Positions 1-64,000 of a DNA stretch of 64,000 nucleotides are shown here, one piece after another. The stretch comes from a phage. The notes under the pieces were generated by a model. That model made no database searches. It saw only the letters and a program-made list of their open reading frames with translations, and was not told the origin of the DNA. The stretch is taken from the sequence record PZ445450.1. The stretch is one strand, 5' to 3'. Within the stretch, counting starts at the first letter, position 1, and each line of letters starts with the position of its first letter. Position numbers and translations under genes: made by a program.

Positions 1-2206
1 CGATCTTCCGCTGTGGAAATATGTGGATCGTGTGTTCGAGGACGTTATCATCCAGGAGTTGCTCTGGAAAGAGTTGGTAGCGGAATCAAAAGGTGTATTC
101 TACGGCAAATCTGACATGCAGAACTTTATGTATGACCCTGCCAAAGAGAAGCCTAAAGGATTCAAGAAGATTACCTGGAAGAATGCATTACGCCGAGGCA
201 TGCTGCAGCATTTCCTGATGGAGTTGCAGGCTCGACAGGGTGTGTATTTCGACATAGATGGGGCTATTGCTTTACGTGACCGCTGCGATGCGTGGATGAA
301 AGAGATCGCTGATCGTGTTGAACCACAACTTCCTTTAAAAGAGTTATCAATGTCTCAGCGGCCTAAGTTCCCTGAAAAGCCGTTTAACCAGGATGGGACA
401 ATCTCCAATAATGGTTGGAAATGGTTAAAAGACAAGCTTGGCTACCCTGTGGACATGAGTGCTTTAGAATTCAAAGCTCCTCCTAAGCGAGCATTTACCT
501 CCACAGGAGATGTCAGTAAGATGGGGATAAAATGGTGTGAAGAGATGGGCTGTAAAGACCCTGATAAGATGGCGGATTTCTTGAGGGGCTATATCAAGGG
601 CACCTCCACACCACAACCTTTACCTAAAGAGCTAATGGATCAGGCAATAAGCGATCTACAGCAGAAGCGAATGCCTGACTGCAAGATACCTATGAAAATC
701 AGCAATCAGGACGATATTAAGCGATACCTGATCAGTGCTGGTTGGCTTCCGACAATGTGGAGAACTAAGGATGTAACTAAAGACAGCAAGAAGAAAGCTC
801 TACCTGATGCAGATGTTGATGCACGAGTGTATGCATATATGGACGAGCTTTTAGAGTCAGAGTATTGTGACCTAATTATCAACTTCTGGAACAAAACTGA
901 TGCTAAGTTCCAGACAACCGTGCACAAGTTCCGAAGCTTTCCTAACTCCGAAAGGATTAAAAAGGAAGTATTCGGGAAAATACGTAGAAAAGCTAGGGCA
1001 CTTATTACTTCTCCGCAACTGAAAGATACGTTTGGACACCTATGCCCGAATCTTGAAAAATTGAACGGAGAGATGGCTAAAGATATCGTCTTGTGGTTAT
1101 CATTGCGAAACCGCAGATCGGTCCTTGATCCAATCAAGGAGGATAAGGTTGATACTGGTCTTCTTAATCACCCACGTTTGAAGATTGACCATAAGCTTCC
1201 TGCTAAAAGTTCTGGATTAACAAACACTTCCCGACAGAAACACAGTATTTGTGCAAACATGCCTAAACCATCTCCTAAAGTGGTTATGGGTAAAGAGATG
1301 CGTAGTCTGTGGGGTGTTCCTCCAGGATACTTTGAGATCGGTATTGACGGGTCCAACTTAGAGCAGCTTATCGGGGCTTGGGGTGCCTTTGAGTTCGACA
1401 ACGGCTTGTACTATGATGTTGTAAGTAACGGAGACGCACACCAAAACAATGCTGAGGCATATACAAAAGTAGCAGGCAAAGAGGTGTCTCGTAACGACGG
1501 TAAACCTATCACGTATGGGGTTATGTACGGGGCACAAAAAGATAAAGTTGCAGATATGCTGGATATCTCCCCAGAGTTGGGGCAAAGGGTGATCGATGCA
1601 CTTTGGGATGCCAACCCCGGTCTTAAGGGGCGCAAAGAGGATCTGGAGAAATTCTGGGAAGCAACAGGTAAGAAGTTTATCTACTCTTTTGATGGTCATG
1701 CTATCTGGACCCGATCTAAACACTCTTTACTTAATGCATACCAACAAAATGGTGGTGCATCGCTGTGTGACTTAGTTGGGATACTCATGCACCACCAAAT
1801 GGTGAAGCGTGGGTGGTACGATGAAGGTGTCCGTCGTATTATTTATTACCATGATGAGTACCAACTTCAGGTCCCTGACACACCTAAGTATAAGACTGTG
1901 TACACCTTCGACACAATTGAAGAATTGGAAGCATTTAAGGCAGAGCAGGAGGCCAAACTTCATGTGTTCGACGGTCATAAGTACAAAAAGGCACGCAAGG
2001 ATGAAAACGGAAACGAAGTGGTTGACAGAGACGGAAACACGGTGTACGATCCTATCCTGAACGATGACGGAAAGCTTGAACTTATCTGGAGCCCTGTGGG
2101 TGAAATGGTGGTGCATTGCTTCTGGCAAGCTTCTAAAATGATGGGCGTTCCATTCCAGATCACAGGTGAATACTTGTGCGGTCGTAACTGGGGTGATTGT
2201 CACTAA
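1..2206 (+). CDS. DNA polymerase, family A (Pol I-like), C-terminal part; 5' end lies outside the window
   Basis: ORF open from window start in frame 2. Motif A-like DGSNLEQL, motif B K...YGVMYG, motif C YYHDEYQ. Confidence 0.9.
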   Translation, partial: DLPLWKYVDRVFEDVIIQELLWKELVAESKGVFYGKSDMQNFMYDPAKEKPKGFKKITWKNALRRGMLQHFLMELQARQGVYFDIDGAIALRDRCDAWMKEIADRVEPQLPLKELSMSQRPKFPEKPFNQDGTISNNGWKWLKDKLGYPVDMSALEFKAPPKRAFTSTGDVSKMGIKWCEEMGCKDPDKMADFLRGYIKGTSTPQPLPKELMDQAISDLQQKRMPDCKIPMKISNQDDIKRYLISAGWLPTMWRTKDVTKDSKKKALPDADVDARVYAYMDELLESEYCDLIINFWNKTDAKFQTTVHKFRSFPNSERIKKEVFGKIRRKARALITSPQLKDTFGHLCPNLEKLNGEMAKDIVLWLSLRNRRSVLDPIKEDKVDTGLLNHPRLKIDHKLPAKSSGLTNTSRQKHSICANMPKPSPKVVMGKEMRSLWGVPPGYFEIGIDGSNLEQLIGAWGAFEFDNGLYYDVVSNGDAHQNNAEAYTKVAGKEVSRNDGKPITYGVMYGAQKDKVADMLDISPELGQRVIDALWDANPGLKGRKEDLEKFWEATGKKFIYSFDGHAIWTRSKHSLLNAYQQNGGASLCDLVGILMHHQMVKRGWYDEGVRRIIYYHDEYQLQVPDTPKYKTVYTFDTIEELEAFKAEQEAKLHVFDGHKYKKARKDENGNEVVDRDGNTVYDPILNDDGKLELIWSPVGEMVVHCFWQASKMMGVPFQITGEYLCGRNWGDCH

Positions 2207-2255
2207 TGTAAACTATCAGCACAGGGAGGTGCTGTTGAGCAAAGAGGAGACTTTT

Positions 2256-2540
2256 ATGGTAGTAGAGCCAACAAAAACATTTACATCCATGACCATTCCT
2301 GTTATTATGCAGGTGGAGTGTGTTCAGGTATCTCAAGTGTGGCCTGGCACCAAAATCCCAACAGGGCCTGATTTCTTTCAGGTTGGGAAAGTGTACAATG
2401 TCTGGAAGGCACCAGATTGTTACCCTTTCATTAAAGATGACCGTGGGATGCTGTGGTATCTTGGAAATGACTTGACACTGCACCTTGGGAATGCTATTAT
2501 TGCAGTATTCAGACTTAACAAGAAGGAGACCGATCAATGA
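2256..2540 (+). CDS. hypothetical protein
   Basis: ATG preceded by agaggag RBS; track ORF 2166..2540 trimmed to the RBS-supported internal start. Confidence 0.5.
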   Translation: MVVEPTKTFTSMTIPVIMQVECVQVSQVWPGTKIPTGPDFFQVGKVYNVWKAPDCYPFIKDDRGMLWYLGNDLTLHLGNAIIAVFRLNKKETDQ

Positions 2541-2764
2541 CGACTTTGGTTAAAGCTACCTTTGTAGAAGAAAAGATGACAGACCTGTCATTCTTTAAAG
2601 AAGGAAAGACCTACGAGGTTTATTACGATAAAGCTCGTGCAAACAAAATGATTAAAGACGAGGAAGGGGTTGCCTGGTATATCTCTCACCTGGCAAACGG
2701 TGAGTATCATATCTACGGAACCACTTTGCTTGCCAAGTTTGTAGTTGTTGAAGAGGACCTATGA
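2537..2764 (+). CDS. hypothetical protein
   Basis: ATGA stop/start overlap with upstream gene; aaggagacc RBS. Confidence 0.5.
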   Translation: MTTLVKATFVEEKMTDLSFFKEGKTYEVYYDKARANKMIKDEEGVAWYISHLANGEYHIYGTTLLAKFVVVEEDL

Positions 2765-2955
2765 AAGTAAAGTATCTTGCTGAAGGTATGAATAGGTATT
2801 TTACCCTTGGTGAAGAATATTGGCCCTTTACAAACAACGGTGATGTCTACGTGAAAGATAATTTCGGCACGCCGTGGTTTCTGCACTCTAATGGGCTGGG
2901 ATACTCCATTTACTGCGGTGCAGTGAACAACACAACTCTTGCAGAGTTCGTTTAG
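2761..2955 (+). CDS. hypothetical protein
   Basis: Start overlaps upstream stop (ATGA); operon context. Confidence 0.45.
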   Translation: MKVKYLAEGMNRYFTLGEEYWPFTNNGDVYVKDNFGTPWFLHSNGLGYSIYCGAVNNTTLAEFV

Positions 2956-2965
2956 AGGAGGTAGG

Positions 2966-3337
2966 ATGTTAGTAAAAGGTACCCACACAGTCAAACAACG
3001 TATTGAAGTTGAGATTGATGATTGTGAGCTGAAGCATATTTTACGGTCATGCTCCAACGTTTTGCTCCTTAGTATTCTCCAGGAGCGAGCGGAGAACGAG
3101 TTCTTAAATGCACTGGCAGGCCGCCCTGGTGATTTCTGTGTGCGTAAGCGTGGTGACAACAAGTCATGGCTGTGGGAGATAGACGCAGAATGGGATTACC
3201 ATAAAAATGAGGGTATAGATGAACCTATTCGTGAATTGACGGACAACGAGGTTCAGATGTACAATGAAGTTTGTCAGTGGGCAAAAAGTCAACAAACTTA
3301 TCTTGATCCTTGGTGGATGATCGAAAATAGTCGTTGA
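2966..3337 (+). CDS. hypothetical protein
   Basis: gaggagg RBS before internal ATG of track ORF 2939..3337. Confidence 0.5.
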   Translation: MLVKGTHTVKQRIEVEIDDCELKHILRSCSNVLLLSILQERAENEFLNALAGRPGDFCVRKRGDNKSWLWEIDAEWDYHKNEGIDEPIRELTDNEVQMYNEVCQWAKSQQTYLDPWWMIENSR

Positions 3338-3362
3338 CAGGAAGTAAGATTAGATATAAGAT
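3334..3362 (+). promoter_or_regulatory. sigma70-like promoter (TTGACA-N17-TAAGAT)
   Basis: -35 TTGACA at 3334-3339, -10 TAAGAT at 3357-3362; upstream of gene 3414. Confidence 0.5.
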
Positions 3363-3413
3363 GCTTCACACAAACAGAGCGTTGATTGTTTAACACTTAA
3401 GGAGACCGCTAAG

Positions 3414-3668
3414 ATGAAAATTACTCTGAAGCCAGAATGCGTTGAAAATGACCGAGCTTTTAAAGATTGCACAATCGGTGCAATTTATGAAGCAGAGTTT
3501 TGTGAGAACCCTTTGGTAAAAGCCCTTCTGGAAGAAGGAGCTCCTCTATCACAGGAAGAGCTTGATGAGTTGGAAAACTCAGCACAGTGCCTTACCTTTA
3601 AAGATGATGAAGGAGACTCTGTCTGGTGCACTGTTAATGAAGTAGTTTTTGTAAAACCTGAACATTAA
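3414..3668 (+). CDS. hypothetical protein, paralogue of 3732..4004
   Basis: RBS taaggagacc; shares KP(E/D)..E.D.AF(K/R)DCT and KDD(E/Q)GD motifs with the next gene. Confidence 0.55.
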   Translation: MKITLKPECVENDRAFKDCTIGAIYEAEFCENPLVKALLEEGAPLSQEELDELENSAQCLTFKDDEGDSVWCTVNEVVFVKPEH

Positions 3669-3671
3669 TGC

Positions 3672-3700
3672 TTGACAACAGTCATAGGGCTTACTATAAT
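3672..3700 (+). promoter_or_regulatory. consensus sigma70 promoter (TTGACA-N17-TATAAT)
   Basis: -35 TTGACA 3672-3677, 17-nt spacer, -10 TATAAT 3695-3700. Confidence 0.6.
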
Positions 3701-3731
3701 GGCCCTATCAAAACGAAAGGGGACCACAGCA

Positions 3732-4004
3732 ATGACCAAACAATATCAACGAATTAAAGCCAAGGTTAAGCCAGACTATCTGGAGAAGGACTCTGCTTTT
3801 CGGGACTGCACAGCTGACAAAGTTTACACAGGGGCCGTCCTGTTGAACGATGAACTTGAAGTAGATATTCTGGGTAAAGAGGCCACTATTAAGGACGACC
3901 AAGGCGATTATGTTTGCTGCACCACACGTGAGCTAGAAATCTTAGAATACTTCGGTGAAATCTTCACCTCTCTTGATGATTACTTAGATGATGAGGAAGC
4001 GTGA
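3732..4004 (+). CDS. hypothetical protein, paralogue of 3414..3668
   Basis: aaagggga RBS before internal ATG; the longer track ORF start lies inside the promoter. Confidence 0.55.
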   Translation: MTKQYQRIKAKVKPDYLEKDSAFRDCTADKVYTGAVLLNDELEVDILGKEATIKDDQGDYVCCTTRELEILEYFGEIFTSLDDYLDDEEA

Positions 4005-4393
4005 TGAAAAATATTTGGGATATCGATATCTTTGAAGCCTCTAAGCTTGATGGTGCTGATGGAGTGATTATGGTGTCTGATGGCAAGGCAACACTAACTT
4101 CCGGAGATATCATCTATGCCTTGGACGAGCTGGCGCTTCTGAAATCTACCGGTAACACTTTAGAGGAGCGTCTTCAAGGCTTCGCCTTCAAAGAAGGCAC
4201 AAATACCGCCATGATGTGCACCACACGGACAGTTCAAGTTGGTAACGGTGTCTATATGATCATTGCTGTGTGTCCTAAATTCAGCAACGTCAACAAAGAT
4301 GATGCTGACGCTGTCAACGATGTGGTTGTTCTCTTCGTGGGTGACGCTATGGCAGATCTGATGAATGCAGGAGAAGCAGCAAATGAAGACTGA
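4001..4393 (+). CDS. hypothetical protein
   Basis: ATGA overlap with upstream stop; 130-aa ORF. Confidence 0.5.
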   Translation: MMKNIWDIDIFEASKLDGADGVIMVSDGKATLTSGDIIYALDELALLKSTGNTLEERLQGFAFKEGTNTAMMCTTRTVQVGNGVYMIIAVCPKFSNVNKDDADAVNDVVVLFVGDAMADLMNAGEAANED

Positions 4394-4685
4394 AAACATC
4401 ACCCCCGCAGGGTTCTTAAAAGTATACCGTGAACTGCTATATACTACAGAGGACAGTGTTCTAGAGTATCCAGAATATCTTTTGCTGTATAAGTATCTGC
4501 AGGAGGCTGGTGAAAATCTGCCAGTTAGTGCAGAAGGTGGTCCGAACTGGATATACAGCGCATGGAGAAAGGTTGACATTCTCCCCGACCCAGGTAAAGA
4601 TATGGTAGTTTGGCAGCTTATTAACAACATCGGGATTCCAATCTTTGATGAAGCTGTTAAAATCTATTTTGAACTTGACGATTAA
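4383..4685 (+). CDS. hypothetical protein
   Basis: caggagaag RBS lies between first and second ATG, so the second ATG is taken as start. Confidence 0.5.
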   Translation: MKTENITPAGFLKVYRELLYTTEDSVLEYPEYLLLYKYLQEAGENLPVSAEGGPNWIYSAWRKVDILPDPGKDMVVWQLINNIGIPIFDEAVKIYFELDD

Positions 4686-4702
4686 TATCAGGAGACCTTA
4701 AG

Positions 4703-4948
4703 ATGACTGAAGTAGTTGCTCGCGCAGGACAGAAAGTACGTTGTGTTGAAGTAGGTTTTGGTGGCAAAGGGTGTCAAAACTTGACTCAAGGTAAGGAATA
4801 CGCTGTTATTTCTGGTGGTGGCGACGAAAGTATTGTGTTCGAGGGCCACATCCTGGATGCTGAAAACTTTGAAATCTTTGACGACGATGGGGATCCGATC
4901 ACCTGCCTGCTGGACGGGAATTGGGGAACTTTCGAAGTGATTGGCTAA
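4703..4948 (+). CDS. hypothetical protein
   Basis: caggagacc RBS; Gly-rich acidic 81-aa ORF. Confidence 0.5.
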   Translation: MTEVVARAGQKVRCVEVGFGGKGCQNLTQGKEYAVISGGGDESIVFEGHILDAENFEIFDDDGDPITCLLDGNWGTFEVIG

Positions 4949-5031
4949 CAAATACCTATTGTAATTTACAGAAGGAGATGCTAAAATAGTGTCTCCTTCT
5001 ATGTTGTTCAAATAAAATCGGAGATTCCATA

Positions 5032-5397
5032 ATGGAACAAATGAACGATCAAGCGTCGGTTGCGATGAACGAGCAAGAACAACCTCAAGAATTTTTCTTA
5101 GGGTTAAGTAAAGATCAAGTGTCTCTTTTGCTAGTGCTTTCTTCTTTCATGGGAAGACTTCAGGAGCTCACACAACAACCGGAGGCTGAACAATTATTTC
5201 AGGCTCTGCGTGAAGAAGAAAAATATCGTCGTTTGGACTATGCCTTAGGTTGGGTAGCTCAACAACGAGATATGCTGATGGCCCTCTCTGGGACCACAAG
5301 TTTTGCAATGGGCCTGTTGGCTCAAGTTCAGGACAAATTAATTCAAGCAGGGTTTGCACACACGGCAAACACTAACGAAGAACAAGGAGACAAATAA
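5032..5397 (+). CDS. hypothetical Gln/Glu-rich protein
   Basis: RBS ggaga; 121-aa ORF. Confidence 0.5.
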   Translation: MEQMNDQASVAMNEQEQPQEFFLGLSKDQVSLLLVLSSFMGRLQELTQQPEAEQLFQALREEEKYRRLDYALGWVAQQRDMLMALSGTTSFAMGLLAQVQDKLIQAGFAHTANTNEEQGDK

Positions 5398-6626
5398 TGA
5401 GCGTTATTCAACAATTCGCTAACCCGATGAATCCGCGTGAAACTGTTTTACTGGCTCACGGCATGATTAAACGCGTCAGCATCAAGCCTATCAAAGGTGC
5501 TGATCCTACAACAGGTATTAAAACCACTGTGTGGCAAGGTAAGAAAATTGAGTCCAGCCACACCATCTCTTTACTGATTTCTGAACTGGATTCCTCTGAT
5601 AACCTGCTTCAAGGTGGTGAAGAAGTCTGGATCAGCATGGGTGATAAACTGCTTAAACCGGGTCATCAAGACTCTGTCTCTGTTAAGATTGATGACAAGT
5701 GGGAAACCGTAACGCCAGGATGGATCGTAAATATCCCTTTGAAGGCAAACGAGCATAACGGTAAGACCTACTACAAAGGCTCACTGGCTAAGATGGTTAA
5801 GCTGGGCGCAGGAGAGGCTCCAGCAGCGACTCAGCAGCAAAAACAGCAACAAGGTGCACAATCACAAGGCCAGAAGCAGAAACCTCAGCAGAATGCCAAT
5901 CAGGACGTTTTACGCATCTATGGTGATGTGACTCAGATTGTTGGCAACGTGGTTACTGTAAATGACCACAAGATTGGCGAAGGTGCTATGGTTGTAACTG
6001 ATGAGCAGCTTAAAGACCTGGTGGTAGGCGGTCGTGTTGCAGCCATTGTGGACAAAGACACCGGAAACATTATCAGTGGTTTCAAAGCCTACCCACCTAA
6101 GGCAGAGAACGGCACTCAAGGCCCTGGTGGCAAGCGTAAATCCTCTTACGACCCTATTGGTGTGGAGACGGGGCATAGCATCAATGCGTTGCAGATCATC
6201 CTGGATCGTGGGTTTAAGGTAGACGACCCACTAGGCGTGGCTAAAACACTGCACGTAGTCACCATCGAGCTTAAGAAAGAGTATGCTCAAGCCACCAACC
6301 GAACTGAAGATGAAGTAGGTGCCAGTGTCGGTAATGCGGTGTTGAACGCTTGTCGCCGTATTGACAAGAAAACGAAAGTTGATGATTTTGCAGCGGCAAT
6401 TACTGCAGAAGCAAAAGATGTTTTGACTAATCTGGCTGAGCCGTTGTACGATTGGATCAAGAACGGTGCTGAGTCCACTGACCATCAAGAACCTCAAGCT
6501 GCCAAACAGGAAGAAGCCGCTCCACAGCAAAACACTGTAGACGCCCCTCCTGTAAATGATGAGGAAGATGACCCGATGGATCAGAATCCAGCACAGTACG
6601 CCTTTGATGATGACATCCCTTTTTAA
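5397..6626 (+). CDS. ssDNA-binding-like protein with bacterial SSB-type C-terminal acidic tip
   Basis: Ends AFDDDIPF, as E. coli SSB ends DFDDDIPF; Gln-rich linker QQQKQQQGAQSQGQKQKPQQ; RBS aaggagac; start overlaps upstream stop. Confidence 0.6.
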   Translation: MSVIQQFANPMNPRETVLLAHGMIKRVSIKPIKGADPTTGIKTTVWQGKKIESSHTISLLISELDSSDNLLQGGEEVWISMGDKLLKPGHQDSVSVKIDDKWETVTPGWIVNIPLKANEHNGKTYYKGSLAKMVKLGAGEAPAATQQQKQQQGAQSQGQKQKPQQNANQDVLRIYGDVTQIVGNVVTVNDHKIGEGAMVVTDEQLKDLVVGGRVAAIVDKDTGNIISGFKAYPPKAENGTQGPGGKRKSSYDPIGVETGHSINALQIILDRGFKVDDPLGVAKTLHVVTIELKKEYAQATNRTEDEVGASVGNAVLNACRRIDKKTKVDDFAAAITAEAKDVLTNLAEPLYDWIKNGAESTDHQEPQAAKQEEAAPQQNTVDAPPVNDEEDDPMDQNPAQYAFDDDIPF

Positions 6627-6642
6627 CATCTAGTCAACATGG

Positions 6643-6669
6643 CCCTGCCCGAAAGGGTGGGGCATTTTT
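6643..6669 (+). terminator. rho-independent terminator
   Basis: ccctgccc-GAAA-gggtgggg hairpin followed by cattttt. Confidence 0.55.
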
Positions 6670-6688
6670 GTATAAGGAGATCTGAAAA

Positions 6689-7105
6689 ATGACATTAGAA
6701 GATATCATTGTTAAGCCTGAGAACTATGACCAATACAACCTGTCAACTCAATCTGTAGACCTTGGATGCGCCACGGTCAGTGCGTGGCTGGTTAACGGAA
6801 AAGAGTTGGATAAATGCTTGGAAGCCCACATGTCTGTTAACAAGTTCCTGGATGAAAACACTCACTGGCTTGAGGGTGCAGGCGTATATGCTTCATGGTT
6901 GGAGAGTATGGGATTCGACTACCAATCTGAAGAGGGGTGGTGGAGCTATTTAGCTATCTGCCCAGAGACGCTACAATGCTTCATGAAATATTCTGAAGAT
7001 TTGGAGTACCGTGCGGTGGTTGATAGTGCTATTGCCCGTTATAGCCGTAAACCTTTTTCCCACGACATTAAAACTGTGGAAGAATTTGTTGAAGTTTTCT
7101 GTTGA
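6689..7105 (+). CDS. hypothetical protein
   Basis: aaggaga RBS; 138-aa ORF. Confidence 0.5.
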   Translation: MTLEDIIVKPENYDQYNLSTQSVDLGCATVSAWLVNGKELDKCLEAHMSVNKFLDENTHWLEGAGVYASWLESMGFDYQSEEGWWSYLAICPETLQCFMKYSEDLEYRAVVDSAIARYSRKPFSHDIKTVEEFVEVFC

Positions 7106-7130
7106 CACGGATTGAAAGGTGTGCAATTAT
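7102..7130 (+). promoter_or_regulatory. sigma70-like promoter
   Basis: -35 TTGACA 7102-7107, about 17-nt spacer, A/T-rich -10. Confidence 0.4.
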
Positions 7131-7201
7131 AACTTCATAGAACGGGAGGACGTGATGAACGAAGAAAACTGGGATGTATAACTAACAGGAGGCCACTGCC
7201 C

Positions 7202-7399
7202 ATGATTTATCGAATCCGTGTAAGAGAAGATGCACCAGGCTGTTACTTTGACTGGCGTGGGTGGTGGTTTCTCCACCCGATGGATGGACTCACAGATAGA
7301 ATGCTGGATGCTGCCCTTTATACAGATACCGATATAGAATATAATCTCTATCTGAAGGACGGTATAGATAACGGTCTATTTGAAGCAATTCCTGTGTAA
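7202..7399 (+). CDS. hypothetical protein
   Basis: aggagg RBS; 65-aa ORF. Confidence 0.45.
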   Translation: MIYRIRVREDAPGCYFDWRGWWFLHPMDGLTDRMLDAALYTDTDIEYNLYLKDGIDNGLFEAIPV

Positions 7400-7467
7400 G
7401 AGACTGTGATAGCCATGTTTTATGATCTTCCTGTAGCACCACCACCTGTTGAACCCGGAGAACTAAG

Positions 7468-7893
7468 ATGATCTATGAAATGCCAAAACTGATTCGTGAC
7501 GATGCCCAAAACGCTCACACCATTATTATGGGCAAACGCATGGATATTATTTGTCATAAAGATTTCTGGGAAGGAAGTTACTTCACAGAGTATTTTGGTA
7601 AACTGGACAATGGTCTGCTGATCCAGTTCTACACCGATGCGGAAAACAACATTCACTGGGAGTTCGAAACTGAAGATATCCATAAACTTTTCACCTTCCT
7701 CGGTATTAAGGTTGAGGCCAAGTTTGAAGAAGGTGAGTGCGACGATTGTGGATTCTATGAGGTAACAGATTTCTACCTTCCAAGTGGTAAAAATCTCTAC
7801 TACGAAAGCCACTTCGGCAACTCAAATATGCCACAGGGTTGGGATGAGTTTTTGGAAATTGCAGAAGAGGAGCTGGAATACCGTGATTATTGA
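7468..7893 (+). CDS. hypothetical acidic protein
   Basis: ggaga RBS; 141-aa ORF. Confidence 0.5.
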   Translation: MIYEMPKLIRDDAQNAHTIIMGKRMDIICHKDFWEGSYFTEYFGKLDNGLLIQFYTDAENNIHWEFETEDIHKLFTFLGIKVEAKFEEGECDDCGFYEVTDFYLPSGKNLYYESHFGNSNMPQGWDEFLEIAEEELEYRDY

Positions 7894-8341
7894 TACTGTA
7901 AAGGGAGATCTAATCTCCATTTTCAAGAAAGGGTCAGGCCACATGATCCACGGTTGTAACTGCTTTCACACAATGGGTGCAGGTATAGCGAAAGATATTG
8001 CCCGTGAGTTCCCTCAAGCACTGGCAGCCGACAAAGAGACTGCTTATGGTAATCTAGACAAGCTGGGTATGTTTTCTTGTTGGGAGCATTTTGCCAAGGC
8101 CAGGGTCGTATATGGAATCAACCTGTATACCCAGTTCTACCCAGGGCCCAATGCTGAATACTTCTCAATCATGAAAGGTTTTGAGCGAGTCAACGAGGTA
8201 TTCAAAGGTATGTCATTGCCGTTCTACATTCCTAAAATCGGATGCGGTATTGGAGGTCTAAAGTGGGAACATGTAGAAGATGTAATTAATCTTGCAACCA
8301 CAGATATTGATGTGGTTGTAGTAGAGTACAAAAAGTGTTGA
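7883..8341 (+). CDS. macro domain protein, TARG1/OARD1-like (ADP-ribose hydrolase/deacylase family)
   Basis: VKGDLISIF...HGCNCFHTMGAGIA...PKIGCGIGGLKWEHV resembles the TARG1/OARD1 signature. GTG at 7883 chosen as start; the longer track ORF from 7784 lies inside the upstream gene. Confidence 0.7.
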   Translation: MIIDTVKGDLISIFKKGSGHMIHGCNCFHTMGAGIAKDIAREFPQALAADKETAYGNLDKLGMFSCWEHFAKARVVYGINLYTQFYPGPNAEYFSIMKGFERVNEVFKGMSLPFYIPKIGCGIGGLKWEHVEDVINLATTDIDVVVVEYKKC

Positions 8342-8366
8342 CGACCATCTTCTGAGGTGATATAGT
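8338..8366 (+). promoter_or_regulatory. sigma70-like promoter (TTGACG-N17-TATAGT)
   Basis: -35 8338-8343, -10 8361-8366. Confidence 0.45.
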
Positions 8367-8395
8367 TTCCACAACAACTAAGAGAGGAGAGCACT

Positions 8396-8566
8396 GTGGA
8401 GACTAAAATCTTAATTCTTGCTGTGGTAGATACAACCGAAGGAGCTATATTCGAATCTGCAGGAGGGTATTTCTACCTACCATACGGAAAAAGAACTTCC
8501 GAGCCAAGTAAAGATTCAATCCTCAAAGTGTTCCCGTGTGCTTTCTGGCTGGAGATTTTGGTATAA
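8396..8566 (+). CDS. small hypothetical protein (56 aa, GTG start)
   Basis: agagaggagag RBS 6 nt upstream of GTG; below the ORF-track size cut-off. Confidence 0.35.
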   Translation: METKILILAVVDTTEGAIFESAGGYFYLPYGKRTSEPSKDSILKVFPCAFWLEILV

Positions 8567-8592
8567 GATTGCAGATGATTTGGGAGAGAATT

Positions 8593-8787
8593 ATGAGAAA
8601 CAAGAAAGAACTTTACTCTGGTGAGTGGATCAACGATCAACAGGTGGGAGAGGTAACCTGCTTCCGATGTTTTACCAGGTACAATCTTAAAACTGCACCA
8701 AAAAGTGTTCCAAAGACTGATGGTTATTATATAAAAGAACCCCATTGCCCAAAATGTAAATGCCGATTGTACTGGAGCAATCTGTAA
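8593..8787 (+). CDS. zinc-ribbon protein (CxxC...CxxC)
   Basis: CFRCF...CPKCKC; ggagag RBS before internal ATG of track ORF 8536..8787. Confidence 0.45.
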   Translation: MRNKKELYSGEWINDQQVGEVTCFRCFTRYNLKTAPKSVPKTDGYYIKEPHCPKCKCRLYWSNL

Positions 8788-8791
8788 GAGG

Positions 8792-8819
8792 TTGACATCT
8801 GAAAACTGCAGTGTATAAT
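8792..8819 (+). promoter_or_regulatory. consensus sigma70 promoter (TTGACA-N16-TATAAT)
   Basis: -35 8792-8797, -10 8814-8819. Confidence 0.6.
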
Positions 8820-8850
8820 ATACGCATAAACTAACAGAGAGCGATGTATT

Positions 8851-9042
8851 ATGGTAATTTTTAACCGAGATGGTATCATAGTTAGACAGCACCCGTTCCT
8901 TGAATACTATCAAATTGAGCAATGGTGCTACGGGGATTGCAGTCACTCCTATGGGCAAAGTTGGGGATACCGTACAGTTTTTGAATCCACAGACCTTGAC
9001 AAAGTAAGACAGAAAGTTTTAGAACTTATTAACAACAAGTGA
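8851..9042 (+). CDS. hypothetical protein
   Basis: Downstream of consensus promoter; 63-aa ORF. Confidence 0.45.
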   Translation: MVIFNRDGIIVRQHPFLEYYQIEQWCYGDCSHSYGQSWGYRTVFESTDLDKVRQKVLELINNK

Positions 9043-9049
9043 GTATGAT

Positions 9050-9382
9050 ATGGTAACATTGGAAAGACGTAAAGCTATCGCCGCCACACTGGCAGACATC
9101 TTTTGGGATTGCAACTTAAAAGATACCAGAAATTGTGGCGCATCTGTAGATGTATTATTCTCACGGCCCACCATTGTTGCAATGGGAAACCTGTTAAACG
9201 TAGTGTACGGAGCATGGGATAAAGAGGGTGGATTTTACATCTGGCAACCTGACTACGGGACCTGGAAAGAGGTAAGGGGTGCGGATGACTTTGGGCCTGC
9301 AGCTGCTAAGATGGATGGCTGGCAAATTTATGTTGGAAACGACATGAAGCTGAAAGGCGAGATTGTTTACTGGTTACCTTAA
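9050..9382 (+). CDS. hypothetical protein
   Basis: 110-aa ORF in operon context. Confidence 0.45.
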   Translation: MVTLERRKAIAATLADIFWDCNLKDTRNCGASVDVLFSRPTIVAMGNLLNVVYGAWDKEGGFYIWQPDYGTWKEVRGADDFGPAAAKMDGWQIYVGNDMKLKGEIVYWLP

Positions 9383-9402
9383 GAGAATGCAGGAGATAAA
9401 GT

Positions 9403-9648
9403 ATGAACAAAGGGTGGACATTTGTAGACGGCGTTAAAAACATGCCTCTAGGGAAGTATATTGTAGCCATGGCAGATGAGAATGGCAAGGTGGATTTCGG
9501 AGTTTGCGAGGTTGTTCTTGCAGGATCTGGTGACTATGCTCACAAAACTGGGATAATTAACGGTCATTTCTACTTTGATTACAACCCTGTTGTGGCGTAT
9601 ATGGCTATGCCAGAGTTAGAGCTCCCAAAGGAGGGTGCAGATGTTTAA
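9403..9648 (+). CDS. hypothetical protein
   Basis: gcaggagataaag RBS. Confidence 0.45.
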   Translation: MNKGWTFVDGVKNMPLGKYIVAMADENGKVDFGVCEVVLAGSGDYAHKTGIINGHFYFDYNPVVAYMAMPELELPKEGADV

Positions 9649-9838
9649 GCTTAAATCTGCATGGAACATCGCTGTGGGGGACGAGATCCGCATCCCAGGT
9701 GGAAAGACCATTATGAAGATATCACGTATCGAGTATGAAGGTGATCGTGTATTTCATATCTTTGCAGAAGATGGTCGAGAAATTTATATACAGGCAGGCT
9801 CTCACATCTATATCCGTAAGAAAGGGGACGACAAATGA
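9635..9838 (+). CDS. hypothetical protein
   Basis: ggaggg RBS; short overlap with upstream gene. Confidence 0.45.
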   Translation: MQMFKLKSAWNIAVGDEIRIPGGKTIMKISRIEYEGDRVFHIFAEDGREIYIQAGSHIYIRKKGDDK

Positions 9839-10167
9839 CAGAGATCATCGTTTCAACTGCAGGGTATGTATTCCTGACAATCATTGCGTTGGCTATTCTG
9901 GTGGCGGTGTATGGATTTGTTATCCTGCCTATTCTTGAGACATTTAGTTTGTGTCGGTGTTGGAGAAAAGCTTACGGACCACAACCGTGGAAAGACTGGT
10001 TCCATTTGGTGCGTATAGCGTTCTCTTATGCCTATGACCACTCTAGCAGTGCATGCGTAACCGGGTACCATGCCTACAACTGGAACTGGGAAGGGCTGGG
10101 GAGATGGACTGTTACAAAAACTATACCCTTACGGTTGTATAAAGGAAAGAACAAACTGGGCACCTGA
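9835..10167 (+). CDS. hypothetical membrane protein
   Basis: ATGA overlap; hydrophobic helix VFLTIIALAILVAVYGFVILPIL. Confidence 0.45.
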   Translation: MTEIIVSTAGYVFLTIIALAILVAVYGFVILPILETFSLCRCWRKAYGPQPWKDWFHLVRIAFSYAYDHSSSACVTGYHAYNWNWEGLGRWTVTKTIPLRLYKGKNKLGT

Positions 10168-10197
10168 TATTTTTAAGTTATCAGGTTGCTAGAGATC

Positions 10198-10229
10198 AGG
10201 AGGATTTCTAAAATGGATTTCCTCCTTTT
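10198..10229 (+). terminator. rho-independent terminator
   Basis: aggagga ... tcctcct stem followed by ttt; ends plus-strand block 1. Confidence 0.5.
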
Positions 10230-10478
10230 GATATTTCACCGGACCAGATATTTTAAAATTCTTAGAAAATCAGAAAATGGATCGAAAACTAAAATGGATT
10301 TTTCAGAGTAGGCGCGACAAGCTGAATCGCTCATCCTATCGTTTGCACCATATTCTAGACCACCATTACAGATTTCCCGCACATGCTCACATCCTTCTAC
10401 TAGAACTTCCTCCACTTACCCTTGACTTTTTATGGTAATAGTCTAACCACTATCTTGAGGTTGCGGTACAGCTTTCCG

Positions 10479-10640
10479 GGTACTCGATCTGTTTTTCGTT
10501 TCAAAGATTGAATTTTCTGAAAATTTTTCTCGATAAATTTCTCAGTACTCGATCTGTTTTTCGTTTTCTGAATCGGATTTTCTGGAAATCGTTCCGGAGC
10601 TCGACCTGAAATTTTTGGGGACGAAATCGATTTTTCGTTT
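10479..10640. repeat. AT-rich tandem direct repeats
   Basis: gtactcgatctgtttttcgttt occurs identically at 10479 and 10548; flanking gattttctg(a/g)aaat and aaatggat(t) motifs recur 3-4 times between 10200 and 10680. Confidence 0.6.
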
Positions 10641-10772
10641 TCAGAAATGGATTTTTAAAATTTCTATATGGGAATATTTTATAGGATACTGTTTTATAGG
10701 AAATTGTTACGGAGGGTAATTAGCATGCTAATTAAATTTATTAAATGCGAGGAGTTCTCATTTAGAATTTTG

Positions 10773-10927
10773 AATGATAATCATTCTCGTTTGCAGAATA
10801 ACGGGCAGGCCCGGTGATTGTCTCCCGGCCCCTGTTGCCCCGGCTTGTTATTATAGTATCACACAGGACAAAGAAAGCAAGGACTTTTTGCATAAATTTT
10901 TAAATGATAATGATAACCGTTCTCATT
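10773..10927. promoter_or_regulatory. Fur-box-like palindromes next to a GC-rich hairpin element
   Basis: aatgataatcatt (10773-10785) and aatgataatgataaccgttctcatt (10903-10927) resemble the Fur box GATAATGATAATCATTATC; GC-rich elements at 10806-10846 and 10941-10980. Confidence 0.4.
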
Positions 10928-11149
10928 TTATGCAGCGCCCATCCCCGGTGGTTGTCTCCCCCGTCACCGGTGCCTGCCGTCCTTTCGATAGGTATATTGT
11001 GCCACCTGGCGGGGCCGCTGTCAACACTTTTCAAAAAATTTTTCTAACCTGATGCGCTAACCGTTGCAACCTGGCGGGGCCAGCCTGGCAGGGGGGTGAA
11101 AGCTTGCAAACCTGGTAGTAGGGTAAACAATTGAAGAGGAGGTACAAAA

Positions 11150-11323
11150 ATGAAAGGTAATGCTACTCACCTGGAGAATGTAGCGATTAATGACGCTGAG
11201 GCTATCGCCCTGGTTGAAAAGGCTATGGCGGGAGCGTTGGAACATAAAGAAGAGTACGAAAAAATGGTGGTTAACCTAGCGGGGGCGGCAGGTGGATTCT
11301 ATCATAAAAATAATTTAAAATAG
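11150..11323 (+). CDS. small hypothetical protein (57 aa)
   Basis: Strong RBS gaagaggagg 7 nt upstream; not in ORF track (under 60 aa). Confidence 0.45.
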   Translation: MKGNATHLENVAINDAEAIALVEKAMAGALEHKEEYEKMVVNLAGAAGGFYHKNNLK

Positions 11324-11326
11324 TCG

Positions 11327-11354
11327 TTGACAACAAGGTTAATCATGGTATTAT
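11327..11354 (+). promoter_or_regulatory. sigma70-like promoter (TTGACA-N16-TATTAT)
   Basis: -35 11327-11332, -10 11349-11354. Confidence 0.5.
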
Positions 11355-11404
11355 TACCCTACAAGGTGAACAACACCGCACTAACCAGTAAAGAGGATAA
11401 ATTT

Positions 11405-11602
11405 ATGAACGCATACGGGATCAAAGTACGTTGCAACACTCGCCAGGTGGTCACCAATCAAGTGATTTGCCGGGTGGATGTAACCATCAACAACGGGCAA
11501 GGCCTTTATAAATTTCGTCGCGGTCATAGCTATACCCTGCAACAGCTTAATCGTTGCGCCCTGACAAAAGGTCAGATCAACCACTGGTTTAATAAAAAAT
11601 AA
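11405..11602 (+). CDS. hypothetical protein
   Basis: aagagga RBS before internal ATG; the longer track ORF overlaps the promoter. Confidence 0.5.
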   Translation: MNAYGIKVRCNTRQVVTNQVICRVDVTINNGQGLYKFRRGHSYTLQQLNRCALTKGQINHWFNKK

Positions 11603-11605
11603 ATA

Positions 11606-11634
11606 TTGACATGTAGTCTGAAACAAAATATACT
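11606..11634 (+). promoter_or_regulatory. sigma70 promoter (TTGACA-N17-TATACT)
   Basis: -35 11606-11611, -10 11629-11634. Confidence 0.6.
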
Positions 11635-11666
11635 GAAAGCACAAAAGACACTAAGAGGATAAAATC

Positions 11667-12065
11667 ATGAAAACCACAACCTTTAATTTTGACAATGCTG
11701 ACTTCTCTTTTTCTGATGTTAAAAGCTGCCGCCGTGATCGCGGATTCTACAAGGCCTATAATCTGGTTGGCCTGGACGATGATAATAATTTGCACGAAGT
11801 AGCGGAGATCCGGTACTATGCCGCCGCCAGCGGTAACACTCACTACTGTGTATTTTGGATTCACGACAACAAGAACAATAAGTACGGTTATACTGGCGGC
11901 AAGGCGAGCGGTCACGGTTATGATAAAGCCAACGCTGCACTTGAAAGCGCATTAAGTGCCATGGGAATCACTGCCGACGGCTGGATCTATGAAGAAGAGT
12001 TTTTGGCGGCACTTGCTAACCACCTGGGCTATAAAAAGCACATTGTAACATGTGCCCACGAATAA
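11667..12065 (+). CDS. hypothetical protein
   Basis: aagaggataaaa RBS; 132-aa ORF. Confidence 0.55.
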   Translation: MKTTTFNFDNADFSFSDVKSCRRDRGFYKAYNLVGLDDDNNLHEVAEIRYYAAASGNTHYCVFWIHDNKNNKYGYTGGKASGHGYDKANAALESALSAMGITADGWIYEEEFLAALANHLGYKKHIVTCAHE

Positions 12066-12073
12066 AAAAATTA

Positions 12074-12102
12074 TTGACACGCTGCAAAATTCAAGTAAAC
12101 TA
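12074..12102 (+). promoter_or_regulatory. sigma70-like promoter (TTGACA, -10 TAAACT)
   Basis: -35 12074-12079; followed by 5' hairpin ggcggga-atgt-ttcccgcc at 12112-12130. Confidence 0.5.
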
Positions 12103-12149
12103 TACACAAAAGGCGGGAATGTTTCCCGCCAACACAAAGGAAAAAGATC

Positions 12150-12545
12150 ATGAATAAGAACGTACGCCGCATCATGAACGAACTGGCAAACGATGAAAAA
12201 ATTATTGACATGCATTTAGTCAACATTTGCCGCCGTTGTGTAACATATAACAACCGCGCCGCAAAAGCGCGTGAGATGAACGCAAAAGGCACCTTAAAGC
12301 CTTTTCAGGTGGTTGTAAAATCTATAACTAATGCAGCAGGCCAGGCGCATGACCACAACAACGAGAGCACTAATATTGATCCGTCTTACGTAATGAAACG
12401 GATCCGGACTTGCAAGAATAAAGAGCAGGTGTATAACGTCATAGATTGGCTGGACTCCCTGGGCGATGTGGTTTACAATAGGTTTTCTGCAGCCATCGAG
12501 ATCCAGCTTGACAGATTGGACGGGAAAGTACTAAAAACTTATTGA
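12150..12545 (+). CDS. hypothetical protein
   Basis: Leader caacacaaaggaaaaag then ATG; 131-aa ORF. Confidence 0.55.
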   Translation: MNKNVRRIMNELANDEKIIDMHLVNICRRCVTYNNRAAKAREMNAKGTLKPFQVVVKSITNAAGQAHDHNNESTNIDPSYVMKRIRTCKNKEQVYNVIDWLDSLGDVVYNRFSAAIEIQLDRLDGKVLKTY

Positions 12546-12547
12546 GT

Positions 12548-12591
12548 TTATTTTTAGATGGCCTTGACTCCAGGGCCATCAATAAAGTAAA
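12548..12591 (+). repeat. 44-nt intergenic element, copy 1 of 3 identical
   Basis: ttatttttagatggccttgactccagggccatcaataaagtaaa; hairpin GATGGCC/GGCCATC with TTGACT in the loop; begins 3 nt after the stop codon. Confidence 0.8.
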
Positions 12592-12625
12592 CTAACCACA
12601 ATTAAGCGGAAAAGGAGGCTTAAAG

Positions 12626-12745
12626 ATGAGCACTACACGCCAGCACACAAAGGTAACTATTATCGTTTGCATCATTGGTTACATCCTGGCGCAAATGTTG
12701 ATGGGTAGCGCCAACGGTGTAGCAAAATTTTTCTTAAACTTTTAA
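12626..12745 (+). CDS. small hydrophobic peptide (39 aa)
   Basis: aaaaggaggc RBS; sequence VTIIVCIIGYILAQMLMG. Confidence 0.4.
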   Translation: MSTTRQHTKVTIIVCIIGYILAQMLMGSANGVAKFFLNF

Positions 12746-12773
12746 TTGACAAGCTAACTTAGATCAGTATACT
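12746..12773 (+). promoter_or_regulatory. sigma70 promoter (TTGACA-N16-TATACT)
   Basis: -35 12746-12751, -10 12768-12773; 5' hairpin gggaa-aac-ttccc follows. Confidence 0.6.
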
Positions 12774-12824
12774 AAGCACATAGACGGGAAAACTTCCCCA
12801 GACACACGAAAGGAGAAAAACACC

Positions 12825-13166
12825 ATGACTACTATGACCGCCGAAGAAAAAGCCCTGCAGATCGCCGCTCTGAAAAAACAGATCGCAGACCTTGAGAATA
12901 AGATCGATAACTTTGAAATCGACGAGGACAAGTACGACGAAAACTATGATGAATGGCTAGACGAGGTTTATGGCGAAATTATGATCGGAAACATTTCTTT
13001 TCTTCCGTCGCGTATCCTCAAGGAGTTAGATCCTATCGCTTACCGCTGCGGATTTAGCGACTACATCGACAGCCTGGATATTGAGGACGATGAAGAATAC
13101 CGGGAATTACAGACAGAGTTGGAAGAAGCAAAAGAAGAGCTTGCGGAGCTGGAAGAAAACGAGTAA
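12825..13166 (+). CDS. hypothetical acidic coiled-coil protein
   Basis: aaaggagaaaaa RBS; very acidic 113-aa protein. Confidence 0.55.
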   Translation: MTTMTAEEKALQIAALKKQIADLENKIDNFEIDEDKYDENYDEWLDEVYGEIMIGNISFLPSRILKELDPIAYRCGFSDYIDSLDIEDDEEYRELQTELEEAKEELAELEENE

Positions 13167-13168
13167 GA

Positions 13169-13212
13169 TTATTTTTAGATGGCCTTGACTCCAGGGCCAT
13201 CAATAAAGTAAA
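13169..13212 (+). repeat. 44-nt intergenic element, copy 2 of 3 identical
   Basis: Identical 44-mer to 12548..12591; begins 3 nt after the stop codon. Confidence 0.8.
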
Positions 13213-13255
13213 CTTTATACTGTTAACACTGAACTAATGCATAGGAGTTAAAACC

Positions 13256-13501
13256 ATGGCAGCACTAATCACTAAATATTACGCCCCTACCAACACCAAA
13301 AGCGCCCGTATCATGGTAAAAGGCTTCGGACGTAAAAAGGTTTACACCTGGGATTATGCCTTAGACACGGAAGACAACTACACCAACGCGATGACAGATT
13401 TTATTAATGAGCTGAACACGCGGATCTTGACAAATTATAAAATTACCGATATTGCCTATATAGGGGAAGGCGGGATCTGTTTTGTCGGTATCGTCAAATA
13501 A
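13256..13501 (+). CDS. hypothetical protein
   Basis: aggag RBS; 81-aa ORF. Confidence 0.5.
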   Translation: MAALITKYYAPTNTKSARIMVKGFGRKKVYTWDYALDTEDNYTNAMTDFINELNTRILTNYKITDIAYIGEGGICFVGIVK

Positions 13502-13577
13502 ACTGTTTTTTCGGTGGTCCTGGTAGCAGGGCCATCTATAAAGATAGTTTATCAATACAATGAAAGGAGAAAGTAAC

Positions 13578-13925
13578 ATGATCAGTGGGGCAAGTTTTAT
13601 TATTGGCGCTATTGCTACGGCTTTAATTGTAAACAAGATCCAATCTAAAAACGAAAAAGAGAGCAACGCGCTCACAGAATACCCATTTTGGATATTCAAC
13701 GACAATGAAGACTACATTATCAAGTACAAGAATGAGAAGGGCGACCAGGTAACACCGCGACCGATCCCGGCCTACAAGATGCAAGAAACACTATACCGCC
13801 TAAAGGCTGGAGGCGCAAAAATCGTAGACTTTTGGGGATATGATTGCAAGGATCAGGAGGTTATAAAACGGCGTATCCGGGCTATTCAGGCCAATATTGA
13901 AGTTAGCAAGGGGGGGAATATATGA
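13578..13925 (+). CDS. hypothetical membrane-anchored protein
   Basis: aaaggagaaag RBS before second ATG; N-terminal helix ISGASFIIGAIATALIV. Confidence 0.5.
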   Translation: MISGASFIIGAIATALIVNKIQSKNEKESNALTEYPFWIFNDNEDYIIKYKNEKGDQVTPRPIPAYKMQETLYRLKAGGAKIVDFWGYDCKDQEVIKRRIRAIQANIEVSKGGNI

Positions 13926-14119
13926 AGATTAATTTTGAGAAGATTGTAAAGCGATCTCATGTTTCCGAAGAGCTGCCGGAACGACGCCAGCGTAACAATA
14001 AACTGAATAAGCCAAAAAGATTTGGAAAGATCTGGCGAAATCATTATGATCGTAAATTGCCTGGCCTACTTTTGGAACGTGAACGACAGGCAGAACGATA
14101 CCGCCATAAAGACAAATAA
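13922..14119 (+). CDS. hypothetical basic protein
   Basis: ATGA overlap; Arg/Lys-rich 65-aa ORF. Confidence 0.45.
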   Translation: MKINFEKIVKRSHVSEELPERRQRNNKLNKPKRFGKIWRNHYDRKLPGLLLERERQAERYRHKDK

Positions 14120-14127
14120 CAACCAAC

Positions 14128-14153
14128 GCCCCGCCATTGTGCGGGGCTTTTTA
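14128..14153 (+). terminator. rho-independent terminator
   Basis: gccccgc-cattgt-gcggggc then ttttta. Confidence 0.7.
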
Positions 14154-14300
14154 TTTCTATCCTACGAATAGCGCCCCTGGTTGGCCCTGTAAGCGCCAAA
14201 AAGGCCCCACCTATGCAATCGCCCCCCTTTAACCTGAAAACATCGCTTAGGGCCGTTTTATGGCGTTAAAAATATCATTGACAGTGATTTTATTTAAAGC

Positions 14301-14328
14301 TTGACATCTTAAACAGGTTAGCTATACT
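14301..14328 (+). promoter_or_regulatory. sigma70 promoter (TTGACA-N16-TATACT)
   Basis: -35 14301-14306, -10 14323-14328. Confidence 0.6.
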
Positions 14329-14360
14329 AACCACATCAAAGAGAGAAAGGAGTAAACGCC

Positions 14361-14621
14361 ATGCGTAAATTAAAAAATTTTGATAAAGTTGATGTTGTCC
14401 TGAATAATTTTTACTACTGCAACAACAAGGCCATTTGGTGGCGTGATAGTTCCACCGATAAAGTCAAGGCGCGCTTTCTCCAGGGGCACTGGCAAGGCCG
14501 CCCAGTGATTAAAATCATGGGGCAATTGGTAGCGTTTAAAAATTGCCGCCGTGTTGATGACGTTGAGGAGATTTTAAACATTTTGCGCCACAATAATTTA
14601 AAAAATAGTGTTGACAAGTAA
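14361..14621 (+). CDS. hypothetical protein
   Basis: aaggag RBS; 86-aa ORF. Confidence 0.5.
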   Translation: MRKLKNFDKVDVVLNNFYYCNNKAIWWRDSSTDKVKARFLQGHWQGRPVIKIMGQLVAFKNCRRVDDVEEILNILRHNNLKNSVDK

Positions 14622-14638
14622 ATCTCAATAAGTATAAT
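14611..14638 (+). promoter_or_regulatory. consensus sigma70 promoter (TTGACA-N16-TATAAT)
   Basis: -35 14611-14616, -10 14633-14638; 5' hairpin ggcgg-gaaaactta-ccgcc at 14649-14667. Confidence 0.65.
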
Positions 14639-14695
14639 TAAACACACAGGCGGGAAAACTTACCGCCACTAACAAAGAAAACAGGAGAAAATATC

Positions 14696-15319
14696 ATGAC
14701 CACCGTTAACATTACCACAGGTTACAATTTATCTTTCGACGTGCTGACCGACGAACAAAAAGAAAAAGCCATTGAAATGGTACGCGAAAGAGAAGAACAC
14801 AGCGGGGATGACTTTTTTGCAGAAAGTGTAATTGAACACTACAAAGAATATATCTTTCCAGAGTACGGCCTTGAAGATACCGAAGTACATTGGTCCGGCT
14901 TTTGGTGCCAGGGTGACGGCGCGTCAATCAGTGCTGAAAACGTGGATTTAGAAAAATTTTTGCGTAAAGTAAAGGCCCTGACCAAGTTCCGATCAATTCG
15001 TCACTTGTTCGGCACAATGCACGATGGCGAGTTATCAGCCAGTGTTGAACGCGACAAGTACAGCCATTACAGCCATGAAAACACTGTAAGCGGATACATT
15101 GATACCACCTGGCTAGATCTGACCGCCAAACAAGAAAACAAAGTGGAAGACCTGGAAGAGCTGATCACCGAGACGGTACGGGAGCTATCCCGCAAGGTTT
15201 ACGTAGACCTGGAGGAGGCCTATCTAGAACAGTTCACTACCGAAAACCTGATCGGCCTTATTGAGGCCAATGATTGGCGGTTTGATGTGGATGAATATGG
15301 AGAGATGAGTTTTTCATAA
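14696..15319 (+). CDS. hypothetical acidic protein (207 aa)
   Basis: Leader ctaacaaagaaaacaggagaaaat then ATG; largest protein of the cassette array. Confidence 0.55.
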   Translation: MTTVNITTGYNLSFDVLTDEQKEKAIEMVREREEHSGDDFFAESVIEHYKEYIFPEYGLEDTEVHWSGFWCQGDGASISAENVDLEKFLRKVKALTKFRSIRHLFGTMHDGELSASVERDKYSHYSHENTVSGYIDTTWLDLTAKQENKVEDLEELITETVRELSRKVYVDLEEAYLEQFTTENLIGLIEANDWRFDVDEYGEMSFS

Positions 15320-15327
15320 ATAAAGTG

Positions 15328-15355
15328 TTGCAATAATCTAAAAACCTGCTATATT
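15328..15355 (+). promoter_or_regulatory. sigma70-like promoter (TTGCAA-N16-TATATT)
   Basis: 5' hairpin ggggcaa-gacg-tttgcccc at 15365-15384 follows. Confidence 0.5.
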
Positions 15356-15408
15356 AAAACTCAAGGGGGCAAGACGTTTGCCCCACACAAAACAAAGAGG
15401 AAAACATT

Positions 15409-15789
15409 ATGAAAAACACTACTAAAGCTATTGACACCGTTATGTTTAACCTGGTTACCTTTCGCGAGGATATGAAAGATCTTCCACGTGAAACAGTGTG
15501 CGATCACATTGAAAACTATCGCAAACTAATCAAAGAGTTGCCTTTAAAACGTGACCAGTATGCGGCTAACGCTATGCTCAACGCCATGATCAAAAAGATG
15601 ATTCAGTGTGATTTAACCCTGGCCTATGATTATGCAGGTGGTCGTTTTGCAGTATACAATCAGCCCGTGCCTGGTATGGGCACCACTGAAGAATTGCACG
15701 CGCTCAATCTAAAACAAGACGTGTGGGATAGTATGCCCCGCGTGGTGGTGTGGGCAGAAAGCGGAAAGATTTACGGCGATAATTTTTAA
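15409..15789 (+). CDS. hypothetical protein
   Basis: cacaaaacaaagaggaaaac leader; 126-aa ORF. Confidence 0.55.
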   Translation: MKNTTKAIDTVMFNLVTFREDMKDLPRETVCDHIENYRKLIKELPLKRDQYAANAMLNAMIKKMIQCDLTLAYDYAGGRFAVYNQPVPGMGTTEELHALNLKQDVWDSMPRVVVWAESGKIYGDNF

Positions 15790-15853
15790 TCAGGTAACAG
15801 GCGGCATATTTGCCGCCTTATTGTTAAACAGAACTGCAAAAGAGGTACATAGA

Positions 15854-16225
15854 ATGGAATTTATTATTTTGGCCGTATTAGTTGCCTTGTTTAACGCCTG
15901 GATCGCTGGCAAGATGGGTAGATCCGCCTTTTTATGGTTTATTATATCTATTTTCCTGGGGGTGGTTGCAACTATTGTACTTGTTATCCTTGCAATTGTT
16001 GACAAAGGCGATAATAGAAAGGGTAAAGTATTTTCCGACCTGTATGACGCGCAAACATTTGTCAACGCCTATTATAGTGATCTTCCAGTCTCCCTACGCT
16101 GCAGCCTTGCACAACAGGTTTTCGATGAAGCTAAAACCAGAGATCACGCCCATGAGATTTGTTTAACTGAGGCGGATCGCCTATTTGAGAGGAATAGAAA
16201 ATATGTGGGCCAGCCGTTTAAATAA
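15854..16225 (+). CDS. hypothetical membrane protein (2 predicted TM helices)
   Basis: aaagaggtac RBS before internal ATG; IILAVLVALFNAWIAG and FLWFIISIFLGVVATIVLVILAIV. Confidence 0.5.
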   Translation: MEFIILAVLVALFNAWIAGKMGRSAFLWFIISIFLGVVATIVLVILAIVDKGDNRKGKVFSDLYDAQTFVNAYYSDLPVSLRCSLAQQVFDEAKTRDHAHEICLTEADRLFERNRKYVGQPFK

Positions 16226-16448
16226 TACCACGTTAATTAATCCCTTTGATGAAGATTTGAAGCCAGCCGCCTGGCGTGATGGATTCAATAACGAACGCTT
16301 TATTTTCAGGCCTGATCTTAAGGAATTTTATAACAATGGATCGAACAACGACAGAGATAATTTTTCTTGTGATGTGCGTGGTGATGGTACTCCTGGGGGC
16401 CATTGTAAACCACGTCACTACTACCAGGATGAAAGGGGGAGACGATGA
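16203..16448 (+). CDS. hypothetical protein
   Basis: gagagg RBS; its stop forms an ATGA overlap with the next ORF, supporting this frame. Confidence 0.4.
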   Translation: MWASRLNNTTLINPFDEDLKPAAWRDGFNNERFIFRPDLKEFYNNGSNNDRDNFSCDVRGDGTPGGHCKPRHYYQDERGRR

Positions 16449-16564
16449 CAACCAAGGATAAGCCCCGCACCGATAAGGTGCGCCGGGTTATGGTATGGCT
16501 TGAGATCATCGCCCTTGAAATATTGTTAGGCGTAGGGATGTATTTTATCGCTGTAAGTAACTGA
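16445..16564 (+). CDS. small membrane peptide (39 aa)
   Basis: aagggggagacg RBS; WLEIIALEILLGVGMYFIAV. Confidence 0.4.
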   Translation: MTTKDKPRTDKVRRVMVWLEIIALEILLGVGMYFIAVSN

Positions 16565-16568
16565 TAAC

Positions 16569-16598
16569 GGCCCCCGATCCCTGGGGGCCTAACTTTTT
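16569..16598 (+). terminator. rho-independent terminator
   Basis: ggccccc-gatccct-gggggcc followed by taacttttt. Confidence 0.65.
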
Positions 16599-16621
16599 CA
16601 AAAAATTTTTCTTCCGGGGTG

Positions 16622-16650
16622 TTGCAATCCGGTCCGAAATATGGATAATA
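16622..16650 (+). promoter_or_regulatory. sigma70-like promoter (TTGCAA-N17-ATAATA)
   Basis: Followed by 5' hairpin gggga-gctaa-tcccc at 16663-16677. Confidence 0.5.
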
Positions 16651-16708
16651 ATAATAATCAACGGGGAGCTAATCCCCACCAACACAAAAACCAGAAAGGA
16701 GAAACAAA

Positions 16709-16909
16709 ATGAGCAACAATATCCGCGTTATTAACTTCAAAAAAGAAGAAAAAATTGCCGTGCTGATTGACGGTCAAGAAATCTTCAAGGGCGACTATGA
16801 AGATCATCAAACGGCGATTAGTATCACTCGCGTGATTGGTTACCATAATTTTTACCCCCAAGGCGCTGAGGCAGCTGTTAAACGAATCAAAGAGATTGTA
16901 GGCCTGTAA
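16709..16909 (+). CDS. hypothetical protein
   Basis: Leader ccaacacaaaaaccagaaaggagaaac then ATG. Confidence 0.55.
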   Translation: MSNNIRVINFKKEEKIAVLIDGQEIFKGDYEDHQTAISITRVIGYHNFYPQGAEAAVKRIKEIVGL

Positions 16910-16912
16910 AAT

Positions 16913-16956
16913 TTATTTTTAGATGGCCTTGACTCCAGGGCCATCAATAAAGTAAA
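16913..16956 (+). repeat. 44-nt intergenic element, copy 3 of 3 identical
   Basis: Identical 44-mer to copies at 12548 and 13169; begins 4 nt after the stop codon. Confidence 0.8.
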
Positions 16957-16993
16957 TTTAAACCCTGTTAAAATACCACGCAGTTAACAAGGA

Positions 16994-17302
16994 GTGATAG
17001 ACATGTTTATCCAGGCTAATAATCTTTATTTCTTTGATGGTCAGATCGTAGACGGCGTGGAAGTAGAGATCACCGGGTGCCCTGGCGGTCAGGTTATGAC
17101 TTTTCGGAATAATGCCTTTGATGATTCTCATATCGTTATGAGAATGGAAGTTAGTAAGCTGGACGATAAGAAAACACTCATTGATTATTCCGTGAAAGAT
17201 CATCCAGACTACCACATGATCTATGGCGATTTGTGCATTGTTGACCGTGACAAGGTGAACGGCATTGTGATCGCTATTGTGAACGATGTTTTCTCAAACT
17301 AG
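16994..17302 (+). CDS. hypothetical protein
   Basis: aacaaggagtgatagac RBS. Confidence 0.55.
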   Translation: MIDMFIQANNLYFFDGQIVDGVEVEITGCPGGQVMTFRNNAFDDSHIVMRMEVSKLDDKKTLIDYSVKDHPDYHMIYGDLCIVDRDKVNGIVIAIVNDVFSN

Positions 17303-17319
17303 TTTCAGCAGGTTATTTT

Positions 17320-17670
17320 ATGAAAGTAAAACTATATTACCTTAATGAGCTTAACCCCCTTGCCCAGGTCCGCGCCCTGGCTAATACCTTGATTTGTGAG
17401 AAATCTGTATATTGTGTTGAGATTAACGCCATGCGTGAACGTCTCAAAGGTGGTTACTTTGACATCCATGCTGCAATCAACGGCCTGAATATGGAATTTA
17501 TCCGCTTACGTAACAGCCGCCAGAGTCTGGCAAGAATGGAACAAGATCCGGCCCACCTTCGTAAGCTGGTTATTGAAAACCATCTGATGTTCAATGCCGA
17601 TGGCGATTATTACCATTTTCACCGTAAACGCTGGTACCGTAGCGGCAATATAGGAAATAATGCAAAATAA
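17320..17670 (+). CDS. hypothetical protein
   Basis: 116-aa ORF; weak RBS. Confidence 0.45.
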   Translation: MKVKLYYLNELNPLAQVRALANTLICEKSVYCVEINAMRERLKGGYFDIHAAINGLNMEFIRLRNSRQSLARMEQDPAHLRKLVIENHLMFNADGDYYHFHRKRWYRSGNIGNNAK

Positions 17671-17707
17671 GGCCCCCGGCAGGGCCTACAGCGATATAAT
17701 CATCTAA

Positions 17708-17739
17708 AGGCTATGCAACCGCATGGCCTTTATTATTTT
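17708..17739 (+). terminator. rho-independent terminator
   Basis: aggctatgc-aacc-gcatggcct then ttattatttt. Confidence 0.6.
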
Positions 17740-17871
17740 GGCGTTACAGCGGCCCCAAGGCGCTTAAAAATTTTTTTAAAGAAGTGCTTGCATCAAGTCC
17801 TACAATATGGATAATAGGACGTGTCAGGGGGCGGCCCCCAATCATTAACCGGATAGATAGGAGTTAAAACT

Positions 17872-18156
17872 ATGGCTATTGTTACCGTTGGCGATGTAGT
17901 AGAAATGGAAGCCAAATACTTAAAAGCGGGTATGCATATCCTACGCAACGATCTTGAGCTAGTCCTGACAATGGTCGACTATAATCCCGGCCAGGATTAT
18001 CCAAGCATCGACTACTTTTTTGAGTATGTTGATGAAGAGCTAAAAGAAGACGAAGCCTATTGCGGTGAATTTTGCAACTTCTTTTGCCCTGATGAGGTTG
18101 TAAAAGTTATCTATCAACCTGGCGTACCTTTCCCGTTGCACGCCATCAATAAATAA
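17872..18156 (+). CDS. hypothetical acidic protein
   Basis: Promoter-like TTGCAT with 5' hairpin ggggg-cgg-ccccc at 17827-17839; aggag RBS. Confidence 0.5.
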   Translation: MAIVTVGDVVEMEAKYLKAGMHILRNDLELVLTMVDYNPGQDYPSIDYFFEYVDEELKEDEAYCGEFCNFFCPDEVVKVIYQPGVPFPLHAINK

Positions 18157-18218
18157 GCCTAGCGGGGCCGAAAAGGCCCCTCCTGAAATTATGAAAAAAT
18201 AAAGAGGGGTAAATCATC

Positions 18219-18455
18219 ATGATTGAACAAATTAAAAGCACTAAACCGAACGTTAACGGCAATGTTTCTCACTTTATTGGTGATAATGAAAGAGGGACAC
18301 CGTACGCTGCGGTAACAGTTCAACCGAACGGGGATTATTGGTTTACTGTATACGGATCTTATTCTTTTGGGCGTCCGGTGCATGATAGAATTTTAAAAGT
18401 AGCTAATCCGACCGGGAAGAATATCACAGCAGAAAAATTTTTTGAAAATAGTTGA
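18219..18455 (+). CDS. hypothetical protein
   Basis: aaagagggg RBS. Confidence 0.5.
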   Translation: MIEQIKSTKPNVNGNVSHFIGDNERGTPYAAVTVQPNGDYWFTVYGSYSFGRPVHDRILKVANPTGKNITAEKFFENS

Positions 18456-18479
18456 CATGACCGTATAAGACTGTAGTAT
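18452..18479 (+). promoter_or_regulatory. sigma70 promoter (TTGACA-N16-TAGTAT)
   Basis: 5' hairpin ggggc-aa-gcccc at 18490-18502, then ccaaccacaaagaggataaaaatc. Confidence 0.55.
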
Positions 18480-18527
18480 ATAAATCAAAGGGGGCAAGCC
18501 CCACCAACCACAAAGAGGATAAAAATC

Positions 18528-18707
18528 ATGGCTATTATTGCAAAGACCGAGATTGTAGGGTTAGATTCTATTCTCCTGGCATATGAGGAAGCTATAGAAA
18601 TGTATGTGGTTTCCTACGGTGAGTATATCCGTGAATATAAATCTGTTGATCTAGCTTTTGAATGTTATATTCGCCAGGTCAATAAAGCATATGATGATTA
18701 TCGTTAA
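18528..18707 (+). CDS. small hypothetical protein (59 aa)
   Basis: Full promoter-hairpin-RBS cassette upstream; below ORF-track size cut-off. Confidence 0.5.
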   Translation: MAIIAKTEIVGLDSILLAYEEAIEMYVVSYGEYIREYKSVDLAFECYIRQVNKAYDDYR

Positions 18708-18713
18708 AATAGT

Positions 18714-18741
18714 TTGACAACAATTATAAATCGGGTAGAAT
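18714..18741 (+). promoter_or_regulatory. sigma70 promoter (TTGACA-N16-TAGAAT)
   Basis: -35 18714-18719; 5' hairpin ggcggca-atga-tgccgct follows. Confidence 0.55.
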
Positions 18742-18792
18742 GTATTTCGTAGGGCGGCAATGATGCCGCTCACAACTAGAAGAGGGGTCATC

Positions 18793-18987
18793 ATGGCGCT
18801 TAAAAAACTAACAAGCAATACTCGTTGGGATGAAATCGACGGGGAAGTTTACATTTTCGCCCGTAAACCAGGGGATCAAAAATGGTCAAAGGCTTTTACT
18901 TGCCACCCTGCAACAATAGACCTGATAAAAAGGGAAGGTCTACGTGAAGCAGTATCAAGAAGCCTACTGATCCCTTGTAAAAAATAG
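18793..18987 (+). CDS. hypothetical protein
   Basis: agaagagggg RBS before internal ATG. Confidence 0.5.
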   Translation: MALKKLTSNTRWDEIDGEVYIFARKPGDQKWSKAFTCHPATIDLIKREGLREAVSRSLLIPCKK

Positions 18988-19068
18988 TTGGACAATACGC
19001 GGTTACCTGGTAAAGTGTACGACATAGGGCGGGGCAATAAGGCAACGCCCATTAATGAGGGTGGAATC

Positions 19069-19173
19069 ATGTTAGAGAAAATTTTCACGGTTGTAGTAGT
19101 GGGCCTGGCGTTATCGGTTGGAGTAGTTGCAACTATGGCTAACATGATCCTATCTTCCCACGGTATTGGATAA
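19069..19173 (+). CDS. small membrane peptide (34 aa)
   Basis: aatgagggtgg RBS; IFTVVVVGLALSVGVVATMANMIL. Confidence 0.4.
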   Translation: MLEKIFTVVVVGLALSVGVVATMANMILSSHGIG

Positions 19174-19183
19174 GGTGAATCAA

Positions 19184-19399
19184 ATGATCACGAATAAAAC
19201 AGGTAAAACAGAATTTTTACGCGGCTTGCAGATCGGCAAGCCTGAGATCTGGTATTGCACTAAAACACCACGTGACGAAATGAAAGACTTCACCGCCACG
19301 CTACAACGGGTAAAGATATCCATCACACAGAAAAAGGCCTTGATAGTGGTGGAAGGTGAGATCCCCCAAGCCGTTGTTATAGTTGAGCGTACAGCATAG
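19184..19399 (+). CDS. hypothetical protein
   Basis: aaggtg RBS before second ATG. Confidence 0.45.
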   Translation: MITNKTGKTEFLRGLQIGKPEIWYCTKTPRDEMKDFTATLQRVKISITQKKALIVVEGEIPQAVVIVERTA

Positions 19400-19488
19400 T
19401 TTAATCTATACCGTACACCCCATTAACTAACAAAGCATAAACAGGCGGCGGTGACCGCCTTAAACGCAACAGAAAGAGGATAGACACA

Positions 19489-19773
19489 ATGAAAAAGATG
19501 ATCGCAGTGGTTGCCCTGGTTGTTGGACTTAATGCGCCTGCAATGGCTAAAGAGCTGGCAAAAGAGGTAGATCTAACTGATATCCATGCCGTCAATCAAA
19601 TCGGGGTTACTTATCGCTTATGCCTTGCCGCTAAAACTTTTAAGGACGGCACTACAGAGTACTACGGATTCGAGGGCGTCCGGTGCGGTGAACTTGCTCG
19701 CGACCTTAAAGAAGATCCAGACCTGGAGGATCTGCCGATAACCGTAAACGGGAAAACTTACGTGAACCGTTAA
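19489..19773 (+). CDS. hypothetical secreted/periplasmic protein with signal peptide
   Basis: MKKMIAVVALVVGLNAPAMA then K; aaagagga RBS; 5' hairpin ggcgg-cggtga-ccgcc at 19444-19459. Confidence 0.55.
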   Translation: MKKMIAVVALVVGLNAPAMAKELAKEVDLTDIHAVNQIGVTYRLCLAAKTFKDGTTEYYGFEGVRCGELARDLKEDPDLEDLPITVNGKTYVNR

Positions 19774-19775
19774 CC

Positions 19776-19910
19776 ATGAGAAAGATAATTATTACCATAG
19801 GGATCGTGGCGGCAATGTTGGCGATCTTTCCCCTTATGGTTAGGTATGTGCTGATCAGTGTTGTCCTGGTAGTCAGCGATCTAATGTTATATATTAACTC
19901 ATTGTTTTAG
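19776..19910 (+). CDS. small membrane peptide (44 aa)
   Basis: Hydrophobic ORF IIITIGIVAAMLAIFPL...VLISVVLVV; weak RBS. Confidence 0.3.
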   Translation: MRKIIITIGIVAAMLAIFPLMVRYVLISVVLVVSDLMLYINSLF

Positions 19911-19918
19911 GTGGAATA

Positions 19919-20110
19919 ATGACAGCAGAAGAAGTTAAAAAAGTACTGGCAGTACTACGTTACCATAATCATTGCAAGGTGAAGAATGATCCTGATTATC
20001 TCGATTCATCCCTTGAAGAGGATACACTGCAAGCCATAAGCAACATGCAAGAATTGCTTAAGCGTATGACAGAGAAAAACCGACCGGACTATATAGGCGA
20101 AAAAATATAA
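19919..20110 (+). CDS. hypothetical protein
   Basis: aggtgg RBS; 63-aa ORF. Confidence 0.45.
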   Translation: MTAEEVKKVLAVLRYHNHCKVKNDPDYLDSSLEEDTLQAISNMQELLKRMTEKNRPDYIGEKI

Positions 20111-20126
20111 TCTTTATAAACCATAA

Positions 20127-20156
20127 AACAGGGCTTGTAATGGTCCTGTTTTTTGT
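20127..20156 (+). terminator. rho-independent terminator
   Basis: aacagggc ... gtcctgtt stem followed by ttttttg. Confidence 0.55.
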
Positions 20157-20170
20157 TATACTTATTTCAC

Positions 20171-20217
20171 GGCAGGCACCTGGCGACGGGGGGAGACAAT
20201 CACCGGGGGTGCCTGTC
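20171..20217. repeat. GC-rich element, inverted copy of the element at 10941..10980
   Basis: Reverse complement reads ccccggtgattgtctcccccc...ggtgcctgcc, matching 10941-10980 and, partly, 10806-10846. Confidence 0.7.
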
Positions 20218-20239
20218 ATATAAAAAACTATAAAAACCG

Positions 20240-20268
20240 TTGACACCTGCCAGGCGGTGGGGTAACAT
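20240..20268 (+). promoter_or_regulatory. sigma70-like promoter (TTGACA-N17-TAACAT)
   Basis: -35 20240-20245, -10 20263-20268. Confidence 0.5.
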
Positions 20269-20322
20269 TTATCTTGAAGGGGCAAAAGTGCTCACACAAC
20301 AACCAGAAGAGAGGAAAACGCC

Positions 20323-20595
20323 ATGTTAAGCTGGATTAACCAAGAAGTCGAATCACGTTTTAATACTATTTAGGATCTCATCGAAAAAGAGGACGGAACA
20401 TCAAGCCCTTATCTCAATAATCTTGAATTCCATTTCGTGGAAGCGATGAACGCAGAACATGATCACGAAGGTGGTGCGGACGAGTTCGCTAAAGGGTATG
20501 GCTTCAACAATGCCAACGAAATGATCGAGGCGGTTGTACTCCAGGCTGAGGAAGATTATCAATTAAAAACGCTTGAATTCTGCCGCCGTAAGTAA
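20323..20595 (+). pseudogene. cassette gene interrupted by an in-frame amber (TAG) codon at 20371-20373
   Basis: Promoter, CA-rich leader and agaagagaggaaaacgcc RBS precede ATG 20323; codon 17 is TAG, after which the same frame stays open for 73 more codons to TAA at 20593-20595. Confidence 0.45.
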
Positions 20596-20657
20596 TAAGA
20601 TAATGACACGGGCCAAAAGGCCCACTAATCAGAACCGCACAAAAAGAGAGAAAGAAA

Positions 20658-20876
20658 ATGGCAACCCGTAAAATTAAAGTTGTTTGCATTGAATCAACTG
20701 GTAGCGCTTTTGTAGTTGGTCAGAAATATAATGCGGTTTTAATGGGTACGGATTGGAAGGTTAAAGGCCTTGATGGTTACGAATACGGCACTACTCGGGG
20801 ATTGCGTGGTCGAATCGGATACGTGAGTTTTGACAACAAAGAAAAATTTGTTTTCGATATTGTTGTGAGTAAATAG
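20658..20876 (+). CDS. hypothetical protein
   Basis: 5' hairpin gggcc-aaaa-ggccc, leader cacaaaaagagagaaagaaa then ATG. Confidence 0.5.
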   Translation: MATRKIKVVCIESTGSAFVVGQKYNAVLMGTDWKVKGLDGYEYGTTRGLRGRIGYVSFDNKEKFVFDIVVSK

Positions 20877-20932
20877 CAATTCATGCTATATTATCAACTA
20901 ATCAAAACGAACCGCATAAAGAGGAAAACATC

Positions 20933-21196
20933 ATGAAACGTCTTGACCAGCTCAAACTAGTTCAGTACATGGCTTACAGAATTCTTGAAGTCCAAAAAGG
21001 TAGCAAAAAAGAAGTTTGCGAGAAAGCGTACAAGATCTTTACTCGCAAAAAAGACGATTGGATGTTACGCCAGACCAAAAAAGCCGATATCTTGGGGTAC
21101 CTGGAAGAAGAGATCCGGCTTGAAGAACAAGAAGAGATCCGCCGTAGTGAGGCAGATTATCAGGCAGCTTGGGAAAACTGGATGAGCAACAAATAA
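20933..21196 (+). CDS. hypothetical charged protein
   Basis: aaagaggaaaac RBS. Confidence 0.5.
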   Translation: MKRLDQLKLVQYMAYRILEVQKGSKKEVCEKAYKIFTRKKDDWMLRQTKKADILGYLEEEIRLEEQEEIRRSEADYQAAWENWMSNK

Positions 21197-21262
21197 TACA
21201 ACAGGTTGCATGGTCAGGGGCGATAAAGCCCCTTGATCACATAAAAATTATGCTATCCCTTG

Positions 21263-21291
21263 TTGACAGGGATCGGCAGTTTTGCTATATT
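21263..21291 (+). promoter_or_regulatory. sigma70 promoter (TTGACA-N17-TATATT)
   Basis: -35 21263-21268, -10 21286-21291. Confidence 0.55.
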
Positions 21292-21340
21292 CTTTTTTGA
21301 AGGGAAGTTGTAAGAAAATTAACTAAGAGGTAAAAACACC

Positions 21341-21760
21341 ATGAACATTAAATCTGATAATCCGGCATATAGCTTTGATAACGCTTTTTGTCACGGTCCG
21401 GCGGCGAAAGGATTCGAAATCGATGGTAAACTAATTATTGTCAATGTTGACGGGGAAGAGGTTGCAGTATATCCGGTGGCAGACGTTAAAAGCCGTCTAC
21501 AATGCCGCATAGATGTTACCGCCTATCAGCTTGATCCGGTCCGGGTAGTTGCCCTGGTCCTGGAAGAAGAAATTAAAGCAATGCACCACAGCAACAAGTT
21601 TATTGGTGACGCTCAAGATAATATGCAGGTATGCCGCTATAAAGTTAATGAAGTGCTTAAAGAGTACGGCTATAAGGATTTAATGATCAAGCGCGATGAA
21701 AAATTCCGCTACCGTAACAACCTGGCAAATCGGATTTTTGAAATATACGAATCATTATAA
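21341..21760 (+). CDS. hypothetical protein
   Basis: aagaggtaaaaac RBS; last gene of plus-strand block. Confidence 0.55.
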   Translation: MNIKSDNPAYSFDNAFCHGPAAKGFEIDGKLIIVNVDGEEVAVYPVADVKSRLQCRIDVTAYQLDPVRVVALVLEEEIKAMHHSNKFIGDAQDNMQVCRYKVNEVLKEYGYKDLMIKRDEKFRYRNNLANRIFEIYESL

Positions 21761-21780
21761 TTTCTTAACTGAATTATCAA

Positions 21781-21806
21781 GGGGCTTAAAGGCCCCTTTC
21801 TTTTTG
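21781..21806 (+). terminator. rho-independent terminator
   Basis: ggggc-ttaaag-gcccc followed by tttctttttg. Confidence 0.7.
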
Positions 21807-22421
21807 TCTGCTCTTCTCCTACCATAAACGGCCCTACCTGGCAAGTGGAATAATTGACTAGCCATCAATCCCACATACTGTACAAATATACATGGAAAAT
21901 AACTATTGCATAATCTTTCATTGTGCGGTAGCAGGGCCATTTTTACCCGTTTTCTCTCCCAAAAGTGCACGTAATGCCGCTATTGCACAAATTTTAACCT
22001 GATGCACATATCCAATATCTTGTCAACAACTAAAAATCTTTATAAGTCATACACTTATACAGCATCGAAAGCGTGTTCTACGTGAAAAATCGAGTATAAC
22101 TATAGCCGCCAGATCTCAGAATTCACGTACGCACGCCATTCTATAGCCTGCAAAGTATTTATTCCAACCACAGAATAACGGAATAGTCAATACCTGCATA
22201 AAATAATTATTCGTGTAAACTGCATAACATAAATCAGCTCAGGTGTCAACATTTTTCGTAAACAGTCCGAAATTATCACGATGAGTTATCATAAACAGAG
22301 AAATCTTTAGTCGTCTAATGTTTACTGTACATTACTATACTGACTGGAATCATTAGATGACTAAGAAAAAGATAAGAAATAATTAATAATGTAATTGTTT
22401 TATCTGTAACAATAAGGCAAC

Positions 22422-22700
22422 CATGCAAACGAATGTCATGGCGCGACGGAGTCGCGACATAATATAAAAGCAGTAACCATCACCCCCGTGATAGTTTGTC
22501 TGCAATCTATTATTCAGATCATAGTTGCCTTGTATTTAGTTAATCATGACATAACAAGCAAGGCAACTATAGCTCTGATAATAGTTGCCCTGCTTTTATA
22601 TTATGTCATAGATTGTTAGCTTGTTAACTGTCAGCCTGTTGGCTGTTAGCTTGTCAATTATTAAATTGCTAATCTTTATCATGCAAACGAATGTCATGGC
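22422..22700. repeat. Composite repeat locus: 21-bp direct repeats flanking nested inverted repeats
   Basis: catgcaaacgaatgtcatggc at 22422-22442 and 22680-22700; 18-bp inverted repeat gacataatataaaagcag (22456-22473) / ctgcttttatattatgtc (22580-22597); inner palindromes cgcgac/gtcgcg and atagttgccttg/caaggcaactat. Confidence 0.8.
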
Positions 22701-22711
22701 TTATCATCTCT

Positions 22712-22767
22712 GTGTAAACAGTTTGGGCGTAAACTATTCAGGCGTAAACAGTCTATGCGTAAACAGT
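22712..22767. repeat. Four tandem iterons with 15-bp period (G[CT]GTAAAC[AT][AG]T)
   Basis: gtgtaaacagt, gcgtaaactat, gcgtaaacagt, gcgtaaacagt at 15-bp spacing; tgttagcttgt/tgtcagcctgt repeats sit just upstream and tgtgtc repeats downstream. Confidence 0.8.
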
Positions 22768-23141
22768 GAGATATGGAATAGTAACAGCCGTTATTGTGTC
22801 ATATTGTGTGACATTGTGTCCGGTGTCTGGTGTCCAGTGTGTCAGACAAGTTTTTCTCCTCTTTGTCAAGTGCTGCATGAAAAATTTACAAACTGGTATG
22901 GTAGCATTTTTGCGGCCCTGTTTACATTCAGTTGTGTATGTATAACCCTTGTTGTGTGGGCGTTTAGACGTCTAGACGGTTGGAAGTCTGCAGGTCAATA
23001 TCTAATCTATCGGCTGCTAACTATATCCCACACAAATAGTAAGAAATATAATTGTTATGTGCGTAAACAGTAACTCATGTTATCAATCCCTGTATGTATC
23101 GCCAGTGGTGCGCATAATGGGTATTATGTTAAATTGCCCGT

Positions 23142-23178
23142 AATGATAATGGTTCTCACAATGATAGGTATTCTCATT
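23142..23178. promoter_or_regulatory. Fur-box-like palindromic motifs
   Basis: aatgataatggttctcacaatgataggtattctcatt; same motif family as 10773 and 10903. Confidence 0.35.
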
Positions 23179-23420
23179 CATCCACACAAAATAGGTTGCA
23201 AATGTTGTGCCACTGTGTGAACGGCCTGGCCTATTAATTTCCCTCACTGCCTCGATATTTGAGAATTGTTATAAGAATGAGAAGTATTCCCATTTCGTCC
23301 GCCTGGCAGCACTCCTGTAGTCCTACAAGGACTCTAGCTGAAAGCTAGACCCTTCGGGCCTCCCTGCAGGTCAGGTCAAAATCGTGGTAGAATTGGGCTT
23401 ATTCAGATATTTCTGGCCGA

Positions 23421-23961
23421 CTCTTCAGGTCTGTGTGGGAAAAGCCAACCTCTCCGGCGGGGCAGGGGGAGGTCAATTAAAAAATTTACGTGGTGTATGA
23501 AGCGCTCTTCAGGTAAGGCAGGTATTATGGGATGAAACCCTCTTCAGGCAATGATATTTGTGGGTGTGATATTTGCTGGAAAGCCAGATATGACGGGACT
23601 CCCGGCGGGGATGGGGCAGTACAGACAGGGAAAATATGGGGATGTAGTTGGGTAAATTGATCAGACAGGTAGAGTATGGAATATGTTACAAGTATGTTAA
23701 ATATGGAGGGTGAATATCTGTAGGATTTGTGTGTAAAATCAAAGACTTAAGCGGTGTTGTGGTATTTTCTATAAATAATTCAAGTTTAATAGGTAATATT
23801 TGTCTCTATCCACTCTGTGTGGTAAACAGATTCAGATGATATTGGTTTGCAAGTGTATACATAATATACAAATTAAAGATACAAGAAACCCCCCTCCCCC
23901 TTCGGCTACCATTCACCTTTTCCTCTGACTGGTACTTAAACACTTATTCAGACTCTTCAGG
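23421..23961. repeat. Dispersed direct repeats of CTCTTCAGG with degenerate ~110-bp units
   Basis: CTCTTCAGG at 23421, 23505, 23540 and 23953; ctccggcggggcaggggg and ctcccggcggggatgggg recur; no supported ORF. Confidence 0.7.
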
Positions 23962-24311
23962 TTATCACCCATATATCATATGGCAGTGACTGGTGTCCTC
24001 CGGCCCCTCTTTCGTCACCCGTCCGCTTCGCCATGCTAATGCCATAGCCAAATGTTCGGTTGTTCACCCTGTTCACTCAGGTGTATCTCCATACCCCTTC
24101 AAACCGAAGAGAACAGAAAACCCGAATTACTCGGTAAAAGAAAAGAGAAGAACTTAATTTTATCATGATAGGCAAGAATGTCAAGGCATGACTGCTCACT
24201 AAACAAGCAAACAGTCATGTGTGGAAGGTAAGTGATTGTGGTGGTAGGAAATTTAGTTGAAAGATGTGTTATAGGTGCTCCCAGCACTTTAGCCGGGTAG
24301 CTAATTGTGTG

Positions 24312-24527
24312 TCAGTCCAGTGGTTCATCACCTACTTCACTGAAATCAATGTTCATGGTCTCCTCCCAACCATCAATCTCAGCACCAGAGTAGAGATCTT
24401 TAGGACTTACTCCCAAAGCCTCAGCAACAGAGTCTATATTTAACACCTCTGGCAGGTATGATTCATCGAATTCAAGGTAAATCAGGCCACGAGTGTTGTC
24501 AGCTCCACCAAATATTTCTATCTTCAT
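24312..24527 (-). CDS. hypothetical acidic protein
   Basis: cagaggagat RBS before internal ATG of track ORF 24312..24593; last gene of minus-strand block. Confidence 0.5.
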   Translation of the reverse strand: MKIEIFGGADNTRGLIYLEFDESYLPEVLNIDSVAEALGVSPKDLYSGAEIDGWEETMNIDFSEVGDEPLD

Positions 24528-24647
24528 GAAATCTCCTCTGGAAATGAGAATGTGAACAGGGTTTATATGTTCCAATGCACTGGAATTATGCACGTTTGCC
24601 TCTTCAGGCCATGCTTTAGCATGAGGAACCTGTGTGGGCTCGGTGCT

Positions 24648-24860
24648 TCATAGTCTACCACCTCTGAACTCTTCGTGCTCAGGCATAATAGAGAACCAGA
24701 TATCTACGATGTCTTCCCACGTTAGGTCATCAGCCTCAGGATCTACCTGGAGCGAAGATGGAGAATCTTCAGAATTGAAGTTTTCCTCTTGCACTGGCTC
24801 AGTCAAGGGACATATAGTCACTCCTTTGGATGTCTCTTCAGACGCATGTGTGGTAGTCAT
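24648..24860 (-). CDS. hypothetical acidic protein
   Basis: 70-aa ORF; start overlaps stop of upstream small ORF. Confidence 0.45.
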   Translation of the reverse strand: MTTTHASEETSKGVTICPLTEPVQEENFNSEDSPSSLQVDPEADDLTWEDIVDIWFSIMPEHEEFRGGRL

Positions 24861-24946
24861 GTTCCACCCGTGAGTATTCCGGCAACAGCCGCTATGGAAG
24901 TAATGATCATCAGGATCACCACTAAAACTTCAGACAATGTTCTCAT
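24857..24946 (-). CDS. small membrane peptide (29 aa)
   Basis: ggaga RBS; LVVILMIITSIAAVAGIL; its TGA overlaps the ATG of the downstream gene. Confidence 0.3.
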   Translation of the reverse strand: MRTLSEVLVVILMIITSIAAVAGILTGGT

Positions 24947-25226
24947 TGTGTATTCCATATTCTCCAAACTGTGTGTGGATACTATCACGGGAGCGGTAAT
25001 GTGTCAACAGCAACGCCGCGAGGGTTTGGTTAAAATCCGAGCGTATGGTGATTTGGGTCAAAACGGACGTGCGTTCTCGCTACGCTCGAAAGAGAGGTTT
25101 GTTTATAGACCGTCCTTAAACGCTCTGTAACGAGATTATCTGTCCAAGGTATGCAATCGTGCACCAGATAAAGAAAAGGACGCCATAGAGCGTCCTAGGT
25201 GTCTTAAATTTGATATTTTGCTATAC

Positions 25227-25532
25227 CTATGAGGGCTTATCAAGGTTGGAGTAGCTGAAAGGTGTCAAAAGGTGATTGTCAAAATCTCTCAAACTGTCCA
25301 GATCTTTTTCCTCGTCCTGACACCATCTGTGCCTACATTTATTGTTGTAGTGCATAGAATGCATAGCGTTCTGCAACTTAACAGGCACAAGTGATTCAGG
25401 AGTGGATAGTATTGTTGGGTATGCCAGAACCACCTCAAATAGTGGGAACACATCGAAACTAAAGTCTACCTCTGCAGAGGTTGATGGCATGTAGGAGTAT
25501 TTAGCCGCCTTTGTAGACATAATCCACCTCAC
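25227..25532 (-). CDS. hypothetical protein
   Basis: 101-aa ORF; 4-nt overlap with upstream gene. Confidence 0.45.
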   Translation of the reverse strand: MRWIMSTKAAKYSYMPSTSAEVDFSFDVFPLFEVVLAYPTILSTPESLVPVKLQNAMHSMHYNNKCRHRWCQDEEKDLDSLRDFDNHLLTPFSYSNLDKPS

Positions 25533-25855
25533 ACAGGTTTGATAATACCTTTACCGAATAATTCTTCGTATCTAATCTTATCCGGATCCCACTCCTGGAT
25601 AATTTCGAAGACAATATCCAACCCAGGGATAATCACTTCTCCAGTGTCAAGTTTGGCAAGAACAAAACCAGAAGGCTGAATGGTTTCCCAGTTGCGACGA
25701 TTGGAATAGAAGACCTCGAAAATATCACCGACCTTGATCTGTTGATCAAGATGTTCAAGATTCTCTTTCATATAGATGCAGCGGATTTTTCGTGCAGGCC
25801 ATAGACCGCCTGCATCACGTTCATTTAGTTCTTTTACAGTAATCGGTATACCCAT
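25529..25855 (-). CDS. hypothetical protein
   Basis: 108-aa ORF in operon. Confidence 0.5.
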   Translation of the reverse strand: MGIPITVKELNERDAGGLWPARKIRCIYMKENLEHLDQQIKVGDIFEVFYSNRRNWETIQPSGFVLAKLDTGEVIIPGLDIVFEIIQEWDPDKIRYEELFGKGIIKPV

Positions 25856-25907
25856 CTCAAATCTCCTTCATGGATAGTAAAAGAGGGGCTTGGGCCCCTC
25901 TTTGTCA

Positions 25908-26213
25908 TTATTCTACAGAGCGTTTGAACAGAATGTCTGCCTCAGACATGTGCTCAACCTCTTCTTCGATTTTAGCTCGACGTTTTTCAGCCTCATAGCG
26001 AATATCGAACTCGGTAGCCACCAGAGATTTGATGAATTTAGGAGAATACAGATGATCCTGCTTCTCAACAAGAATGATATCCTTGATGGCATCTTTCAGA
26101 TCTTTAATCTGAAGCTGGAGTTCCACCAGTTCTTCGATTGTTTTGCGAAGGCGATCACGTTCTGCAGTGTCAGAAGGAAGAGAGGTGAACAGTTCAACTT
26201 TAGATTTAGCCAT
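25908..26213 (-). CDS. hypothetical charged helical protein
   Basis: 101-aa ORF. Confidence 0.5.
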   Translation of the reverse strand: MAKSKVELFTSLPSDTAERDRLRKTIEELVELQLQIKDLKDAIKDIILVEKQDHLYSPKFIKSLVATEFDIRYEAEKRRAKIEEEVEHMSEADILFKRSVE

Positions 26214-26241
26214 AGTAGGAGTCTCCTTATGTTGTTTTAAA

Positions 26242-26493
26242 TTAACGTTCTACAAAAATACCATTCAGTTCAATAACCAGGAATTTCTGGTCTTCACTAT
26301 CGTCTCGTGCCAGTACCTCACAGACGTATCGGTCATCCCCATCATCATCGCAGTCAAATACAAGACTGAGGACTTTATCATGGTAAACCTTCGCCACTAC
26401 CGCCTCGTAAGTATTGCCGATTGTGAATCCAAGATAATCTCCGATGCATTTGACAACAACATGGTCTCCAGCATTTAAGTCAATCTTTGTCAT
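26242..26493 (-). CDS. hypothetical protein
   Basis: aaggagcgcag RBS before internal ATG of track ORF 26242..26559. Confidence 0.5.
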   Translation of the reverse strand: MTKIDLNAGDHVVVKCIGDYLGFTIGNTYEAVVAKVYHDKVLSLVFDCDDDGDDRYVCEVLARDDSEDQKFLVIELNGIFVER

Positions 26494-26648
26494 TACTGCG
26501 CTCCTTGGGTAATAATACTGTATGTAAAACTTTAACCAGAGATGTGAATAACGCCCCAAAACACACCGATAGCACTAAAACAGACAAGGCCATCATTAAA
26601 GCTTCAGTAAAATCAGTCACTCCTCACCTCTTGTTAGTCACTATACTG

Positions 26649-26912
26649 TCATTTATCCTTGCCGTCAAGAACTTTTTTAAATCTTTCAGGGATATCTCCT
26701 GTTCTTAGATAGTTCATGACCTCGCAAGGTTCCCACTTGAATTTCTTACAGAGCAGGACGGCTGAGATTGTTTCATTGCGAAAAGAAAGGATATTAATAT
26801 CCCACTCTGAGAACCCCAACTTCCGAAGGGTAGCTATAGAAATCCTCACCGCAACCCAGCAGCAAAAACATGCAACAAACGCCACTGCTACAACCCACAT
26901 CAGGATGTTCAT
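26649..26912 (-). CDS. hypothetical membrane protein
   Basis: N-terminal helix ILMWVVAVAFVACFCCWVAV. Confidence 0.45.
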   Translation of the reverse strand: MNILMWVVAVAFVACFCCWVAVRISIATLRKLGFSEWDINILSFRNETISAVLLCKKFKWEPCEVMNYLRTGDIPERFKKVLDGKDK

Positions 26913-27001
26913 ACAAGCACCTTACTGAAATACAAGACACAGTGTTAAGGTTACTGACCAGCAAATAATTAACAGAACTGTTGCAACCTTGGCAAGATTT
27001 A

Positions 27002-27289
27002 TCATAGTGCCTCTAAGATTTCATATCCATCTGGTCGGAATACAAGCCACTCCGTGGCTCCGTTTGGTCGATACGCTTTATACAGAACAACCTGATCTCG
27101 GCACATGCACATAGCTACATAGTTTTCATCCACACCTGCAGCCTGCATTGCAGCTTCTTCTCCGGCAACTGCTTTGCTTACAACCTCCTTGGTAGGCAGG
27201 TGTGCGATCAGTTCGTCACCATCATTAACTCCAAAATGGCTGAGCTCCCCATTGGTATCTTTAATCTTAATCTTAACCAGATCTTTCAT
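27002..27289 (-). CDS. small acidic protein, possible member of the MK(I/V)K...EVVEE family
   Basis: Starts MKDLVKIKIK; acidic; contiguous with family members. Confidence 0.45.
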   Translation of the reverse strand: MKDLVKIKIKDTNGELSHFGVNDGDELIAHLPTKEVVSKAVAGEEAAMQAAGVDENYVAMCMCRDQVVLYKAYRPNGATEWLVFRPDGYEILEAL

Positions 27290-27618
27290 TAGTCTTCCTC
27301 CAGGTTCAAAGGCCCTAAGATTTCATATGCCAGATTAGAAGTTACCAGAGGGTCTTCTGCATCTTTAGTATTATACCACCCGTGAATAACCAGAGTCCCA
27401 CTCTGTTTCATATCCAACTGGAACTGTTCTGCAGTTTCCTCCTCCATCTCTAAGATTTCCATAAGGTATTTGATGTTAGGAAGGTATGCAGCTGTTACAG
27501 TCCCCTCTACCAGACCTTCAGGCCAACCTACATCTGGATGACAAGTAGGAACCAGGTTGGTCAGCTTAATGGTGTACGCTTTTTCTGCACGAGCCTTCAG
27601 TAACGGGTCAATCTTCAT
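27289..27618 (-). CDS. hypothetical acidic protein
   Basis: 109-aa ORF; starts 1 nt after the upstream stop. Confidence 0.5.
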   Translation of the reverse strand: MKIDPLLKARAEKAYTIKLTNLVPTCHPDVGWPEGLVEGTVTAAYLPNIKYLMEILEMEEETAEQFQLDMKQSGTLVIHGWYNTKDAEDPLVTSNLAYEILGPLNLEED

Positions 27619-27968
27619 TATTCGTCCTCCTCTTCGGTGCCTGCTTCCAGTAATAAGTTAAGAATATCTTCTGCACAAGGCTCATAGAACTCTTGGCCTT
27701 CATTATCGATGATTTTGTAGTCATCTCCACGAATAATCAGGGGATCACTCTCAAAATTATCGAGACCTTTAACAACGACAACACGATCGATTGCCATCAT
27801 TGTAAGAACTTTATCGACATCTTCCTCTGCTACACCATACTGCAGCAGAATGTCCTTGGTAGGAGGAACAGCATCCACCACAACACCGTTACCAAAACCT
27901 TCCGGCAAGTTAGCTAAAATATCTTCCGGAACCACATTAGTATCAAAACCGGTAATTTCTACTTTCAT
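27618..27968 (-). CDS. small acidic protein, family member
   Basis: Starts MKVEITG; acidic C-terminus EAGTEEEDE. Confidence 0.5.
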   Translation of the reverse strand: MKVEITGFDTNVVPEDILANLPEGFGNGVVVDAVPPTKDILLQYGVAEEDVDKVLTMMAIDRVVVVKGLDNFESDPLIIRGDDYKIIDNEGQEFYEPCAEDILNLLLEAGTEEEDE

Positions 27969-28229
27969 TTACAGCACCTCTTCGTCAACTACTTCATAAA
28001 AATGGCCTGGGATTGCAATAGCGTTCTCACCTTCACCTACAAACACAGTTCCATCAAGAATCAACATCATAAGAATTTCTGTAATATCCTCTTCCGGAAC
28101 GTTGCCAAAACCTTTAATCAGCTCGTAGGTTGGGAGATTTACCTCTAAGATGTCACCATCTTTAGAACGGAAATCAACACCGTCCTGAATCTCTGCCGTT
28201 TCAAGGTTTTTCAATTTAATCTTCATCAA
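27969..28229 (-). CDS. small acidic protein, family member
   Basis: MMKIKLKNLE ... FYEVVDEEVL. Confidence 0.55.
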   Translation of the reverse strand: MMKIKLKNLETAEIQDGVDFRSKDGDILEVNLPTYELIKGFGNVPEEDITEILMMLILDGTVFVGEGENAIAIPGHFYEVVDEEVL

Positions 28230-28305
28230 TCAGTCTCCTGTCTTGTTAAGATGAAGGTATTATTTCACACAGGGTTGGCGTTGTCAACACCTGTGTGCAA
28301 GAAAA

Positions 28306-28701
28306 TTACTGAAACAGTGTGAATAAATTACCTTCCGGTGGGAACTTATCTGCCAAAAACGGTGTTAGCACAGTAGCCTTCTGAAGATCTGGGGTCCACT
28401 CGTTGTTCAGAACATCCCAATAGTACGCAATGTTGCTGTGTGGGTGCCGCATTACGAACTTTTTCCCTTCGTAGTCAGTTGAAACCTCTACAGAAGAAAT
28501 AACAACAGAATCTTCAAGAGTTTCTTCATAGAAAGATCCGCCCTCGAATTTCCAACGAGATGCAAGAGCTCCTGCCTTAAACGCTGCAGATAACGGACTG
28601 TCTGCAAGAACATACATTTCTTGCACTCTGTCACTGCGATCTTTGCTTCTTACGTTGTATACAGTGTCTGAGCTATACTCAACACGGTATAGACTTACCA
28701 T
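28306..28701 (-). CDS. hypothetical protein
   Basis: 131-aa ORF. Confidence 0.5.
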   Translation of the reverse strand: MVSLYRVEYSSDTVYNVRSKDRSDRVQEMYVLADSPLSAAFKAGALASRWKFEGGSFYEETLEDSVVISSVEVSTDYEGKKFVMRHPHSNIAYYWDVLNNEWTPDLQKATVLTPFLADKFPPEGNLFTLFQ

Positions 28702-29033
28702 TACCGAACCTCCTCAATAACTTCCACATCTGAACCTACTATAAATGCAAAAGGACAGGTTTCAGGAAAGACATCCGGATCGCCGCCAAGCTTGCTAACA
28801 ATTTCTCCACCACTAATAAACACAAGCTCACCGATATTCATCAGGTTGCTGAAATAGTACCCATAATGATTAAAGAATGCAGCAGGGTCAGGTAGACTAG
28901 TGGCCTCAAGCTCTACATCGGTTGAGGTTACTTTCTTATCATAACCTCTCGCCTTTTGAGATGCAAGATCTGCAGAATCCTCAGGCGACCGGAGATGCAC
29001 AGGAATTGTTTCACCAATAAAACGTACTTTCAT
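28701..29033 (-). CDS. small acidic protein, family member
   Basis: Internal ATG (MKVRFIG) chosen; track start is TTG inside the upstream gene; ends DVEVIEEVR. Confidence 0.45.
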   Translation of the reverse strand: MKVRFIGETIPVHLRSPEDSADLASQKARGYDKKVTSTDVELEATSLPDPAAFFNHYGYYFSNLMNIGELVFISGGEIVSKLGGDPDVFPETCPFAFIVGSDVEVIEEVR

Positions 29034-29037
29034 ATTA

Positions 29038-29301
29038 TCACCCAACAACCATAGCTTCAAAAGGAGTCATGAACGAATAAACGGCATCATCATCTGCTTC
29101 AGGGAATGCTCCCAATGACTTCAGGTCTAAGCCCTTGACAAATACAAGGTTTTGATCAAAAGCTTCTTGCGGATCAATCCGATACATATCCCGTAGGATA
29201 TCGCTTACCTCCTCATCAAGAGGTGAGTATGCTGTGCACGTTTTTCCGATCAAGCTTTGAGAATCAGGGTATCCACCTGAAGTTTTAAAATAAACAATCA
29301 T
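29038..29301 (-). CDS. small acidic protein, family member
   Basis: LVFVKGLDLKSLGAFPE core shared with paralogues. Confidence 0.5.
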   Translation of the reverse strand: MIVYFKTSGGYPDSQSLIGKTCTAYSPLDEEVSDILRDMYRIDPQEAFDQNLVFVKGLDLKSLGAFPEADDDAVYSFMTPFEAMVVG

Positions 29302-29394
29302 ATAGTATCACCTCTGGCAAGAATGGGGATTCCTTTCCCACAAGTAATTACAAACTTTTCTTCTTATTGAGGCAGTATGCTAATCCAAGCAGGA

Positions 29395-29664
29395 TTATTC
29401 CTCTACAACCTCATACACATCAGGAGTTACAATCAACTCTTCTCCGTTACCCGGTGCAACAAACACCACCAAACCTTCAGGTGTGTGCTTTTTAGCCATC
29501 TCGATAACATCTTCTCGCAGAGCTGGCTCCATCAGATCAAAACCTTCACCCAGGGCATCACGAACCACCTTCATGTAGTCTACTGGTTGTGCTTCAACGA
29601 TCATGCCTTCAACCAGTCCACAGTTTTTGTCTGCCAGCTCAGTTTTGAATAATTTAATTTTCAT
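29395..29664 (-). CDS. small acidic protein, family member
   Basis: MKIKLFKTEL ... DVYEVVEE. Confidence 0.55.
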   Translation of the reverse strand: MKIKLFKTELADKNCGLVEGMIVEAQPVDYMKVVRDALGEGFDLMEPALREDVIEMAKKHTPEGLVVFVAPGNGEELIVTPDVYEVVEE

Positions 29665-29801
29665 TTAGAGGTCTCCTCAATTATTTGATATTAATAGCCG
29701 TAACCTAACACATTAACTACAACTGCGATTGCAAACATAATTTCAAAGCATGCAATCTCTACATTTGGGACTAGTTTCTTAATCACGCCCATTGTAGCAC
29801 C

Positions 29802-30119
29802 TCATTCTCCAAAGTCAATCTTTACTTTGCCTTTCCCCTTACCTTTCTTTCCACCACATTTAGCCAACTGACGTGCTGCAACATCTACCATACGGTCAGT
29901 TGCCTCGTAAGCATCACTGCCTTTAGCTTTGGCAATAACTTCTTTTCCGGAAGTGTCAAAAATGAACGCCATAACTTCCTGGTGATCATTTTCAACTTTT
30001 ACACTCACACGTGCATAGTTGGCAGAGGGGTGCAAACGCTCCAGCTTAGACATTTTGTGGGAAATGAAAGACACCATACCTTCAGTGATTTCTACGTTGC
30101 CAGTGATTTCAATTTGCAT
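29802..30119 (-). CDS. hpf: ribosome hibernation promoting factor / RaiA (YfiA) family homologue
   Basis: MQIEITGNVEITEGM...KLE...VKVE...AKAKGSDAYEATDRMVDVAARQLAK parallels E. coli HPF MQLNITGNNVEITEAL...KLE...LKVE...ASAEGQDMYAAIDGLIDKLARQLTK; Lys/Gly-rich tail. Confidence 0.75.
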   Translation of the reverse strand: MQIEITGNVEITEGMVSFISHKMSKLERLHPSANYARVSVKVENDHQEVMAFIFDTSGKEVIAKAKGSDAYEATDRMVDVAARQLAKCGGKKGKGKGKVKIDFGE

Positions 30120-30201
30120 AACGTGTTCCTTTTAAAGAAGAGGGAACCAAACCCTCTTTGAAAACAATGATACTAAATCTGAAGCGTTGTGTCAACAGTT
30201 T

Positions 30202-30492
30202 TTACAGCTTGTTGTCGATAGTTTTTAAAATATCTACAGCAAGATCTGCCATTTTTCGAACATACTCTGCAAACTCAACAGGATCCTTGATCAAAGAATT
30301 CACAGGGTCGTACCCTAGAGCGTTCAAAATGGCTGCAGCATCTACAACCTTCTCATCATTTGCGAAGATCTCTCCGTCAAACTTGTAGGTCCATTTTGAG
30401 TCAACCTTAGCAGAGCAGGGTTTGTCCATGCTTGTTACACCATCGTCTTTAAACTCTCCTGCGTTATCCATATTCAGAACTAAATCCATCAT
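30202..30492 (-). CDS. hypothetical acidic protein
   Basis: 96-aa ORF. Confidence 0.5.
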   Translation of the reverse strand: MMDLVLNMDNAGEFKDDGVTSMDKPCSAKVDSKWTYKFDGEIFANDEKVVDAAAILNALGYDPVNSLIKDPVEFAEYVRKMADLAVDILKTIDNKL

Positions 30493-30509
30493 AGTGGCAC
30501 CTCACTGTT

Positions 30510-30986
30510 TCAGTTTAGCTTTTCTTCAACAACCCCATAGCTTGGGACAGAGTCAAGAGCTTTCTGGTTTAAAAGTGGTGTAGCAGGATCTGCAATGACA
30601 TCCCAAGTCTCATACAGACCGCACTCATGATACCCCCAACGCTGCTCAATTGTCAAGCTGAGTGGCAAATCTTTACCGTCACAAACAACCTTCCATCTAC
30701 AAATGCTGGTATCTGGGCGTATCTGTGCACGGTATATCTGTACAAAATCCAATTTGAATTTGAGGTACTCGTCATACAATTTAAGCACAAAGCTCTCGAT
30801 TTGTGGAGACACTTTTGCAGCAAACTGTGCGTATTTGTACTTGCACTGGATGATCTTTCTGCGTTTTGCAGTTAAATTTTTTGCCGCCAGTTGTTCTTCA
30901 GTGTATCTCCACCTACGATCAACAAACGCAACAGGGTCTTTGTCCCCATAGAGGTCTTCCCAGTTAATCAGAAGCATACCTGTCAC
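30510..30986 (-). CDS. hypothetical protein
   Basis: 158-aa ORF. Confidence 0.5.
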   Translation of the reverse strand: MTGMLLINWEDLYGDKDPVAFVDRRWRYTEEQLAAKNLTAKRRKIIQCKYKYAQFAAKVSPQIESFVLKLYDEYLKFKLDFVQIYRAQIRPDTSICRWKVVCDGKDLPLSLTIEQRWGYHECGLYETWDVIADPATPLLNQKALDSVPSYGVVEEKLN

Positions 30987-31216
30987 TCCTCCACAACTTC
31001 AAGGCCTTTACCGCCTCGCTCTGGCAGATTACTTAAAGATAGGTAATACATATAATCAGGAGAGATCCTGCCAGACTCTGCACCTGCAGCTAGTAAATCC
31101 TTCCCTTTAACCAGGACAACATTCTCGTTTGCAGATAGCCGTTTTGCTTCCACAATTTTACCAACACAGTCAACCAAGGAAGGGTACCCTAAATCTGTAA
31201 GAAATTTAACTTTCAT
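30983..31216 (-). CDS. small acidic protein, family member
   Basis: MKVKFLTDLGYPSLVD ... GLEVVEE. Confidence 0.55.
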   Translation of the reverse strand: MKVKFLTDLGYPSLVDCVGKIVEAKRLSANENVVLVKGKDLLAAGAESGRISPDYMYYLSLSNLPERGGKGLEVVEE

Positions 31217-31255
31217 GCTACCTCCTGCTTCTACCGTCCCTGGTAAGATAAATTA

Positions 31256-31657
31256 TTACTGAACAGAGCGCGGGGCTGGGAAGGATAACTCTTCTAAAGA
31301 GAAGATTTCATTTCCTACCACCCAAGTTGCTGGATCATCTGGGTCAACAGGCTGGATAATCATTACCTCATCCGCCTCGCACACACGTTTCCCACCTATA
31401 GTAGCGGAGTCAGCCACTAGCATACGAGGCTCTTCAGAAATGCACAGGTAACCTCCTCGGCCCACTGTTCCTTCCACAGGATCCTGCCCTTTGACCACAA
31501 TGAATACCTTCTCTCCTGTGGCGATATTACTTTGCACACTAACAGTTTGACCAACTTTAGATGTACCGATCTTAGTGGCTTCAAACATTAAATCCCGAAT
31601 TACTGTTGCATAGTTGCCGGACACTTTCTTACCTTCTTTAGTAATCTCAATCTTCAT
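31256..31657 (-). CDS. hypothetical protein, possibly a distant family member
   Basis: Starts MKIEITKEG, same N-terminal pattern. Confidence 0.45.
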   Translation of the reverse strand: MKIEITKEGKKVSGNYATVIRDLMFEATKIGTSKVGQTVSVQSNIATGEKVFIVVKGQDPVEGTVGRGGYLCISEEPRMLVADSATIGGKRVCEADEVMIIQPVDPDDPATWVVGNEIFSLEELSFPAPRSVQ

Positions 31658-31929
31658 AATCTAGGCTCCTTAAATGAATCTATGTAATCAATTAAATCCC
31701 AAACATCGCGATGGGCTGTCAGAGGGTATACTTCTCCGAGAGGGATCATAGCAATAAGTCTATCAAAAACCCAGTCTGGACGCAACATTTTATGGTGATA
31801 TTCCCACTCACCTTCCACAGATTTTTTCTGAGTGATCAGGATCTCTGTGTAGTGTTTCGCCTGTCTTGAGTAGATTGAAAATGACTTGTACATAAATGAC
31901 CCCCTCTTGTTGAAAACAACAATACACAA
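31654..31929 (-). CDS. hypothetical protein
   Basis: 91-aa ORF; overlaps neighbour by 4 nt. Confidence 0.45.
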   Translation of the reverse strand: MCIVVFNKRGSFMYKSFSIYSRQAKHYTEILITQKKSVEGEWEYHHKMLRPDWVFDRLIAMIPLGEVYPLTAHRDVWDLIDYIDSFKEPRL

Positions 31930-32244
31930 CTACCAGGTTACTGTCAAGTAGGCAACCGTATTATTTTTCTCTGGGGAGATGCCAACAACATCTACCTGCA
32001 GACCTCCTGCCCTTAAATCTCCAACAATGTGCGGGAAGTAATCTGAGAGATGCGAGGGTAGATTTATCGAAAATCCGCACCCCAGAAAGCCTGCTAACGC
32101 TTTATTTTGTATCTCTCCTACAATCGCATCATAAATGGAGTTAAGCTCGTCAGGAAGCGTTACAGGACGTTTTAGCGCTAACTGGTGTAATTTGTCCTTA
32201 GCACTCATTTTCATTTCAGGTCTACCTCTGGGGGTGCCAACCAC
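31930..32244 (-). CDS. hypothetical protein
   Basis: 104-aa ORF. Confidence 0.45.
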   Translation of the reverse strand: MVGTPRGRPEMKMSAKDKLHQLALKRPVTLPDELNSIYDAIVGEIQNKALAGFLGCGFSINLPSHLSDYFPHIVGDLRAGGLQVDVVGISPEKNNTVAYLTVTW

Positions 32245-32744
32245 ATAAACGGCGGCAAGTCTAAACGGTTTTTCTTATCCCACACAAAATATGCATATGC
32301 TTGCCCGTCAGTTCTGCCGTTTGATTGAAATGATGGACGCTTAGATATTGTGATCACAGTAGTAGGTGCATTATCAAGCCACCATTCAAATCTGGCTTTG
32401 CTTTCCAGAAAATTAAGACGCAAAAGCATAATAACTACGTCAGCATCTTTCAACGCCTTGTCTACAAACTCACGAGCCAGGCTGTATGGTGGGTTGGTGA
32501 TAATACAGTCAACATGGTTGTATTCTGTATTCAGATAGTCAACACCTTCTTGGATTTCTCCCCATGCAGATCCTAACGGCATACGGGAGTAGAACACACC
32601 TGAGGCACTATTCCTGCAAGGCTCTAAGTAGGTCCAGTCTTCTGGGAACGGAATAAGGTCATACAGCCCTTCTGCACACCACTCCGGTGTCACATACTCA
32701 TCGTAGGCGTTACGTTGTTCATCAGGTTTTCGAGCACAAGTCAT
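32211..32744 (-). CDS. DNA methyltransferase (amino-methyltransferase, NPPY motif)
   Basis: VDCIITNPPYSLAREF catalytic motif; Dam-like size. Confidence 0.7.
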   Translation of the reverse strand: MTCARKPDEQRNAYDEYVTPEWCAEGLYDLIPFPEDWTYLEPCRNSASGVFYSRMPLGSAWGEIQEGVDYLNTEYNHVDCIITNPPYSLAREFVDKALKDADVVIMLLRLNFLESKARFEWWLDNAPTTVITISKRPSFQSNGRTDGQAYAYFVWDKKNRLDLPPFMWLAPPEVDLK

Positions 32745-32795
32745 GCAAATCTCCAGATCATAAAAGCCCTCCGAAGAGGGCTTTAGAATTAATGT

Positions 32796-33845
32796 TTAAG
32801 CTTCTTCGATAATTCCTGCACCCAGGATTTTTTCATTGAGCTCTTTTGCTGTTTTAATAATATTGTCCACCAGACGCTTGCGAGTCTTATCTTTTACCTT
32901 AACCTCTTCACCGCCGTTCAGGGTTGTCTTCAATTGGGACAGAATGTCTTGAAGTTCAACGACAGAGAATCGCTGCAGATCTTCTGAGGTAATCTCGCCT
33001 AAGGCAATCTTAACGGTCTCACCACTTTCCATCTGCAGGTTCAGGAACACAGTGTGAACATCACCTTTCGAACCACCCGCTTTTGCAGATTCAACAGCAT
33101 GAACTAGCTCATCTAAAGAGGTGCACTGGTGAATCTCCGGAAGACCTGCTTCACCTAGCACACCTTCTTCATCACCTTTTGCCAAAAGCTTTTTAGGTTT
33201 TTGTCCGTTCTGGATGCGTTGTATGTTGCCTTCATCCAGAATAATAGCTCCAGTACGTGCTGCCAGCTCTTCTCCGTCCAACCACACTTCGCCACCAGCT
33301 GTGATGGATGCGATCTCATCTTCTGTCAGCACTCCACCGTAGTATTTTTCAATCAGGCGTTCAAAACGTTTTTTCCAGTAGCTGACCTGAGTATTCATGT
33401 TCACACCGTTACCATAAGTGCCACCTTGATAGTAGTGGAACATAAATTCTGTGTCCGGAGCCACAGTGCGTTCTTTGCAACCCAGCCATAAGATTGTTCC
33501 CGCAGAGCAGCACATCCCTTCAGCATGTGCAACAACGCTTGCCTGAGACTCGCGGAATGCCTGTAGATAAGCCATTGCAATGTGCACGCAACCCCCAGGG
33601 CTATTGATGATCACCCGAATGCTTTCTTCCGGCTGAGCCATACGGATCGTCTGCAGACGAGACATATGATCCTGCAGGTCTTCCAAATCGTCGATATAAA
33701 GAACGTGGTCAACAACAGGTGTTGGGTAGCTGTATGTTTCCATGATACCGCCCGGCATACCAAACATTTTATTACTCATAGGTTCGAAACCGTTCTGTTT
33801 TTCTTTCATGCCGTGTACCATGGTGCTGCGAGGTGTTAAATTCAT
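32796..33845 (-). CDS. ClpP/S14-like serine peptidase with C-terminal extension
   Basis: INSPGGCVHIAMAYL and GMCCSAGTILWLG resemble the ClpP oxyanion and active-site Ser regions. Confidence 0.6.
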   Translation of the reverse strand: MNLTPRSTMVHGMKEKQNGFEPMSNKMFGMPGGIMETYSYPTPVVDHVLYIDDLEDLQDHMSRLQTIRMAQPEESIRVIINSPGGCVHIAMAYLQAFRESQASVVAHAEGMCCSAGTILWLGCKERTVAPDTEFMFHYYQGGTYGNGVNMNTQVSYWKKRFERLIEKYYGGVLTEDEIASITAGGEVWLDGEELAARTGAIILDEGNIQRIQNGQKPKKLLAKGDEEGVLGEAGLPEIHQCTSLDELVHAVESAKAGGSKGDVHTVFLNLQMESGETVKIALGEITSEDLQRFSVVELQDILSQLKTTLNGGEEVKVKDKTRKRLVDNIIKTAKELNEKILGAGIIEEA

Positions 33846-33905
33846 GAGAAATCCTTAATATTGGAAGTTGAAAGCTATTTATTTAAACCTGATTCACATT
33901 TACCT

Positions 33906-34340
33906 TTATTTAGCAATCACTATAGAATACTTACGATTGTCAGAAGCATCACAACTCAATGATTGCCAGTCTACCACATACCACGTATCATTGTCAACAA
34001 TTACTTTATCGCCTGTTCTGTAGCAAGTGCTGCTTTCAATAATGCGAGACTCGATAAAGAATCTGTGTCGGCGCTCACGTAGCAACGCTAAGTTGATTAT
34101 ATTACCACCGCTGTCCTTGGTCCACACATTCTTGGATCCTTTATTTGCCAAAATTGTCTCGCCGTTATAGACAAACAGGCAGTATATTTTATTCAGTTTC
34201 TCTTGTATTGTAGCCATACTGTCCTTCTCCTTGTTTTGTCCGATAATAATATCTAAAGCTTGCCTATTTGTCAACAACTGTTTTAGATATTTAAGGGTGG
34301 AATAACCACCCTTCTGTATTACTCGGAAACAGGGGTCCAA
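33906..34340 (-). CDS. hypothetical protein
   Basis: 144-aa ORF. Confidence 0.45.
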   Translation of the reverse strand: MDPCFRVIQKGGYSTLKYLKQLLTNRQALDIIIGQNKEKDSMATIQEKLNKIYCLFVYNGETILANKGSKNVWTKDSGGNIINLALLRERRHRFFIESRIIESSTCYRTGDKVIVDNDTWYVVDWQSLSCDASDNRKYSIVIAK

Positions 34341-35107
34341 ATATGATTTGCACGATCCTCGATAAGATTGAGTGCGATCTGACGACCCAACCCGGAACGA
34401 ACGACATCGTCTGGACTATCAAAGCTGATCATTCCAACCTCAGGATCTGGATGGCGAGTAAAGAAATCCGTCACCCATGCAAGGCCAGATTTGCCAGGGA
34501 TGTCACGTTGGCTATTATCACCCATAATTACAAGAGTGGCCTGATCAGAGATCCTTGTGATAATTGACAACATTTCTTCAGGGTTAGTTTGCTGTGCCTC
34601 GTCAATCAGAACAAAGCATCGCTCATCGAAACTACGACCACGAATGCTTTCAACTTCACAAATCTCGATACGACTGTTCTGACCGTCTCCCAGCATTGCG
34701 GCAAAAGCACCTTTGCCAACACGACGACAAATCGTGTCCATCATGCTTCGAAGATAGGGCCACAGTTTCTGCATTGCATTCCCTGGTTTAAATCCTGAAG
34801 TTTTTCCTGTCTGGACGTAAGGACGTGCAACAATAATCTTATCAATCTCGTTCTTACGCAGAAGATCACCTGCATATGCAGATGCCATGAATGTCTTACC
34901 GGATCCAAACACACCGTTTACAATAATAATCTTACGTGACCCTAGATAATCAAGATACTTTTGCTGCTTCTTATTCATTGGTCGGAGAGCTGGAGCGGTG
35001 TGCTCTCTTTCGTCAGCAAATTTCTCAGCAGCCTTACGCAGGCGATCAGATTTGCGAGCCTCTCTAGCTTCATCACGCATGCGTTTTGTTTCTTTAGCTC
35101 GACCCAT
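34319..35107 (-). CDS. phoH: PhoH-like ATPase
   Basis: Walker A GVFGSGKTFMA; PhoH-like length and layout. Confidence 0.75.
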   Translation of the reverse strand: MGRAKETKRMRDEAREARKSDRLRKAAEKFADEREHTAPALRPMNKKQQKYLDYLGSRKIIIVNGVFGSGKTFMASAYAGDLLRKNEIDKIIVARPYVQTGKTSGFKPGNAMQKLWPYLRSMMDTICRRVGKGAFAAMLGDGQNSRIEICEVESIRGRSFDERCFVLIDEAQQTNPEEMLSIITRISDQATLVIMGDNSQRDIPGKSGLAWVTDFFTRHPDPEVGMISFDSPDDVVRSGLGRQIALNLIEDRANHIWTPVSE

Positions 35108-35145
35108 GTTGGGACTCCTTTCAGATTGAGATGTGCCAAGTACTT

Positions 35146-35496
35146 TTACTGCAACAGTTTTTCAATAGCCGCTTCCATGCTGCTTGCAACAGCCTGAACT
35201 CGGATATTCATCTCTTCTTGGTGGATCAGCTCCTTAAGCTCTTTAATGGTAAATTCTTTAGAGAAACCTTCCACCATAATCTTGTGCAAGGCTTCTTGCG
35301 TGTCTACTTGCAAGAACTTTTCCAGTTTGTTGGCAGAGGCTTCTAAATCAGCCCGAATACGAGGGTCATCTGTGCGATTCAGCATTAGGCGTAAGCCATC
35401 AAGATTAGTAGAAATAGCATCTGCATGTTGAGTAACTAACCGTGGCAAAATGAGATCTACAAACTTATTAGCCAAATCGATACGTTCTTGTGTCAC
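35146..35496 (-). CDS. hypothetical protein (GTG start)
   Basis: 116-aa ORF; GTG start overlaps stop of upstream small ORF. Confidence 0.45.
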   Translation of the reverse strand: MTQERIDLANKFVDLILPRLVTQHADAISTNLDGLRLMLNRTDDPRIRADLEASANKLEKFLQVDTQEALHKIMVEGFSKEFTIKELKELIHQEEMNIRVQAVASSMEAAIEKLLQ

Positions 35497-35606
35497 TGTT
35501 GCACCCCCTCTTCATCTTCATGATGTTTCTTTTCACGCTTGTGTTTTTTCTTAAGCTCAAGCGCAATCTCTTTCTTGTACGCCTTCTTCAAGGCTTTTTT
35601 AGCCAT
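35493..35606 (-). CDS. small highly basic protein (37 aa)
   Basis: Strong RBS cagaggaggtg; MAKKALKKAYKKEIALELKKKHKREKKHH; not in ORF track. Confidence 0.4.
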   Translation of the reverse strand: MAKKALKKAYKKEIALELKKKHKREKKHHEDEEGVQQ

Positions 35607-35668
35607 TTGGCACCTCCTCTGCTTTCATTACGACAATTATAACCAACTTAACAAAGATTTGTCAACAA

Positions 35669-36142
35669 CTAGTCTACCTGAACCCAACCGCCTGATACTT
35701 TTTTAAACATTCTTTGGTTATCACTACCTCGGAACGGTTTCTTGGTTGGTAAATCTTTTACATACTTACCGTCAATGATGATATCAGCCAGTTTAAGAAC
35801 ATCACTAGAGATATGGTCAAATGTGAACCCAGTATATACAAGAATAGTTTTCTTGTCACCAAATTTTTCCTTAATTTTCTCCATCAGGCTAATAATATCT
35901 GGCTCATTATAGTATGCTAAGGGTTCTCCACCCAGCAGAGAGATACCGCACACAGACGGGTTATCTAAATCTGACAAGATTTTTTGCAAGTCTTCTTCAG
36001 TGAACTCCCTCCCCTTATCTTTTGACCAAAATGCCTGATTAAAGCAACCATGGCAAGCGTGTGGGCACCCAGATACCCACAAGGCAGTTCTAATACCTGG
36101 CCCTTCGGTGTAAGATATTTCTGTGTATCCGACAATGTTCAT
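35669..36142 (-). CDS. nrdG: anaerobic ribonucleotide reductase activating protein (radical SAM)
   Basis: CPHACHGCFN radical-SAM cysteine motif; directly downstream of nrdD. Confidence 0.85.
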   Translation of the reverse strand: MNIVGYTEISYTEGPGIRTALWVSGCPHACHGCFNQAFWSKDKGREFTEEDLQKILSDLDNPSVCGISLLGGEPLAYYNEPDIISLMEKIKEKFGDKKTILVYTGFTFDHISSDVLKLADIIIDGKYVKDLPTKKPFRGSDNQRMFKKVSGGWVQVD

Positions 36143-36255
36143 AGATACTCCGCATCACATTTAGGGCAATGCCAAATAAAATCGTCTAGTGCCTTGCACC
36201 AACGAAGATTGCAACTACAGCCGCACTTGCAAATTTTATAAATACCTGATGACAT
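36139..36255 (-). CDS. small Cys-rich protein (38 aa, 8 Cys), translationally coupled to nrdG
   Basis: RBS gctaggaggtg; MSSGIYKICKCGCSCNLRWCKALDDFIWHCPKCDAEYL; its TGA overlaps the nrdG ATG. Confidence 0.45.
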   Translation of the reverse strand: MSSGIYKICKCGCSCNLRWCKALDDFIWHCPKCDAEYL

Positions 36256-36318
36256 ACTGCACCTCCTAGCTCACTGTGTGTCAATAATATGCCACATCCT
36301 TGTGGCTTTTGTCAAGTA

Positions 36319-38442
36319 TCAGCAACTACAACTTCCATAGTGCTTAACTCGCTCGATAACTTCCGCTTGCTTACCTTTATTGTAAGGACGGGAGTTAGGA
36401 CTGGAAAGGTATCCAGACACACGTCGAATTACACTGATCGTTCCCTCTTCATGGTTTCCACACTCTGGGCACACAAAGCCTTTAGCTGTTGCACTGAACT
36501 CACCAGAGAAACCACACTTAAGACATTTATCCACAGGTTGGTTAATACCAAAATACATAATGTGTTTATACCCGAAGTCAACAAGAGCCTCTAAAGCATC
36601 AAGGTTGTTTTTCAGGTTAGGTGTCTCTACGTATCCGATGTTGCCACCGGAGGAGATCATAGCAAAACCTTCCTCATACTCCCACTTATCAAAAGGAGAG
36701 CTATTGATCCATACTGGCTGATGGAAACTGTTGGTGAGATATTCATGCTCGTGCTTTAACACTTCTGGATATTCACGATCCAGACAGGTTGCAGCTTTAT
36801 AGCATAGACTCTCAGAAGGAGTGCCGTACAAGCTAAATGCTAGTCTACTTTCCTTCTTGTATCGCTCACAAGCATCTCTCATGTGCTGAAGGATTCCAAG
36901 AGCTAAAGCCTTGTCACCCTCTCTACCCAAAATCTGACAGGTTTCATACACACCGATATACCCAATACTAATGGAAGCGTACCCGTCATAGAAGAGTTTA
37001 TCAATACTCTCTTCAGGATCCAGGCGAGCAAGAGCGCCTTCACACCACATGATGGGATTCTGCCCTGCCTTTGTTCCTTTTAGACGATTAACCCTTACAA
37101 GGTGAGCCTCGTATGCAAGATCCAAGTATTCGTCAAGAACTGCAAAGAAATCAACACCTTCCGTCTTGGCTTTTGCCGCAATCATTGGCAGGTTAAGGCT
37201 AACAACGCCTAAGTTAAATCTGCCAAGGTATTTCTCCTCACCTGTTTCCAAGTCATTGTATTTGCTAAGAAAACTCCGGCAACCCATGCTCGTTACTTTG
37301 CCATCTGTCGAGCCTGTCACTTTTCTATTTAGTGGTACAGATACGAAGTCAGGGTAGATACGTTCTGCACAGCATTCCAGAGCTAATCGTTTCAAATCAT
37401 AGTTAGGATCCCCAGGGTTCATGTTGACACCCTCTTCTAGGAAGAACAGCACTTTAGGGAACACAGGTGTAATACGTTCTTCACCAAGACCCATTTTGTG
37501 GACTTTCAGGTAGTTTTTGGTAATCATTCTACCAAAGACCGAGGTATCCAGTCCTAAACTTAATGTGATAAATGGAGTTTGCCCGTTGACAGAAGTTAAC
37601 GTATTGATTTGATAGAGCAAAGTCTGCATGCTGTCAAATACGTCTTTATCTGTCATTTGCATTGCAACAGTCTCAGCATCCGGCAACCAATGTTCCTGGC
37701 AAAATTTAAGGTTCTTCTCATAGGTTGCTTCAGCATACTGTGCCAGATAATGATCAATATGGCTCATAGTCTGACCACCATATTGAGCACTAGCTACCGC
37801 ACTAGAGATTTGGCTAAGGATTGTTGTTGCAACCCCTATTGACTTCGGCTTACTGACATGGGCGTTACCAATGTTGAATCCGTTTTCCAACATATCTGGA
37901 TAATTTACCAAACAACAGTTTGTTAACGGACTGATCAAGTAGTCAAGATCATGCACATGGATGAAGCCTTTATTGTGCTCTTCGGAGACACGGTCTGGCA
38001 GGATCTGTGTTGATGCAAGGTGTTTGCTAAGAATACCTGCAAGCAGGTCGCGATGAGTGTGTACATGATTAGTAGGCTTATTTGCGTTTTCTTTTGTAAA
38101 TTCATCACAAGTTCGATCCAAGAAGCCACTAATATCTGCAAGCAGTTTTCCACCTGCCTCTCTGTTATTATCTCTTGTCTGTCTATACTGGATGTATTCT
38201 CTGGCTGCACATTTTAAACCCATATCCATAAGAGCATCTTCAACAAGGATATGGATATTTTTTACAGAGATCGTGCACTGGTCGGTTGGTAGATTGTTAG
38301 CCACAACTTCATTAACCGCGCAGGCGATCCGGTAAGCTTCTTCTTCAGTATGTCCAGACTCAAGTAAGGCGGACTCTGCCGCCTTGATCACCTTAATTCC
38401 GTTATAGAACTCTTCTCTACCGTCCCGTTTTACAACTTTCAC
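36319..38442 (-). CDS. nrdD: anaerobic (class III) ribonucleoside-triphosphate reductase
   Basis: 707 aa; C-terminal glycyl-radical region RRVSGYLS and Cys-rich zinc site CLKCGF...CPECG. Confidence 0.85.
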   Translation of the reverse strand: MKVVKRDGREEFYNGIKVIKAAESALLESGHTEEEAYRIACAVNEVVANNLPTDQCTISVKNIHILVEDALMDMGLKCAAREYIQYRQTRDNNREAGGKLLADISGFLDRTCDEFTKENANKPTNHVHTHRDLLAGILSKHLASTQILPDRVSEEHNKGFIHVHDLDYLISPLTNCCLVNYPDMLENGFNIGNAHVSKPKSIGVATTILSQISSAVASAQYGGQTMSHIDHYLAQYAEATYEKNLKFCQEHWLPDAETVAMQMTDKDVFDSMQTLLYQINTLTSVNGQTPFITLSLGLDTSVFGRMITKNYLKVHKMGLGEERITPVFPKVLFFLEEGVNMNPGDPNYDLKRLALECCAERIYPDFVSVPLNRKVTGSTDGKVTSMGCRSFLSKYNDLETGEEKYLGRFNLGVVSLNLPMIAAKAKTEGVDFFAVLDEYLDLAYEAHLVRVNRLKGTKAGQNPIMWCEGALARLDPEESIDKLFYDGYASISIGYIGVYETCQILGREGDKALALGILQHMRDACERYKKESRLAFSLYGTPSESLCYKAATCLDREYPEVLKHEHEYLTNSFHQPVWINSSPFDKWEYEEGFAMISSGGNIGYVETPNLKNNLDALEALVDFGYKHIMYFGINQPVDKCLKCGFSGEFSATAKGFVCPECGNHEEGTISVIRRVSGYLSSPNSRPYNKGKQAEVIERVKHYGSCSC

Positions 38443-38717
38443 TTTTTCTCTCCAAAACCATTCTTAACAAAAGAGATGAAATCGTCGGCACCGCCTATAT
38501 GGACACTGTCAAGATCGCTTTCTAAGAAGATCTGCGGCAACGTTCTGGGGACAATTGGACTGCACTTCTCAATAAGCTCTTCTTTTGTGTAGCCCTCGCC
38601 AAGTGTCTTATATACAAAAGGCAGACCTTTGCTGATTGCAAATTCTTTTGCTCTGACACAATGTGGGCAGTTATCCTTACCGTAAATGATGATGAAAAAA
38701 GATTTTTCGCAGCTCAT
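38439..38717 (-). CDS. glutaredoxin/NrdH-like redoxin
   Basis: CPHC active site in GKDNCPHCVRAKEF. Confidence 0.7.
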   Translation of the reverse strand: MSCEKSFFIIIYGKDNCPHCVRAKEFAISKGLPFVYKTLGEGYTKEELIEKCSPIVPRTLPQIFLESDLDSVHIGGADDFISFVKNGFGEKK

Positions 38718-38720
38718 ATA

Positions 38721-39809
38721 TTAAAACTCCCAAATTTCTTCTTCAGCGTCGTTAACAGTTGTGTTGACGCGGTAGTCAGTGTTCGACATTTCTTGGTTCG
38801 CCGTCTGTTGCAATGAAGGTTTCATCCACACCTGCATAAACGGTAGCGGGTCCTTTGTTGGCGGCACAAAGTCTTTGTCGATGTCGTAGTAATCATAAAT
38901 CGGTGAGCAGTTATAGTCAACCCACTCTTTAAGCAACGGTGAGTTAAGACCTATAATCGCTCTTCCTTCGCTGAAAATATAGTCACTCCAACCGTACTCT
39001 TTGGTTCGTACTTCATCAAGAATCTCTTTTAACTCCCCCTTTATCTCAAGGAAGCTTTTCTCCCATGCGGGATCATTAAGCAGGATATCAATGATGGCAA
39101 AATCACCTTTCGAATGTAGCATTTCGTCAAGCATGATTTTTTGAACAAGCTGCGCCACCTGAACAAAGATACCCTGTTCAGCTACTGCGAAAGTGCATGC
39201 AAAACTTGCAATAAACTCAATACTTTCCAGAGCTAAAAGTGCAAAAAGCGCTCTAAGAATGCATTTCCGCACAACATCTTCTTCAACACTAGAAGGATCC
39301 AGTCGATATTTTGCACCAATAACCTCAAGCTCTTGCATGTATTTAACAATAACGCCGGATCTGCTCAGAACGTTTTGGTTTTCCTGAATCTCTTCTATAA
39401 TCTCACGGGCATTGGGGAGGCATTGTCTAACAATCTCTGAGTAAGTTAGTGCGTGAAGAACTTCAATCTCTGACTGTTTCATCAATAGAGTGAAAAGCTC
39501 ACTATTAGTGATGAATGGTGAAAAGAGGCAGATGATCGATCTTGCCGCAACGCTATCAGCCTCCCATTGCCACATCAAGGTCTGCACCATTACATCATAA
39601 GTTGACTTGGAGCATGTTACAAAATCTGAAATAGATTGCGACAAATCCACTTCATCCTCTGCCCAGTCTTGTTCTTTTTGTTTTTTGTACAGTTCGAACA
39701 GTTGTGGATATTTTTTGTTGATAGAGTCGTACATACCCATTTGCTGTCCCAGAAACAGCGGATAGTCACCAGTTTTATGAGCGGTGTTCTCAGCATTAAA
39801 TACAGCCAT
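38721..39809 (-). CDS. nrdB: ribonucleotide reductase class I beta subunit
   Basis: Follows nrdA; gaggtag RBS before internal ATG (MAVFNAEN); di-iron helix region E..H motifs; UUCG-loop hairpin ggggc-ttcg-gcccc between nrdA and nrdB. Confidence 0.8.
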   Translation of the reverse strand: MAVFNAENTAHKTGDYPLFLGQQMGMYDSINKKYPQLFELYKKQKEQDWAEDEVDLSQSISDFVTCSKSTYDVMVQTLMWQWEADSVAARSIICLFSPFITNSELFTLLMKQSEIEVLHALTYSEIVRQCLPNAREIIEEIQENQNVLSRSGVIVKYMQELEVIGAKYRLDPSSVEEDVVRKCILRALFALLALESIEFIASFACTFAVAEQGIFVQVAQLVQKIMLDEMLHSKGDFAIIDILLNDPAWEKSFLEIKGELKEILDEVRTKEYGWSDYIFSEGRAIIGLNSPLLKEWVDYNCSPIYDYYDIDKDFVPPTKDPLPFMQVWMKPSLQQTANQEMSNTDYRVNTTVNDAEEEIWEF

Positions 39810-39847
39810 TATTCTACCTCTAAAATGGGGCCGAAGCCCCTTTAAAA

Positions 39848-42163
39848 TTATAGTGCACAGCTTTCGCAATACGGATCTTCAACTGAACTATCTGCAATCA
39901 AAGGATAGTTCTTTCTGGTTTCATCTTCAGCCTGTTTCTTGGCATGAAGTTCCTCTGCCAAGGAGTCACCCGCACCAACCCTAGAGTTTAAATAATACCA
40001 TGTCTTCATTCCGAATTTAGTGGCACGGATAAGGTACCCTAGCTGCTCCTTCATTGAAATTTTACCATCTTTCAACTTGGTGTAGTCTATGTATAAATCC
40101 GCGCTGATTGCCTGACCTGTGAATTTTTGAATCACAGCATACATATCGATCATGTCGTTAGTATCAACGTCCCAAGCCGAAGTGTAATACTCTTTCAACT
40201 CATCATAGTCAGGAACGATAAACAGCACCTGCCCTTGTGGCGACTTTTTAAAGATAATGTGCTCACGGACAGGATAAACCCCGTTAGTGGTGTTTGTTGC
40301 CAGCGAAGAGCTTTCATTAGGCATGTATGCTTCAAGAACGCTATTACGTAGCCCACCATTTTCAACGATTTCTTTACGTAACCCTTCCCAATCCTGCTTA
40401 AGAGAAGGATCTTTCACCACACTATCGACCTCTTTGTTATAAGTATCGATTGGTAACCAACCCTCTGGGTATTTTGTTTTATGCATCCACTCGCAGACAC
40501 CACGCTCTTTTGCCAATCGTAAACTTGCCTTATGCAAGCTGTAGCTGTGGAGCTCTGCAAGATCGTGAACAAGCTGTTTACTTTCAGGAGACCCGTAAGC
40601 AACCTTGTGGCTGGCAATAAAATGTGCAACATTGGTAAGGCCAACCCCGATGGATCTGCGTTTTTTAACAGTGCTCTCCATATTTTCATACGGATATGTC
40701 ATGATTTCCATAACATTGTCAATCATAAGCACAGTGTAGTATGCAACATCCTCATACTCCTCTGGAGTAACCCTTCCAGCTACAAGAGATGACAGGAAGC
40801 ACAATGCAACTTCGCCATCATCAACATCGTACTTGAAGATATTACGCATATCTGAATAGCCTTTTGTCGGGAGGGCTATTTCTGCACACAGGTTACTTGA
40901 ATAGATCACATCTTTAAAAGGTGTATGTCTATTCATCTCATCTGTCCAGTACACATACAGCCTGCCAACCTCGGTACGCTGAGTGATCAGCTCAACAGCA
41001 AGATCTCTAGCTCGGATCCATGTTTTAGGAATACTGTCATCTTTAGCGATACGATCAACCTCTGCATCGAACTCCTCCATAGACATGGTGAAGATACCCT
41101 CATGCAGTTGAGGCGCGTGCTTATAAGAAACAAGCATCCAATCCAAATTCTTAGCCACACGGTTGATAAACGACCTATTAATACCTATAGAGTAGTCCAT
41201 GGTGTTGATTCTTTTTGAAGCAACAGTCATAGGGTTTCTCAAACGGATTAGCTCATCAATCTGCGGGTCCAGTGCAAGGAATGATACTGTTGCAGAACCG
41301 CCACGTGATTGTTGTCTGTTCTCCTTAACCCCAGCATCAATACCTCGATAATATGGAATCTTGCCCATATGTTTAATAGTGTTACCACGAACACCATCAC
41401 CTGCAGATCTTGATGATAAATAGTAGCCAATACCTGCTTGGTTAACCGTCATTGTGTATGCAACTTCACGTGCCACACCAATAGATTTTGCTGTATCGTC
41501 AGCTTTTATTACACAACAAGATGCATACCCTGTCTTGCCTGTGCGTAGACCGTTTAAGTACGGTGTCGGGGCATTGATCTTTAAGTCTGACAGATAAGTG
41601 TATAATTTTACAACATCTTCAATACGGCGTTCTTTCGGCATATTTTTCATGACAGCCATCGCTATCCCCATAAACATCATCTGTGGAGATTCGAACAGGG
41701 TGTCTTTAAGAGTATCCTTGATCCCGTATTTGTCTCGAAACTGTTTAAGGACTGCATAGCCATAACCAAGGTCTTTACTGTGATCAATAACAGTGTCTAA
41801 AGTGTTTAACTCGGTAAAGCTATATCCCATATCCTCCCAATACCCTTTATCAACCATGGTATTGTAAAATGATGGTAAGGAAGGGATCTTTGTGAATCCT
41901 CCAAAAGCCTCTTTATAAATCTGACCGATAAGAACACGACCAGCCATACGAGAATGTGCTTCGTCCTTACGGCTAACACAGGAGTCTATAATAGCTTGGT
42001 TAACTTCTTTGGTTGTGCATCCATCATACAGCCGTTTGTATGCATCAAGTGCAATATGTGACCAATTGCCGTTACCGTCGTCACCGAAAATAGCTGCCTT
42101 ATTTAAACGTTCCGGATCGAATGCTACTTCACATCCGTTGCTTTTAATTACCTTGGTGATCAA
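39848..42163 (-). CDS. nrdA: ribonucleotide reductase class I alpha subunit
   Basis: 771 aa; N-terminal ATP-cone-like VIKSNGCEVAFDPERL; active-site SNLCAEIALPT. Confidence 0.9.
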   Translation of the reverse strand: MITKVIKSNGCEVAFDPERLNKAAIFGDDGNGNWSHIALDAYKRLYDGCTTKEVNQAIIDSCVSRKDEAHSRMAGRVLIGQIYKEAFGGFTKIPSLPSFYNTMVDKGYWEDMGYSFTELNTLDTVIDHSKDLGYGYAVLKQFRDKYGIKDTLKDTLFESPQMMFMGIAMAVMKNMPKERRIEDVVKLYTYLSDLKINAPTPYLNGLRTGKTGYASCCVIKADDTAKSIGVAREVAYTMTVNQAGIGYYLSSRSAGDGVRGNTIKHMGKIPYYRGIDAGVKENRQQSRGGSATVSFLALDPQIDELIRLRNPMTVASKRINTMDYSIGINRSFINRVAKNLDWMLVSYKHAPQLHEGIFTMSMEEFDAEVDRIAKDDSIPKTWIRARDLAVELITQRTEVGRLYVYWTDEMNRHTPFKDVIYSSNLCAEIALPTKGYSDMRNIFKYDVDDGEVALCFLSSLVAGRVTPEEYEDVAYYTVLMIDNVMEIMTYPYENMESTVKKRRSIGVGLTNVAHFIASHKVAYGSPESKQLVHDLAELHSYSLHKASLRLAKERGVCEWMHKTKYPEGWLPIDTYNKEVDSVVKDPSLKQDWEGLRKEIVENGGLRNSVLEAYMPNESSSLATNTTNGVYPVREHIIFKKSPQGQVLFIVPDYDELKEYYTSAWDVDTNDMIDMYAVIQKFTGQAISADLYIDYTKLKDGKISMKEQLGYLIRATKFGMKTWYYLNSRVGAGDSLAEELHAKKQAEDETRKNYPLIADSSVEDPYCESCAL

Positions 42164-42390
42164 TTTGCTTCCTCCACTTCATCAACGTATTTATCAAGGC
42201 AGGTATCAGTATCTTGTTGGGTAAAGGTATCCTCTTCTACAGAGATATTTATAATTTTACCTGTATACTCGTCATAATAAACATCATCATACATTTTAAT
42301 ATCGTTTGTCAGGCCATTGAACCAAAGCCAACCAACATATTCTGCCCGACTTGCAAAACCAAGATCCTTCCACTTGGAGTTATGACTCAT
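42160..42390 (-). CDS. hypothetical acidic protein
   Basis: aaggtgg RBS before internal ATG (MSHNSKW). Confidence 0.45.
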   Translation of the reverse strand: MSHNSKWKDLGFASRAEYVGWLWFNGLTNDIKMYDDVYYDEYTGKIINISVEEDTFTQQDTDTCLDKYVDEVEEAN

Positions 42391-42400
42391 CTTCACCACC

Positions 42401-42862
42401 TTAGCTTTCAATACCGAATAATTTTTCCAGGCGATGCAGATCTTCAAAATTGAAAGGTTCATCAACAATATGAATATCTTCAGCCTTTTCAGATTGTTTT
42501 GTATACTTTCTTACATTGACACGATCCTCTACGGGGATATCATACGGAAGATCTTGAACAAGCATTGTCTCACCGGGTGCTTTATCTACATCTAGAATAT
42601 CTACACCATTATACATTTGTGGGTATCTAAAGTCTGCACGCATGACACCAGCAAATACATCGGCCTTTCGATAATGAGTTGGTTTATTTTTGCATCTAAC
42701 GTTTTTTCCACGAAGAACATCAATATTTTTTAAATCAAACCCTACGGCAAAGAGTGCAGCTCGAAGACCGTTTCGTGTGCGAACGTTAAACCCAGGAACG
42801 GTAGATAGGAAATCTAAAGTAACTGAAATAAATGTCTTTTTAGGAATCATAACATCACTCAT
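42401..42862 (-). CDS. hypothetical protein in nucleotide-metabolism operon
   Basis: aagggagacag RBS before internal ATG (MSDVMIPKK); no recognisable motif. Confidence 0.45.
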   Translation of the reverse strand: MSDVMIPKKTFISVTLDFLSTVPGFNVRTRNGLRAALFAVGFDLKNIDVLRGKNVRCKNKPTHYRKADVFAGVMRADFRYPQMYNGVDILDVDKAPGETMLVQDLPYDIPVEDRVNVRKYTKQSEKAEDIHIVDEPFNFEDLHRLEKLFGIES

Positions 42863-42960
42863 ATCTGTCTCCCTTTCTGGCTCACCAACAAAGTGAGCCA
42901 CTATTATAGATTATCTAATGCTATTAGTCAACACAAAAATTACCTATCGCTGTGATAGGC

Positions 42961-43944
42961 TTACCCTTTCATGAAGTGGTTATTAAGCAACTGTCTGTGC
43001 TGAACCCACCCACAAAAGTTGGCAGACCAGAATTTACCATCACGGTCTTGATGGGTTACACCTTCCTGCCAAACACAACTATCTTGTGTGATTTCACATG
43101 AAGACAGGTAGTAGTTTAAACGTTCCATTGCATTATCGTGATCCATAGGTGTCGCCTGGTGCTCGTAAGGGCTTGCATGAATACGATCCCCACCAATCAA
43201 TTTTTTAGCCACACTATCTGCTTTTTCAAACGTGCTGTCAATATTGCGATAAGATACTTGTGCACAGCAGCTCGCACTAATAGATAGAGCTTCTCCAGTA
43301 TCGAGAATGCATAGCTTCCCTTCTGTGTCACGCACGGCATAGTTAAACTCACCGTCCAAATAAACGTGCTCTACATATGGGGTGTGCCATTGGCCTGGTT
43401 TAAGGGTTTCAGGAGTGCTATTCATAAGAGCATCCCACATACAATTAGCCAGCATCTGAATCGTAGGATCAGCATCGTGCCAGCAACGCAGATGGAAAAA
43501 ATTATTCCACTCGGTGCTTGTTACAACTGTTTTCATGCGCTGAAACGGCTCCACTAAGCGATTACATACTTGCTTATGGTAACCAGCAAGGGCGAACTTC
43601 TCTGCATGCCACGCGGCGTTTTTTGCAGCTTCTTTCCAAAACTCTTCAGGAGTTAACTCCATGTCGGTATACTCTACACGGATCTTTTGATCGTGTTCCC
43701 CACCATCTTCCATCCCTCGCTTATTTACACCGAAGCGAACTGGCATTGCCGGATTCTCCACGATCTGCTGCAGCATCTTACCGACAGGAACTGCACGAGA
43801 AGACATGGCGTTTCGGCTGAACACTCGATGTGTCATAAGCTCTGAGTGAATAATTCGAGGATACTCTAGCTCAAAAGTGGTGATACGCTTACCTTTCTCG
43901 GAAATGCTGTCGGCAATAATCTTTGCAGTGCACAGTTTTAGCAT
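42961..43944 (-). CDS. thyX: flavin-dependent thymidylate synthase
   Basis: ThyX-type signature HRVFSRNAMSSR (RHR...S.N..S.R pattern). Confidence 0.75.
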   Translation of the reverse strand: MLKLCTAKIIADSISEKGKRITTFELEYPRIIHSELMTHRVFSRNAMSSRAVPVGKMLQQIVENPAMPVRFGVNKRGMEDGGEHDQKIRVEYTDMELTPEEFWKEAAKNAAWHAEKFALAGYHKQVCNRLVEPFQRMKTVVTSTEWNNFFHLRCWHDADPTIQMLANCMWDALMNSTPETLKPGQWHTPYVEHVYLDGEFNYAVRDTEGKLCILDTGEALSISASCCAQVSYRNIDSTFEKADSVAKKLIGGDRIHASPYEHQATPMDHDNAMERLNYYLSSCEITQDSCVWQEGVTHQDRDGKFWSANFCGWVQHRQLLNNHFMKG

Positions 43945-44144
43945 TATTTAGCTCTCCTTGTTTTAATTTTGGAAATTTCGTCTGGGTTTATGTTGGCCTT
44001 AAATGCAAGGTATCTGTTAAACATATCAGAGCACATGTCTTGGGTGATCCTGGAGGCATACACTAGCTTACCTCCAAGATCATATACCTCTAGCCAGTCA
44101 CCGTATCTGACTACAGGATCGCCACCTTTAGAACATCTGCCCAT
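43944..44144 (-). CDS. hypothetical protein
   Basis: 66-aa ORF; start overlaps the upstream stop by 1 nt. Confidence 0.4.
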   Translation of the reverse strand: MGRCSKGGDPVVRYGDWLEVYDLGGKLVYASRITQDMCSDMFNRYLAFKANINPDEISKIKTRRAK

Positions 44145-44145
44145 T

Positions 44146-44739
44146 TCAAATACCTTCTAAAAACTTTCCTATTTTATACCAACTATTGGTGGTATAGTCA
44201 ACACTGACCTTCAACTCCTCGAATTGCTCATAAGGAGTGTCTTTTAAGATTTTAATAACTTCAGGGCGTGAAGCGAATTGGTTCAGGTATTCATGCCTGT
44301 CGTCAATTATAACATCTACAGCCACATTCCCTTTGAAATGTGTGGCGTAGAAGCCGTGGCCCTGGGTGTGATCGTCCAGATCCATAAAATCGCTGGTCCA
44401 ACGCTTTAAGAACCTTGATTTAGATGCAAGGTGACCTTTCTTGCATACCGAGATAAATGCAAGCTTGTGACCACGAGCAACCAAATCTTTCATAACCTCA
44501 ATAGCCCCCTCTTCAGGCTTAAGAAAGTCGTAGAGGAACGGATCACTCCAGAAATCAAAAGGTCCTATGATGTTTTCTTTGGGGCGATCAGGCCAATACT
44601 TTGACAGATCGTAATACATCAGTCCGTTAGAAGGTTTAGCGACTGTCTTACTGGCTGGACCATACAAACGCTCCAACCACTCCCACCATGCTGTTCCTGA
44701 ATCTACCAGTGTCAAATCTACATCAATTCCGATTAACAT
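44146..44739 (-). CDS. HAD-family phosphatase, likely 5'(3')-deoxyribonucleotidase
   Basis: N-terminal IGIDVDLTLVD (DxDxT nucleophile motif). Confidence 0.6.
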   Translation of the reverse strand: MLIGIDVDLTLVDSGTAWWEWLERLYGPASKTVAKPSNGLMYYDLSKYWPDRPKENIIGPFDFWSDPFLYDFLKPEEGAIEVMKDLVARGHKLAFISVCKKGHLASKSRFLKRWTSDFMDLDDHTQGHGFYATHFKGNVAVDVIIDDRHEYLNQFASRPEVIKILKDTPYEQFEELKVSVDYTTNSWYKIGKFLEGI

Positions 44740-45347
44740 TCTTCTTGGGCCTCTTTAGCATCAATATACTTGCACACAATCTCCGATGCACATTCCCAAG
44801 GTGCACCTTCAGGGTTTACAACATCGAACTCAATTCCTTTTATTCCGTTCTTTTCCAGGCTTAGATAGGTTCTGGAATCATTTCCCCAGTCATATCCGGC
44901 CCGGTGAATACGGAACAACAACAGATCTCCACCTGTGCTGTATGCGTACTCGCTAAGGCATGCCAGCTCCTCTTTGAAGCCACCATCGGAGTAAACAACA
45001 ACCCCTTTACCTTCTGGGAAATCTTTCTCCAGAGAAGCAACACTGGCCTTTCCGAAGGCATCACTGCCGAATACAGGTTTAATCAGGGCCTCGCTACAAT
45101 GGATCATCCACTCACGAGGAGAAACGTGCTTGCCATCGATCATCAAGAACGGGCACGGCTCTTCTTTATAGCGGCGATCATAGAATGCATTCCACAACTG
45201 TGGTGAAATACCTGCTGCCTTAATTGCCACGCTGAATAGCATTTCCTTTACCTCGCGGTGATGCGAGTTTGGAATAGCTTCCAACAAAAGATCTGCGATA
45301 TGGTCTTTTCCAGAACTTGGTGGAGCATTAAGAACAATAATATCCAT
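44733..45347 (-). CDS. deoxynucleoside monophosphate kinase-like P-loop protein
   Basis: LNAPPSSGKDHIADL P-loop at N-terminus; T4 gp1-like length. Confidence 0.55.
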   Translation of the reverse strand: MDIIVLNAPPSSGKDHIADLLLEAIPNSHHREVKEMLFSVAIKAAGISPQLWNAFYDRRYKEEPCPFLMIDGKHVSPREWMIHCSEALIKPVFGSDAFGKASVASLEKDFPEGKGVVVYSDGGFKEELACLSEYAYSTGGDLLLFRIHRAGYDWGNDSRTYLSLEKNGIKGIEFDVVNPEGAPWECASEIVCKYIDAKEAQEEC

Positions 45348-45550
45348 TAAAAACCTCCGTGATATTCTTCGACTGCATCAATAATACTTTTACACTTATC
45401 TACCAGCTCGTTAGCCACTACAGCATCATCTTCCCAAACAGCCTCCTCAATCTGATCAAGCAGTGATCGCATCTTCCCCATCATCTCTGGAACAAAGTCT
45501 TCTGAAAAGCTGTCTGGAATTGTTAACTCTGGTGTCATTGCGGTCTCCAA
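45347..45550 (-). CDS. hypothetical acidic protein
   Basis: 67-aa ORF. Confidence 0.4.
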   Translation of the reverse strand: METAMTPELTIPDSFSEDFVPEMMGKMRSLLDQIEEAVWEDDAVVANELVDKCKSIIDAVEEYHGGF

Positions 45551-45565
45551 TCATACTGTGCGTTA

Positions 45566-46024
45566 TTAGAAGTTTGTTTTTACACGTCCCTTTTCATCTA
45601 CTTCGTTGTTAGCTAAAAGCGTTACAAAGTCTGTAAAACGAACATGAAGAACTCTTTTCTTATCTAGATATCCTAAAGCCACACCTGAGAAATTTATCAT
45701 CAAAGGGGCTAAAGAAGCTCTAGCATTAAAATGCTGCTGCTCCACTCTCCCAACACCCTTAGTATAAGAAGGGTTGAGATTGTAAGTTCTGAATCCAAGT
45801 TTTGTTGGAGCTTTAGAATTAAAAACAACTTTATAACGTTTCTTACTCAGCTTATGTTCCAGAATAAGCATACCCTTTTCACCTCGGATAAGCTGAAAAT
45901 CTGTAAAATGCTCTTTTAAGACAAAAGGTAGTGCCAGCCCCATAGCCTGCCCCCTTTGCACGGCTGTCTCACCAAAAGCTTTTGCATCGGTAAGCTCTTT
46001 AGTCAAGTCTATGCTTTTGATCAT
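45566..46024 (-). CDS. hypothetical protein
   Basis: 152-aa ORF. Confidence 0.45.
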   Translation of the reverse strand: MIKSIDLTKELTDAKAFGETAVQRGQAMGLALPFVLKEHFTDFQLIRGEKGMLILEHKLSKKRYKVVFNSKAPTKLGFRTYNLNPSYTKGVGRVEQQHFNARASLAPLMINFSGVALGYLDKKRVLHVRFTDFVTLLANNEVDEKGRVKTNF

Positions 46025-46835
46025 ACCTGGTCTCCAAAATGTATTGTAGTTCTTTCTTGCCTATACTCTTCATTCCAGCAGTCTTACCTGCTTCTTCTTG
46101 AAAAGAAGAATAGCACTCAACAAACACTCTGTCAACACCATCAACTAAAGATTTTATGAAATATGTTGATTCTTCAGATTTTGGGTCATCATCTCCCAAT
46201 ACTTTCCCAGCATTATACCCAACACGTCTTATACAGAAGTCGTAATCGTCCGGTGTGCTAAAAGAAAATAACTTATTCTCCCCGATCTCTACAGGGTCCC
46301 TATTGCACACCTTTTTCTCCCAAATTTGGAAAACACATGGCACGTCATAAGGTTTGCCGTTAAGTAAAAACGAGTTCTTGGGGCACCTTTCGCTGTAAAT
46401 AAGGTGCATCGACATGTCCAGTTTGTTTGCAAAAAATATTTTTTCAAAAGTTCGTGGCAAGATGAAGGCTATAGCTCCACCAGGCTCTAGCAATGATGCA
46501 CAGTGGTTAAAGAACTTGCAAGCTAAAGACGAATTTTTGCCGAATGGAGGATTACCTATGAATACATCAGCCTTGGGATACACCTCTAAGAAGTTTGCCT
46601 TAATACACGGGGTTGGGCCTTCAAATTCAGGATCTGGTACCAAATCATACGACAGTATCTCTGAAAATAGTTTTGAAAAAGAACCCTTTCCAGCAGAAGG
46701 CTCAACGTATGCACAATTCCCATACTTACCTTTTACTTTACCAACAAGATATTCTGCATACTCGGGGTCTGTGTAATATTTGTCGTTGGACTCTTTCTTG
46801 CTCAAAGTACCTCCAAAAGGAAAAGGGAGGCGCAA
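45999..46835 (-). CDS. DNA N6-adenine methyltransferase (NPPF motif)
   Basis: EPSAGKGSF (AdoMet motif I) and DVFIGNPPFG (motif IV). Confidence 0.7.
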   Translation of the reverse strand: MRLPFPFGGTLSKKESNDKYYTDPEYAEYLVGKVKGKYGNCAYVEPSAGKGSFSKLFSEILSYDLVPDPEFEGPTPCIKANFLEVYPKADVFIGNPPFGKNSSLACKFFNHCASLLEPGGAIAFILPRTFEKIFFANKLDMSMHLIYSERCPKNSFLLNGKPYDVPCVFQIWEKKVCNRDPVEIGENKLFSFSTPDDYDFCIRRVGYNAGKVLGDDDPKSEESTYFIKSLVDGVDRVFVECYSSFQEEAGKTAGMKSIGKKELQYILETRYDQKHRLD

Positions 46836-46850
46836 GCCTCCCTCTATTTG

Positions 46851-47834
46851 TTAGATTATCTGAATAAGGGTGTTTTTCATCTCTTCCCTAGTACGGATGT
46901 TGTTACGATCACGAACAACAGATCCACAACCTTCGCAGCGGTATGTTTTAAATGCACTCAGCTGAGTATACGCCAAAGCTTCTTCCTCGTGAAGGTGTTC
47001 TCCACCACAACGTGGGCAACGAACTTTTGACTCCTCATCTTGGTAGTACAACGACATGTTAGGGTGCTGCTTAGCAAACGGACGCGCCAGCAAATACAGG
47101 CCTTCAAGAGACAAGATGTCCCCAACATTATACTCCCGCATCTGTTTAAACGCATCAAGATCACCATGAACACACTTGATCCACATTTCAAATGTGTGGT
47201 CAATCAGCTTCTGTCGGGCCAGTTGGAAGTATTTACATGCATACTCTAACGTGTTTGCATTCAAACGGAATGCCTTTTTAATCATCTTGAGGGTGTCAAC
47301 CTCTTTGTATGGACTTGTTGGCGGTAAGCCGTGAAATGCAAATCGTTGGTTGGCCCATCCACAGTCAAAACCAGAGTTGTGCGCTACTGCAACATCACAT
47401 TTATCCAGATAATACCACAAATCTTGAATCAGTTCAAGATCGTTGTGGATATCCTCGCCCCACATTTTGTAATCAGGAAGAGCACAGTCAACCACGCTAG
47501 GGCTGTCTAACCATTTACCTGCGAAAGTTAGCATATAAGGCATAATTTCAATACCGCAGGTTTGAATGTTGGTCTTATAGTGCCCAAAGAACCAGCCGTT
47601 TGTTGGGGATGTCTCTGTATCATACACCCAAACTTTAGCGCCTTTGTGTTCTTCAAGGAAGCGCTCCGTTGCCTCTCCTACAATCTCTGACATATTCTCT
47701 TGTGCACGTTTAAGCTGTAGTCGGATCCAGCTCTCACGCGACTCACGCCCTAAAAATTCACGAGCAATTTGTCTATTAGTGTATCCCTGTTGCTTTAGTG
47801 TTAAAATTTGCTCAAGAGTTAACTTTGTCATCAT
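46851..47834 (-). CDS. DEDD-family 3'-5' exonuclease with N-terminal HTH and C-terminal zinc ribbon
   Basis: VWVYDTETS (Exo I), AVAHNSGFD (Exo II), YNVGD (Exo III); CPRCGG...CEGCGS. Confidence 0.7.
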   Translation of the reverse strand: MMTKLTLEQILTLKQQGYTNRQIAREFLGRESRESWIRLQLKRAQENMSEIVGEATERFLEEHKGAKVWVYDTETSPTNGWFFGHYKTNIQTCGIEIMPYMLTFAGKWLDSPSVVDCALPDYKMWGEDIHNDLELIQDLWYYLDKCDVAVAHNSGFDCGWANQRFAFHGLPPTSPYKEVDTLKMIKKAFRLNANTLEYACKYFQLARQKLIDHTFEMWIKCVHGDLDAFKQMREYNVGDILSLEGLYLLARPFAKQHPNMSLYYQDEESKVRCPRCGGEHLHEEEALAYTQLSAFKTYRCEGCGSVVRDRNNIRTREEMKNTLIQII

Positions 47835-47846
47835 CGTTAAGATTCC

Positions 47847-48068
47847 TTAGTAAAACTGAAGAATGTCTTTTAAAGCGAAGTCACGGTATTCGCCCTTATC
47901 TACGTCAAATGCATGCATCAACCACTGCTCTTCTTTATGATACTCTGTAGAGCCAAACCATAAATTAGGCTCAGTAACGCAGCGATCTGCAACAACACCT
48001 TTCCAGTTACGGTATTTCATCCTGATCAGAACTGAATAGCAAGGATTGAATACCTTTTTCGTCCCCAT
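47847..48068 (-). CDS. hypothetical protein
   Basis: 73-aa ORF; 3' end overlaps next gene. Confidence 0.4.
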   Translation of the reverse strand: MGTKKVFNPCYSVLIRMKYRNWKGVVADRCVTEPNLWFGSTEYHKEEQWLMHAFDVDKGEYRDFALKDILQFY

Positions 48069-48486
48069 AGAAATCTCTCTCCTCAGTTTTCTTTATAAAC
48101 TCCTGCATGTAGGCCTCAATAGCCTCATGCTTGGTATACTCTGAATTAATGACAAGACCGAGATCCGATTCTGCACGTGCAATAATCGTAGCTTTAGAGC
48201 ATCTCCTCAAGAACTTTGTCATATCATCTCTGTAATTTTTGTGGAGCGGGAAGTCGCTGTAGTCTTTCTCCAGATAGTCAGCCATCCGGCGTAACGCCTC
48301 TGATAAACTGCAATCTGTATACTCGTTACAGTATTTCATCCAGTATTTAAGCACATACCCCTCAAAGGTATTAGTGCATTGGGACAAAACACCCCTGCAA
48401 CGACCAGTCAGATGATCATGATCTAAACAAGGCTTACGAAGTGGTTCGCACAAGATTGGATCAAGACCATCCTGCTCTTCTGACAA
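48007..48486 (-). CDS. recombination endonuclease VII (T4 gp49-like Holliday junction resolvase)
   Basis: CLDHDHLTGRCRGVLSQCTN matches the endo VII HLDHDH..G..RG.LC..CN zinc/catalytic motif. Confidence 0.75.
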   Translation of the reverse strand: MSEEQDGLDPILCEPLRKPCLDHDHLTGRCRGVLSQCTNTFEGYVLKYWMKYCNEYTDCSLSEALRRMADYLEKDYSDFPLHKNYRDDMTKFLRRCSKATIIARAESDLGLVINSEYTKHEAIEAYMQEFIKKTEERDFYGDEKGIQSLLFSSDQDEIP

Positions 48487-48563
48487 TTCTTTCCGAAAGT
48501 CGGCTATGTCCTTAGAATCTTTTAGCCACCCGCTATGGACGGGGGCTTTGACAGCTTTCTTTC

Positions 48564-49193
48564 TTATTTTACGCTTTGCGATAATCCCTCCAGATGCGCC
48601 CTACCTATCCAATAAGCATCTGCGAGATCGGCCTTACCTTGTACCAAGTTGATCCCATCCAGGAACCCAGGTTCAGATACTTCGCAGGCCTTAACCATCA
48701 ACTTTTTATCCATCGTAACAGGTTTCTTCACAGTATGCTCTTTACCTGTCCTTTTGTCAAGCTTTTTCTTCTCCTCAAAAGCAAGTTCTTCAGGAAGATG
48801 ACTACGAGCAAACTTTTTGGCAGTTGTTGGTGTCACTGTGTGAACCTTAAACAGGCCGTCATTTTCACAATCTGCTAAAGCATCCCAAAGCATAACTTCA
48901 AGACCGTAAAACAACCCAGCCAGCTCACGTGTGGCATCACCTCGCGATCCAAAGGAAAGCCCTTCCATAACCACAGTATCGACTCCGTGCGTGTGGATAT
49001 AATATCTAACCTGTTTGCAGATCCAGTCAATACGCTCAGCAGCTGTTGCAAAAGAAACCGTCCCTGGTTTCTTCTCTTTTGCAGATGAGCTTTGTGTGCG
49101 TAACACAACCTTATGAACAGGCCTACCATCGTCCCATACAACACAGGCTGTGTGGGTAAGAGACTGGTCTATAGACAGCAGTCTTTCTCTCAT
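48564..49193 (-). CDS. RuvC/RNase-H-fold nuclease-like protein
   Basis: SIDQSLTHTACVV and DTVVMEGLSFG resemble RuvC-family acidic motifs; weak. Confidence 0.45.
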   Translation of the reverse strand: MRERLLSIDQSLTHTACVVWDDGRPVHKVVLRTQSSSAKEKKPGTVSFATAAERIDWICKQVRYYIHTHGVDTVVMEGLSFGSRGDATRELAGLFYGLEVMLWDALADCENDGLFKVHTVTPTTAKKFARSHLPEELAFEEKKKLDKRTGKEHTVKKPVTMDKKLMVKACEVSEPGFLDGINLVQGKADLADAYWIGRAHLEGLSQSVK

Positions 49194-49516
49194 GCTGTTT
49201 CCTCTTCATCTGGAGAATAAGCTTTGTCTTTGAATAGCACAAGAGAGCAAAGCTTAACGTCTGTTTCCACGCTGGTAAACATGCATAACCGCTCGCCCTC
49301 AATCAGCTCGCAATCCTCTTTTAAAACAGCAGACCATACACGATCATCTGCGTAATCATCAGTATACAGGATGTATGCAATAGTGTCATCTTCATACAAC
49401 CGCCACATACCTGTGGCAACAATAAATGTATTTTTTGTTTTAAGGGTCCCTGTTGTATGATCATCCTCAAAAACAGCTTCCATAATTGCATTATCTACAG
49501 AATTTTTAGTCATCAA
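49190..49516 (-). CDS. hypothetical protein
   Basis: 108-aa ORF; 4-nt overlaps both sides. Confidence 0.45.
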   Translation of the reverse strand: MMTKNSVDNAIMEAVFEDDHTTGTLKTKNTFIVATGMWRLYEDDTIAYILYTDDYADDRVWSAVLKEDCELIEGERLCMFTSVETDVKLCSLVLFKDKAYSPDEEETA

Positions 49517-50652
49517 ATTGCTCCAACATTTCTAAGAACGTTAACAAGTTTTGTTTGATCATTGAATGTTCGCTTCATATACAAACAGTCAAAAATTATA
49601 CTCATCCACTGACCTACGGAAATCCTACGGTCGATACCATTGAAATCAGTATACTTAACAGCACCTTTCGGAAACCATTTTTTATACTGATCAATGATTG
49701 TTAACCACATCTCTTTCGGTGTGCTGCACTGGGACAGCAAGGAGAATGCAGATGCATCTCCAAACTTCCCTTTACCAATAAGACCTTGGTAAGGCTTAAT
49801 ATTGTCAGCTGAGTCACCACATAGCATTTGATAACCGAAGAACAACATTCCATACCCACCAACATCGCCGTTTGGTTTCATGAATATGTTACCCATACCG
49901 TTATCAATGAGCATAGGTGTCTCTCTTACAAAATCACCTTTATCGTTCCTCATCGGATCGAATACAAGCCCAGGAAGTGTTCGCTGGTCCTTATCTATAG
50001 AGATAATAAACTTGTTGAACTTGCCTGTTTTCTGGTAGTGGTTCCAACCTTCAAATTGCTGGATAGCTAACCAGTCGTCAGCTTCAATACCGTTGATCAC
50101 TTGAGCGTTATATTGCTTTTGGAGATACTGTCTTGCATCTTCAAGCAATAGTGGTCGAAGAGTATTGTTACGGTTGGCTTTATATCGTTCCGGCATGGGA
50201 AGATCTAGTCTGAAATTACCAGTACCCCCAAGCACTCCTACGCACCGATCTTCAGGAATACCGAGATAGTTAAGGACTGCATTAGCTTTACACTTAATTG
50301 TGTGCAAGCAGTTCTCTACAGGATCAGGGGTTTGGATATCCAAGACATCGAAATCTTCTCGTGTCCACGGAATAAACTCCTTGCCAGCTTTTTTACATGC
50401 AGCTTCACGGTTGGTGTTCTCAGCCTTTAACCAACCACCAACTGCGTTCTTCTGCCTCCCCCAAAACTCTGTTCGTGTTTTAAACACCTTCTTACGTCCT
50501 GAGGCTTTATGTGTTACCTCAATTGTCCTTTTTTCACAACTTGCTGCAGCTTGGTATGCAACCTGATCGAAGTCATAATAAACTATAGCGTCAGGTTCAA
50601 GAAGATCAGCTAGACAATCTATGGACTCAATAAGCGGATATTCTCTACTCAA
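49513..50652 (-). CDS. 5'-3' exonuclease / flap endonuclease (FEN family)
   Basis: GIEADDWLA and LCGDSADNIKPYQGLIGKGK (H3TH-like) motifs. Confidence 0.75.
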   Translation of the reverse strand: MSREYPLIESIDCLADLLEPDAIVYYDFDQVAYQAAASCEKRTIEVTHKASGRKKVFKTRTEFWGRQKNAVGGWLKAENTNREAACKKAGKEFIPWTREDFDVLDIQTPDPVENCLHTIKCKANAVLNYLGIPEDRCVGVLGGTGNFRLDLPMPERYKANRNNTLRPLLLEDARQYLQKQYNAQVINGIEADDWLAIQQFEGWNHYQKTGKFNKFIISIDKDQRTLPGLVFDPMRNDKGDFVRETPMLIDNGMGNIFMKPNGDVGGYGMLFFGYQMLCGDSADNIKPYQGLIGKGKFGDASAFSLLSQCSTPKEMWLTIIDQYKKWFPKGAVKYTDFNGIDRRISVGQWMSIIFDCLYMKRTFNDQTKLVNVLRNVGAI

Positions 50653-50953
50653 AGACCCTCCTGTTAGTTATTCTGCAAGATGGTTGGATGCTGTAATGGA
50701 ATGCATCATCACTCTCTGCAATAAGCGACTCAACATCCCAATATTTTTCAAAAAGGAACGGATTAGACCCCCAGTGGTGGGTTATTTTCATCAAGGAGTC
50801 TGGTATCAGATAGCCACAGATCTTAATTACATCGCCAGGTTGAATTGTGTTTTCATGAAGGTTGCTTGCCTTCTTCAGAATCATACCTTTATGATTCTCG
50901 TTTGCATACAACTGGACAATATCTTTATCTTCAACAATAAAAATTTTAAGCAT
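50645..50953 (-). CDS. hypothetical protein
   Basis: 102-aa ORF. Confidence 0.45.
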   Translation of the reverse strand: MLKIFIVEDKDIVQLYANENHKGMILKKASNLHENTIQPGDVIKICGYLIPDSLMKITHHWGSNPFLFEKYWDVESLIAESDDAFHYSIQPSCRITNRRVFE

Positions 50954-51012
50954 ATCTAGTTCTCCTAGTTTATAGATATCTGACCGATAATATCAGATTA
51001 ATAACACTTTTG

Positions 51013-51306
51013 TCAAGACTTTTTAGTCTTTCTTGGAGAGCTTTTTGTTGATCTTTTCCTTTTGTGGTAGATTCCAAGTGCAGCATTTTCTTGGGCGCAC
51101 GTTTTAACAGTTCTCAGACAAGAACTTTCAGCTTTAGGCAGGTTTAACTCCCACCAACCAAGCCAGTAAAGTTCTGATTCAGACAACTGCTCAGATTCAG
51201 CCTTCCGATACAAGGCTTGCATACCTCTGATGATATCGTCCAGAGGTGTATCGAATACAAAAGCTGTCTTATCGAATTTCTCTTTTACAGGTCTCTTAGC
51301 CATCAA
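51013..51306 (-). CDS. hypothetical protein with basic C-terminus
   Basis: 97-aa ORF. Confidence 0.45.
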   Translation of the reverse strand: MMAKRPVKEKFDKTAFVFDTPLDDIIRGMQALYRKAESEQLSESELYWLGWWELNLPKAESSCLRTVKTCAQENAALGIYHKRKRSTKSSPRKTKKS

Positions 51307-51760
51307 GGTAACCCTCTATCCACGAAAAGTCAGTCTTCCATTCTGGAACTTTACTAAGCTCACGCCATTCTGCAAAGCAGTCTCGGTAATACGCCTCTGC
51401 CATACCCTTGGTGATCTTATTCACCTTAGCCAACTGATTAACTGCCTGAGCATACTTTCCACGAATATTTGCTAACCCAGGATGCACCGATGTGTGACAA
51501 TCTGGGCACAACGCTATCAGTCCGACAAGCCGGATCACTCCCTCTTCGAAAGTGTAAAGTTCATGACACTCCACTGGATGTTTGCTGCCTTTACCTCCGC
51601 ACACCTCACAAGTGTAGTTGGCTTCTCTATAGCACTTCTTTCGGATCTTATCCCACTCGCTCTTCTTCACAGCGTTCCGGAGGTTATTATACCAAGCTGT
51701 TTCTGGGATCAGCTGCACAATAAGCCTGCGTTCAGACTTCATTAAACGTCCGTCTTCCAC
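51296..51760 (-). CDS. zinc-finger HNH-like nuclease (putative)
   Basis: CEVCGG...HPVECHELY...CPDCH...H arrangement. Confidence 0.45.
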   Translation of the reverse strand: MEDGRLMKSERRLIVQLIPETAWYNNLRNAVKKSEWDKIRKKCYREANYTCEVCGGKGSKHPVECHELYTFEEGVIRLVGLIALCPDCHTSVHPGLANIRGKYAQAVNQLAKVNKITKGMAEAYYRDCFAEWRELSKVPEWKTDFSWIEGYLDG

Positions 51761-51769
51761 GTATCCCCC

Positions 51770-51976
51770 TTATTCAAAGAAATGGGTGCGAGGGCAGGAA
51801 CCTGCCTCGCCTTGTTTCACAAGCTCGTAGAGCTCACCTTGGCTTGTCTCATAAAGGCAAATACGTTTACCATTGTCCCGATATACATCGACAAGATACG
51901 CTGTTTCACCTGCAAACACGACACCACAGGCCAGACATGCTACCATGAACAAAATTGCCAACAGAAAATCTTTCAT
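51770..51976 (-). CDS. small lipoprotein (signal peptide with lipobox)
   Basis: MKDFLLAILFMVACLACGVVFAG; just downstream of the endolysin. Confidence 0.5.
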   Translation of the reverse strand: MKDFLLAILFMVACLACGVVFAGETAYLVDVYRDNGKRICLYETSQGELYELVKQGEAGSCPRTHFFE

Positions 51977-52039
51977 GGTTAAACCCTCCCAAACATTTTA
52001 TGAGGTGACAATACCACGTCCGTGTGGTTATGTCAACCA

Positions 52040-52519
52040 TTAATCCAGTACTGTGCCTCCGGCTTTTCGGAAGACGTCCAGCATCTTCTCTATGTTTTCT
52101 ACACGCTGATCATACAGTTTACCAGCCCCCGGTGGTGGTGGGAAACTTGCCCAACGGCTACGGCATTTATAGATAGCTGAACGGATCCTTCCTTCATAAA
52201 TGTCATCAAGGGCTTTACATTCGCGGATCAACTGTTTTGCTATGGCATCCTGACTTGCCGGACCAAAATCTCTTAAGCCAAGCTGCTTCATGTAATGCTT
52301 AGCGTATTTCTCCAGAATTTGGTATCTGCCAAATGCTGAAGAGGTAAGGCCTGGTCTTAATTTGACATAAATACCGGGATGCCTGCTGAGATCCTCTATG
52401 TATTTTCCACCAACAAGGATGTGGTACGAAGCATCTTCGCCACCATACCTGTCAGTACCTTCTGAATGTGAAATCATCGAAAAAAATGCTCTCAATTGTA
52501 CATTTTTATCTAGCTTCAT
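52040..52519 (-). CDS. endolysin, lambda R-like lytic transglycosylase
   Basis: LRAFFSMISHSEGTD...ILVGG...GRYQIL...KQLGL...GGTV closely parallels lambda R (AFLDMLAWSEGTD...VIVGG...GRYQLL...KQLGL). Confidence 0.9.
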   Translation of the reverse strand: MKLDKNVQLRAFFSMISHSEGTDRYGGEDASYHILVGGKYIEDLSRHPGIYVKLRPGLTSSAFGRYQILEKYAKHYMKQLGLRDFGPASQDAIAKQLIRECKALDDIYEGRIRSAIYKCRSRWASFPPPPGAGKLYDQRVENIEKMLDVFRKAGGTVLD

Positions 52520-53232
52520 TTAAACCTCCGATTAAACCACTCTTCCAACGAATCATCATGTTTTGCATATTCTGCGGATTTTCTGACGCATACAGCATCC
52601 CACCACTCCGTGTATTGCCCCAAATGATACCTTTTGCTGTTTTCAGCAATCTGAACTTGCCACTTGTCAGTATCGTGTCTCCATTTAACACCTGTACACC
52701 CAGATGTGTTATTAAGTTTTAGTATTTTGCCTTTATAAGTACCTGAAACTAGCTGTTTTCTTGCCTCTACAGCCTCATCTTTGGTCTTAAAGTACCCAGC
52801 AAACCTATCTCCTTCGAGGGTGTTATATACTGCATACCATAAACCACATTTCTTATAAACGCCTAAGTTACCGTGCGGGTTATTTTTCGGGAGTAAATTA
52901 TTTCTTATGCGGTCCTTGTTGTTATCACTGTAGGTGCCCATAGAAAGATTTTCTATATTATCCTGGCCTTTTATATCATTTAAATGCCTGACAAGAAAGT
53001 TTTTTGTTAAAGAGTTATAAAACATGTCGTAAATAATTCTATGACGCTTCTTATCACCACCTTTATGAGAGTTGATTATAACATACCCTTGTGCATCATT
53101 ACAACCAGCTTTTGTGCCAGCTTTTATGAAGAGTTGATTTTTACCTCGGCCTCTATAATGATTCTTTGTCCAAACTAGCTCCCCATCTTTGTACCAAAAT
53201 GCAAAATTATCATTGAAGAAGAAATTAATCAT
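52516..53232 (-). CDS. HNH-AP2 homing endonuclease (free-standing)
   Basis: HNH core HRIIYDMF...VRHLNDIKGQDNIENLSMGTYSDNN plus two AP2-like repeats (GVYKK..GLWYAV...F.TKDEA; TGVKWRHDTDKWQVQI...LGQYTEWWDA). Confidence 0.75.
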   Translation of the reverse strand: MINFFFNDNFAFWYKDGELVWTKNHYRGRGKNQLFIKAGTKAGCNDAQGYVIINSHKGGDKKRHRIIYDMFYNSLTKNFLVRHLNDIKGQDNIENLSMGTYSDNNKDRIRNNLLPKNNPHGNLGVYKKCGLWYAVYNTLEGDRFAGYFKTKDEAVEARKQLVSGTYKGKILKLNNTSGCTGVKWRHDTDKWQVQIAENSKRYHLGQYTEWWDAVCVRKSAEYAKHDDSLEEWFNRRFK

Positions 53233-53385
53233 TTTTTTTACTCTCCAATCTACTTATAGCATATCCGATCAACAACACTGTACAGCATGGTTATATTGCA
53301 CAGTGCGAATATCAAGGCATATGCAGGTGCCAATTGAAAAAACCCTCATTCAATTGGCTACCGTTACCTACTGAACCTTCCTACA

Positions 53386-54669
53386 TCATTCCAGCACCTC
53401 CCAAGTGTCTGGGTCAACATTTCGGACGCAGATACCGACAGGGAATTGGTAGTTGTTGTCTTCTGTCCTTGATTGATATTTGAAGGTGACAAACTTGCCG
53501 ATCATTTCCTGCATCCTGTCATAGCTACGCTCCTCGTGCGTGCCTTTCATCTTCATTTTAACAACTATACCTTCCTTGTCAACGCAGATAAGAACACCTT
53601 CATCATTCTTATCTTTCTCAACGTCAATAACTTTCACCTCAGCATCGTTGAACTTTTTCCATTTCAATGCTTCAGATGTTCGCTGACCATATTCATATTT
53701 ACCACAGAAGTTACGCATGATAGTACCTTCATATCCTTCGGACATGAATACACCAACAGATTCTTCGCAATGATCAACTGTGTACGCAAGCTCTGCGTCA
53801 ACAACCTTGATATGGTCAAGCATCAGGGTGGTAATGGTATCTTCTGCATCCATAAGATCCTTGCATCGTCCAGATTCTGTTTCCGGATCCCACCATACCT
53901 TGTCACTAGGAATGTCGAAAATATGATACTCTAAGTCATAGCTACAGTACCCTCCGTAACGCAAATCATCACGAACAGGCTCAACATCAACAGGAATATC
54001 TACCTTATTGAAGTTTTTGTATGTTGATAAGCCTGCCTTAATTGCGGCATGACGGCGTTTTTTATCTGCCTCGTAGTCTTTATCGATCTCGGCCTGAATC
54101 TCTTCCTGTGTGCGCCAACGTTTAGCAAGAGACACTATTTTCTGCAGAGGCAGACCATGAATATAGATCTCTCCGTCGAGCTGTTTAATCCCGGTGGTGA
54201 AGTGGAAAGAACGAAGTTGCTCCAGAAGCTTTCCTTGAATAGGGTAGGACTTATTACCACGGGAAATAAATTTAGGCTCACCGTTTTGGAAAACAACCAG
54301 TAGACGAAGGCCATCTAACTTACGCAAGATCCAGCAGGGTAATTTAAGTGCCTTTCCACGCTTCAGGTAGTCATGCACCAGCATGGGTAAAAGGTCAACA
54401 CCCTGCTCGCAATCTTCCATATTTTCAACATACCCCAGACGGACTTGTTTTTCCCACTTACTGATCGCTTCCAGCTCAGCCTGTTGCTCAGCTGTAGTTT
54501 CATTGGCACGGCCCACGTTCTTAGGTGTGCAGATCGTCTCTTTGTATTGCAGTTTACCATCAAGCTTGCCAAACTCTACGATAACCTTATCACCATCCGT
54601 GAATACTTTCCACTGTTGGTAGCTGCCATCTTTGTTCAGTGCGTACAGTGTTGTTTTGATCTGATGCAT
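53386..54669 (-). CDS. DNA ligase (nucleotidyltransferase superfamily)
   Basis: Motif I KLDGLR, motif IV-like EGYEGTIMRN, motif V-like KMKMKG. Confidence 0.7.
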   Translation of the reverse strand: MHQIKTTLYALNKDGSYQQWKVFTDGDKVIVEFGKLDGKLQYKETICTPKNVGRANETTAEQQAELEAISKWEKQVRLGYVENMEDCEQGVDLLPMLVHDYLKRGKALKLPCWILRKLDGLRLLVVFQNGEPKFISRGNKSYPIQGKLLEQLRSFHFTTGIKQLDGEIYIHGLPLQKIVSLAKRWRTQEEIQAEIDKDYEADKKRRHAAIKAGLSTYKNFNKVDIPVDVEPVRDDLRYGGYCSYDLEYHIFDIPSDKVWWDPETESGRCKDLMDAEDTITTLMLDHIKVVDAELAYTVDHCEESVGVFMSEGYEGTIMRNFCGKYEYGQRTSEALKWKKFNDAEVKVIDVEKDKNDEGVLICVDKEGIVVKMKMKGTHEERSYDRMQEMIGKFVTFKYQSRTEDNNYQFPVGICVRNVDPDTWEVLE

Positions 54670-54938
54670 TACTCGGCCTCTTCCTTAAAAATTTTAAACA
54701 TCTCTTCTTTGCTCATTACCAACCAGTCTCCCATAAAGTCAACTAGCCAATCTCCCTGGTACAAGACAAGGTTACCAAAAGGCTCGACAAGCTCACACAT
54801 GCGACGAAGATCTCTGGTCCGAACAGGTGACGATGTAAACACACCTGTATCAATCCACCGTTGCAGATCAGATACTGATGAAGAGCTTCCGTCAAACTGA
54901 TGTGCTTCTACAGGTTTAGCAAGATTAAATAACGGCAT
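54669..54938 (-). CDS. hypothetical protein
   Basis: 89-aa ORF. Confidence 0.45.
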   Translation of the reverse strand: MPLFNLAKPVEAHQFDGSSSSVSDLQRWIDTGVFTSSPVRTRDLRRMCELVEPFGNLVLYQGDWLVDFMGDWLVMSKEEMFKIFKEEAE

Positions 54939-55233
54939 TGCAGTCCTCCTTCTGTAGTAGGTCTTTTATAGGATAAACAAGTAAGTGTGGGTCGTAATAA
55001 CGTATAGTCCTATTCTGCCACACTATGAACTTTATTACAACCAAATTTACAATATCTTTATCACCATGTAGCCCAACACACACATTTGTCCATATTTTGT
55101 GGTTGAAGACCTTGCTATCGATGTAGATTTTAGTGTCAAACTTATCTTCCATTCTACCAATAAGTTTGATCAGCTCCTTCATCTGGTCGCCAAACACAGC
55201 ATCTTTTTCAAGATCTCTGGAATGCTTGTACAT
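54925..55233 (-). CDS. hypothetical protein
   Basis: 102-aa ORF. Confidence 0.45.
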   Translation of the reverse strand: MYKHSRDLEKDAVFGDQMKELIKLIGRMEDKFDTKIYIDSKVFNHKIWTNVCVGLHGDKDIVNLVVIKFIVWQNRTIRYYDPHLLVYPIKDLLQKEDCNAVI

Positions 55234-55295
55234 AACTGACTACCTCACTGCATACTTTCCATAATAAGTAAAGCCGGGTAATCCCGGCTATGTTG

Positions 55296-56009
55296 TTAAA
55301 TATACTCTGTTACATCCTTGAAGCTCGAAGGCTTCATAATCTTACCTTTACTGTCAAGGAATATAATAACTTTATTGCCGTTGTAGAACTCCTCTTTAGC
55401 AACGAAACCTTCGTAGCGACCACCAAAACGACGCTCAAGATCTTTAATCTCCAACTCGATGAGTTGTTCAGCAGGCATATCTGCACTGGCACCGTGTGAA
55501 TGCCGTAGATGGTTGATCCGTGCAAACTTACTGTCATTAGATTTTAGAACCTTCCGCATCATCCCACACACATCCCCGCTAAGCTGGAACAGTAAAGCTG
55601 TTGATAACTCCGCTAGTCGGTAAGCTGACGCTCTTTGCTTGGATGTGTTTTTCGCAGCGATCAGTGTATCATAGAACTCACCGATCTTGAACTTAAGACC
55701 TCGCGGATTATCAAACAGGTTTGACCACTTTTCGTGGTTATCATTAACAAGATAAGCTGCATAACTTGTGACAACGTGAAGATCGCAGGCCTCTTTTAGC
55801 AGGTGATCTCCACCATCACCTTTCTCCAGCTCTTCCAAAACCTCATTGAACTCTTCCTCAATGAAGCTAAGCTGTAATTCGAATGGTGTGTATGATTTTT
55901 TCACTTTAGCTGCCACACGGTTCCAGTTTTCCACCCAGTTGGCAGACCAAAGGTAGTTTTCAGGCTGGGACAGTTTTTCCAGGTTGTCGATCAGTTTAGT
56001 ATTCAGCAT
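55296..56009 (-). CDS. MazG-like nucleotide pyrophosphohydrolase (putative)
   Basis: FIEEEFNEVLEELEKGDGGDHLLKEACDLHVV resembles the MazG EExxE...D metal-binding helix pair. Confidence 0.5.
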   Translation of the reverse strand: MLNTKLIDNLEKLSQPENYLWSANWVENWNRVAAKVKKSYTPFELQLSFIEEEFNEVLEELEKGDGGDHLLKEACDLHVVTSYAAYLVNDNHEKWSNLFDNPRGLKFKIGEFYDTLIAAKNTSKQRASAYRLAELSTALLFQLSGDVCGMMRKVLKSNDSKFARINHLRHSHGASADMPAEQLIELEIKDLERRFGGRYEGFVAKEEFYNGNKVIIFLDSKGKIMKPSSFKDVTEYI

Positions 56010-56022
56010 TAAAGGTCTCCTT

Positions 56023-56784
56023 TTAAAGTTCCATAAAGTTTTCTACAGTTTCAATAAATGCTTTATCAGAGAAAGCGTCAACAGCACCGTTAAACCATAC
56101 AGGGATCCCGCGATCCTCATATTGATAAAGGTCGCTACGTGAAATGCCACTTCCATCTGCACTCTGCGAATCATACTTGTTTACAATCAGCAGTTTTGTG
56201 CCTTTACAAGTAGCAGGAAACAATTCCCAGTTAAAATTAATAACTGTGTTAGAACAACCTACCAGGATCACCATATCATTGCTTGTGAGAGATGTCAACA
56301 GGTCATACATGTCTGTATACTTAGGAGCAACCTCACCGAAGAACACTACATTGGGCTTAACCCAGGTATACTTGCCTGTATCTACCTCCGTGTATCCGAT
56401 ATTTTTAATTACATCATTACCTTCAGCATCTTCGTAGGTGATTTCAGGCAAATACCCGTGGACATGTAAAATATCTTCATGTTTTACACCAGCACGCTCC
56501 AGCAAATCATCTACATTGGTAGTAAGGTTGATCACACGACCAGACCAGCGGGAATACCACTCAGCGATCCGAAGATGTGCAAGGTTAGGATCAACACTGC
56601 CCAGAGCTACACGACGTGCATTGTAAAAGTCATGCACCTTATAGTAGTTCTTGGCAAAGGTGTGGATGTTGCACACCTCATCGATGCTGAAATTCTCCCA
56701 CATTGCAGTGCTACCAGATCGGAAAGTGGGAATACCAGATTCAGCGCTCAAACCAGCACCGGAGATAATAATCAGTCGTCGCAT
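56023..56784 (-). CDS. Sir2 (sirtuin) family NAD-dependent protein
   Basis: GAGLSAESGIPTFRSG, TTNVDDLLERAG, HVHGYL, PNVVFFGE sirtuin motifs; no obvious CxxC zinc ribbon. Confidence 0.8.
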   Translation of the reverse strand: MRRLIIISGAGLSAESGIPTFRSGSTAMWENFSIDEVCNIHTFAKNYYKVHDFYNARRVALGSVDPNLAHLRIAEWYSRWSGRVINLTTNVDDLLERAGVKHEDILHVHGYLPEITYEDAEGNDVIKNIGYTEVDTGKYTWVKPNVVFFGEVAPKYTDMYDLLTSLTSNDMVILVGCSNTVINFNWELFPATCKGTKLLIVNKYDSQSADGSGISRSDLYQYEDRGIPVWFNGAVDAFSDKAFIETVENFMEL

Positions 56785-56792
56785 AAGTGTCC

Positions 56793-57143
56793 TCAGTAGA
56801 TGTTTTGTTTAATCTCTATTCCAAACTTCTTGAATGAGTCAGCAGCAAGCATAAATTTACGAGCTGCCGATGGATTAGAAGTATGCACGAAAATAATCAC
56901 GTTGTCAATAAGTGGTGGCTTTCCGAATACAAGTTTCTCCTCTAGCGCAGAGAAGCAGTCGTACCCTTCAAGCACTTCACCTAGATCATTGTCAAAATGC
57001 CACTCAGAAACGCTCCTGTAGAGCTTTCTATTATCGTTAATAAAATCCATGAACTCAGAAGAGTTCTTCAGCCAAAGAGCATCTTGGATTCCGTAATTTG
57101 ACGGATCTCTCAAGTCATCTAGCCACACAATCAACTTCTTCAT
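56793..57143 (-). CDS. hypothetical protein
   Basis: Internal ATG (MKKLIVWLDD) forms ATGA overlap with the RNA ligase stop. Confidence 0.45.
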   Translation of the reverse strand: MKKLIVWLDDLRDPSNYGIQDALWLKNSSEFMDFINDNRKLYRSVSEWHFDNDLGEVLEGYDCFSALEEKLVFGKPPLIDNVIIFVHTSNPSAARKFMLAADSFKKFGIEIKQNIY

Positions 57144-58075
57144 TGCATATAGTCCTCGTTGTGAAAATAGCAATCAAGTATCTCACGGCGTTCCTGCTCC
57201 AGGAGGCAGTTCCACACATCTTCTGTGTAATTGCTACGAATGAAGTTTACCATGCCATAAAACTCTTCGTCAATACGTTTAAAGATATCATCATCCCAAA
57301 TCTTCCAAGCTTTACCCCTCATTACGGCCTTCCGTGCCAAATAGTATGGAGACTTGATCTTCAGCTGCAGGTCATAAGGGTAGTAAGGCTTACGGATCAT
57401 ATACCCTTCGCCCCTTGTTTCTGCAGCTAATTCTTTTGCATAGCTGAACGGGATTTCACGCACAGTGTGAGGACGTTTTGCACCAAGGTATTTGGCAATT
57501 CCATCTAAAGCTGCTTCTGGTAGCATTATTCCAGAATCATTATATCTGCAACCTATCAAATATGCGCCATGGTCTTCTTGAACAATATGCGGATCTGAAG
57601 GGTGACAAATTTCAAACATGAATGTCATGTTTTCATTGCCCATAACCTTCTTGATAAGATCTAAATTACCACATTGCTCTTGGATGGTTTCCTTTGCAAG
57701 GTTACAATATGGAGAATCAAGAGACCCGGTTGTTGAGAACAATAGGTCACCTTTATGAGATGATACCACACCAAGGAATCCGTTCTTTTTCTCTACCGCA
57801 GTCACAAGCTTATTGTCAGGCAGGTTGGTGGAGTTTTCTCCCAAGTTAAACACTTTTGTGAAGGGCCATGCCACAACATTTCCTTCATTACCTACAACAA
57901 TGCCTCGGCACTCCAGTAAACGAGGGGACAAATGCCATAAATTGTTGTAAAATACTTTTCTAGCATATTTATAGATCTTTAACCCGAGATCTGGGTAATA
58001 CCTACTGGTTACAAGACCTTTGTCAACTAGGTCGTCTGCATTAAAATACTTCATCATACGTTCCTCATTTGTCAT
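57140..58075 (-). CDS. RNA ligase-like nucleotidyltransferase (Rnl family, putative)
   Basis: Motif I EKKNGF, motif IV EGYMIRK, motif V LKIKSPYY; divergent from kinase/phosphoesterase genes. Confidence 0.6.
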   Translation of the reverse strand: MTNEERMMKYFNADDLVDKGLVTSRYYPDLGLKIYKYARKVFYNNLWHLSPRLLECRGIVVGNEGNVVAWPFTKVFNLGENSTNLPDNKLVTAVEKKNGFLGVVSSHKGDLLFSTTGSLDSPYCNLAKETIQEQCGNLDLIKKVMGNENMTFMFEICHPSDPHIVQEDHGAYLIGCRYNDSGIMLPEAALDGIAKYLGAKRPHTVREIPFSYAKELAAETRGEGYMIRKPYYPYDLQLKIKSPYYLARKAVMRGKAWKIWDDDIFKRIDEEFYGMVNFIRSNYTEDVWNCLLEQERREILDCYFHNEDYMQ

Positions 58076-58118
58076 TTTGTCAGTCTATCCTGTCACACAA
58101 ATAACCTAGTGTCAACAC

Positions 58119-58147
58119 TTGAAATTAACAAAACAGTTAGATATACT
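58119..58147 (+). promoter_or_regulatory. sigma70-like promoter (TTGAAA-N17-TATACT) in divergent intergenic region
   Basis: -35 58119-58124, -10 58142-58147. Confidence 0.5.
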
Positions 58148-58175
58148 ATCGTTGAAATTAAAACGGAGGGTCACT

Positions 58176-58586
58176 ATGTCTAAAATGCTATATATCGTGC
58201 GTGGTCTACCAGGGTCTGGCAAATCAACACTGGCAAATGCGCTATCTTTAGAGGGTCTGTATCCACATTTTGAGAAAGACATGTTCTGGTATGACGATGA
58301 CGGCAATTACAACTGGGATGCAAGTAAAGTAACACTCGCAGCGAAATGGTGCAAAGATAACGTAGAAGATATGATGCGTATGGGATACGACCGTATCGTG
58401 GTAAGTAATACGTTTACAAAAGAAAAACATGTGCAGGAATATGTTGACATGGCAATCAGTCATGGGTATAGTTATACCGTGATCGTGGTTGAAAACCGCC
58501 ACGGTAATAAAAGCATTCATGATGTTCCAGACAAGGTTGTGGATCGTATGGAACGCCAGCTTAAAAACTGCATTAAACTTAAATGA
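58176..58586 (+). CDS. polynucleotide kinase-like P-loop kinase
   Basis: ggaggg RBS; MLYIVRGLPGSGKSTLA Walker A at extreme N-terminus, as in Pnk kinase domains. Confidence 0.65.
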   Translation: MSKMLYIVRGLPGSGKSTLANALSLEGLYPHFEKDMFWYDDDGNYNWDASKVTLAAKWCKDNVEDMMRMGYDRIVVSNTFTKEKHVQEYVDMAISHGYSYTVIVVENRHGNKSIHDVPDKVVDRMERQLKNCIKLK

Positions 58587-58593
58587 GGAATGT

Positions 58594-59148
58594 ATGAAAT
58601 ACTTTGTAACAAGCGACACACACTTTCTCCACCAGCGGGTCATGGAGTTTGATTCATGTCAAAAACACAGATCTCAGTATGATCACAATCTTGACAGTAT
58701 GAATGCGGGAATCATCGCCGAATGGAACTCTGTTGTGTCACCTGCAGACACTGTGTTCCACTTGGGAGATATTGCGTGCACTAATGATAAGAATATCAAC
58801 AACTTACTTCCAGATATTCTAAATATGTTGAACGGACATATTATTCTTGTTCGTGGCAACCATGACACAAGGACGACTGTCAGAATTATGAAAGAGTTCG
58901 GTCATGAGGTTGTAGATTATTACGAGCTTCGCCACAACAAGAATTTGATCTGTATGAGCCATTACCAATTTGCAAAGTGGAACAGAAAGCCTCACGGATC
59001 AGTCCAACTGTTCGGTCATGCTCACGGAACCACACAACAGTTGTTTGGCAGGCAGCTTGATGTCGGTTGGGATGTGTGGGGGAGACTCTTACCATTAGAA
59101 GAGGCATACCGTATTGCAATGAGTTTTGCTATTGACAGCGGGGAGTAA
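58594..59148 (+). CDS. calcineurin-like metallophosphoesterase
   Basis: SDTHF, GDI, VRGNHD, GHAH motifs; gagg RBS before internal ATG. Confidence 0.7.
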   Translation: MKYFVTSDTHFLHQRVMEFDSCQKHRSQYDHNLDSMNAGIIAEWNSVVSPADTVFHLGDIACTNDKNINNLLPDILNMLNGHIILVRGNHDTRTTVRIMKEFGHEVVDYYELRHNKNLICMSHYQFAKWNRKPHGSVQLFGHAHGTTQQLFGRQLDVGWDVWGRLLPLEEAYRIAMSFAIDSGE

Positions 59149-59195
59149 TCCCTGCTATTTTAAAGAAAATTGCCACACAAGGAGAATCAGGAGAT

Positions 59196-59546
59196 ATGAA
59201 AGATGGGGATAAGCTGCTATATCTTAAAGTCCCCCTTGAAATACTGTCTATGTCAAAAGTTTTGAATGACACAACTGGAGAGGTTGTTGTTCTTGACTTA
59301 TATGACAAGATCGTATACTGCTACCTGCACAACTGGTACAAGCTTGGAGGAAATTCACGCTTCACACCCAGCACAAGGAAAATTGCAGCAGATGTTGGGA
59401 TAAAGAAAACAAAAGCAGCAGCGTGCGTTAAAACTTTAGAATGTGCAGGAGTGGTTGAAATATCCACACAAGGGAGAGGTAAAAGATGCACATTTTCCAA
59501 AGTTTTGCCACCAGAAGAGGTTATTCGAATGTCAACAACTGGTTAG
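59196..59546 (+). CDS. winged-helix/HTH DNA-binding protein (putative initiator or repressor)
   Basis: aaggagaatcaggag RBS; HTH-like TRKIAADVGIKKTKAAACVKTLECAGVVEI; immediately upstream of iterons. Confidence 0.5.
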   Translation: MKDGDKLLYLKVPLEILSMSKVLNDTTGEVVVLDLYDKIVYCYLHNWYKLGGNSRFTPSTRKIAADVGIKKTKAAACVKTLECAGVVEISTQGRGKRCTFSKVLPPEEVIRMSTTG

Positions 59547-59620
59547 ACCAGTAAAAACTTAAATATCTGTACTATAAGGATTCGTATGTTTTATGTCCAC
59601 CCCAGAGCAGAGGATAGTAA

Positions 59621-59705
59621 CTGTCCGTGATACGGACACTACTGTCCGTCACGCGGACACATCTGTCCGTAATACGGACACTAACTGTCCGTGATACGGA
59701 CACAT
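59621..59705. repeat. Four tandem palindromic iterons CTGTCCGT-N4-CGGACAC
   Basis: Units at 59621, 59642, 59663 and 59686 at 21-23 bp spacing; each contains inverted half-sites GTCCGT/ACGGAC. Confidence 0.85.
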
Positions 59706-59893
59706 AAAGAATATAACTAAAATAACTAAATAATAAAAAAATAAAAGATCTAGTACTTATGGTACTAAAGTGCATATACTTAACTTATGTAGAATATACT
59801 AGATCCTAAGTACCATGTTTTAAATTTATTACTTATTGTTGGTAGTGTCGGCCCTTCATTGGCACTCGCCTACGAGGGGCGAGATGCCGGGCC
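59706..59893. other. AT-rich tract with nested palindromes followed by a long GC-rich hairpin
   Basis: 59706-59845 is strongly AT-rich with agtac-ttatg-gtact and agatctagta/tactagatc inverted repeats; hairpin 59850-59893 with ggccc/gggcc outer stem and ggca+ctcgcc / ggcgag+tgcc inner stem. Confidence 0.6.
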
Positions 59894-60208
59894 TCCATAG
59901 TGCACACAATGACAGAAGTGCATACATGCAGGACTGTTAACATGTGTGGGAGCGAAGCGATAGCGCAGGCCAAAGGCAGAGCACTAATGTTGACCACCGA
60001 CGAAAGCTTGCCAGCGCCGGAAGGAGTCGGTTGAGAGACTCCCGCGCGAGTTCTGATAAAGTTTATGTGTGGAAACTGACAAGAAGGCTCCTAAATCGCT
60101 CCACAGCTATATAAACTATACCAAGTAAGGCAATCGCACCAGTTTGATAGAAAAGCTCGTTACAAAGCGATACAGTGAGTTTTTCTATAACTTGAAGAGG
60201 AGGCTGCT

Positions 60209-60787
60209 ATGAGTTCACGCAAAGATGCCCGTGAAAAGATTGCAAAACGTTATCAGGATGAAGAACAGATGGAGAAAACTTTCAAGTGGAAGCCAGGTTT
60301 CCAGCGTAATCATTCTAACGCCCGTGATCGTAAGCATCCTGATAAGTGGCTAACACCGCCAAATGATGGCATGCAGGTTGGTGATGAGAAGGAGCTATCA
60401 CCTGGAAAAGATGGCAACTACATTCGCACTAAGGACGCCAGTCCAAAGGATGACAGCTATCTTGTAGATAAGGTTCTTGATGGTATTGATGTAGATGTTG
60501 ACACTGCACGAAACCTTTTTCTTGGTTGGTATCGTACAGGTTTTTTCGACATCGAGGCTATTCGTCGTGTTTGTGATATTAAAAAGTCTGCATATGATGA
60601 CGACTCGTTACATCGCACCCTGAGACAATATTCAGAAAGATATGGTCATCCGGTTATCACTCTTGACGATGTTAACGAAGTGATGTATCATGCAGAGGTT
60701 GTTGCAGGCAGATTTGGTGATGCATATCTTGATATCCTTTCTGCAAACGATGAGGTAATGTTGAATAAGATTTACTATGAACGTTGA
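60209..60787 (+). CDS. hypothetical protein
   Basis: gaagaggagg RBS; 192-aa ORF. Confidence 0.55.
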   Translation: MSSRKDAREKIAKRYQDEEQMEKTFKWKPGFQRNHSNARDRKHPDKWLTPPNDGMQVGDEKELSPGKDGNYIRTKDASPKDDSYLVDKVLDGIDVDVDTARNLFLGWYRTGFFDIEAIRRVCDIKKSAYDDDSLHRTLRQYSERYGHPVITLDDVNEVMYHAEVVAGRFGDAYLDILSANDEVMLNKIYYER

Positions 60788-60797
60788 GGAGAGCTTA

Positions 60798-60986
60798 ATG
60801 AACAATCCGGTAGCAAAGAACTGTAATAAGTTCAACAAGTCTGCAATTCACACCGACAGGAAAAAGAGCTGGTCACCGGACATTGACGAGGAGCTTGAGA
60901 ATTACTTTGAAGATCTAGTCACCAATGCAGGTGAGGTTGCGATTAAAGAATACGCAGACAGGAAGGATAAGGCCGGAATCTGTTGA
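60798..60986 (+). CDS. hypothetical protein
   Basis: gaggagag RBS before internal ATG. Confidence 0.45.
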   Translation: MNNPVAKNCNKFNKSAIHTDRKKSWSPDIDEELENYFEDLVTNAGEVAIKEYADRKDKAGIC

Positions 60987-61011
60987 CAAAAATAATGTTA
61001 CCTGATAAGAT
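60983..61011 (+). promoter_or_regulatory. sigma70 promoter (TTGACA-N17-TAAGAT)
   Basis: -35 60983-60988, -10 61006-61011. Confidence 0.55.
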
Positions 61012-61062
61012 CTGCAATATGATGTGATACAATTTTAACTTACGAGGTCTACAGGTAATGCT

Positions 61063-61305
61063 ATGTTTAAGGTTAAGCTCGTTTTCCGTTCCATGAATGA
61101 GGATTATTTAGAAGATGAAGGTGAATTTCGTGCACTAGATGATGCAATAGATTTTGCCAACGACTTAGCTTGTATGAATACTGGTTATGGTTTATGTTGT
61201 TGGGATGGTGGTGTTCAGATTGGTGATAGCAAGATCTTCTACTTCTACCCTGAGCCCGATAACAAACAAATTAAGTATGTTTTATTTATTTGTGCTTTAC
61301 AATGA
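61063..61305 (+). CDS. hypothetical protein
   Basis: 80-aa ORF downstream of promoter. Confidence 0.5.
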   Translation: MFKVKLVFRSMNEDYLEDEGEFRALDDAIDFANDLACMNTGYGLCCWDGGVQIGDSKIFYFYPEPDNKQIKYVLFICALQ

Positions 61306-61593
61306 GGTTGTTTTCGTGTATCATGATGAATATCCAATTTAAAGATGAGTTTGATGGCTTTATCTCCGGATGCTTTGAAACAGGGTTCGGAGAAGGCTGA
61401 GTTCCCCTTAGAGGGCTTGATAGTGCACCACACTTAAAATGGTAGGGGCAGCCAGCACATGACGATGTGACCCCAGCCAACCTGTAATAAGGTCGAGCCA
61501 GAGCGCGGTAATGGGTATCTGGTAACCCACTTGTTGGGTCTTGCTGGTCCAGGACGCTGGGCAAGTCGCAGGGAATACCACCCTGCGGCGAAC

Positions 61594-61640
61594 TTGACAA
61601 TCAGTATTTGCCGTGATAAAATCCACCTATCACGTGATAA
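61594..61640 (+). promoter_or_regulatory. sigma70 promoter (TTGACA-N17-TAAAAT) overlapped by operator-like repeats
   Basis: -35 61594-61599, -10 61617-61622; CGTGATAA direct repeat at 61612 and 61633 and GTGATA...TATCAC inverted repeat spanning the -10. Confidence 0.55.
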
Positions 61641-61650
61641 TGGAGGAAAC

Positions 61651-61989
61651 ATGGCGGATACAACTAAAAAGCGTCGCCGTAGAGGCAGACCTCTGAAAGA
61701 GGAGTCCAACGCCATTCAGCTAGAGAAGAACATTCTTGATATGAAGGAATCTTTTATAGCGATGGTTCCAGAAGCTCACAAAGTTTTAAGAGAGCTGATG
61801 TTGGACCCGAAAACCAAACAAAATATTCGTCAAAGCATTGCAGAGTATGTTCTTGATAAGGCAGACCGAATGCAGGAAGAATATGATGAGATGTTTGGTG
61901 AAGAGGAAGAGGTGGTAGTAGAAGAGGCTGAAAAACCAGCACCTTTTATGCCATTTACCACAGAAATACAGCCTGTTGGCAATAGTTAA
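61651..61989 (+). CDS. hypothetical protein, basic N-terminus and acidic C-terminus
   Basis: ggaggaaac RBS before internal ATG; MADTTKKRRRRGRPLKEE. Confidence 0.5.
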   Translation: MADTTKKRRRRGRPLKEESNAIQLEKNILDMKESFIAMVPEAHKVLRELMLDPKTKQNIRQSIAEYVLDKADRMQEEYDEMFGEEEEVVVEEAEKPAPFMPFTTEIQPVGNS

Positions 61990-62085
61990 AATATTTTCTT
62001 GACAAACTTTGCCTAACAGTGTAATATTATAAACATGGTCTCCCACCTTTTCTGGCGGCTCAGGTGTAAAAGAAAGCCACCCAGT

Positions 62086-62160
62086 GCCCTGTTAGCTTAG
62101 TGGATAAAGCAGCGGCCTTCTAAGCCGTTGACACTGGTTCGAGTCCAGTACGGGGTGCCA
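62086..62160 (+). tRNA. tRNA-Arg (anticodon UCU)
   Basis: Cloverleaf folded by hand: acceptor gccctgt/acggggt (one G-U), anticodon loop CUUCUAA, T-loop TTCGAGT, CCA encoded. Confidence 0.8.
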
Positions 62161-62164
62161 AATT

Positions 62165-62251
62165 GGGGAGTTATCCCGTAGAGGTAGCGGTGTAGACTGT
62201 AAATCTATTGTCATTGCGACTCGGGTGGTTCGACTCCACCACTCCCCACCA
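62165..62251 (+). tRNA. tRNA-Tyr (anticodon GUA), class II
   Basis: Acceptor ggggagt/actcccc, anticodon loop CUGUAAA, long variable arm, T-loop TTCGACT, CCA encoded. Confidence 0.75.
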
Positions 62252-62365
62252 AATTTATATTTTTAAATGCATAAATCATACAGATAATGACATTGATATT
62301 TATCGTCGTTTATACTAGTCACTAACTGCTCGAAAATCAGTGTCATTATCAGTGTAATTTATAAA

Positions 62366-62456
62366 GGAGGGTAGGGAGCAATGGTGCTCAAGCGGTCTTG
62401 AAAACCGTCCCGTTGAGGATGACTCGATGATGGTTCGATTCCATTACTCTCCGCCA
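62366..62456 (+). tRNA. tRNA-Ser (anticodon UGA), class II
   Basis: Acceptor ggagggt/actctcc, anticodon loop CUUGAAA, long variable arm, T-loop TTCGATT, CCA encoded. Confidence 0.75.
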
Positions 62457-62554
62457 CATTGTTGACCTTGTAATTAAGCGAAAGCCGGAAGCAGAACCGG
62501 ATTATCAAATGTTACAGTCGTCATCGCCGACTAGCCACATGGTCAACATATTGC

Positions 62555-62653
62555 GCTAGGTAAGCCCTTTGGCAAGGGCGAGGATTTTTAATCCTGAAAA
62601 TAGACGAGGTAGTCGTTGAATACATAGGTGGTTCGATTCCATCACCTAGCACC
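62555..62653 (+). tRNA. aberrant tRNA-like gene (candidate Lys-UUU-like anticodon loop; ~30-nt insertion before T-arm)
   Basis: Acceptor gctaggt/acctagc, D-arm gccc-tttggcaa-gggc, T-arm ggtgg-ttcgatt-ccatc. Anticodon region aggatttttaatcct gives UUUUUAA loop only with a 4-bp stem; ~30 nt lie between it and the T-arm; 3' CC only. Confidence 0.45.
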
Positions 62654-62657
62654 TTTT

Positions 62658-62733
62658 GCTGATGTAGCACAATTGGCAGTGCAATTGATTTGTAATCAAT
62701 AGGTTGCAGGTTCAAGTCCTGCCATCAGCACCA
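62658..62733 (+). tRNA. tRNA-Thr (anticodon UGU)
   Basis: Acceptor gctgatg/catcagc, D-stem gcac/gtgc, anticodon loop UUUGUAA, T-loop TTCAAGT, CCA encoded. Confidence 0.8.
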
Positions 62734-62734
62734 T

Positions 62735-62809
62735 GGCCCTGTAGCTGGAAGGTTCAAGCAAGCGACTCATAATCGCCAGACGGTGGTTCAATTCCACCCA
62801 GGGCCACCA
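62735..62809 (+). tRNA. tRNA-Met (anticodon CAU; elongator Met or Ile2 lysidine type)
   Basis: Acceptor ggccctg/cagggcc with G1-C72, anticodon loop CUCAUAA, T-loop TTCAATT, CCA encoded. Confidence 0.7.
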
Positions 62810-62820
62810 AATAATAAATA

Positions 62821-62897
62821 CTCCGCGTAGCTCAGCTTGGTAGAGCGCCTGATTTGGGATCAGGAGGTCGAGTGTTCGAATCACTCCGTGGAGACCA
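62821..62897 (+). tRNA. tRNA-Pro (anticodon UGG)
   Basis: C1-G72 acceptor typical of tRNA-Pro, anticodon loop UUUGGGA, T-loop TTCGAAT, CCA encoded. Confidence 0.8.
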
Positions 62898-62943
62898 CCT
62901 TTAGTTATACTTTAAATATATACACACAAAAGGAACCTTTAAA

Positions 62944-63213
62944 ATGTATACACTTAAAATTGTAGAACGTGTAAATCCAACCCATACTGTAGATTTTCGT
63001 GAAGATTTCAACCCTCTTGCTGTAAATCTTCGAGAGTCGTATCATGAACTAAGCTGCGATGCAGTTGTGGTCTTCTTTGAAGACAACTCTGAAGGGGCAG
63101 TAGCTTGTGTTGTTGATAGCGAGCAGAAGTTTTATATTTACAGAGATGTGGATGCTTACTTGATGAATGAGAATGCGGTTACTGTCAGAATCATCCACCG
63201 AGTGCCTCGATAA
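62944..63213 (+). CDS. hypothetical protein
   Basis: aaaggaacc RBS; 89-aa ORF followed by terminator. Confidence 0.5.
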   Translation: MYTLKIVERVNPTHTVDFREDFNPLAVNLRESYHELSCDAVVVFFEDNSEGAVACVVDSEQKFYIYRDVDAYLMNENAVTVRIIHRVPR

Positions 63214-63269
63214 GTATTAGTCTCCTTTTAGTTAGTTTCGATCTATTTAGGTTACTCAATTTTAACCCG

Positions 63270-63300
63270 CCCCGTTAGCTGTATAGCTGCGGGGTTTTTT
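63270..63300 (+). terminator. rho-independent terminator
   Basis: ccccg-ttagctgtatagctg-cgggg stem-loop followed by tttttt. Confidence 0.7.
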
Positions 63301-63318
63301 CGTTTCTGGAGCCTTAAA

Positions 63319-63717
63319 ATGATTTCAGTCTTAACATTGATGAGTAAATACAGAGGGATCATAAAAGGTTTAGTTTTTGCAGCGGCTATAGGCATGGCTT
63401 ATCTTGGGGCCGTGTATTGGTTTAACTCTAAGCTCAATGATGCTTATCAGGAAGGTGTGTCAGCAACAGAGTTGAAGTGGGAACGGATCCTTGACCAACA
63501 ACAAAAGCAAGCCGACAAAATTAAAATGGGCCACGCAGAGGAGGTTAAAAACCTTGAAAAATCTCTTTCTGATCTACAGGATAAATTAAATATGGCTGAG
63601 AAGGCAGGTAAAGAAAAGCAGATTATCTACCTCCAATCTCCTGAAGGTAAGAAGTCAACACTTCCTGATCAGCTAATAGATATTTATAATGAGAGTATCA
63701 ATCAGGAGGTTCGATGA
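63319..63717 (+). CDS. i-spanin-like protein (N-terminal TM helix plus coiled coil)
   Basis: TM segment GLVFAAAIGMAYLGAVYWF then charged helical region; stop overlaps next ATG (ATGA). Confidence 0.5.
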   Translation: MISVLTLMSKYRGIIKGLVFAAAIGMAYLGAVYWFNSKLNDAYQEGVSATELKWERILDQQQKQADKIKMGHAEEVKNLEKSLSDLQDKLNMAEKAGKEKQIIYLQSPEGKKSTLPDQLIDIYNESINQEVR

Positions 63718-64000
63718 GAGTTACTGCACTGGTTGTTTTGTGCTTGTTATTGTGTGGGTGTGCAACCAGCGTTGAGAGAGAATACAAGATTGACCCTCCG
63801 GATGTAGGAAGGTTGATTGTTAAACCTCCCGAGGGTGCTATGAAACCACCTGCTAAAGCTATCCCTTTGAAGAAAGGTGCGCCAGATGCGGTGAATTCTG
63901 GCATTATGAGGGATAATAACCTGTCTTGTAGTAATGATAGAGCTAAATTGATCATTTTGCAAGACTATATAAGAACACTGTTTCCAAAGGAGAGAGGTTA
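63714..64000 (+). CDS. o-spanin-like lipoprotein (proline-rich), 3' end outside the window
   Basis: caggagg RBS; MRVTALVVLCLLLCGC signal/lipobox-like; Pro-rich DPPDVGRLIVKPPEGAMKPPAKAIP. Confidence 0.45.
   Translation, partial: MRVTALVVLCLLLCGCATSVEREYKIDPPDVGRLIVKPPEGAMKPPAKAIPLKKGAPDAVNSGIMRDNNLSCSNDRAKLIILQDYIRTLFPKERG

Follow-up and report, generated by a model that had tools for sequence, protein, structure and literature searches.

Does a phage gene whose product ends like bacterial SSB, the protein that binds single-stranded DNA (ssDNA), encode an SSB, or a protein that borrows only the tail? This question is raised by an open reading frame (ORF) in a 64,000-nucleotide stretch of phage DNA (PZ445450.1; hereafter, the window), for which a sequence-only reading had proposed either an SSB of the phage or a mimic of the SSB tail. 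The analysis presented here favors the former, and we estimate a probability of roughly 0.7 that the gene encodes the phage's own non-canonical ssDNA-binding protein. The main point is not new: a preprint has described it for Bas52_0087, an ortholog with 99% identity. The new elements are the family-wide conservation of the tip and a tip-masking endonuclease insertion found in 32 phage records.

The window originates from a Vequintavirus (an rV5-like E. coli myophage), and the region is 95–99% identical to about 100 such genomes. About 20 GenBank records in the MG0656xx series, labeled "Campylobacter phage" with Campylobacter jejuni as the host, are 96–97% identical to E. coli rV5-like phages over window positions 4000–8000, and their host attribution looks doubtful. 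The features of the locus are summarized in Table 1. The ORF itself was confirmed through its ATG start, AAGGAG site, and translation, and its product is indeed more than twice the length of bacterial SSB, with 409 residues against 178. The C-terminal end of the protein reads ...NPAQYAFDDDIPF and is followed by the stop codon. A longer C-terminal stretch reads ...DQNPAQYAFDDDIPF with TAA directly after it, and the peptide bearing the tip is PAQYAFDDDIPF.

Table 1. Coordinates of the SSB-like gene, its encoded segments, and neighboring features in the window
Feature	Position	Strand	Remarks
Family-A DNA polymerase, C-terminal part	23-2206		Start of window; same strand as SSB-like gene
Upstream ORF, 121 aa, phrog_7310 (function unassigned)	5032-5397	+	TAA overlaps ATG of SSB-like gene by one base (TAATG)
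Ribosome-binding site AAGGAG	5384..5389	+	7 nt 5' of ATG; read from sequence
Complete CDS, 409 aa + stop, ATG start	5397..6626	+	Belongs to phrog_4477; orthologs are Bas52_0087 and rv5_gp209
N-terminal OB-type beta domain (OB1), aa 1-139, pI 9.1	5397..5813	+	Block pLDDT mostly ~80-90; predicted ssDNA-binding module
Gln-rich disordered linker, aa 140-168, 12 Q/29	5814..5900	+	pLDDT < 50; between the two beta domains
Second, minimal OB-type barrel (OB2), aa 169-236, pI 5.0	5901..6104	+	Order b1-b2-b3-short helix-b4-b5
Short basic disordered linker with GGKRKSS, aa 237-249	6105..6143	+	
Four-helix bundle, aa 250-356	6144..6464	+	Most conserved part of family
D252 codon; Y351 codon	6150-6152; 6447-6449	+	Positions mutated in Bas52 DRT10 escape mutants
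Linker with many acidic residues, Pro, and Gln; disordered; aa 357-401	6465..6599	+	
C-terminal tip AFDDDIPF, aa 402-409	6600..6623	+	TAA directly after, 6624-6626
Endonuclease insertion site	6600-6664 (relatives: L001 10611-11290, L008 1400-1450)		Between tip codons and hairpin in relatives
Terminator-like hairpin (9 pairs, 7 G-C) + T-run	6642..6673	+	16 nt past stop; hairpin alone at 6642-6663

The SSB-like gene lies approximately 3 kb downstream of the gene for a family-A DNA polymerase (DNA polymerase A) on the same strand. In Mangalyan, Bas52, and rV5, the primase/helicase and polymerase genes are located directly upstream of it, also on the same strand. The 121-residue ORF that precedes the gene is predicted from the one-base TAATG overlap to be translationally coupled to it. 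This ORF was rejected as a conserved partner, because the gene preceding the Phapecoctavirus homologue shows no similarity to it. The best promoter-like candidate upstream of the gene on its strand is a perfect sigma-70 consensus (TTGACA, 17 nt, TATAAT; 12/12) at 3672–3700 (+), at the start of an ORF spanning 3672..4004. About 1.2 kb downstream of the gene, a Macro-domain protein is encoded at 7784–8341 (+; Pfam PF01661; phrog_335, "phosphatase"), which is annotated in relatives as a Poa1p-like ADP-ribose-binding protein.

The tip is the part of the protein that most directly recalls SSB. AFDDDIPF matches the DFDDDIPF of E. coli SSB, which ends in ...PPMDFDDDIPF, at seven of eight residues, and the last seven (FDDDIPF) are identical. 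A tblastn search of the window with E. coli SSB produced a match at 6486–6623 only, and among all six-frame stop-to-stop segments of the window, this segment alone combines an acidic run with an IPF ending. When the family profile was compared with all PDB sequences, the sole matches were the last ~27 residues of the E. coli and Klebsiella SSBs. P408 and F409 are invariant across 25 homologues, and relatives have the longer PPMDFDDDIPF in common with E. coli SSB. A PF ending is found in 110 of 137 distant representatives, and 104 have [ILV]PF there, although column identity averages only 15%. Positions −4 to −6 are Asp in 75–80 of the 110 PF-ending representatives. The IPF, LPF, and VPF variants of the family are the same as those of bacterial SSB tips. 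The remaining representatives end mostly in PW, DF, PF plus one residue, or an endonuclease-derived extension. Natural variation at the terminal aromatic residue comprises seven of the 137 with PF plus one residue (PFN, PFS, PFA), five with PW, and several with DF or IEF. The uniqueness of the segment within the window, together with its conservation in relatives, indicates that the likeness to the SSB tip is not due to chance. Since this extreme C-terminal motif is kept behind a freely varying low-complexity linker, selection acts on it regardless of what the remainder of the protein does. The SSB-type tip noticed in the sequence-only reading is thus upheld both by its identity with E. coli SSB and by its conservation in relatives.

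The architecture was examined with an AlphaFold2 model built on 25 homologues, in which the protein comprises six segments. Structure prediction had been proposed as the check for an OB fold, and the model contains two OB-type beta barrels, for which the best PDB matches are OB folds of the SSB, RPA, and PriB types. OB1 is basic and contains the conserved residues H55, W78, K97, W102, and G108. OB2 is modeled at residues 171–232 as a five-stranded barrel with a short helix separating strands 3 and 4, which corresponds to the OB topology, and comparison of OB1 with OB2 by hhalign gave no sign of internal duplication. Both OB2 and the helical bundle are acidic (pI ~5). In the model, the four helices of the bundle span residues 253–355, and the disordered tail spans 359–409. 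The conserved residues of the bundle are D252, G255, G259–H260, N263, G308, and G312. Modeled by itself, the bundle reaches a pLDDT of 94; it has no informative structural or sequence relative, and its profile gave no significant match among PDB sequences. Among the 53 residues of the tail including the tip (357–409) are 15 D/E, 7 P, and 7 Q; the net charge of this tail is −14, and its pLDDT is below 50. A Gln-rich linker had been assigned to the region just before the tip. The linker at residues 357–401 is rich in Gln, together with acidic residues and Pro, but the strongly Gln-rich stretch is that of residues 140–168, between the two beta domains. By analogy, the 357–401 segment takes the place of the intrinsically disordered linker found in bacterial SSB.

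Sequence comparisons place the protein in an uncurated family. It matches phrog_4477, which is annotated without function, over its full length (E = 5.3e-172; residues 1–409 against profile positions 1–393/393). Scans of the protein against Pfam, NCBIfam, and PADLOC found no family. A Pfam scan of the 137 relatives gave scattered chance matches only. The NCBIfam model PRK09010 matched relatives only at the level of the tail, with 20–22 bits where the cut-off is 260, and did not match the protein itself. A word-indexed search recovered 58 family clusters, and a profile search run exhaustively over 1.84 billion representatives recovered 229 clusters at 50% identity (E <= 0.001), 157 of them at E <= 1e-10. 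The commonest form has ~285 residues and consists of an OB domain, the helical bundle, and the tail. The three-domain form with OB2 (~400 residues) is a minority, accounting for 36 of the 137 representatives. The cultured members are large Enterobacterales myophages, with a few from Pseudomonas and Acinetobacter. A tblastn search with the divergent members P0107 and P0165 gave matches only in phages of these three groups; the divergent members themselves come from metagenomes without hosts. The Phapecoctavirus homologue (293–301 residues) is encoded downstream of the DNA polymerase I gene and ends in ...EEPPMDFDDDIPF. In the records of close Vequintavirus relatives, the gene is labeled "hypothetical protein", and a handful of GenBank records already name homologues SSB, among them XPO96335 (EF1-1), XCO36049 (KP2025), and the records for ESCO5 and Eryne. 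The family alignment also shows mosaic domains. In P0040–P0042, a diverged first OB is joined to a linker and a second OB identical with the ones in the P0010 group, and P0033 and P0034 combine a P0010-type N-terminus with a diverged helical bundle. This mosaicism suggests that recombination may have occurred at the disordered linkers. The protein therefore belongs to a phage family, consisting of phrog_4477 and its relatives, that is predicted to act like SSB.

Comparison with established SSBs gave no relationship beyond the tail. When the domain profiles were compared one by one with the E. coli SSB OB, T7 gp2.5, and T4 gp32, the hhalign probabilities were below 1%; the templates were single sequences, and the comparison is therefore of low power. 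Searches with the T7 gp2.5 sequence by tblastn, phmmer, and hhalign gave no similarity to the protein. As judged by sequence, the protein falls in neither the bacterial SSB family nor the gp2.5 family, and this lack of detectable homology to SSB, gp2.5, or gp32 counts against the SSB reading. The gene content of rV5 weighs on the other side. Its RefSeq annotation includes a polymerase, a primase/helicase, a second helicase, an SP6-like exonuclease, endonuclease VII, and a ligase, with no SSB among the annotated genes. Searches of the whole rV5 genome by tblastn and phmmer with the sequences of E. coli SSB, T7 gp2.5, and T4 gp32 found nothing. Since no SSB is annotated or detected in rV5, the protein is the only SSB candidate.

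The same genomic context raises the possibility that the tip serves the phage replisome. The tip may dock the phage's T7-like polymerase or primase/helicase, in the manner of the T7 gp2.5 tail, and its identity with the host tip would then reflect convergence on a generic design of an acidic run and a terminal aromatic residue, or a historical capture that now lacks a host target. In rV5-like phages, the gene adjoins those of a family-A polymerase of the T7-like kind and a primase/helicase resembling gp4, and the PW, DF, and IEF ends of some members fit a loose acidic-plus-aromatic rule. Furthermore, a Foldseek search of BFVD returned weak matches to DUF2815 or "phage ssDNA-binding domain" proteins (E 0.012–0.073; query TM-score 0.13–0.16), and we take DUF2815 to be a gp2.5-like Pfam family. 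However, the match to the host exceeds such a generic rule, with FDDDIPF in this protein and PPMDFDDDIPF in relatives, and the IPF, LPF, and VPF variants of the family are ones that bacterial SSBs also have. A host partner is likewise indicated by the genetics of the Bas52 protein, which is linked to host Exonuclease I dosage as described below. Docking to the phage replisome thus appears rather unlikely as the explanation of the tip, although the phage-replisome and host-partner readings are compatible and not mutually exclusive.

Genetic evidence is available for the ortholog. Bas52_0087 (QXV84166.1; Escherichia phage RudolfGeigy/Bas52) is identical to the protein at 404 of 409 positions, and the gene order is the same. 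This near-identity and shared order indicate that the two are the same gene, to which the interpretation given for Bas52_0087 applies equally. A preprint of 30 April 2026 on the DRT10 (UG17) reverse-transcriptase defence reported two independent Bas52 escape mutants, carrying D252V or Y351C in Bas52_0087 (bioRxiv 10.64898/2026.04.29.721553). Both mutations are missense, as would suit an essential gene. Of the 137 representatives, 110 conserve D252. Bas52_0087 is genetically needed for DRT10 activation, and a wild-type copy in trans strengthens restriction; expressed alone, the protein is not toxic to E. coli and is insufficient to trigger DRT10 (bioRxiv 10.64898/2026.04.29.721553). Over-expression of host Exonuclease I (SbcB) weakens DRT10, and the preprint's own model invokes competition with SbcB or its displacement (bioRxiv 10.64898/2026.04.29.721553). 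Phold and AlphaFold2 analyses in that work classed Bas52_0087 as SSB-like and predicted a pair of OB folds, a bundle of four helices, a C-terminus that is disordered, and an FDDDIPF C-tip resembling that of E. coli SSB (bioRxiv 10.64898/2026.04.29.721553), and our predicted model reproduces this architecture independently. A paper on Retron-Eco7 describes a Vequintavirinae trigger (HZA56) without an assigned function, and its text does not name the gene.

These data bear on whether the protein coats ssDNA at all. It could instead be a decoy or anti-host factor, in which the mimic tip sequesters host SSB partners, for example by blocking Exonuclease I or RecQ, and thereby protects phage DNA ends or stops host repair, with the OB-like domains playing another role. 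Sequence similarity to SSB is confined to the tip, OB2 and the bundle are both acidic, and the SbcB competition or displacement proposed in the preprint (bioRxiv 10.64898/2026.04.29.721553) would suit such a factor. Against this, the protein expressed on its own did not harm E. coli or activate DRT10, and the harmlessness of Bas52_0087 over-expression argues against strong titration of host partners. The escape mutants are missense changes in the bundle rather than knock-outs, which is easier to reconcile with a replication protein that is essential than with an accessory inhibitor. In addition, the N-terminal OB is basic and carries conserved aromatic residues, the phage has no other SSB candidate, and the gene is a conserved core gene beside the polymerase in several phage subfamilies. 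We therefore regard a pure decoy as improbable. The SSB reading draws on the bacterial-SSB layout, the conserved tip, the polymerase-adjacent context, the Bas52 genetics, and the existing SSB annotations. The original pair of alternatives, phage SSB or tail mimic, is likewise borne up by the OB barrels, the position in the replication cluster, the lack of another SSB candidate, the family-wide tip, and the independent preprint. Within this pair, "SSB" is a well-supported prediction from the modeled fold and its context, whereas the tail mimicry is something we infer.

The DNA encoding the tip also appears to be a target of mobile elements. In 52 of ~118 Vequintavirus records, a homing-endonuclease gene (~620 bp; annotated as endonuclease VII, ~207 residues) lies directly after the tip codons, and the window's copy of the SSB-like gene has no such insertion. 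Two types of junction are found. In the first, the stop codon is kept, as in bov10K2, whose product ends in ...EFDDSIPF. In the second, represented by 32 records including rV5, MaxBurger, DrSchubert, and EmilHeitz, the stop is lost and 14 residues, APVGLQYGKSRIHAL, are added after IPF; this extension overlaps the start of the endonuclease. Among the BASEL phages, RudolfGeigy/Bas52, JohannBauhin, and JeffSchatz have a free tip, in contrast to the masked tip of MaxBurger, DrSchubert, and EmilHeitz. A similar C-terminal extension occurs in family members that are only ~40% identical, which suggests that related endonucleases target the DNA encoding the conserved tip. The family-A polymerase gene is another homing-element target within the same cluster. 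It is split in relatives (L001 1618–6207; L002 3750–6803): an HNH endonuclease lies between two polymerase pieces in Mangalyan, and the polymerase CDS of Bas52 is joined from two pieces.

The extended alleles have consequences for tip function. The SSB-tip pockets of Exonuclease I and RecQ hold the side chain of the terminal Phe and its alpha-carboxylate (PMC3159472), and the extended alleles should therefore be defective in canonical tip binding. Several of them additionally carry substitutions in the acidic run (DFCDDIPF, DFEDVPF, DFDLDIPF). Either the function of the tip is dispensable, at least in the laboratory, or the tip acts differently in these phages, and the tip-masked alleles count against the SSB-tip reading. 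A more far-reaching proposal joins two statements: that the family forms an uncurated class of phage SSBs with a distinct structure (an OB, a conserved four-helix bundle, and a host-type tip), spans at least 229 clusters at 50% identity, and uses its tip to hijack host SSB partners, and that the endonuclease-made, tip-masked alleles of rV5, MaxBurger, DrSchubert, and EmilHeitz alter dealings with Exonuclease I and with defences such as DRT10. We consider this linked pair speculative and quite improbable as a whole. If it were true, a selfish endonuclease would act as an incidental anti-defence switch. The natural masked-tip alleles could in any case act as ready-made test strains for tip function.

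On the favored reading, that of a non-canonical phage SSB, we infer ssDNA binding, oligomerization, and binding of host partners through the tip. The basic OB1, perhaps aided by OB2, would coat ssDNA arising from the T7-like replisome (family-A polymerase, primase/helicase) and from recombination. The four-helix bundle, to which the escape mutations map, may assemble an oligomer or dock a partner. The disordered acidic linker would present the D-D-D-I-P-F tip, a copy of the host SSB tip, to host SSB-interacting proteins such as Exonuclease I/SbcB, RecQ, PriA, RecO, and others. These partners might thereby be recruited to phage ssDNA, or host SSB might be outcompeted for them. The resulting change in ssDNA handling in the infected cell may be what the DRT10 reverse-transcriptase defence needs to fire.

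Large myophages of E. coli, Klebsiella, and Salmonella, rV5-like therapy candidates among them, have in many cases had no annotated SSB, a gap that this family of predicted SSBs fills. It indicates that the partner-recruiting tip of host SSB can sit on a protein without detectable sequence homology to bacterial SSB. The protein also links phage replication to bacterial immunity, in that its Bas52 ortholog is needed for DRT10 and that Exonuclease I, a known client of the SSB tip, tunes DRT10. To these points the present analysis adds the conservation of the tip over a very divergent family, the absence of this family from Pfam and NCBIfam, and the existence of natural alleles with a masked tip.

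The closest known counterpart, Bas52_0087, has the same predicted architecture of OB1, OB2, four-helix bundle, disordered C-terminus, and FDDDIPF, and the residues mutated in its escape mutants, D252 and Y351, are present in the protein. The two differ by five substitutions or indels, all in disordered regions, and the residue preceding FDDDIPF is S in Bas52 and A here. They represent the same gene in sister phages and are functionally indistinguishable. The ~295-residue homologues of Phapecoctavirus, Justusliebigvirus, and other large myophages share the N-terminal OB, the four-helix bundle, the disordered tail, the ...PPMDFDDDIPF end, and the position after the polymerase gene, but lack the Gln-rich linker and the second OB (residues 140–236 of the 409-residue protein). 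Bacterial SSB (PF00436) has the same layout, in which an OB core is followed by a disordered low-complexity linker and an acidic D-D-D-I-P-F tip at the very C-terminus, and the presumed common role is to coat ssDNA and to serve as a hub for partner proteins. Homologues of bacterial SSB borne by phages and plasmids also retain the DDDIPF tip. Outside the tail, however, the protein has no sequence homology to bacterial SSB (hhalign probability 0.2%) and no membership in the corresponding Pfam or NCBIfam families. Bacterial SSB is a homotetramer without a helical bundle, whereas the 409-residue protein has two OB barrels and a conserved four-helix bundle. T7 gp2.5 is an OB-based protein whose acidic C-terminal tail ends in Phe and is essential for partner binding. 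It is likewise a phage SSB that operates beside a family-A polymerase and a fused primase/helicase, and this replisome context matches that of the present protein, which likewise closes its acidic C-terminal tail with an aromatic residue and comes from a phage with a T7-type polymerase and primase/helicase. The tail of T7 gp2.5 ends in ...DGDF, whereas that of the present protein copies the tip of host SSB instead, on a scaffold with an extra OB and a helical bundle.

Follow-up and report, generated by a model that had tools for sequence, protein, structure and literature searches.

The phage gene at 7883..8341 (+ strand) of the window, the whole 64,000-nucleotide stretch of DNA analyzed here, encodes a macrodomain protein of 152 amino acids (plus stop), as supported by the ORF list, homology and fold, and the protein very probably belongs to the T4 Tk.4/AdfM family (PHROG 335). 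By analogy with characterized relatives, we suggest that it is probably an early-expressed orphan "antitoxin", which would remove DarT2-made ADP-ribose from the thymidines of phage DNA and so act against DarTG2. Anti-DarT macrodomains are a known, recently described kind of protein, and the phage gene adds a member; the two new details are an active site without the lysine and an allele exchange of gene size between Vequintaviruses. The legacy annotation of the gene ("phosphatase" or "hypothetical protein") is hereby corrected.

T4 Tk.4 is 39% identical to the macro protein end to end (E 6e-44) and has one match in the 64-kb window, at 7883-8332; T-even records likewise contain one match each, at tk.4 beside vs. 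The PHROG 335 match has E 6.8e-60. Full-length homology, shared invariant motifs and a single copy per genome place the protein in the Tk.4/AdfM family. Both proteins are stand-alone macrodomains (155 aa in T4, 152 aa here) with every family-invariant residue, including N-L-Y-T-Q and the two Gly loops, both genes overlap the upstream gene with their start (by 4 nt with vs in T4), and both are non-essential on K-12. They differ in phage group, Tevenvirinae versus Vequintavirinae here, and in 61% of residues, and the T4 upstream neighbor vs is unrelated to the upstream ORF of the phage macro gene (E 36 against T4 Vs), so a conserved vs-tk.4 gene pair was rejected.

The T4 transposon library on a DarTG2 host gave tk.4 as the single significant hit, the gene was named adfM (anti-DarT factor Macrodomain), and the clean tk.4 knock-out was DarTG2-sensitive (bioRxiv 10.1101/2025.11.20.689424, November 2025 preprint). 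The DarTG2 challenge in this preprint covered the T4 library, not the Bas54 library. According to its supplementary tables, T4 tk.4 is non-essential (45/46 TA sites disrupted), as is bas54_0092, identical in sequence to the gene studied here, on E. coli K-12 (31/31 TA sites disrupted), and depletion of bas54_0092 is absent in the clinical-isolate comparison of the table. The sequence-only reading of this DNA had proposed a counter-defence candidate, and clear homology to Tk.4/AdfM, which T4 needs against DarTG2, backs that proposal. Our literature search found no DarTG2 tests on Vequintavirinae. Two studies used T5 as their DarTG2-sensitive indicator phage, and the unique sequence of T5 gave no macro homologue (best tblastn E 3.9, best profile 11 bits) by a procedure that scores 206 bits in the window.

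The macro family was detected in 2832 of 50,697 phage records (about 5.6%), mostly large myoviruses, dominated by T-even types. In Pelagimonas, a bacterial member of the family stands alone on the chromosome, with no darT neighbor. The PHROG 335 profile has 422 positions and other architectures therefore exist; in Felixounavirus wV8, gene 12 (1495-2280 of the sequence compared) encodes a macrodomain fused to a C-terminal extension of ~105 aa (total 261 aa), an architecture of FelixO1-like phages.

The macro ORF runs from GTG 7883 to the stop TGA at 8339-8341. The upstream ORF (7468..7893, + strand, 141 aa, PHROG 8157, no Pfam match) ends with TGA at 7891-7893, so that the two ORFs overlap by 11 nt (GTGATTATTGA, 7883..7893, + strand); the overlapping GTG start, noted already in the sequence-only reading, is real and conserved in relatives, and translational coupling to the upstream ORF is possible. 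A Shine-Dalgarno-like AGAGGAG (7866..7872, + strand), read directly from the sequence, lies 10 nt 5' of the GTG within the upstream ORF, and both elements are kept in four further Vequintaviruses. The longest version of the ORF begins at GTG 7784, with a further in-frame ATG at 7844. Both starts were rejected, since the homologue N-termini, M-I-(I/V), begin at the same alignment column as the 7883 start and the first residue of T4 Tk.4 aligns to nucleotide 7883; additionally, ATG 7844 reads CTG in 2 of the 4 Vequintaviruses compared. Identical start and end coordinates were chosen in the annotations of related genomes.

The macro protein is mildly acidic (pI 6.5) and 100% identical to bas59_0089 of Bas59 (BASEL phage EduardKellenberger), and its ORF is nucleotide-identical to bas54_0092 of MaxBurger/Bas54. 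The 3 kb around the gene match 123 phage records at 80-99% identity, nearly all of them Vequintavirus (rV5-like) phages of E. coli.

The macro fold is virtually certain. The sequence-only reading had placed a macro domain gene at 7883-8341 and named a profile search against macro families as a check; Pfam Macro PF01661 matched with 26.2 bits, above the gathering cut-off of 22, with residues 22-134 covering profile positions 1-117 of 118, and ALC1-like relatives were matched as well. The AlphaFold2 model (76-sequence alignment) has pLDDT 94.6 and pTM 0.90, strands and helices alternate as expected, and the predicted structure contains the three-layer alpha/beta/alpha arrangement, the mixed beta-sheet and an ADP-ribose cleft with the conserved Asn and two Gly-rich loops. 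Foldseek against the PDB returned Poa1p, TARG1, BT1257, DarG and SCO6735 at the top (E 1e-9 to 2e-7, TM 0.68-0.75), and the family profile matched the same five relatives (E 7.6e-16 to 1.9e-12). These matches assign the protein to the ALC1-like class, the one with TARG1: in sequence and structure it is nearer to TARG1, DarG, SCO6735 and Poa1p than to the MacroD-type, PARG-like, macroH2A-like or other classes, and within the class the five solved relatives are roughly equidistant, none clearly closest.

Conservation was counted in an alignment of 118 family members. G24, N26, G34, A36, D50, N80, Y82 and P117 are invariant (118/118), and Q84, T83, C27, M31, G120 and G122 are kept in 117/118. The conserved Asn and the first Gly-rich ADP-ribose-binding loop, H23-G24-C25-N26-C27-F28...M31-G32-A33-G34-I35-A36, are encoded at 7949..7990 (+ strand), and N26 is equivalent to DarG N22 and SCO6735 N27. 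The N-x-Y-T-Q motif (N80-L81-Y82-T83-Q84) is encoded at 8120..8134 (+ strand), with Q84 at the position of the catalytic Lys, and the second Gly-rich, diphosphate-binding loop, P117-K-I-G120-C-G122-I-G124-G125, at 8231..8257 (+ strand). Profile-to-PDB alignments superpose N-x-Y-T-Q on "N-M-I-G-Q" of SCO6735/BT1257 and on "L-I-T-K" of TARG1, and the alignment with PhiKZ gp104 places P-T-K on the phage Y-T-Q; Gln84 is thus the site of TARG1 Lys84, DarG Lys80 and SCO6735 Gln85. The site of TARG1 Asp125 is Gly124 in the phage protein, and across the family it is Ala or Gly, never Asp. The loop from Q84 to Y93 has 10 residues in the phage protein and 10-16 across the family.

The active site separates the phage protein from TARG1/OARD1 (PDB 4J5Q/R/S), which shares with it the ALC1-like class, the size, 24-26% identity (profile E 5e-14) and the similar motifs GDL..., H..., GxG and P-[KR]-I-G-C-G...W, and which also reverses T-ADPr on DNA. 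The catalytic dyad Lys84/Asp125 of TARG1 is replaced by Gln84/Gly124, and TARG1 is no nearer than DarG, Poa1p, BT1257 or SCO6735, so orthology was rejected; of the earlier label "TARG1/OARD1-type", the class stands, and the orthology and the catalytic pair do not. Similarly, full membership in DarG (DarTG2; PDB 5M3I, 5M31, 7OMU) was ruled out. Among NCBIfam models DarG matches best, and it is the sole PADLOC model matched, but the match is limited to the macro part and lies far under the equivalog cut-off (NF048014, 45.8 bits versus 250 bits; model positions 2-144 of 338). The catalytic Lys80 of DarG stands in P-T-K-K where the phage protein has T-Q-F, the C-terminal DarT-binding domain of the about 330-aa DarG is missing from the single-domain phage protein, and DarG adjoins a darT gene, which is absent beside the phage macro gene (neighboring ORFs of 56-141 aa, no Pfam matches).

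PhiKZ gp104 (AdfM of chimalliviruses) is alike in kind, a stand-alone phage macrodomain with the same name; in vitro it clears DNA of DarT2-made ADP-ribose, and it protects against DarTG2 (PMC13309987, Cell Rep 2026). In contrast to the protein studied here, it keeps the DarG-type lysine (P-T-K, K78), and it is imported into the phage nucleus (PMC13309987). A common lineage of the two was rejected (21-22% identity, Lys-type; hhalign probability 96.8%).

In lacking this lysine the active site resembles that of SCO6735 (Streptomyces coelicolor) and BT1257 (Bacteroides), which have Gln, held by the conserved Asn, at the catalytic-Lys position; phage Q84, N26, G120 and G122 correspond to SCO6735 Q85, N27, G126 and G128. 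SCO6735 is a fast dT-ADPr DNA hydrolase without the TARG1 Lys/Asp. It rescues DarT-exposed E. coli and acts specifically on thymidine rather than guanosine adducts; the substitutions Q85A and N27S inactivate it, and a backbone- and water-mediated mechanism has been proposed for it (PMC9411070). The identity to the phage protein is only about 23%, SCO6735 and BT1257 are bacterial housekeeping or stress genes rather than phage genes, and the surface of SCO6735 is described as electropositive, in contrast to the mildly acidic phage protein. The Gln, Asn and G-x-G features of this subclass were found in the phage protein and the long mobile loop was not: in SCO6735/BT1257 the loop is 5-6 residues longer right after the Gln and carries DNA-contacting lysines, and the phage family is without both. 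A mobile loop ~5 residues longer than that of DarG/TARG1 is said to mark the subclass (PMC9411070).

Yeast Poa1p (ADP-ribose-1''-phosphate phosphatase; PDB 6LFQ-U) is 21-22% identical, has 180 aa with insertions, and acts on a substrate from tRNA splicing, a pathway without counterpart in the phage. A Poa1p-like phosphatase clearing a by-product of RNA repair, as the labels "phosphatase" and "A1pp motif" imply, is hardly credible for the phage protein. Appr1p is a product of the Tpt1/KptA 2'-phosphotransferase pathway and does not arise in T4-type Pnk/Rnl repair; it is listed as a KptA-2H by-product, whereas the phage carries a Pnk/ligase repair set and its annotation has no KptA homologue. 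The T4 homologue shows a DarTG2 phenotype, and the name was inherited from the A1pp domain label and does not reflect a tested activity.

The anti-DarT2 function would proceed as follows. The protein would be an ADP-ribosylglycohydrolase consisting of one free-standing macrodomain, a member of the T4 Tk.4/AdfM family that resembles an orphan antitoxin. It would be made early, probably by transcription from host-type promoters and by translation from the GTG that overlaps the upstream ORF. In a DarTG2 host, infection would free DarT2, which would ADP-ribosylate thymidines in single-stranded phage DNA and block replication. The macrodomain would hold the ADP-ribose via Asn26 and the two Gly-rich loops and hydrolyze the ribose-thymine bond, making the DNA replicable again. 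Because the DarG/TARG1 Lys is replaced by a conserved Gln, lysine-independent, water-mediated catalysis as proposed for SCO6735 is most likely, and Gln84 would position the distal ribose. We infer both T-ADPr DNA hydrolysis and DarTG2 protection by analogy with the biochemistry of SCO6735, DarG and PhiKZ AdfM and with the T4 genetics. The sequence-only reading credited the TARG1/OARD1 family with removing ADP-ribose from proteins and nucleic acids; for the phage protein the likeliest substrate would be DarT2-made ADP-ribosyl-thymidine in DNA, rather than protein. The T4 evidence is genetic and from a preprint, and the identity to AdfM is just 39%. Against the anti-DarT2 function stand also the shorter loop without DNA-contacting lysines, the pI of 6.5, the promiscuity of the class (T-ADPr DNA, U-ADPr RNA, Glu/Asp-ADPr protein, OAADPr, Appr1p), and the SIR2 enzyme of the phage, which could supply another substrate.

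This promiscuity towards U-ADPr RNA and Glu/Asp-ADPr protein keeps a broader or different counter-defence role as a rival: the protein would mainly erase ADP-ribose that further ADP-ribosyltransferase toxins or defences of the host had placed on RNA (e.g., uracil-linked) or on Glu/Asp of proteins, with DarT2 as only one target, or as none in this phage. U-ADPr on RNA is also reversed by TARG1, DarG and the Gln-type SCO6735 (PMC13036486), and SCO6735 and TARG1 hydrolyze Glu/Asp-linked protein ADP-ribosylation. The wide spread of the family over phages of many hosts (2832 of 50,697 records), the stand-alone bacterial homologue without a DarT neighbor, and the short mobile loop and mild acidity of the phage protein fit such a role. 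However, the sole phenotype found for the T4 homologue was on DarTG2, SCO6735 in competition favors the DNA over the protein substrate, and adenine RNA ADP-ribosylation of the CmdT type is described as irreversible, and we regard the broader role as unlikely.

The same phage encodes a bona fide SIR2-family protein (56023-56784, - strand; Pfam E 6.9e-28), and the annotation of the near-identical Bas54 genome lists no ADP-ribosyltransferase, which leaves SIR2 as the only annotated NAD-consuming enzyme; a phage-encoded ADP-ribosyltransferase partner was rejected on this annotation. The macro protein could be thought to work with the sirtuin, deacetylating its O-acetyl-ADP-ribose product or reversing its ADP-ribosylation, like the SirTM-macro pairs, and TARG1/OARD1 is itself an OAADPr deacetylase. 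Nevertheless, 48 kb separate the two genes, which are on opposite strands; SirTM partners are MacroD-type and not ALC1-like, and SIR2 was counted in 1022 phage records, most of them V5-like or T5-like, versus 2832 for the T-even-dominated macro family. T5 has SIR2 (57% identity) without macro, and T4 has macro but, to our knowledge, no sirtuin. An obligatory macro-SIR2 pairing is not supported, given the differing distributions and T5, and the partnership as such appears very unlikely.

Nucleotide identity between the macro ORF and its counterparts in inoa and O157 typing phage 14 is only 79%, and the flanking genes are 93-100% identical (415/415 for the upstream ORF of inoa), with divergence break points near 7910 and 8330. 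This gene-sized island of divergence implies that two diverged alleles have been exchanged by recombination among Vequintaviruses, which is typical of accessory genes in host conflict. The amino-acid differences between the two alleles cluster at residues 54-75 and the catalytic motifs are unaltered; the ratio of synonymous to non-synonymous codon differences is 46:26 versus typing phage 14 and 38:29 versus inoa.

Allele differences away from the catalytic motifs are expected of a partner-binding surface and would suit a protein that degrades or sponges ADP-ribose-derived immune signals (e.g., of the Thoeris gcADPR type) or mainly binds DarT as a non-catalytic inhibitor. Many phage Macro domains were proposed to act on soluble ADPr derivatives in a comparative-genomics survey (PMC9503650), and SCO6735 Q85A, though without catalytic activity, still interacts with DarT and thereby inhibits it. 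Near-strict conservation of the catalytic-site residues N26, Q84, G120 and G122 favors catalysis instead, a Thoeris-related phenotype is not reported for T4 tk.4, and we consider the sponge or inhibitor function highly improbable.

A more far-reaching proposal, which we offer tentatively and hold to be doubtful, is that the T4 Tk.4 and rV5 macrodomains form a distinct lysine-free (N-x-Y-T-Q) branch of TARG1/DarG with chemistry unlike that of DarG, with family-specific invariants (D50, C27, M31, Y82), and with alleles that can be exchanged, each adapted to its own DarT2 variant or to a further ADP-ribosylation of nucleic acid or protein, possibly through direct toxin binding in addition to erasure of the toxin's product. 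If true, the family would be a broad-spectrum eraser, not a simple copy of DarG. A widespread T4-type phage macrodomain without the DarG/TARG1 lysine and with the SCO6735 glutamine is relevant to work on the "AdfM" mechanism or its inhibitors. DarTG is common among the toxin-antitoxin systems that defend against phages, and V5-like phages, with their broad host range, are candidates for therapy; a probable anti-DarT2 enzyme in these phages would aid host-range prediction and explain resistance to one defence class.

The macro gene lies downstream of the DNA polymerase gene, inside a long same-strand array of small ORFs without assigned function, and is probably co-transcribed with the upstream ORF 7468-7893. 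A terminator-like GC-rich hairpin followed by a T run (6642..6663, + strand) probably ends the preceding transcription unit. Two promoter-like sites detected by consensus match follow on the + strand: a sigma-70 type TTGACA-17-AATTAT with extended TG (7102..7130), the candidate promoter for the 7202/7468/7883 run, and TTTATA-17-TATAAT (7317..7345) 5' of ORF 7468. The hairpin and these two sites suggest, from the sequence, a single unit of the ORFs at 7202 and 7468 and the macro gene. Another promoter-like site, TTGACG-17-TATAGT with TG (8338..8366, + strand), overlaps the macro stop and is the candidate promoter of the next small gene (8396-8566). Sigma-70 promoter-like sites are enriched between 2 and 12 kb (30 observed versus 18.7 +/- 4.2 expected), and 10/13 of the + strand sites matching at least 11 of 12 consensus positions lie between 2.4 and 21.3 kb. 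This clustering is consistent with an early region transcribed by the host polymerase; for the "early region" named in the sequence-only reading, near-consensus sigma-70 promoters are plentiful in the small-ORF array, as expected, and the timing itself is inferred.

Several other features of the phage were observed. In Bas54, a putative homing endonuclease gene, bas54_0088, lies at the end of the essential 424-aa bas54_0087 (4760-6626 of the sequence compared); window 5397-6626 is a single 409-aa ORF, and the bas54_0088-type endonuclease therefore appears to be absent. A gap of ~2.4 kb (21800-24300) between divergent + and - arrays of small ORFs contains iteron-like 15-nt tandem repeats (GCGTAAAC-N7, 22714-22764), and CGTAAACAGT recurs at 22257 and 22758. 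The gap also contains a 21-nt direct repeat whose copies (22422 and 22680) are exact and an 18-nt inverted repeat whose arms match perfectly (22456-22473 / 22590-22607). No transposon insertions are tolerated in the corresponding region of Bas54 (HIDEN-SEQ preprint), and we regard the gap as a candidate for a replication origin or a regulatory locus.

The SIR2 protein is shared with T5-like phages (about 57% identity). T5.105 (T5, 7588-8094 of the sequence compared), annotated "Sir2 (NAD-dependent deacetylase)" in RefSeq, was considered as a hidden macro and rejected, as it matched neither the macro protein nor the family profile; the "Sir2" label looks doubtful because the translation starts with D-x-D-G-V-L-N, reminiscent of HAD-type phosphatases. 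Adjoining the SIR2 gene, near the tRNA cluster, window 57140-59148 holds an RNA-repair-like gene set: an Rnl1-type RNA ligase (57140-58075, - strand), a PNK-like P-loop kinase (58119-58586, + strand) and a calcineurin-like phosphoesterase (58489-59148, + strand). The tRNA cluster has seven genes (62086-62897). One of them, of 97-99 nt (62555-62653, + strand), was typed by ARAGORN as undetermined with a 4-base anticodon "atcc", scores 35.5 bits with Rfam and is labelled tRNA-Lys in the Bas54 record; it may be intron-containing or otherwise unusual.

Follow-up and report, generated by a model that had tools for sequence, protein, structure and literature searches.

In the 64,000-nt stretch of DNA from an rV5-like phage analyzed here (hereafter the window), short GC-rich sequences lie in inverted orientation around an array of small gene cassettes. 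This raises the question of whether such repeats are the ends of a DNA segment that can be flipped or exchanged, or whether they represent copies of a control element whose orientation has another origin. An earlier note on the same DNA had put forward both possibilities, the second in the form of a reused regulatory hairpin.

Three copies of one element

The repeats are real, since the 23-mer recognized in the earlier note is found at 10943-10965 on the plus strand and at 20186-20208 on the minus strand, where shuffled sequences are expected to give 0 matches. A 17-nt core, GGGAGACAAYCACCGGG, has exactly three matches in the window, located at 10810-10826 (minus), 10944-10960 (minus) and 20191-20207 (plus); with 3 mismatches permitted, 0.16 matches are expected by chance, and 0 of 100 shuffles reached three. 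The same inverted pairs were also returned independently by a repeat finder (I4, 29 nt, 86%; I21, 23 nt, 91%), and a related complete genome of 137.6 kb likewise contains only three copies of the element. Copy A occupies 10930-10979 on the minus strand (sense sequence GGCAGGCACCGGTGACGGGGGAGACAACCACCGGGGATGGGCGCTGCAT; core running from 10960 to 10944) and begins about 10 nt past the start site predicted for its promoter, P_A. Copy B covers 10796-10846, also on the minus strand (AAGCCGGGGCAACAGGGGCCGGGAGACAATCACCGGGCCTGCCCGTTATTC; core from 10826 to 10810), and copy C extends over 20169-20219 on the plus strand (ACGGCAGGCACCTGGCGACGGGGGGAGACAATCACCGGGGGTGCCTGTCAT; core 20191-20207). Copy B had been described as a partial repeat at 10806-10846; it is indeed present, but it is a full member of the family and the best conserved copy across phage genera. 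The inverted copies are 9.2-9.4 kb apart and, as also proposed previously, enclose the greater part of an array of small cassettes, each with promoter, gene and terminator (approximately 11.1-21.8 kb). This early array is hypervariable, and both of its borders are marked by the element module. A search of the window for the complement of the core found no internal target except the elements themselves.

Predicted promoters upstream of the element

The promoters described here are predictions by consensus match. With GAGACAA taken as the sense direction, every copy sits at about +1 to +50 of a predicted sigma70-type promoter. P_A (10996-11024, minus strand; TTGACA-17-(TG)CACAAT) is directed leftward into copy A and agrees with the consensus at 10 of 12 positions, in addition to carrying an extended -10 TG. 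P_B, read from the sequence at 10853-10880 (minus strand; TTGCTT-16-(TGa)TACTAT), is directed leftward into copy B; in the window it matches 8 of 12 consensus positions, which is under the promoter-scan threshold, and its homologues are stronger (TTGCAA-17-TATATT in phiTE, CR8 and Mydovirus; TTGACA-17-TATTAT in an IMG/VR relative). On the plus strand, terminator and promoter scans place P_C (TTGTAA-16-(TG)TATACT, 20135-20162) embedded in the hairpin that terminates the upstream gene (20125-20152), the two together spanning 20125-20162. Since the next early promoter (TTGACA-17-TAACAT, 20240-20268, plus strand; promoter scan) follows directly after copy C, this copy constitutes a promoter-plus-element cassette without an ORF of its own. 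Judged by their sequences, P_A, P_B and P_C are presumably active.

The same promoter-first arrangement is found in about 30 copies from Vequintavirus, Phapecoctavirus, Certrevirus, Seunavirus, Mydovirus and ABPH49, as well as in 17 metagenomic copies, and the orientation of the core is strictly locked to that of the promoter in approximately 45 copies. AAnCACC is 35 nt from the -10 hexamer in each of the four C-type copies passing the promoter-spacing scan, which come from three genera; the spacing is 35-36 nt in the X copies of Mydovirus and 32-35 nt in B copies. By consensus prediction, the element is immediately preceded in its sense orientation by a promoter of its own, as is expected of a structured cis-regulatory RNA or sRNA.

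Fur-box-like sites and the non-coding region NCR1

Downstream of copies A and B, and of copy B in all enteric genera, Fur-box-like palindromes are found at a fixed distance of 21-23 nt. In the window, the first palindrome (TTGAATGATAATCATTCTCG, 10770-10789) begins 23 nt past the CACC of copy B and overlaps a possible plus-strand promoter, TTGAAT-18-CAGAAT; its site at 10775-10789 deviates from the Fur consensus at 2 of 14 positions. The second site (TGATAATGATAACCGTTCTCA, 10905-10925) lies 21-27 nt past the CACC of copy A, within an 8-bp inverted repeat, TGCATAAA/TTTATGCA. By sequence match, the sites in the window conform to the Fur operator consensus, either as the 19-bp GATAATGATAATCATTATC, a string confirmed in the literature (PMC4506495), or in its 7-1-7 form, and in the phiTE relative one site is 1 mismatch off the 19-mer. 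The boxes of B copies start at +23, +52 and +81 past CACC, often forming a phased array with a 29-bp period, and those of the Seunavirus and Certrevirus C copies start at +53 and +89; no such box lies within 110 nt of copy C in the window. The motif has a background rate of 3.3e-4 per nt and is overrepresented in the window, with 21 matches versus 6.8 expected. From their similarity to known operators, these boxes may be bound by Fur.

Both sites belong to NCR1, a 1-kb gene-free gap between co-directional genes in which iteron-like repeats and an AT-rich stretch accompany the Fur-like boxes. The iteron-like repeats, a set of three direct repeats of about 57 nt (core GGGTACTCGATC; repeat finder family D2) followed by the AT-rich stretch, span 10473-10668 on the plus strand, where leftward transcripts from P_A and P_B would run into them. 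Analogous repeats are found in phiTE and Mydovirus.

Conservation in other phages

The module recurs in five or more phage genera and in relatives known from metagenomes, and its AAnCACC motif is invariant among 29 aligned copies. Copy B together with its Fur-like box shows 71-88% identity in other genera, and the terminator-promoter plus element of copy C is 77-88% identical in Phapecoctavirus, Seunavirus and Certrevirus. When non-coding queries of 201 nt and 711 nt were aligned between genera, only the promoter-plus-element of copy C and the element-plus-box of copy B could be aligned. In Seunavirus and Certrevirus, copy C points toward a second large non-coding region. The IMG/VR collection contains few phages of this group. 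A compact, stand-alone form of the module comes from freshwater contigs, in which the element lies between a promoter with 12/12 consensus positions and an intrinsic terminator, which would give an RNA of about 105 nt (fold z -4.1); a 5′ hairpin and then an A/U-rich linker separate the consensus promoter from the terminator, and neither palindromes nor iterons are found close by. The terminator, and with it a defined 3′ end, is present in the freshwater lineage (L060 and L067a) and absent after all three copies of the window.

Folding capacity

The earlier note had assigned a CCGGTG/CACCGG hairpin to the repeats. Every copy can indeed fold, although that stem is perfect in copy A only. In comparison with shuffled sequences, copy C is the only one to beat the shuffles (z -3.8 and -4.6), the values being -0.7 for copy A and -0.7 and -2.1 for copy B; across copies, the mean fold z is -1.2 in the sense and -0.75 in the antisense direction. 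A closing stem (5′ ATRGCR / 3′ YGYYAT) pairs in 79% of cells versus 28-54% in slid registers. On the other hand, covariation support for base pairs was not found by any of the three approaches employed: RNAalifold on the aligned copies yielded no consensus structure (-1.45 kcal/mol), shuffling of the closing-stem partners was not significant (170/2000), and in a half-swap test the exchanged 5′ and 3′ halves paired as well as the native ones (p about 0.8). The notion of a reused regulatory hairpin comes close to what the evidence shows as regards reuse, the promoter orientation lock and the capacity to fold, while these tests gave no evidence of selection on the hairpin itself. Given that conservation resides in the primary sequence and that the spacing to the palindrome is fixed at 23 nt, a nucleoprotein site at the DNA level fits equally well.

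Other identities

At its gathering thresholds, Rfam 15 detects only tRNAs in the window, and at E<=5 nothing overlaps the elements, nor is any match found in relatives. The A-rich tail after copy C is reminiscent of that of a preQ1-I riboswitch, yet no model matched. A host-derived REP/ERIC-type repeat was discarded by BLAST against 5,426 E. coli genomes, which gave no match. G-runs vary among copies, which disfavors a G-quadruplex or R-loop motif, and no polarity was seen that would identify FtsK KOPS sites directed toward a dif-like site. A protein-coding role was likewise rejected: the plus-strand ORF at 10774-11052 begins in the Fur-like box without a Shine-Dalgarno sequence, short minus-strand ORFs use all three frames, and the reading frame through the core varies between genera, a 5-nt length difference in phAPEC8 shifting the frame while the DNA is still conserved. 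In some records, a spurious ORF is annotated across the elements.

Inverted ends, passive sequence or control element

If the inverted copies were crossover sites of an invertase or substrates of homologous inversion, they would flip or delimit the 9.2-kb cassette segment. Their inverted orientation around a variable array agrees with this idea, as does the presence in Phapecoctavirus, Seunavirus and Certrevirus of a comparable inverted pair with a separation of 7.9-10.6 kb. However, more than 50 relatives are colinear and no flipped arrangement appears in any relative examined: the related complete genome has the segment colinear with its flanks, at least 80% of the 9-22 kb region is covered in a single same-strand place by each of 47 phage records, and six more genomes, belonging to another four genera, keep their genes co-directional with the flanks from copy B rightward (up to and including copy C, if present). 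Moreover, the conserved part of the core, RRYAAnCACC, is asymmetric instead of dyad-symmetric, and the longest common stretch (29 nt, 86% identical) offers little length for RecA-dependent exchange. When the ten largest ORFs within or next to 9.8-21.8 kb were compared with Pfam, no recombinase domain was detected, and annotation around the segment in relatives lists hypothetical proteins only. Copies also occur in direct orientation in Mydovirus phages and in freshwater contig L067, and the mosaic breakpoints among relatives coincide with the junction of terminator and promoter that precedes copy C, outside the element. Among four features of Hin/Gin-type invertible segments that were compared, the inverted flanking repeats are the sole one present. 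The proposal of an invertible or recombination-delimited segment is thus unsupported and already largely refuted, and we regard it as highly improbable. It is also improbable that the copies are passive sequence, either unrelated terminators, as the earlier note had contemplated, or decaying, functionless remnants of a duplicated cassette leader. It is true that they are GC-rich and hairpin-capable, that a terminator hairpin precedes copy C, and that the core is akin to two real translation-initiation regions of the phage, GGAGAAAAACACC-ATG. Nevertheless, no U-run follows any of the three copies (downstream sequences ATATAAAAAAC, TTATTCTGC and TGCATAAAA) and the scan calls no terminator at them, so the element is not an intrinsic terminator. 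Nor does it mimic a ribosome-binding site, as CACC directly precedes ATG in only 2 of 91 Shine-Dalgarno genes. The element is also kept across genera where the flanking non-coding DNA no longer aligns, with AAnCACC unchanged throughout the 29 copies.

A reading that deserves more weight, although we consider it rather unlikely, is that the element and the phased Fur-like palindromes form a nucleoprotein complex on DNA, e.g., an operator array or a component of a replication origin. The linkage to promoters would then reflect the priming of an origin or its activation by transcription, and the RNA as such would have no function. Conservation at the primary-sequence level without detectable covariation, the fixed element-palindrome spacing with its 29-bp period, the position of copies A and B beside the iteron-like repeats and AT-rich stretch of NCR1, with their analogues in phiTE and Mydovirus, and the second large non-coding region faced by copy C of Seunavirus and Certrevirus all argue for it. 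By contrast, the compact freshwater unit, devoid of palindromes and iterons, is hard to account for without an RNA product, the core is tied strictly to promoter orientation, and no mapped origin exists in these phages. As a predicted early promoter lies upstream of each copy and Fur-type sites usually accompany it, the repeats are better seen as a reused transcribed control element than as the ends of invertible DNA: they probably represent paralogous, promoter-proximal transcribed elements of about 45-50 nt that serve as a reused 5′ leader or sRNA-like domain.

A model for a proposed transcribed element

According to this model, the module would consist of a sigma70-type promoter followed by the GC-rich element with its invariant AAnCACC and usually by Fur-box-like operator sites. 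P_A and P_B would fire leftward from the early cassette array into NCR1, and P_C, close to the opposite end, rightward. The modules would thus face outward into two non-coding regions, and this alone would account for the inverted copies. The nascent RNA may fold as a 5′ hairpin that presents the conserved GAGACAAnCACC to a protein or RNA partner, and Fur, or a protein of like specificity, bound just downstream might gate how far the transcript reaches. Such gating would link transcription into the origin-like non-coding regions to the iron status of the host. In its most specific and speculative version, for which our expectation is low, the element would be the seed-bearing 5′ domain of an undescribed small or leader RNA family of Vequintavirinae, Stephanstirmvirinae and uncultured relatives, wired in enteric phages to phased host Fur operators, so that iron status gates transcription from constitutive early promoters into origin-like regions.

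Significance

Coliphages of the rV5-like group have a broad host range, have been isolated widely and come into consideration for therapy, and the annotation of their early regions consists almost wholly of hypothetical proteins. Literature searches for the motif, for a link between rV5 and Fur boxes and for RNA-seq of Vequintavirinae found nothing relevant; by these and the Rfam searches, the conserved promoter-element-Fur-box module is undescribed for this group. If the element is an RNA, it would define a hitherto unrecognized family of non-coding RNAs in phages, and its invariant 7-nt motif would be directly testable. If host Fur does bind to these boxes, the iron regulator of the host would be read, or titrated, by a virulent phage, and a Fur-gated RNA family would amount to an iron-sensing switch for its replication or early program. 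Either outcome, RNA or Fur, would help to locate the replication and control regions of these phages.

Comparison with known systems

Among the systems that resemble the module, the invertible segments of Hin, Gin and Cin (hix/gix) share short inverted repeats around a several-kb phage segment; here, by contrast, no invertase, dyad-symmetric site or flipped relative was found, and the repeats lie inside promoter modules. The primary origin of T7, ori(uvsY) and ori(34) of T4 and RNA II of ColE1 have in common with the module a promoter reading through a G-rich initial transcript into AT-rich DNA and repeats, but in the phages studied here it is AAnCACC and not the G-runs that is conserved, and copy C of the window precedes a gene instead of repeats.

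The module also resembles nutL/nutR of lambda and putL/putR of HK022, likewise short cis elements transcribed just past divergent early phage promoters, an arrangement that leaves inverted copies on the DNA; these sites act on the transcript or RNA polymerase and not on DNA. Unlike them, the modules face non-coding regions instead of long operons, and the boxA/boxB arrangement, the conserved two-hairpin fold and an Rfam match are all absent. No lambda-type nut site, in which the boxA consensus precedes a boxB hairpin closed by a loop of GAAAA type, is found in alignment A1, and the resemblance of CGCTATTC to boxA, CGCTCTTA, is only loose. The CI RNA of P4 (seqA/B/C) and the c4 RNA of P1 and P7 also depend on short early-leader repeats that work via RNA, as a small RNA cut from, or initiated at, the leader. 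Their repeats are complementary within one transcript, whereas the three copies described here share one sense sequence; the element would find a target only if rightward transcripts crossed copies A and B, copies B and C being complementary at 17 of 17 positions. Finally, in the Fur-controlled genes for RyhB-type sRNAs the Fur box overlaps the promoter, while the boxes of the module are located 23-81 nt downstream of the element in a phased array, are missing from the terminator-bearing freshwater lineage, and the module has no sequence similarity to host DNA. What both share is the tight link of a Fur-box-like operator to a short non-coding unit, and the freshwater unit has the architecture of an sRNA gene, as in RyhB-type genes.

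The element and its predicted promoters

The 9-22 kb stretch of the window matched 297 phage records, the best of them Vequintavirus (rV5-like) coliphages at 92-94% identity. Genes run rightward to about 24 kb and leftward beyond (GC skew), and about 11.1-21.8 kb is occupied by an array of small genes, most of them each with a sigma70-type promoter and a terminator of its own. The loop of the preceding terminator hairpin contains the -35 hexamer in several of these cassettes (repeat family D1). Such junctions, counting the one that holds the promoter of copy C, are located at 12545-12593, 13166-13214, 13501-13549, 16910-16958 and 20125-20162, and breakpoints between relatives have been located at junctions of this kind. 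Six tRNA genes form a cluster at 62086-62894.

The GC-rich repeats described in the earlier note are present where it placed them. Their 17-nt core, GGGAGACAAYCACCGGG, has exactly three matches in the window, at 10810-10826 (-), 10944-10960 (-) and 20191-20207 (+), against 0.16 expected in shuffles even at three mismatches allowed, and a repeat finder recovered the inverted pairs I4 and I21 independently. The core defines copy A (10930-10979, minus strand), copy B (10796-10846, minus strand) and copy C (20169-20219, plus strand). The same three copies, and only these, occur in a related complete genome of 137.6 kb, pieced together from three fetched parts, where a relaxed 12-mer gave four further matches devoid of flanking similarity to the copies.

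Read in the GAGACAA sense, every window copy starts a few bases from the predicted start site of a sigma70-like promoter. The promoter scan placed P_A (TTGACA-17-(TG)CACAAT) at 11024->10996 on the minus strand, ahead of copy A, and P_C (TTGTAA-16-(TG)TATACT) at 20135-20162 on the plus strand, ahead of copy C and inside the terminator of the upstream gene. P_B (TTGCTT-16-(TGa)TACTAT, 10880->10853, minus strand), ahead of copy B, was read by eye from the sequence, as its score of 8/12 is under the scan threshold. P_A and P_B are directed leftward, counter to the surrounding genes, into Fur-like boxes and iterons, while P_C is directed rightward. The copies are thus inverted because the modules face outward from the cassette array, and outward facing alone suffices for this arrangement. 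The next early promoter (20240-20268) lies directly 3' of copy C, and therefore the payload of this cassette is the element rather than an ORF. Early promoters here also have unusual GC-rich spacers with CCWGG (Dcm) sites, at 11003-11016, 11069-11098, 11107-11121 and 20246-20262 (for example, TTGACA-CCTGCCAGGCGGTGGGG-TAACAT); the spacer motif CACCTGGCG(G/A)GGGG is also the 5' half of copy C.

Conservation across genera

When a 711-nt query from NCR1, the non-coding region holding copies A and B, was compared by BLAST with other phage genera, only the stretch comprising the first Fur-like box (box 1) and copy B was still alignable; a 201-nt copy C query likewise retained only the terminator-promoter and the element. 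Both alignments show 71-88% identity and extend to Phapecoctavirus, Certrevirus, Seunavirus, Mydovirus and others. About 30 copies were extracted from the fetched loci of relatives, and in every one a promoter lies upstream in the same sense. The B-type promoter is TTGCAA-17-TATATT in phiTE, CR8 and Mydovirus, and TTGACA-17-TATTAT in an IMG/VR relative. AAnCACC lies 35 nt from the -10 hexamer in C-type copies (those of the window, C12, anhysbys and CR8); this gap is 32-35 nt for B copies and 35-36 nt for the X copies of Mydovirus. When 29 copies were aligned with MAFFT, AAnCACC formed the sole invariant columns, the downstream TGCC.G..AT was nearly invariant and the 5' half was variable though G-rich.

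The outward-facing inverted B/C pair is also found in Phapecoctavirus, Seunavirus and Certrevirus, 7.9-10.6 kb apart; in its place, Mydovirus has a diverged second copy in direct orientation. No C-type copy was found in the fetched stretch of the phiTE genome. At the position of copy A, Phapecoctavirus, Certrevirus, Seunavirus, Mydovirus and ABPH49 have an almost invariant GC-rich block of about 100 nt, GCCACCCCACGGCGAAAAGGCGGGGCTAAC...GGAAGGTGGATCGCCGG, downstream of its own promoter (alignment A2; L003 about 770-880, L004 about 730-840, L020 11640-11760 (minus strand)). Its consensus fold reaches -17.3 kcal/mol and includes a single compensatory pair as well as a hairpin that varies in length, and a 5-nt length difference shifts any frame, so that the block is non-coding. 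It has no Rfam match, is absent from Vequintavirus and may represent a second undescribed non-coding RNA.

Fur-like boxes downstream of the element

Matches to the 7-1-7 form of the Fur motif, TGATAATnATTATCA, at 3 mismatches or fewer, are enriched in the window (21 vs 6.8 expected; background rate 3.3e-4 per nt) and cluster in NCR1 and, near 23.1-23.3 kb, in another non-coding region. In nearly every enteric genome sampled, the first box of the B copy begins exactly 23 nt past CACC, often followed by more boxes at +52 and +81. Copy A has a box +21 to +27 from CACC, and boxes at +53 and +89 accompany the C copies of Seunavirus and Certrevirus; none was found at window copy C, at Phapecoctavirus C copies or in the freshwater lineage described below. 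One site in phiTE is 1 mismatch from the 19-bp Fur consensus, a string confirmed as Fur box (PMC4506495). Box 1 overlaps, on the plus strand, a possible promoter (TTGAAT-18-CAGAAT) that faces P_B, and a convergent antisense transcript under Fur control is therefore possible.

Non-coding regions and a dif-like site

NCR1 (about 10170-11150) is a 1-kb gap without genes that contains, besides copies A and B, two Fur-box-like palindromes, iteron-like direct repeats and an AT-rich stretch. The iterons (10473-10668) are three repeats of ~57 nt with a GGGTACTCGATC core including GATC, followed by the AT-rich stretch; together they are a possible replication origin. Similar repeats are found in phiTE (GGGTCTCGATCG, at least six times) and in Mydovirus.

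NCR2 (21800-24300) extends over 2.5 kb at the strand switch and holds no convincing gene; its ORFs are short (22621-23073 and 23993-24157, for example). The motif scan placed Fur-like boxes at 23144, 23162 and 23260, and the equivalent phiTE region has eight or more. Also present in NCR2 are four copies of GCGTAAACAG (about 22712-22770), repeats of the CATTGTGT type (about 22790-22840) and an exact 21-nt repeat with its copies at 22422 and 22680. At 23107-23134 lies a dif-like XerC/XerD site, GGTGCGCATAA-TGGGTA-TTATGTTAAAT, both arms of which match E. coli dif exactly (GGTGCGCATAATGTATATTATGTTAAAT, a string found in PMC3025954). A 51-nt query with this site matched 5,403/5,426 E. coli genomes in one place each (median 1, highest 2), and 5,398/5,408 of these places are chromosomal. 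About 130 rV5-like phage records carry the site at 94-100% conservation, and Cronobacter and Enterobacter phages gave weaker matches; in phiTE the site reads AGTGCGTATAA-GGTGTA-TTATGTTAAAT. A host dimer-resolution site is unexpected in a virulent myovirus, and no paper linking rV5 with dif or Xer was found. Both ends of the linear record MG065635.1 fall within NCR2, where about 80 bp (window 23821-23900) aligns to each of them; this could be an assembly overlap or hint at physical genome ends. This record is rV5-like and marked UNVERIFIED, as are about 20 others with the label 'Campylobacter phage'.

Inversion, folding and coding potential

The inverted copies had been proposed in the earlier note as possible ends of an invertible segment, a reading that is rejected here; none of the relatives examined is inverted. 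The 137.6-kb genome is colinear across both element sites, and in 47 records at least 80% of 9-22 kb is covered in one same-strand place. In six annotated genomes from four other genera, genes lying rightward of copy B, and through copy C where present, are co-directional with their flanks. No recombinase domain was detected in ten ORFs scanned, the relatives' breakpoint near copy C is the terminator-promoter junction upstream of the element, and three of the four defining features of a Hin/Gin-type segment are missing. A terminator identity was also discarded, as no copy has a U-run directly after its hairpin.

As for the proposed hairpins, every copy can indeed fold, but tests for a selected fold were negative. 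The 5' half can pair with the 16 nt after CACC at duplex energies of -8 to -22 kcal/mol, and a homology-defined closing stem (5' ATRGCR, 3' YGYYAT) is paired in 79% of cells vs 28-54% in slid registers. On the other hand, RNAalifold returned no consensus structure, mean fold z-scores are weak (-1.2 sense, -0.75 antisense), partner shuffling of the closing stem is not significant (170/2000) and native 5'/3' combinations pair no better than swapped ones. The hairpin potential is therefore generic, arising from a 5' half rich in G and a 3' half rich in C.

The ORF at 10774-11052 (+, 92 aa) spans both copies A and B, and some GenBank records list it as a hypothetical protein (e.g., SOPHIAROSE_196). 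It starts inside a Fur-like box without a Shine-Dalgarno, and its counterparts in other genera run through the core in any of the three frames. Judged by these features it is almost certainly spurious, and the region is non-coding.

Metagenomic relatives and the role of the element

A single scan of metagenome contigs with GACAAnCACCnnnnnTGCCnGnnATTC gave 51 matches, 17 of which, in 16 contigs, are true copies with a promoter and a G-rich 5' half; some of these contigs code for proteins akin to those of this phage group. A freshwater lineage has the element in stand-alone units, flanked by a 12/12 consensus promoter and a CCCAAC...GTTGGG-T5 terminator, which are found in L067 (536-680 and 4520-4640, 4 kb apart in direct orientation), L060, L062, L069 and L082. 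The predicted RNA of ~105 nt (fold z -4.1) would consist of a 5' hairpin with the conserved core in a 27-nt loop, an A/U-rich linker and the terminator. One ORF of L069 is 35% identical to a Mydovirus phosphohydrolase gene.

The element is probably a reused promoter-proximal transcribed module, serving as a leader or sRNA-like 5' domain and coupled, in the enteric phages, to Fur-type operators. Transcription from the predicted promoters would run outward into the element, where a protein or RNA partner would recognise the conserved GAGACAAnCACC; in enteric phages, the downstream Fur-type operator array would gate the outward transcript as it runs into the origin-like non-coding regions. The main rival, that the element acts as DNA in a nucleoprotein site such as part of an origin, fits its primary-sequence conservation and its fixed spacing to the palindromes; against it stands the freshwater promoter-to-terminator unit, the strongest argument for an RNA role. 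This rival is judged the less likely of the two readings. The present results do not separate the RNA and DNA roles.

Comparison with known systems

Neither the window element nor its relatives match Rfam, no host homologue was found and no paper with the motif was found in the literature. The element is real and constitutes an undescribed conserved non-coding module in a well-known phage group. It is not a member of the nut/put sites, the P4/P1 leader RNAs or the RyhB-type genes, and differs from lambda nut in being without the boxA/boxB arrangement. Its closest analogues are lambda nut and HK022 put, which it resembles in its position downstream of divergent early promoters and its inverted arrangement, and the leader-derived RNAs of P4 and P1, similar in the same two respects; its link to Fur boxes recalls RyhB-type genes.
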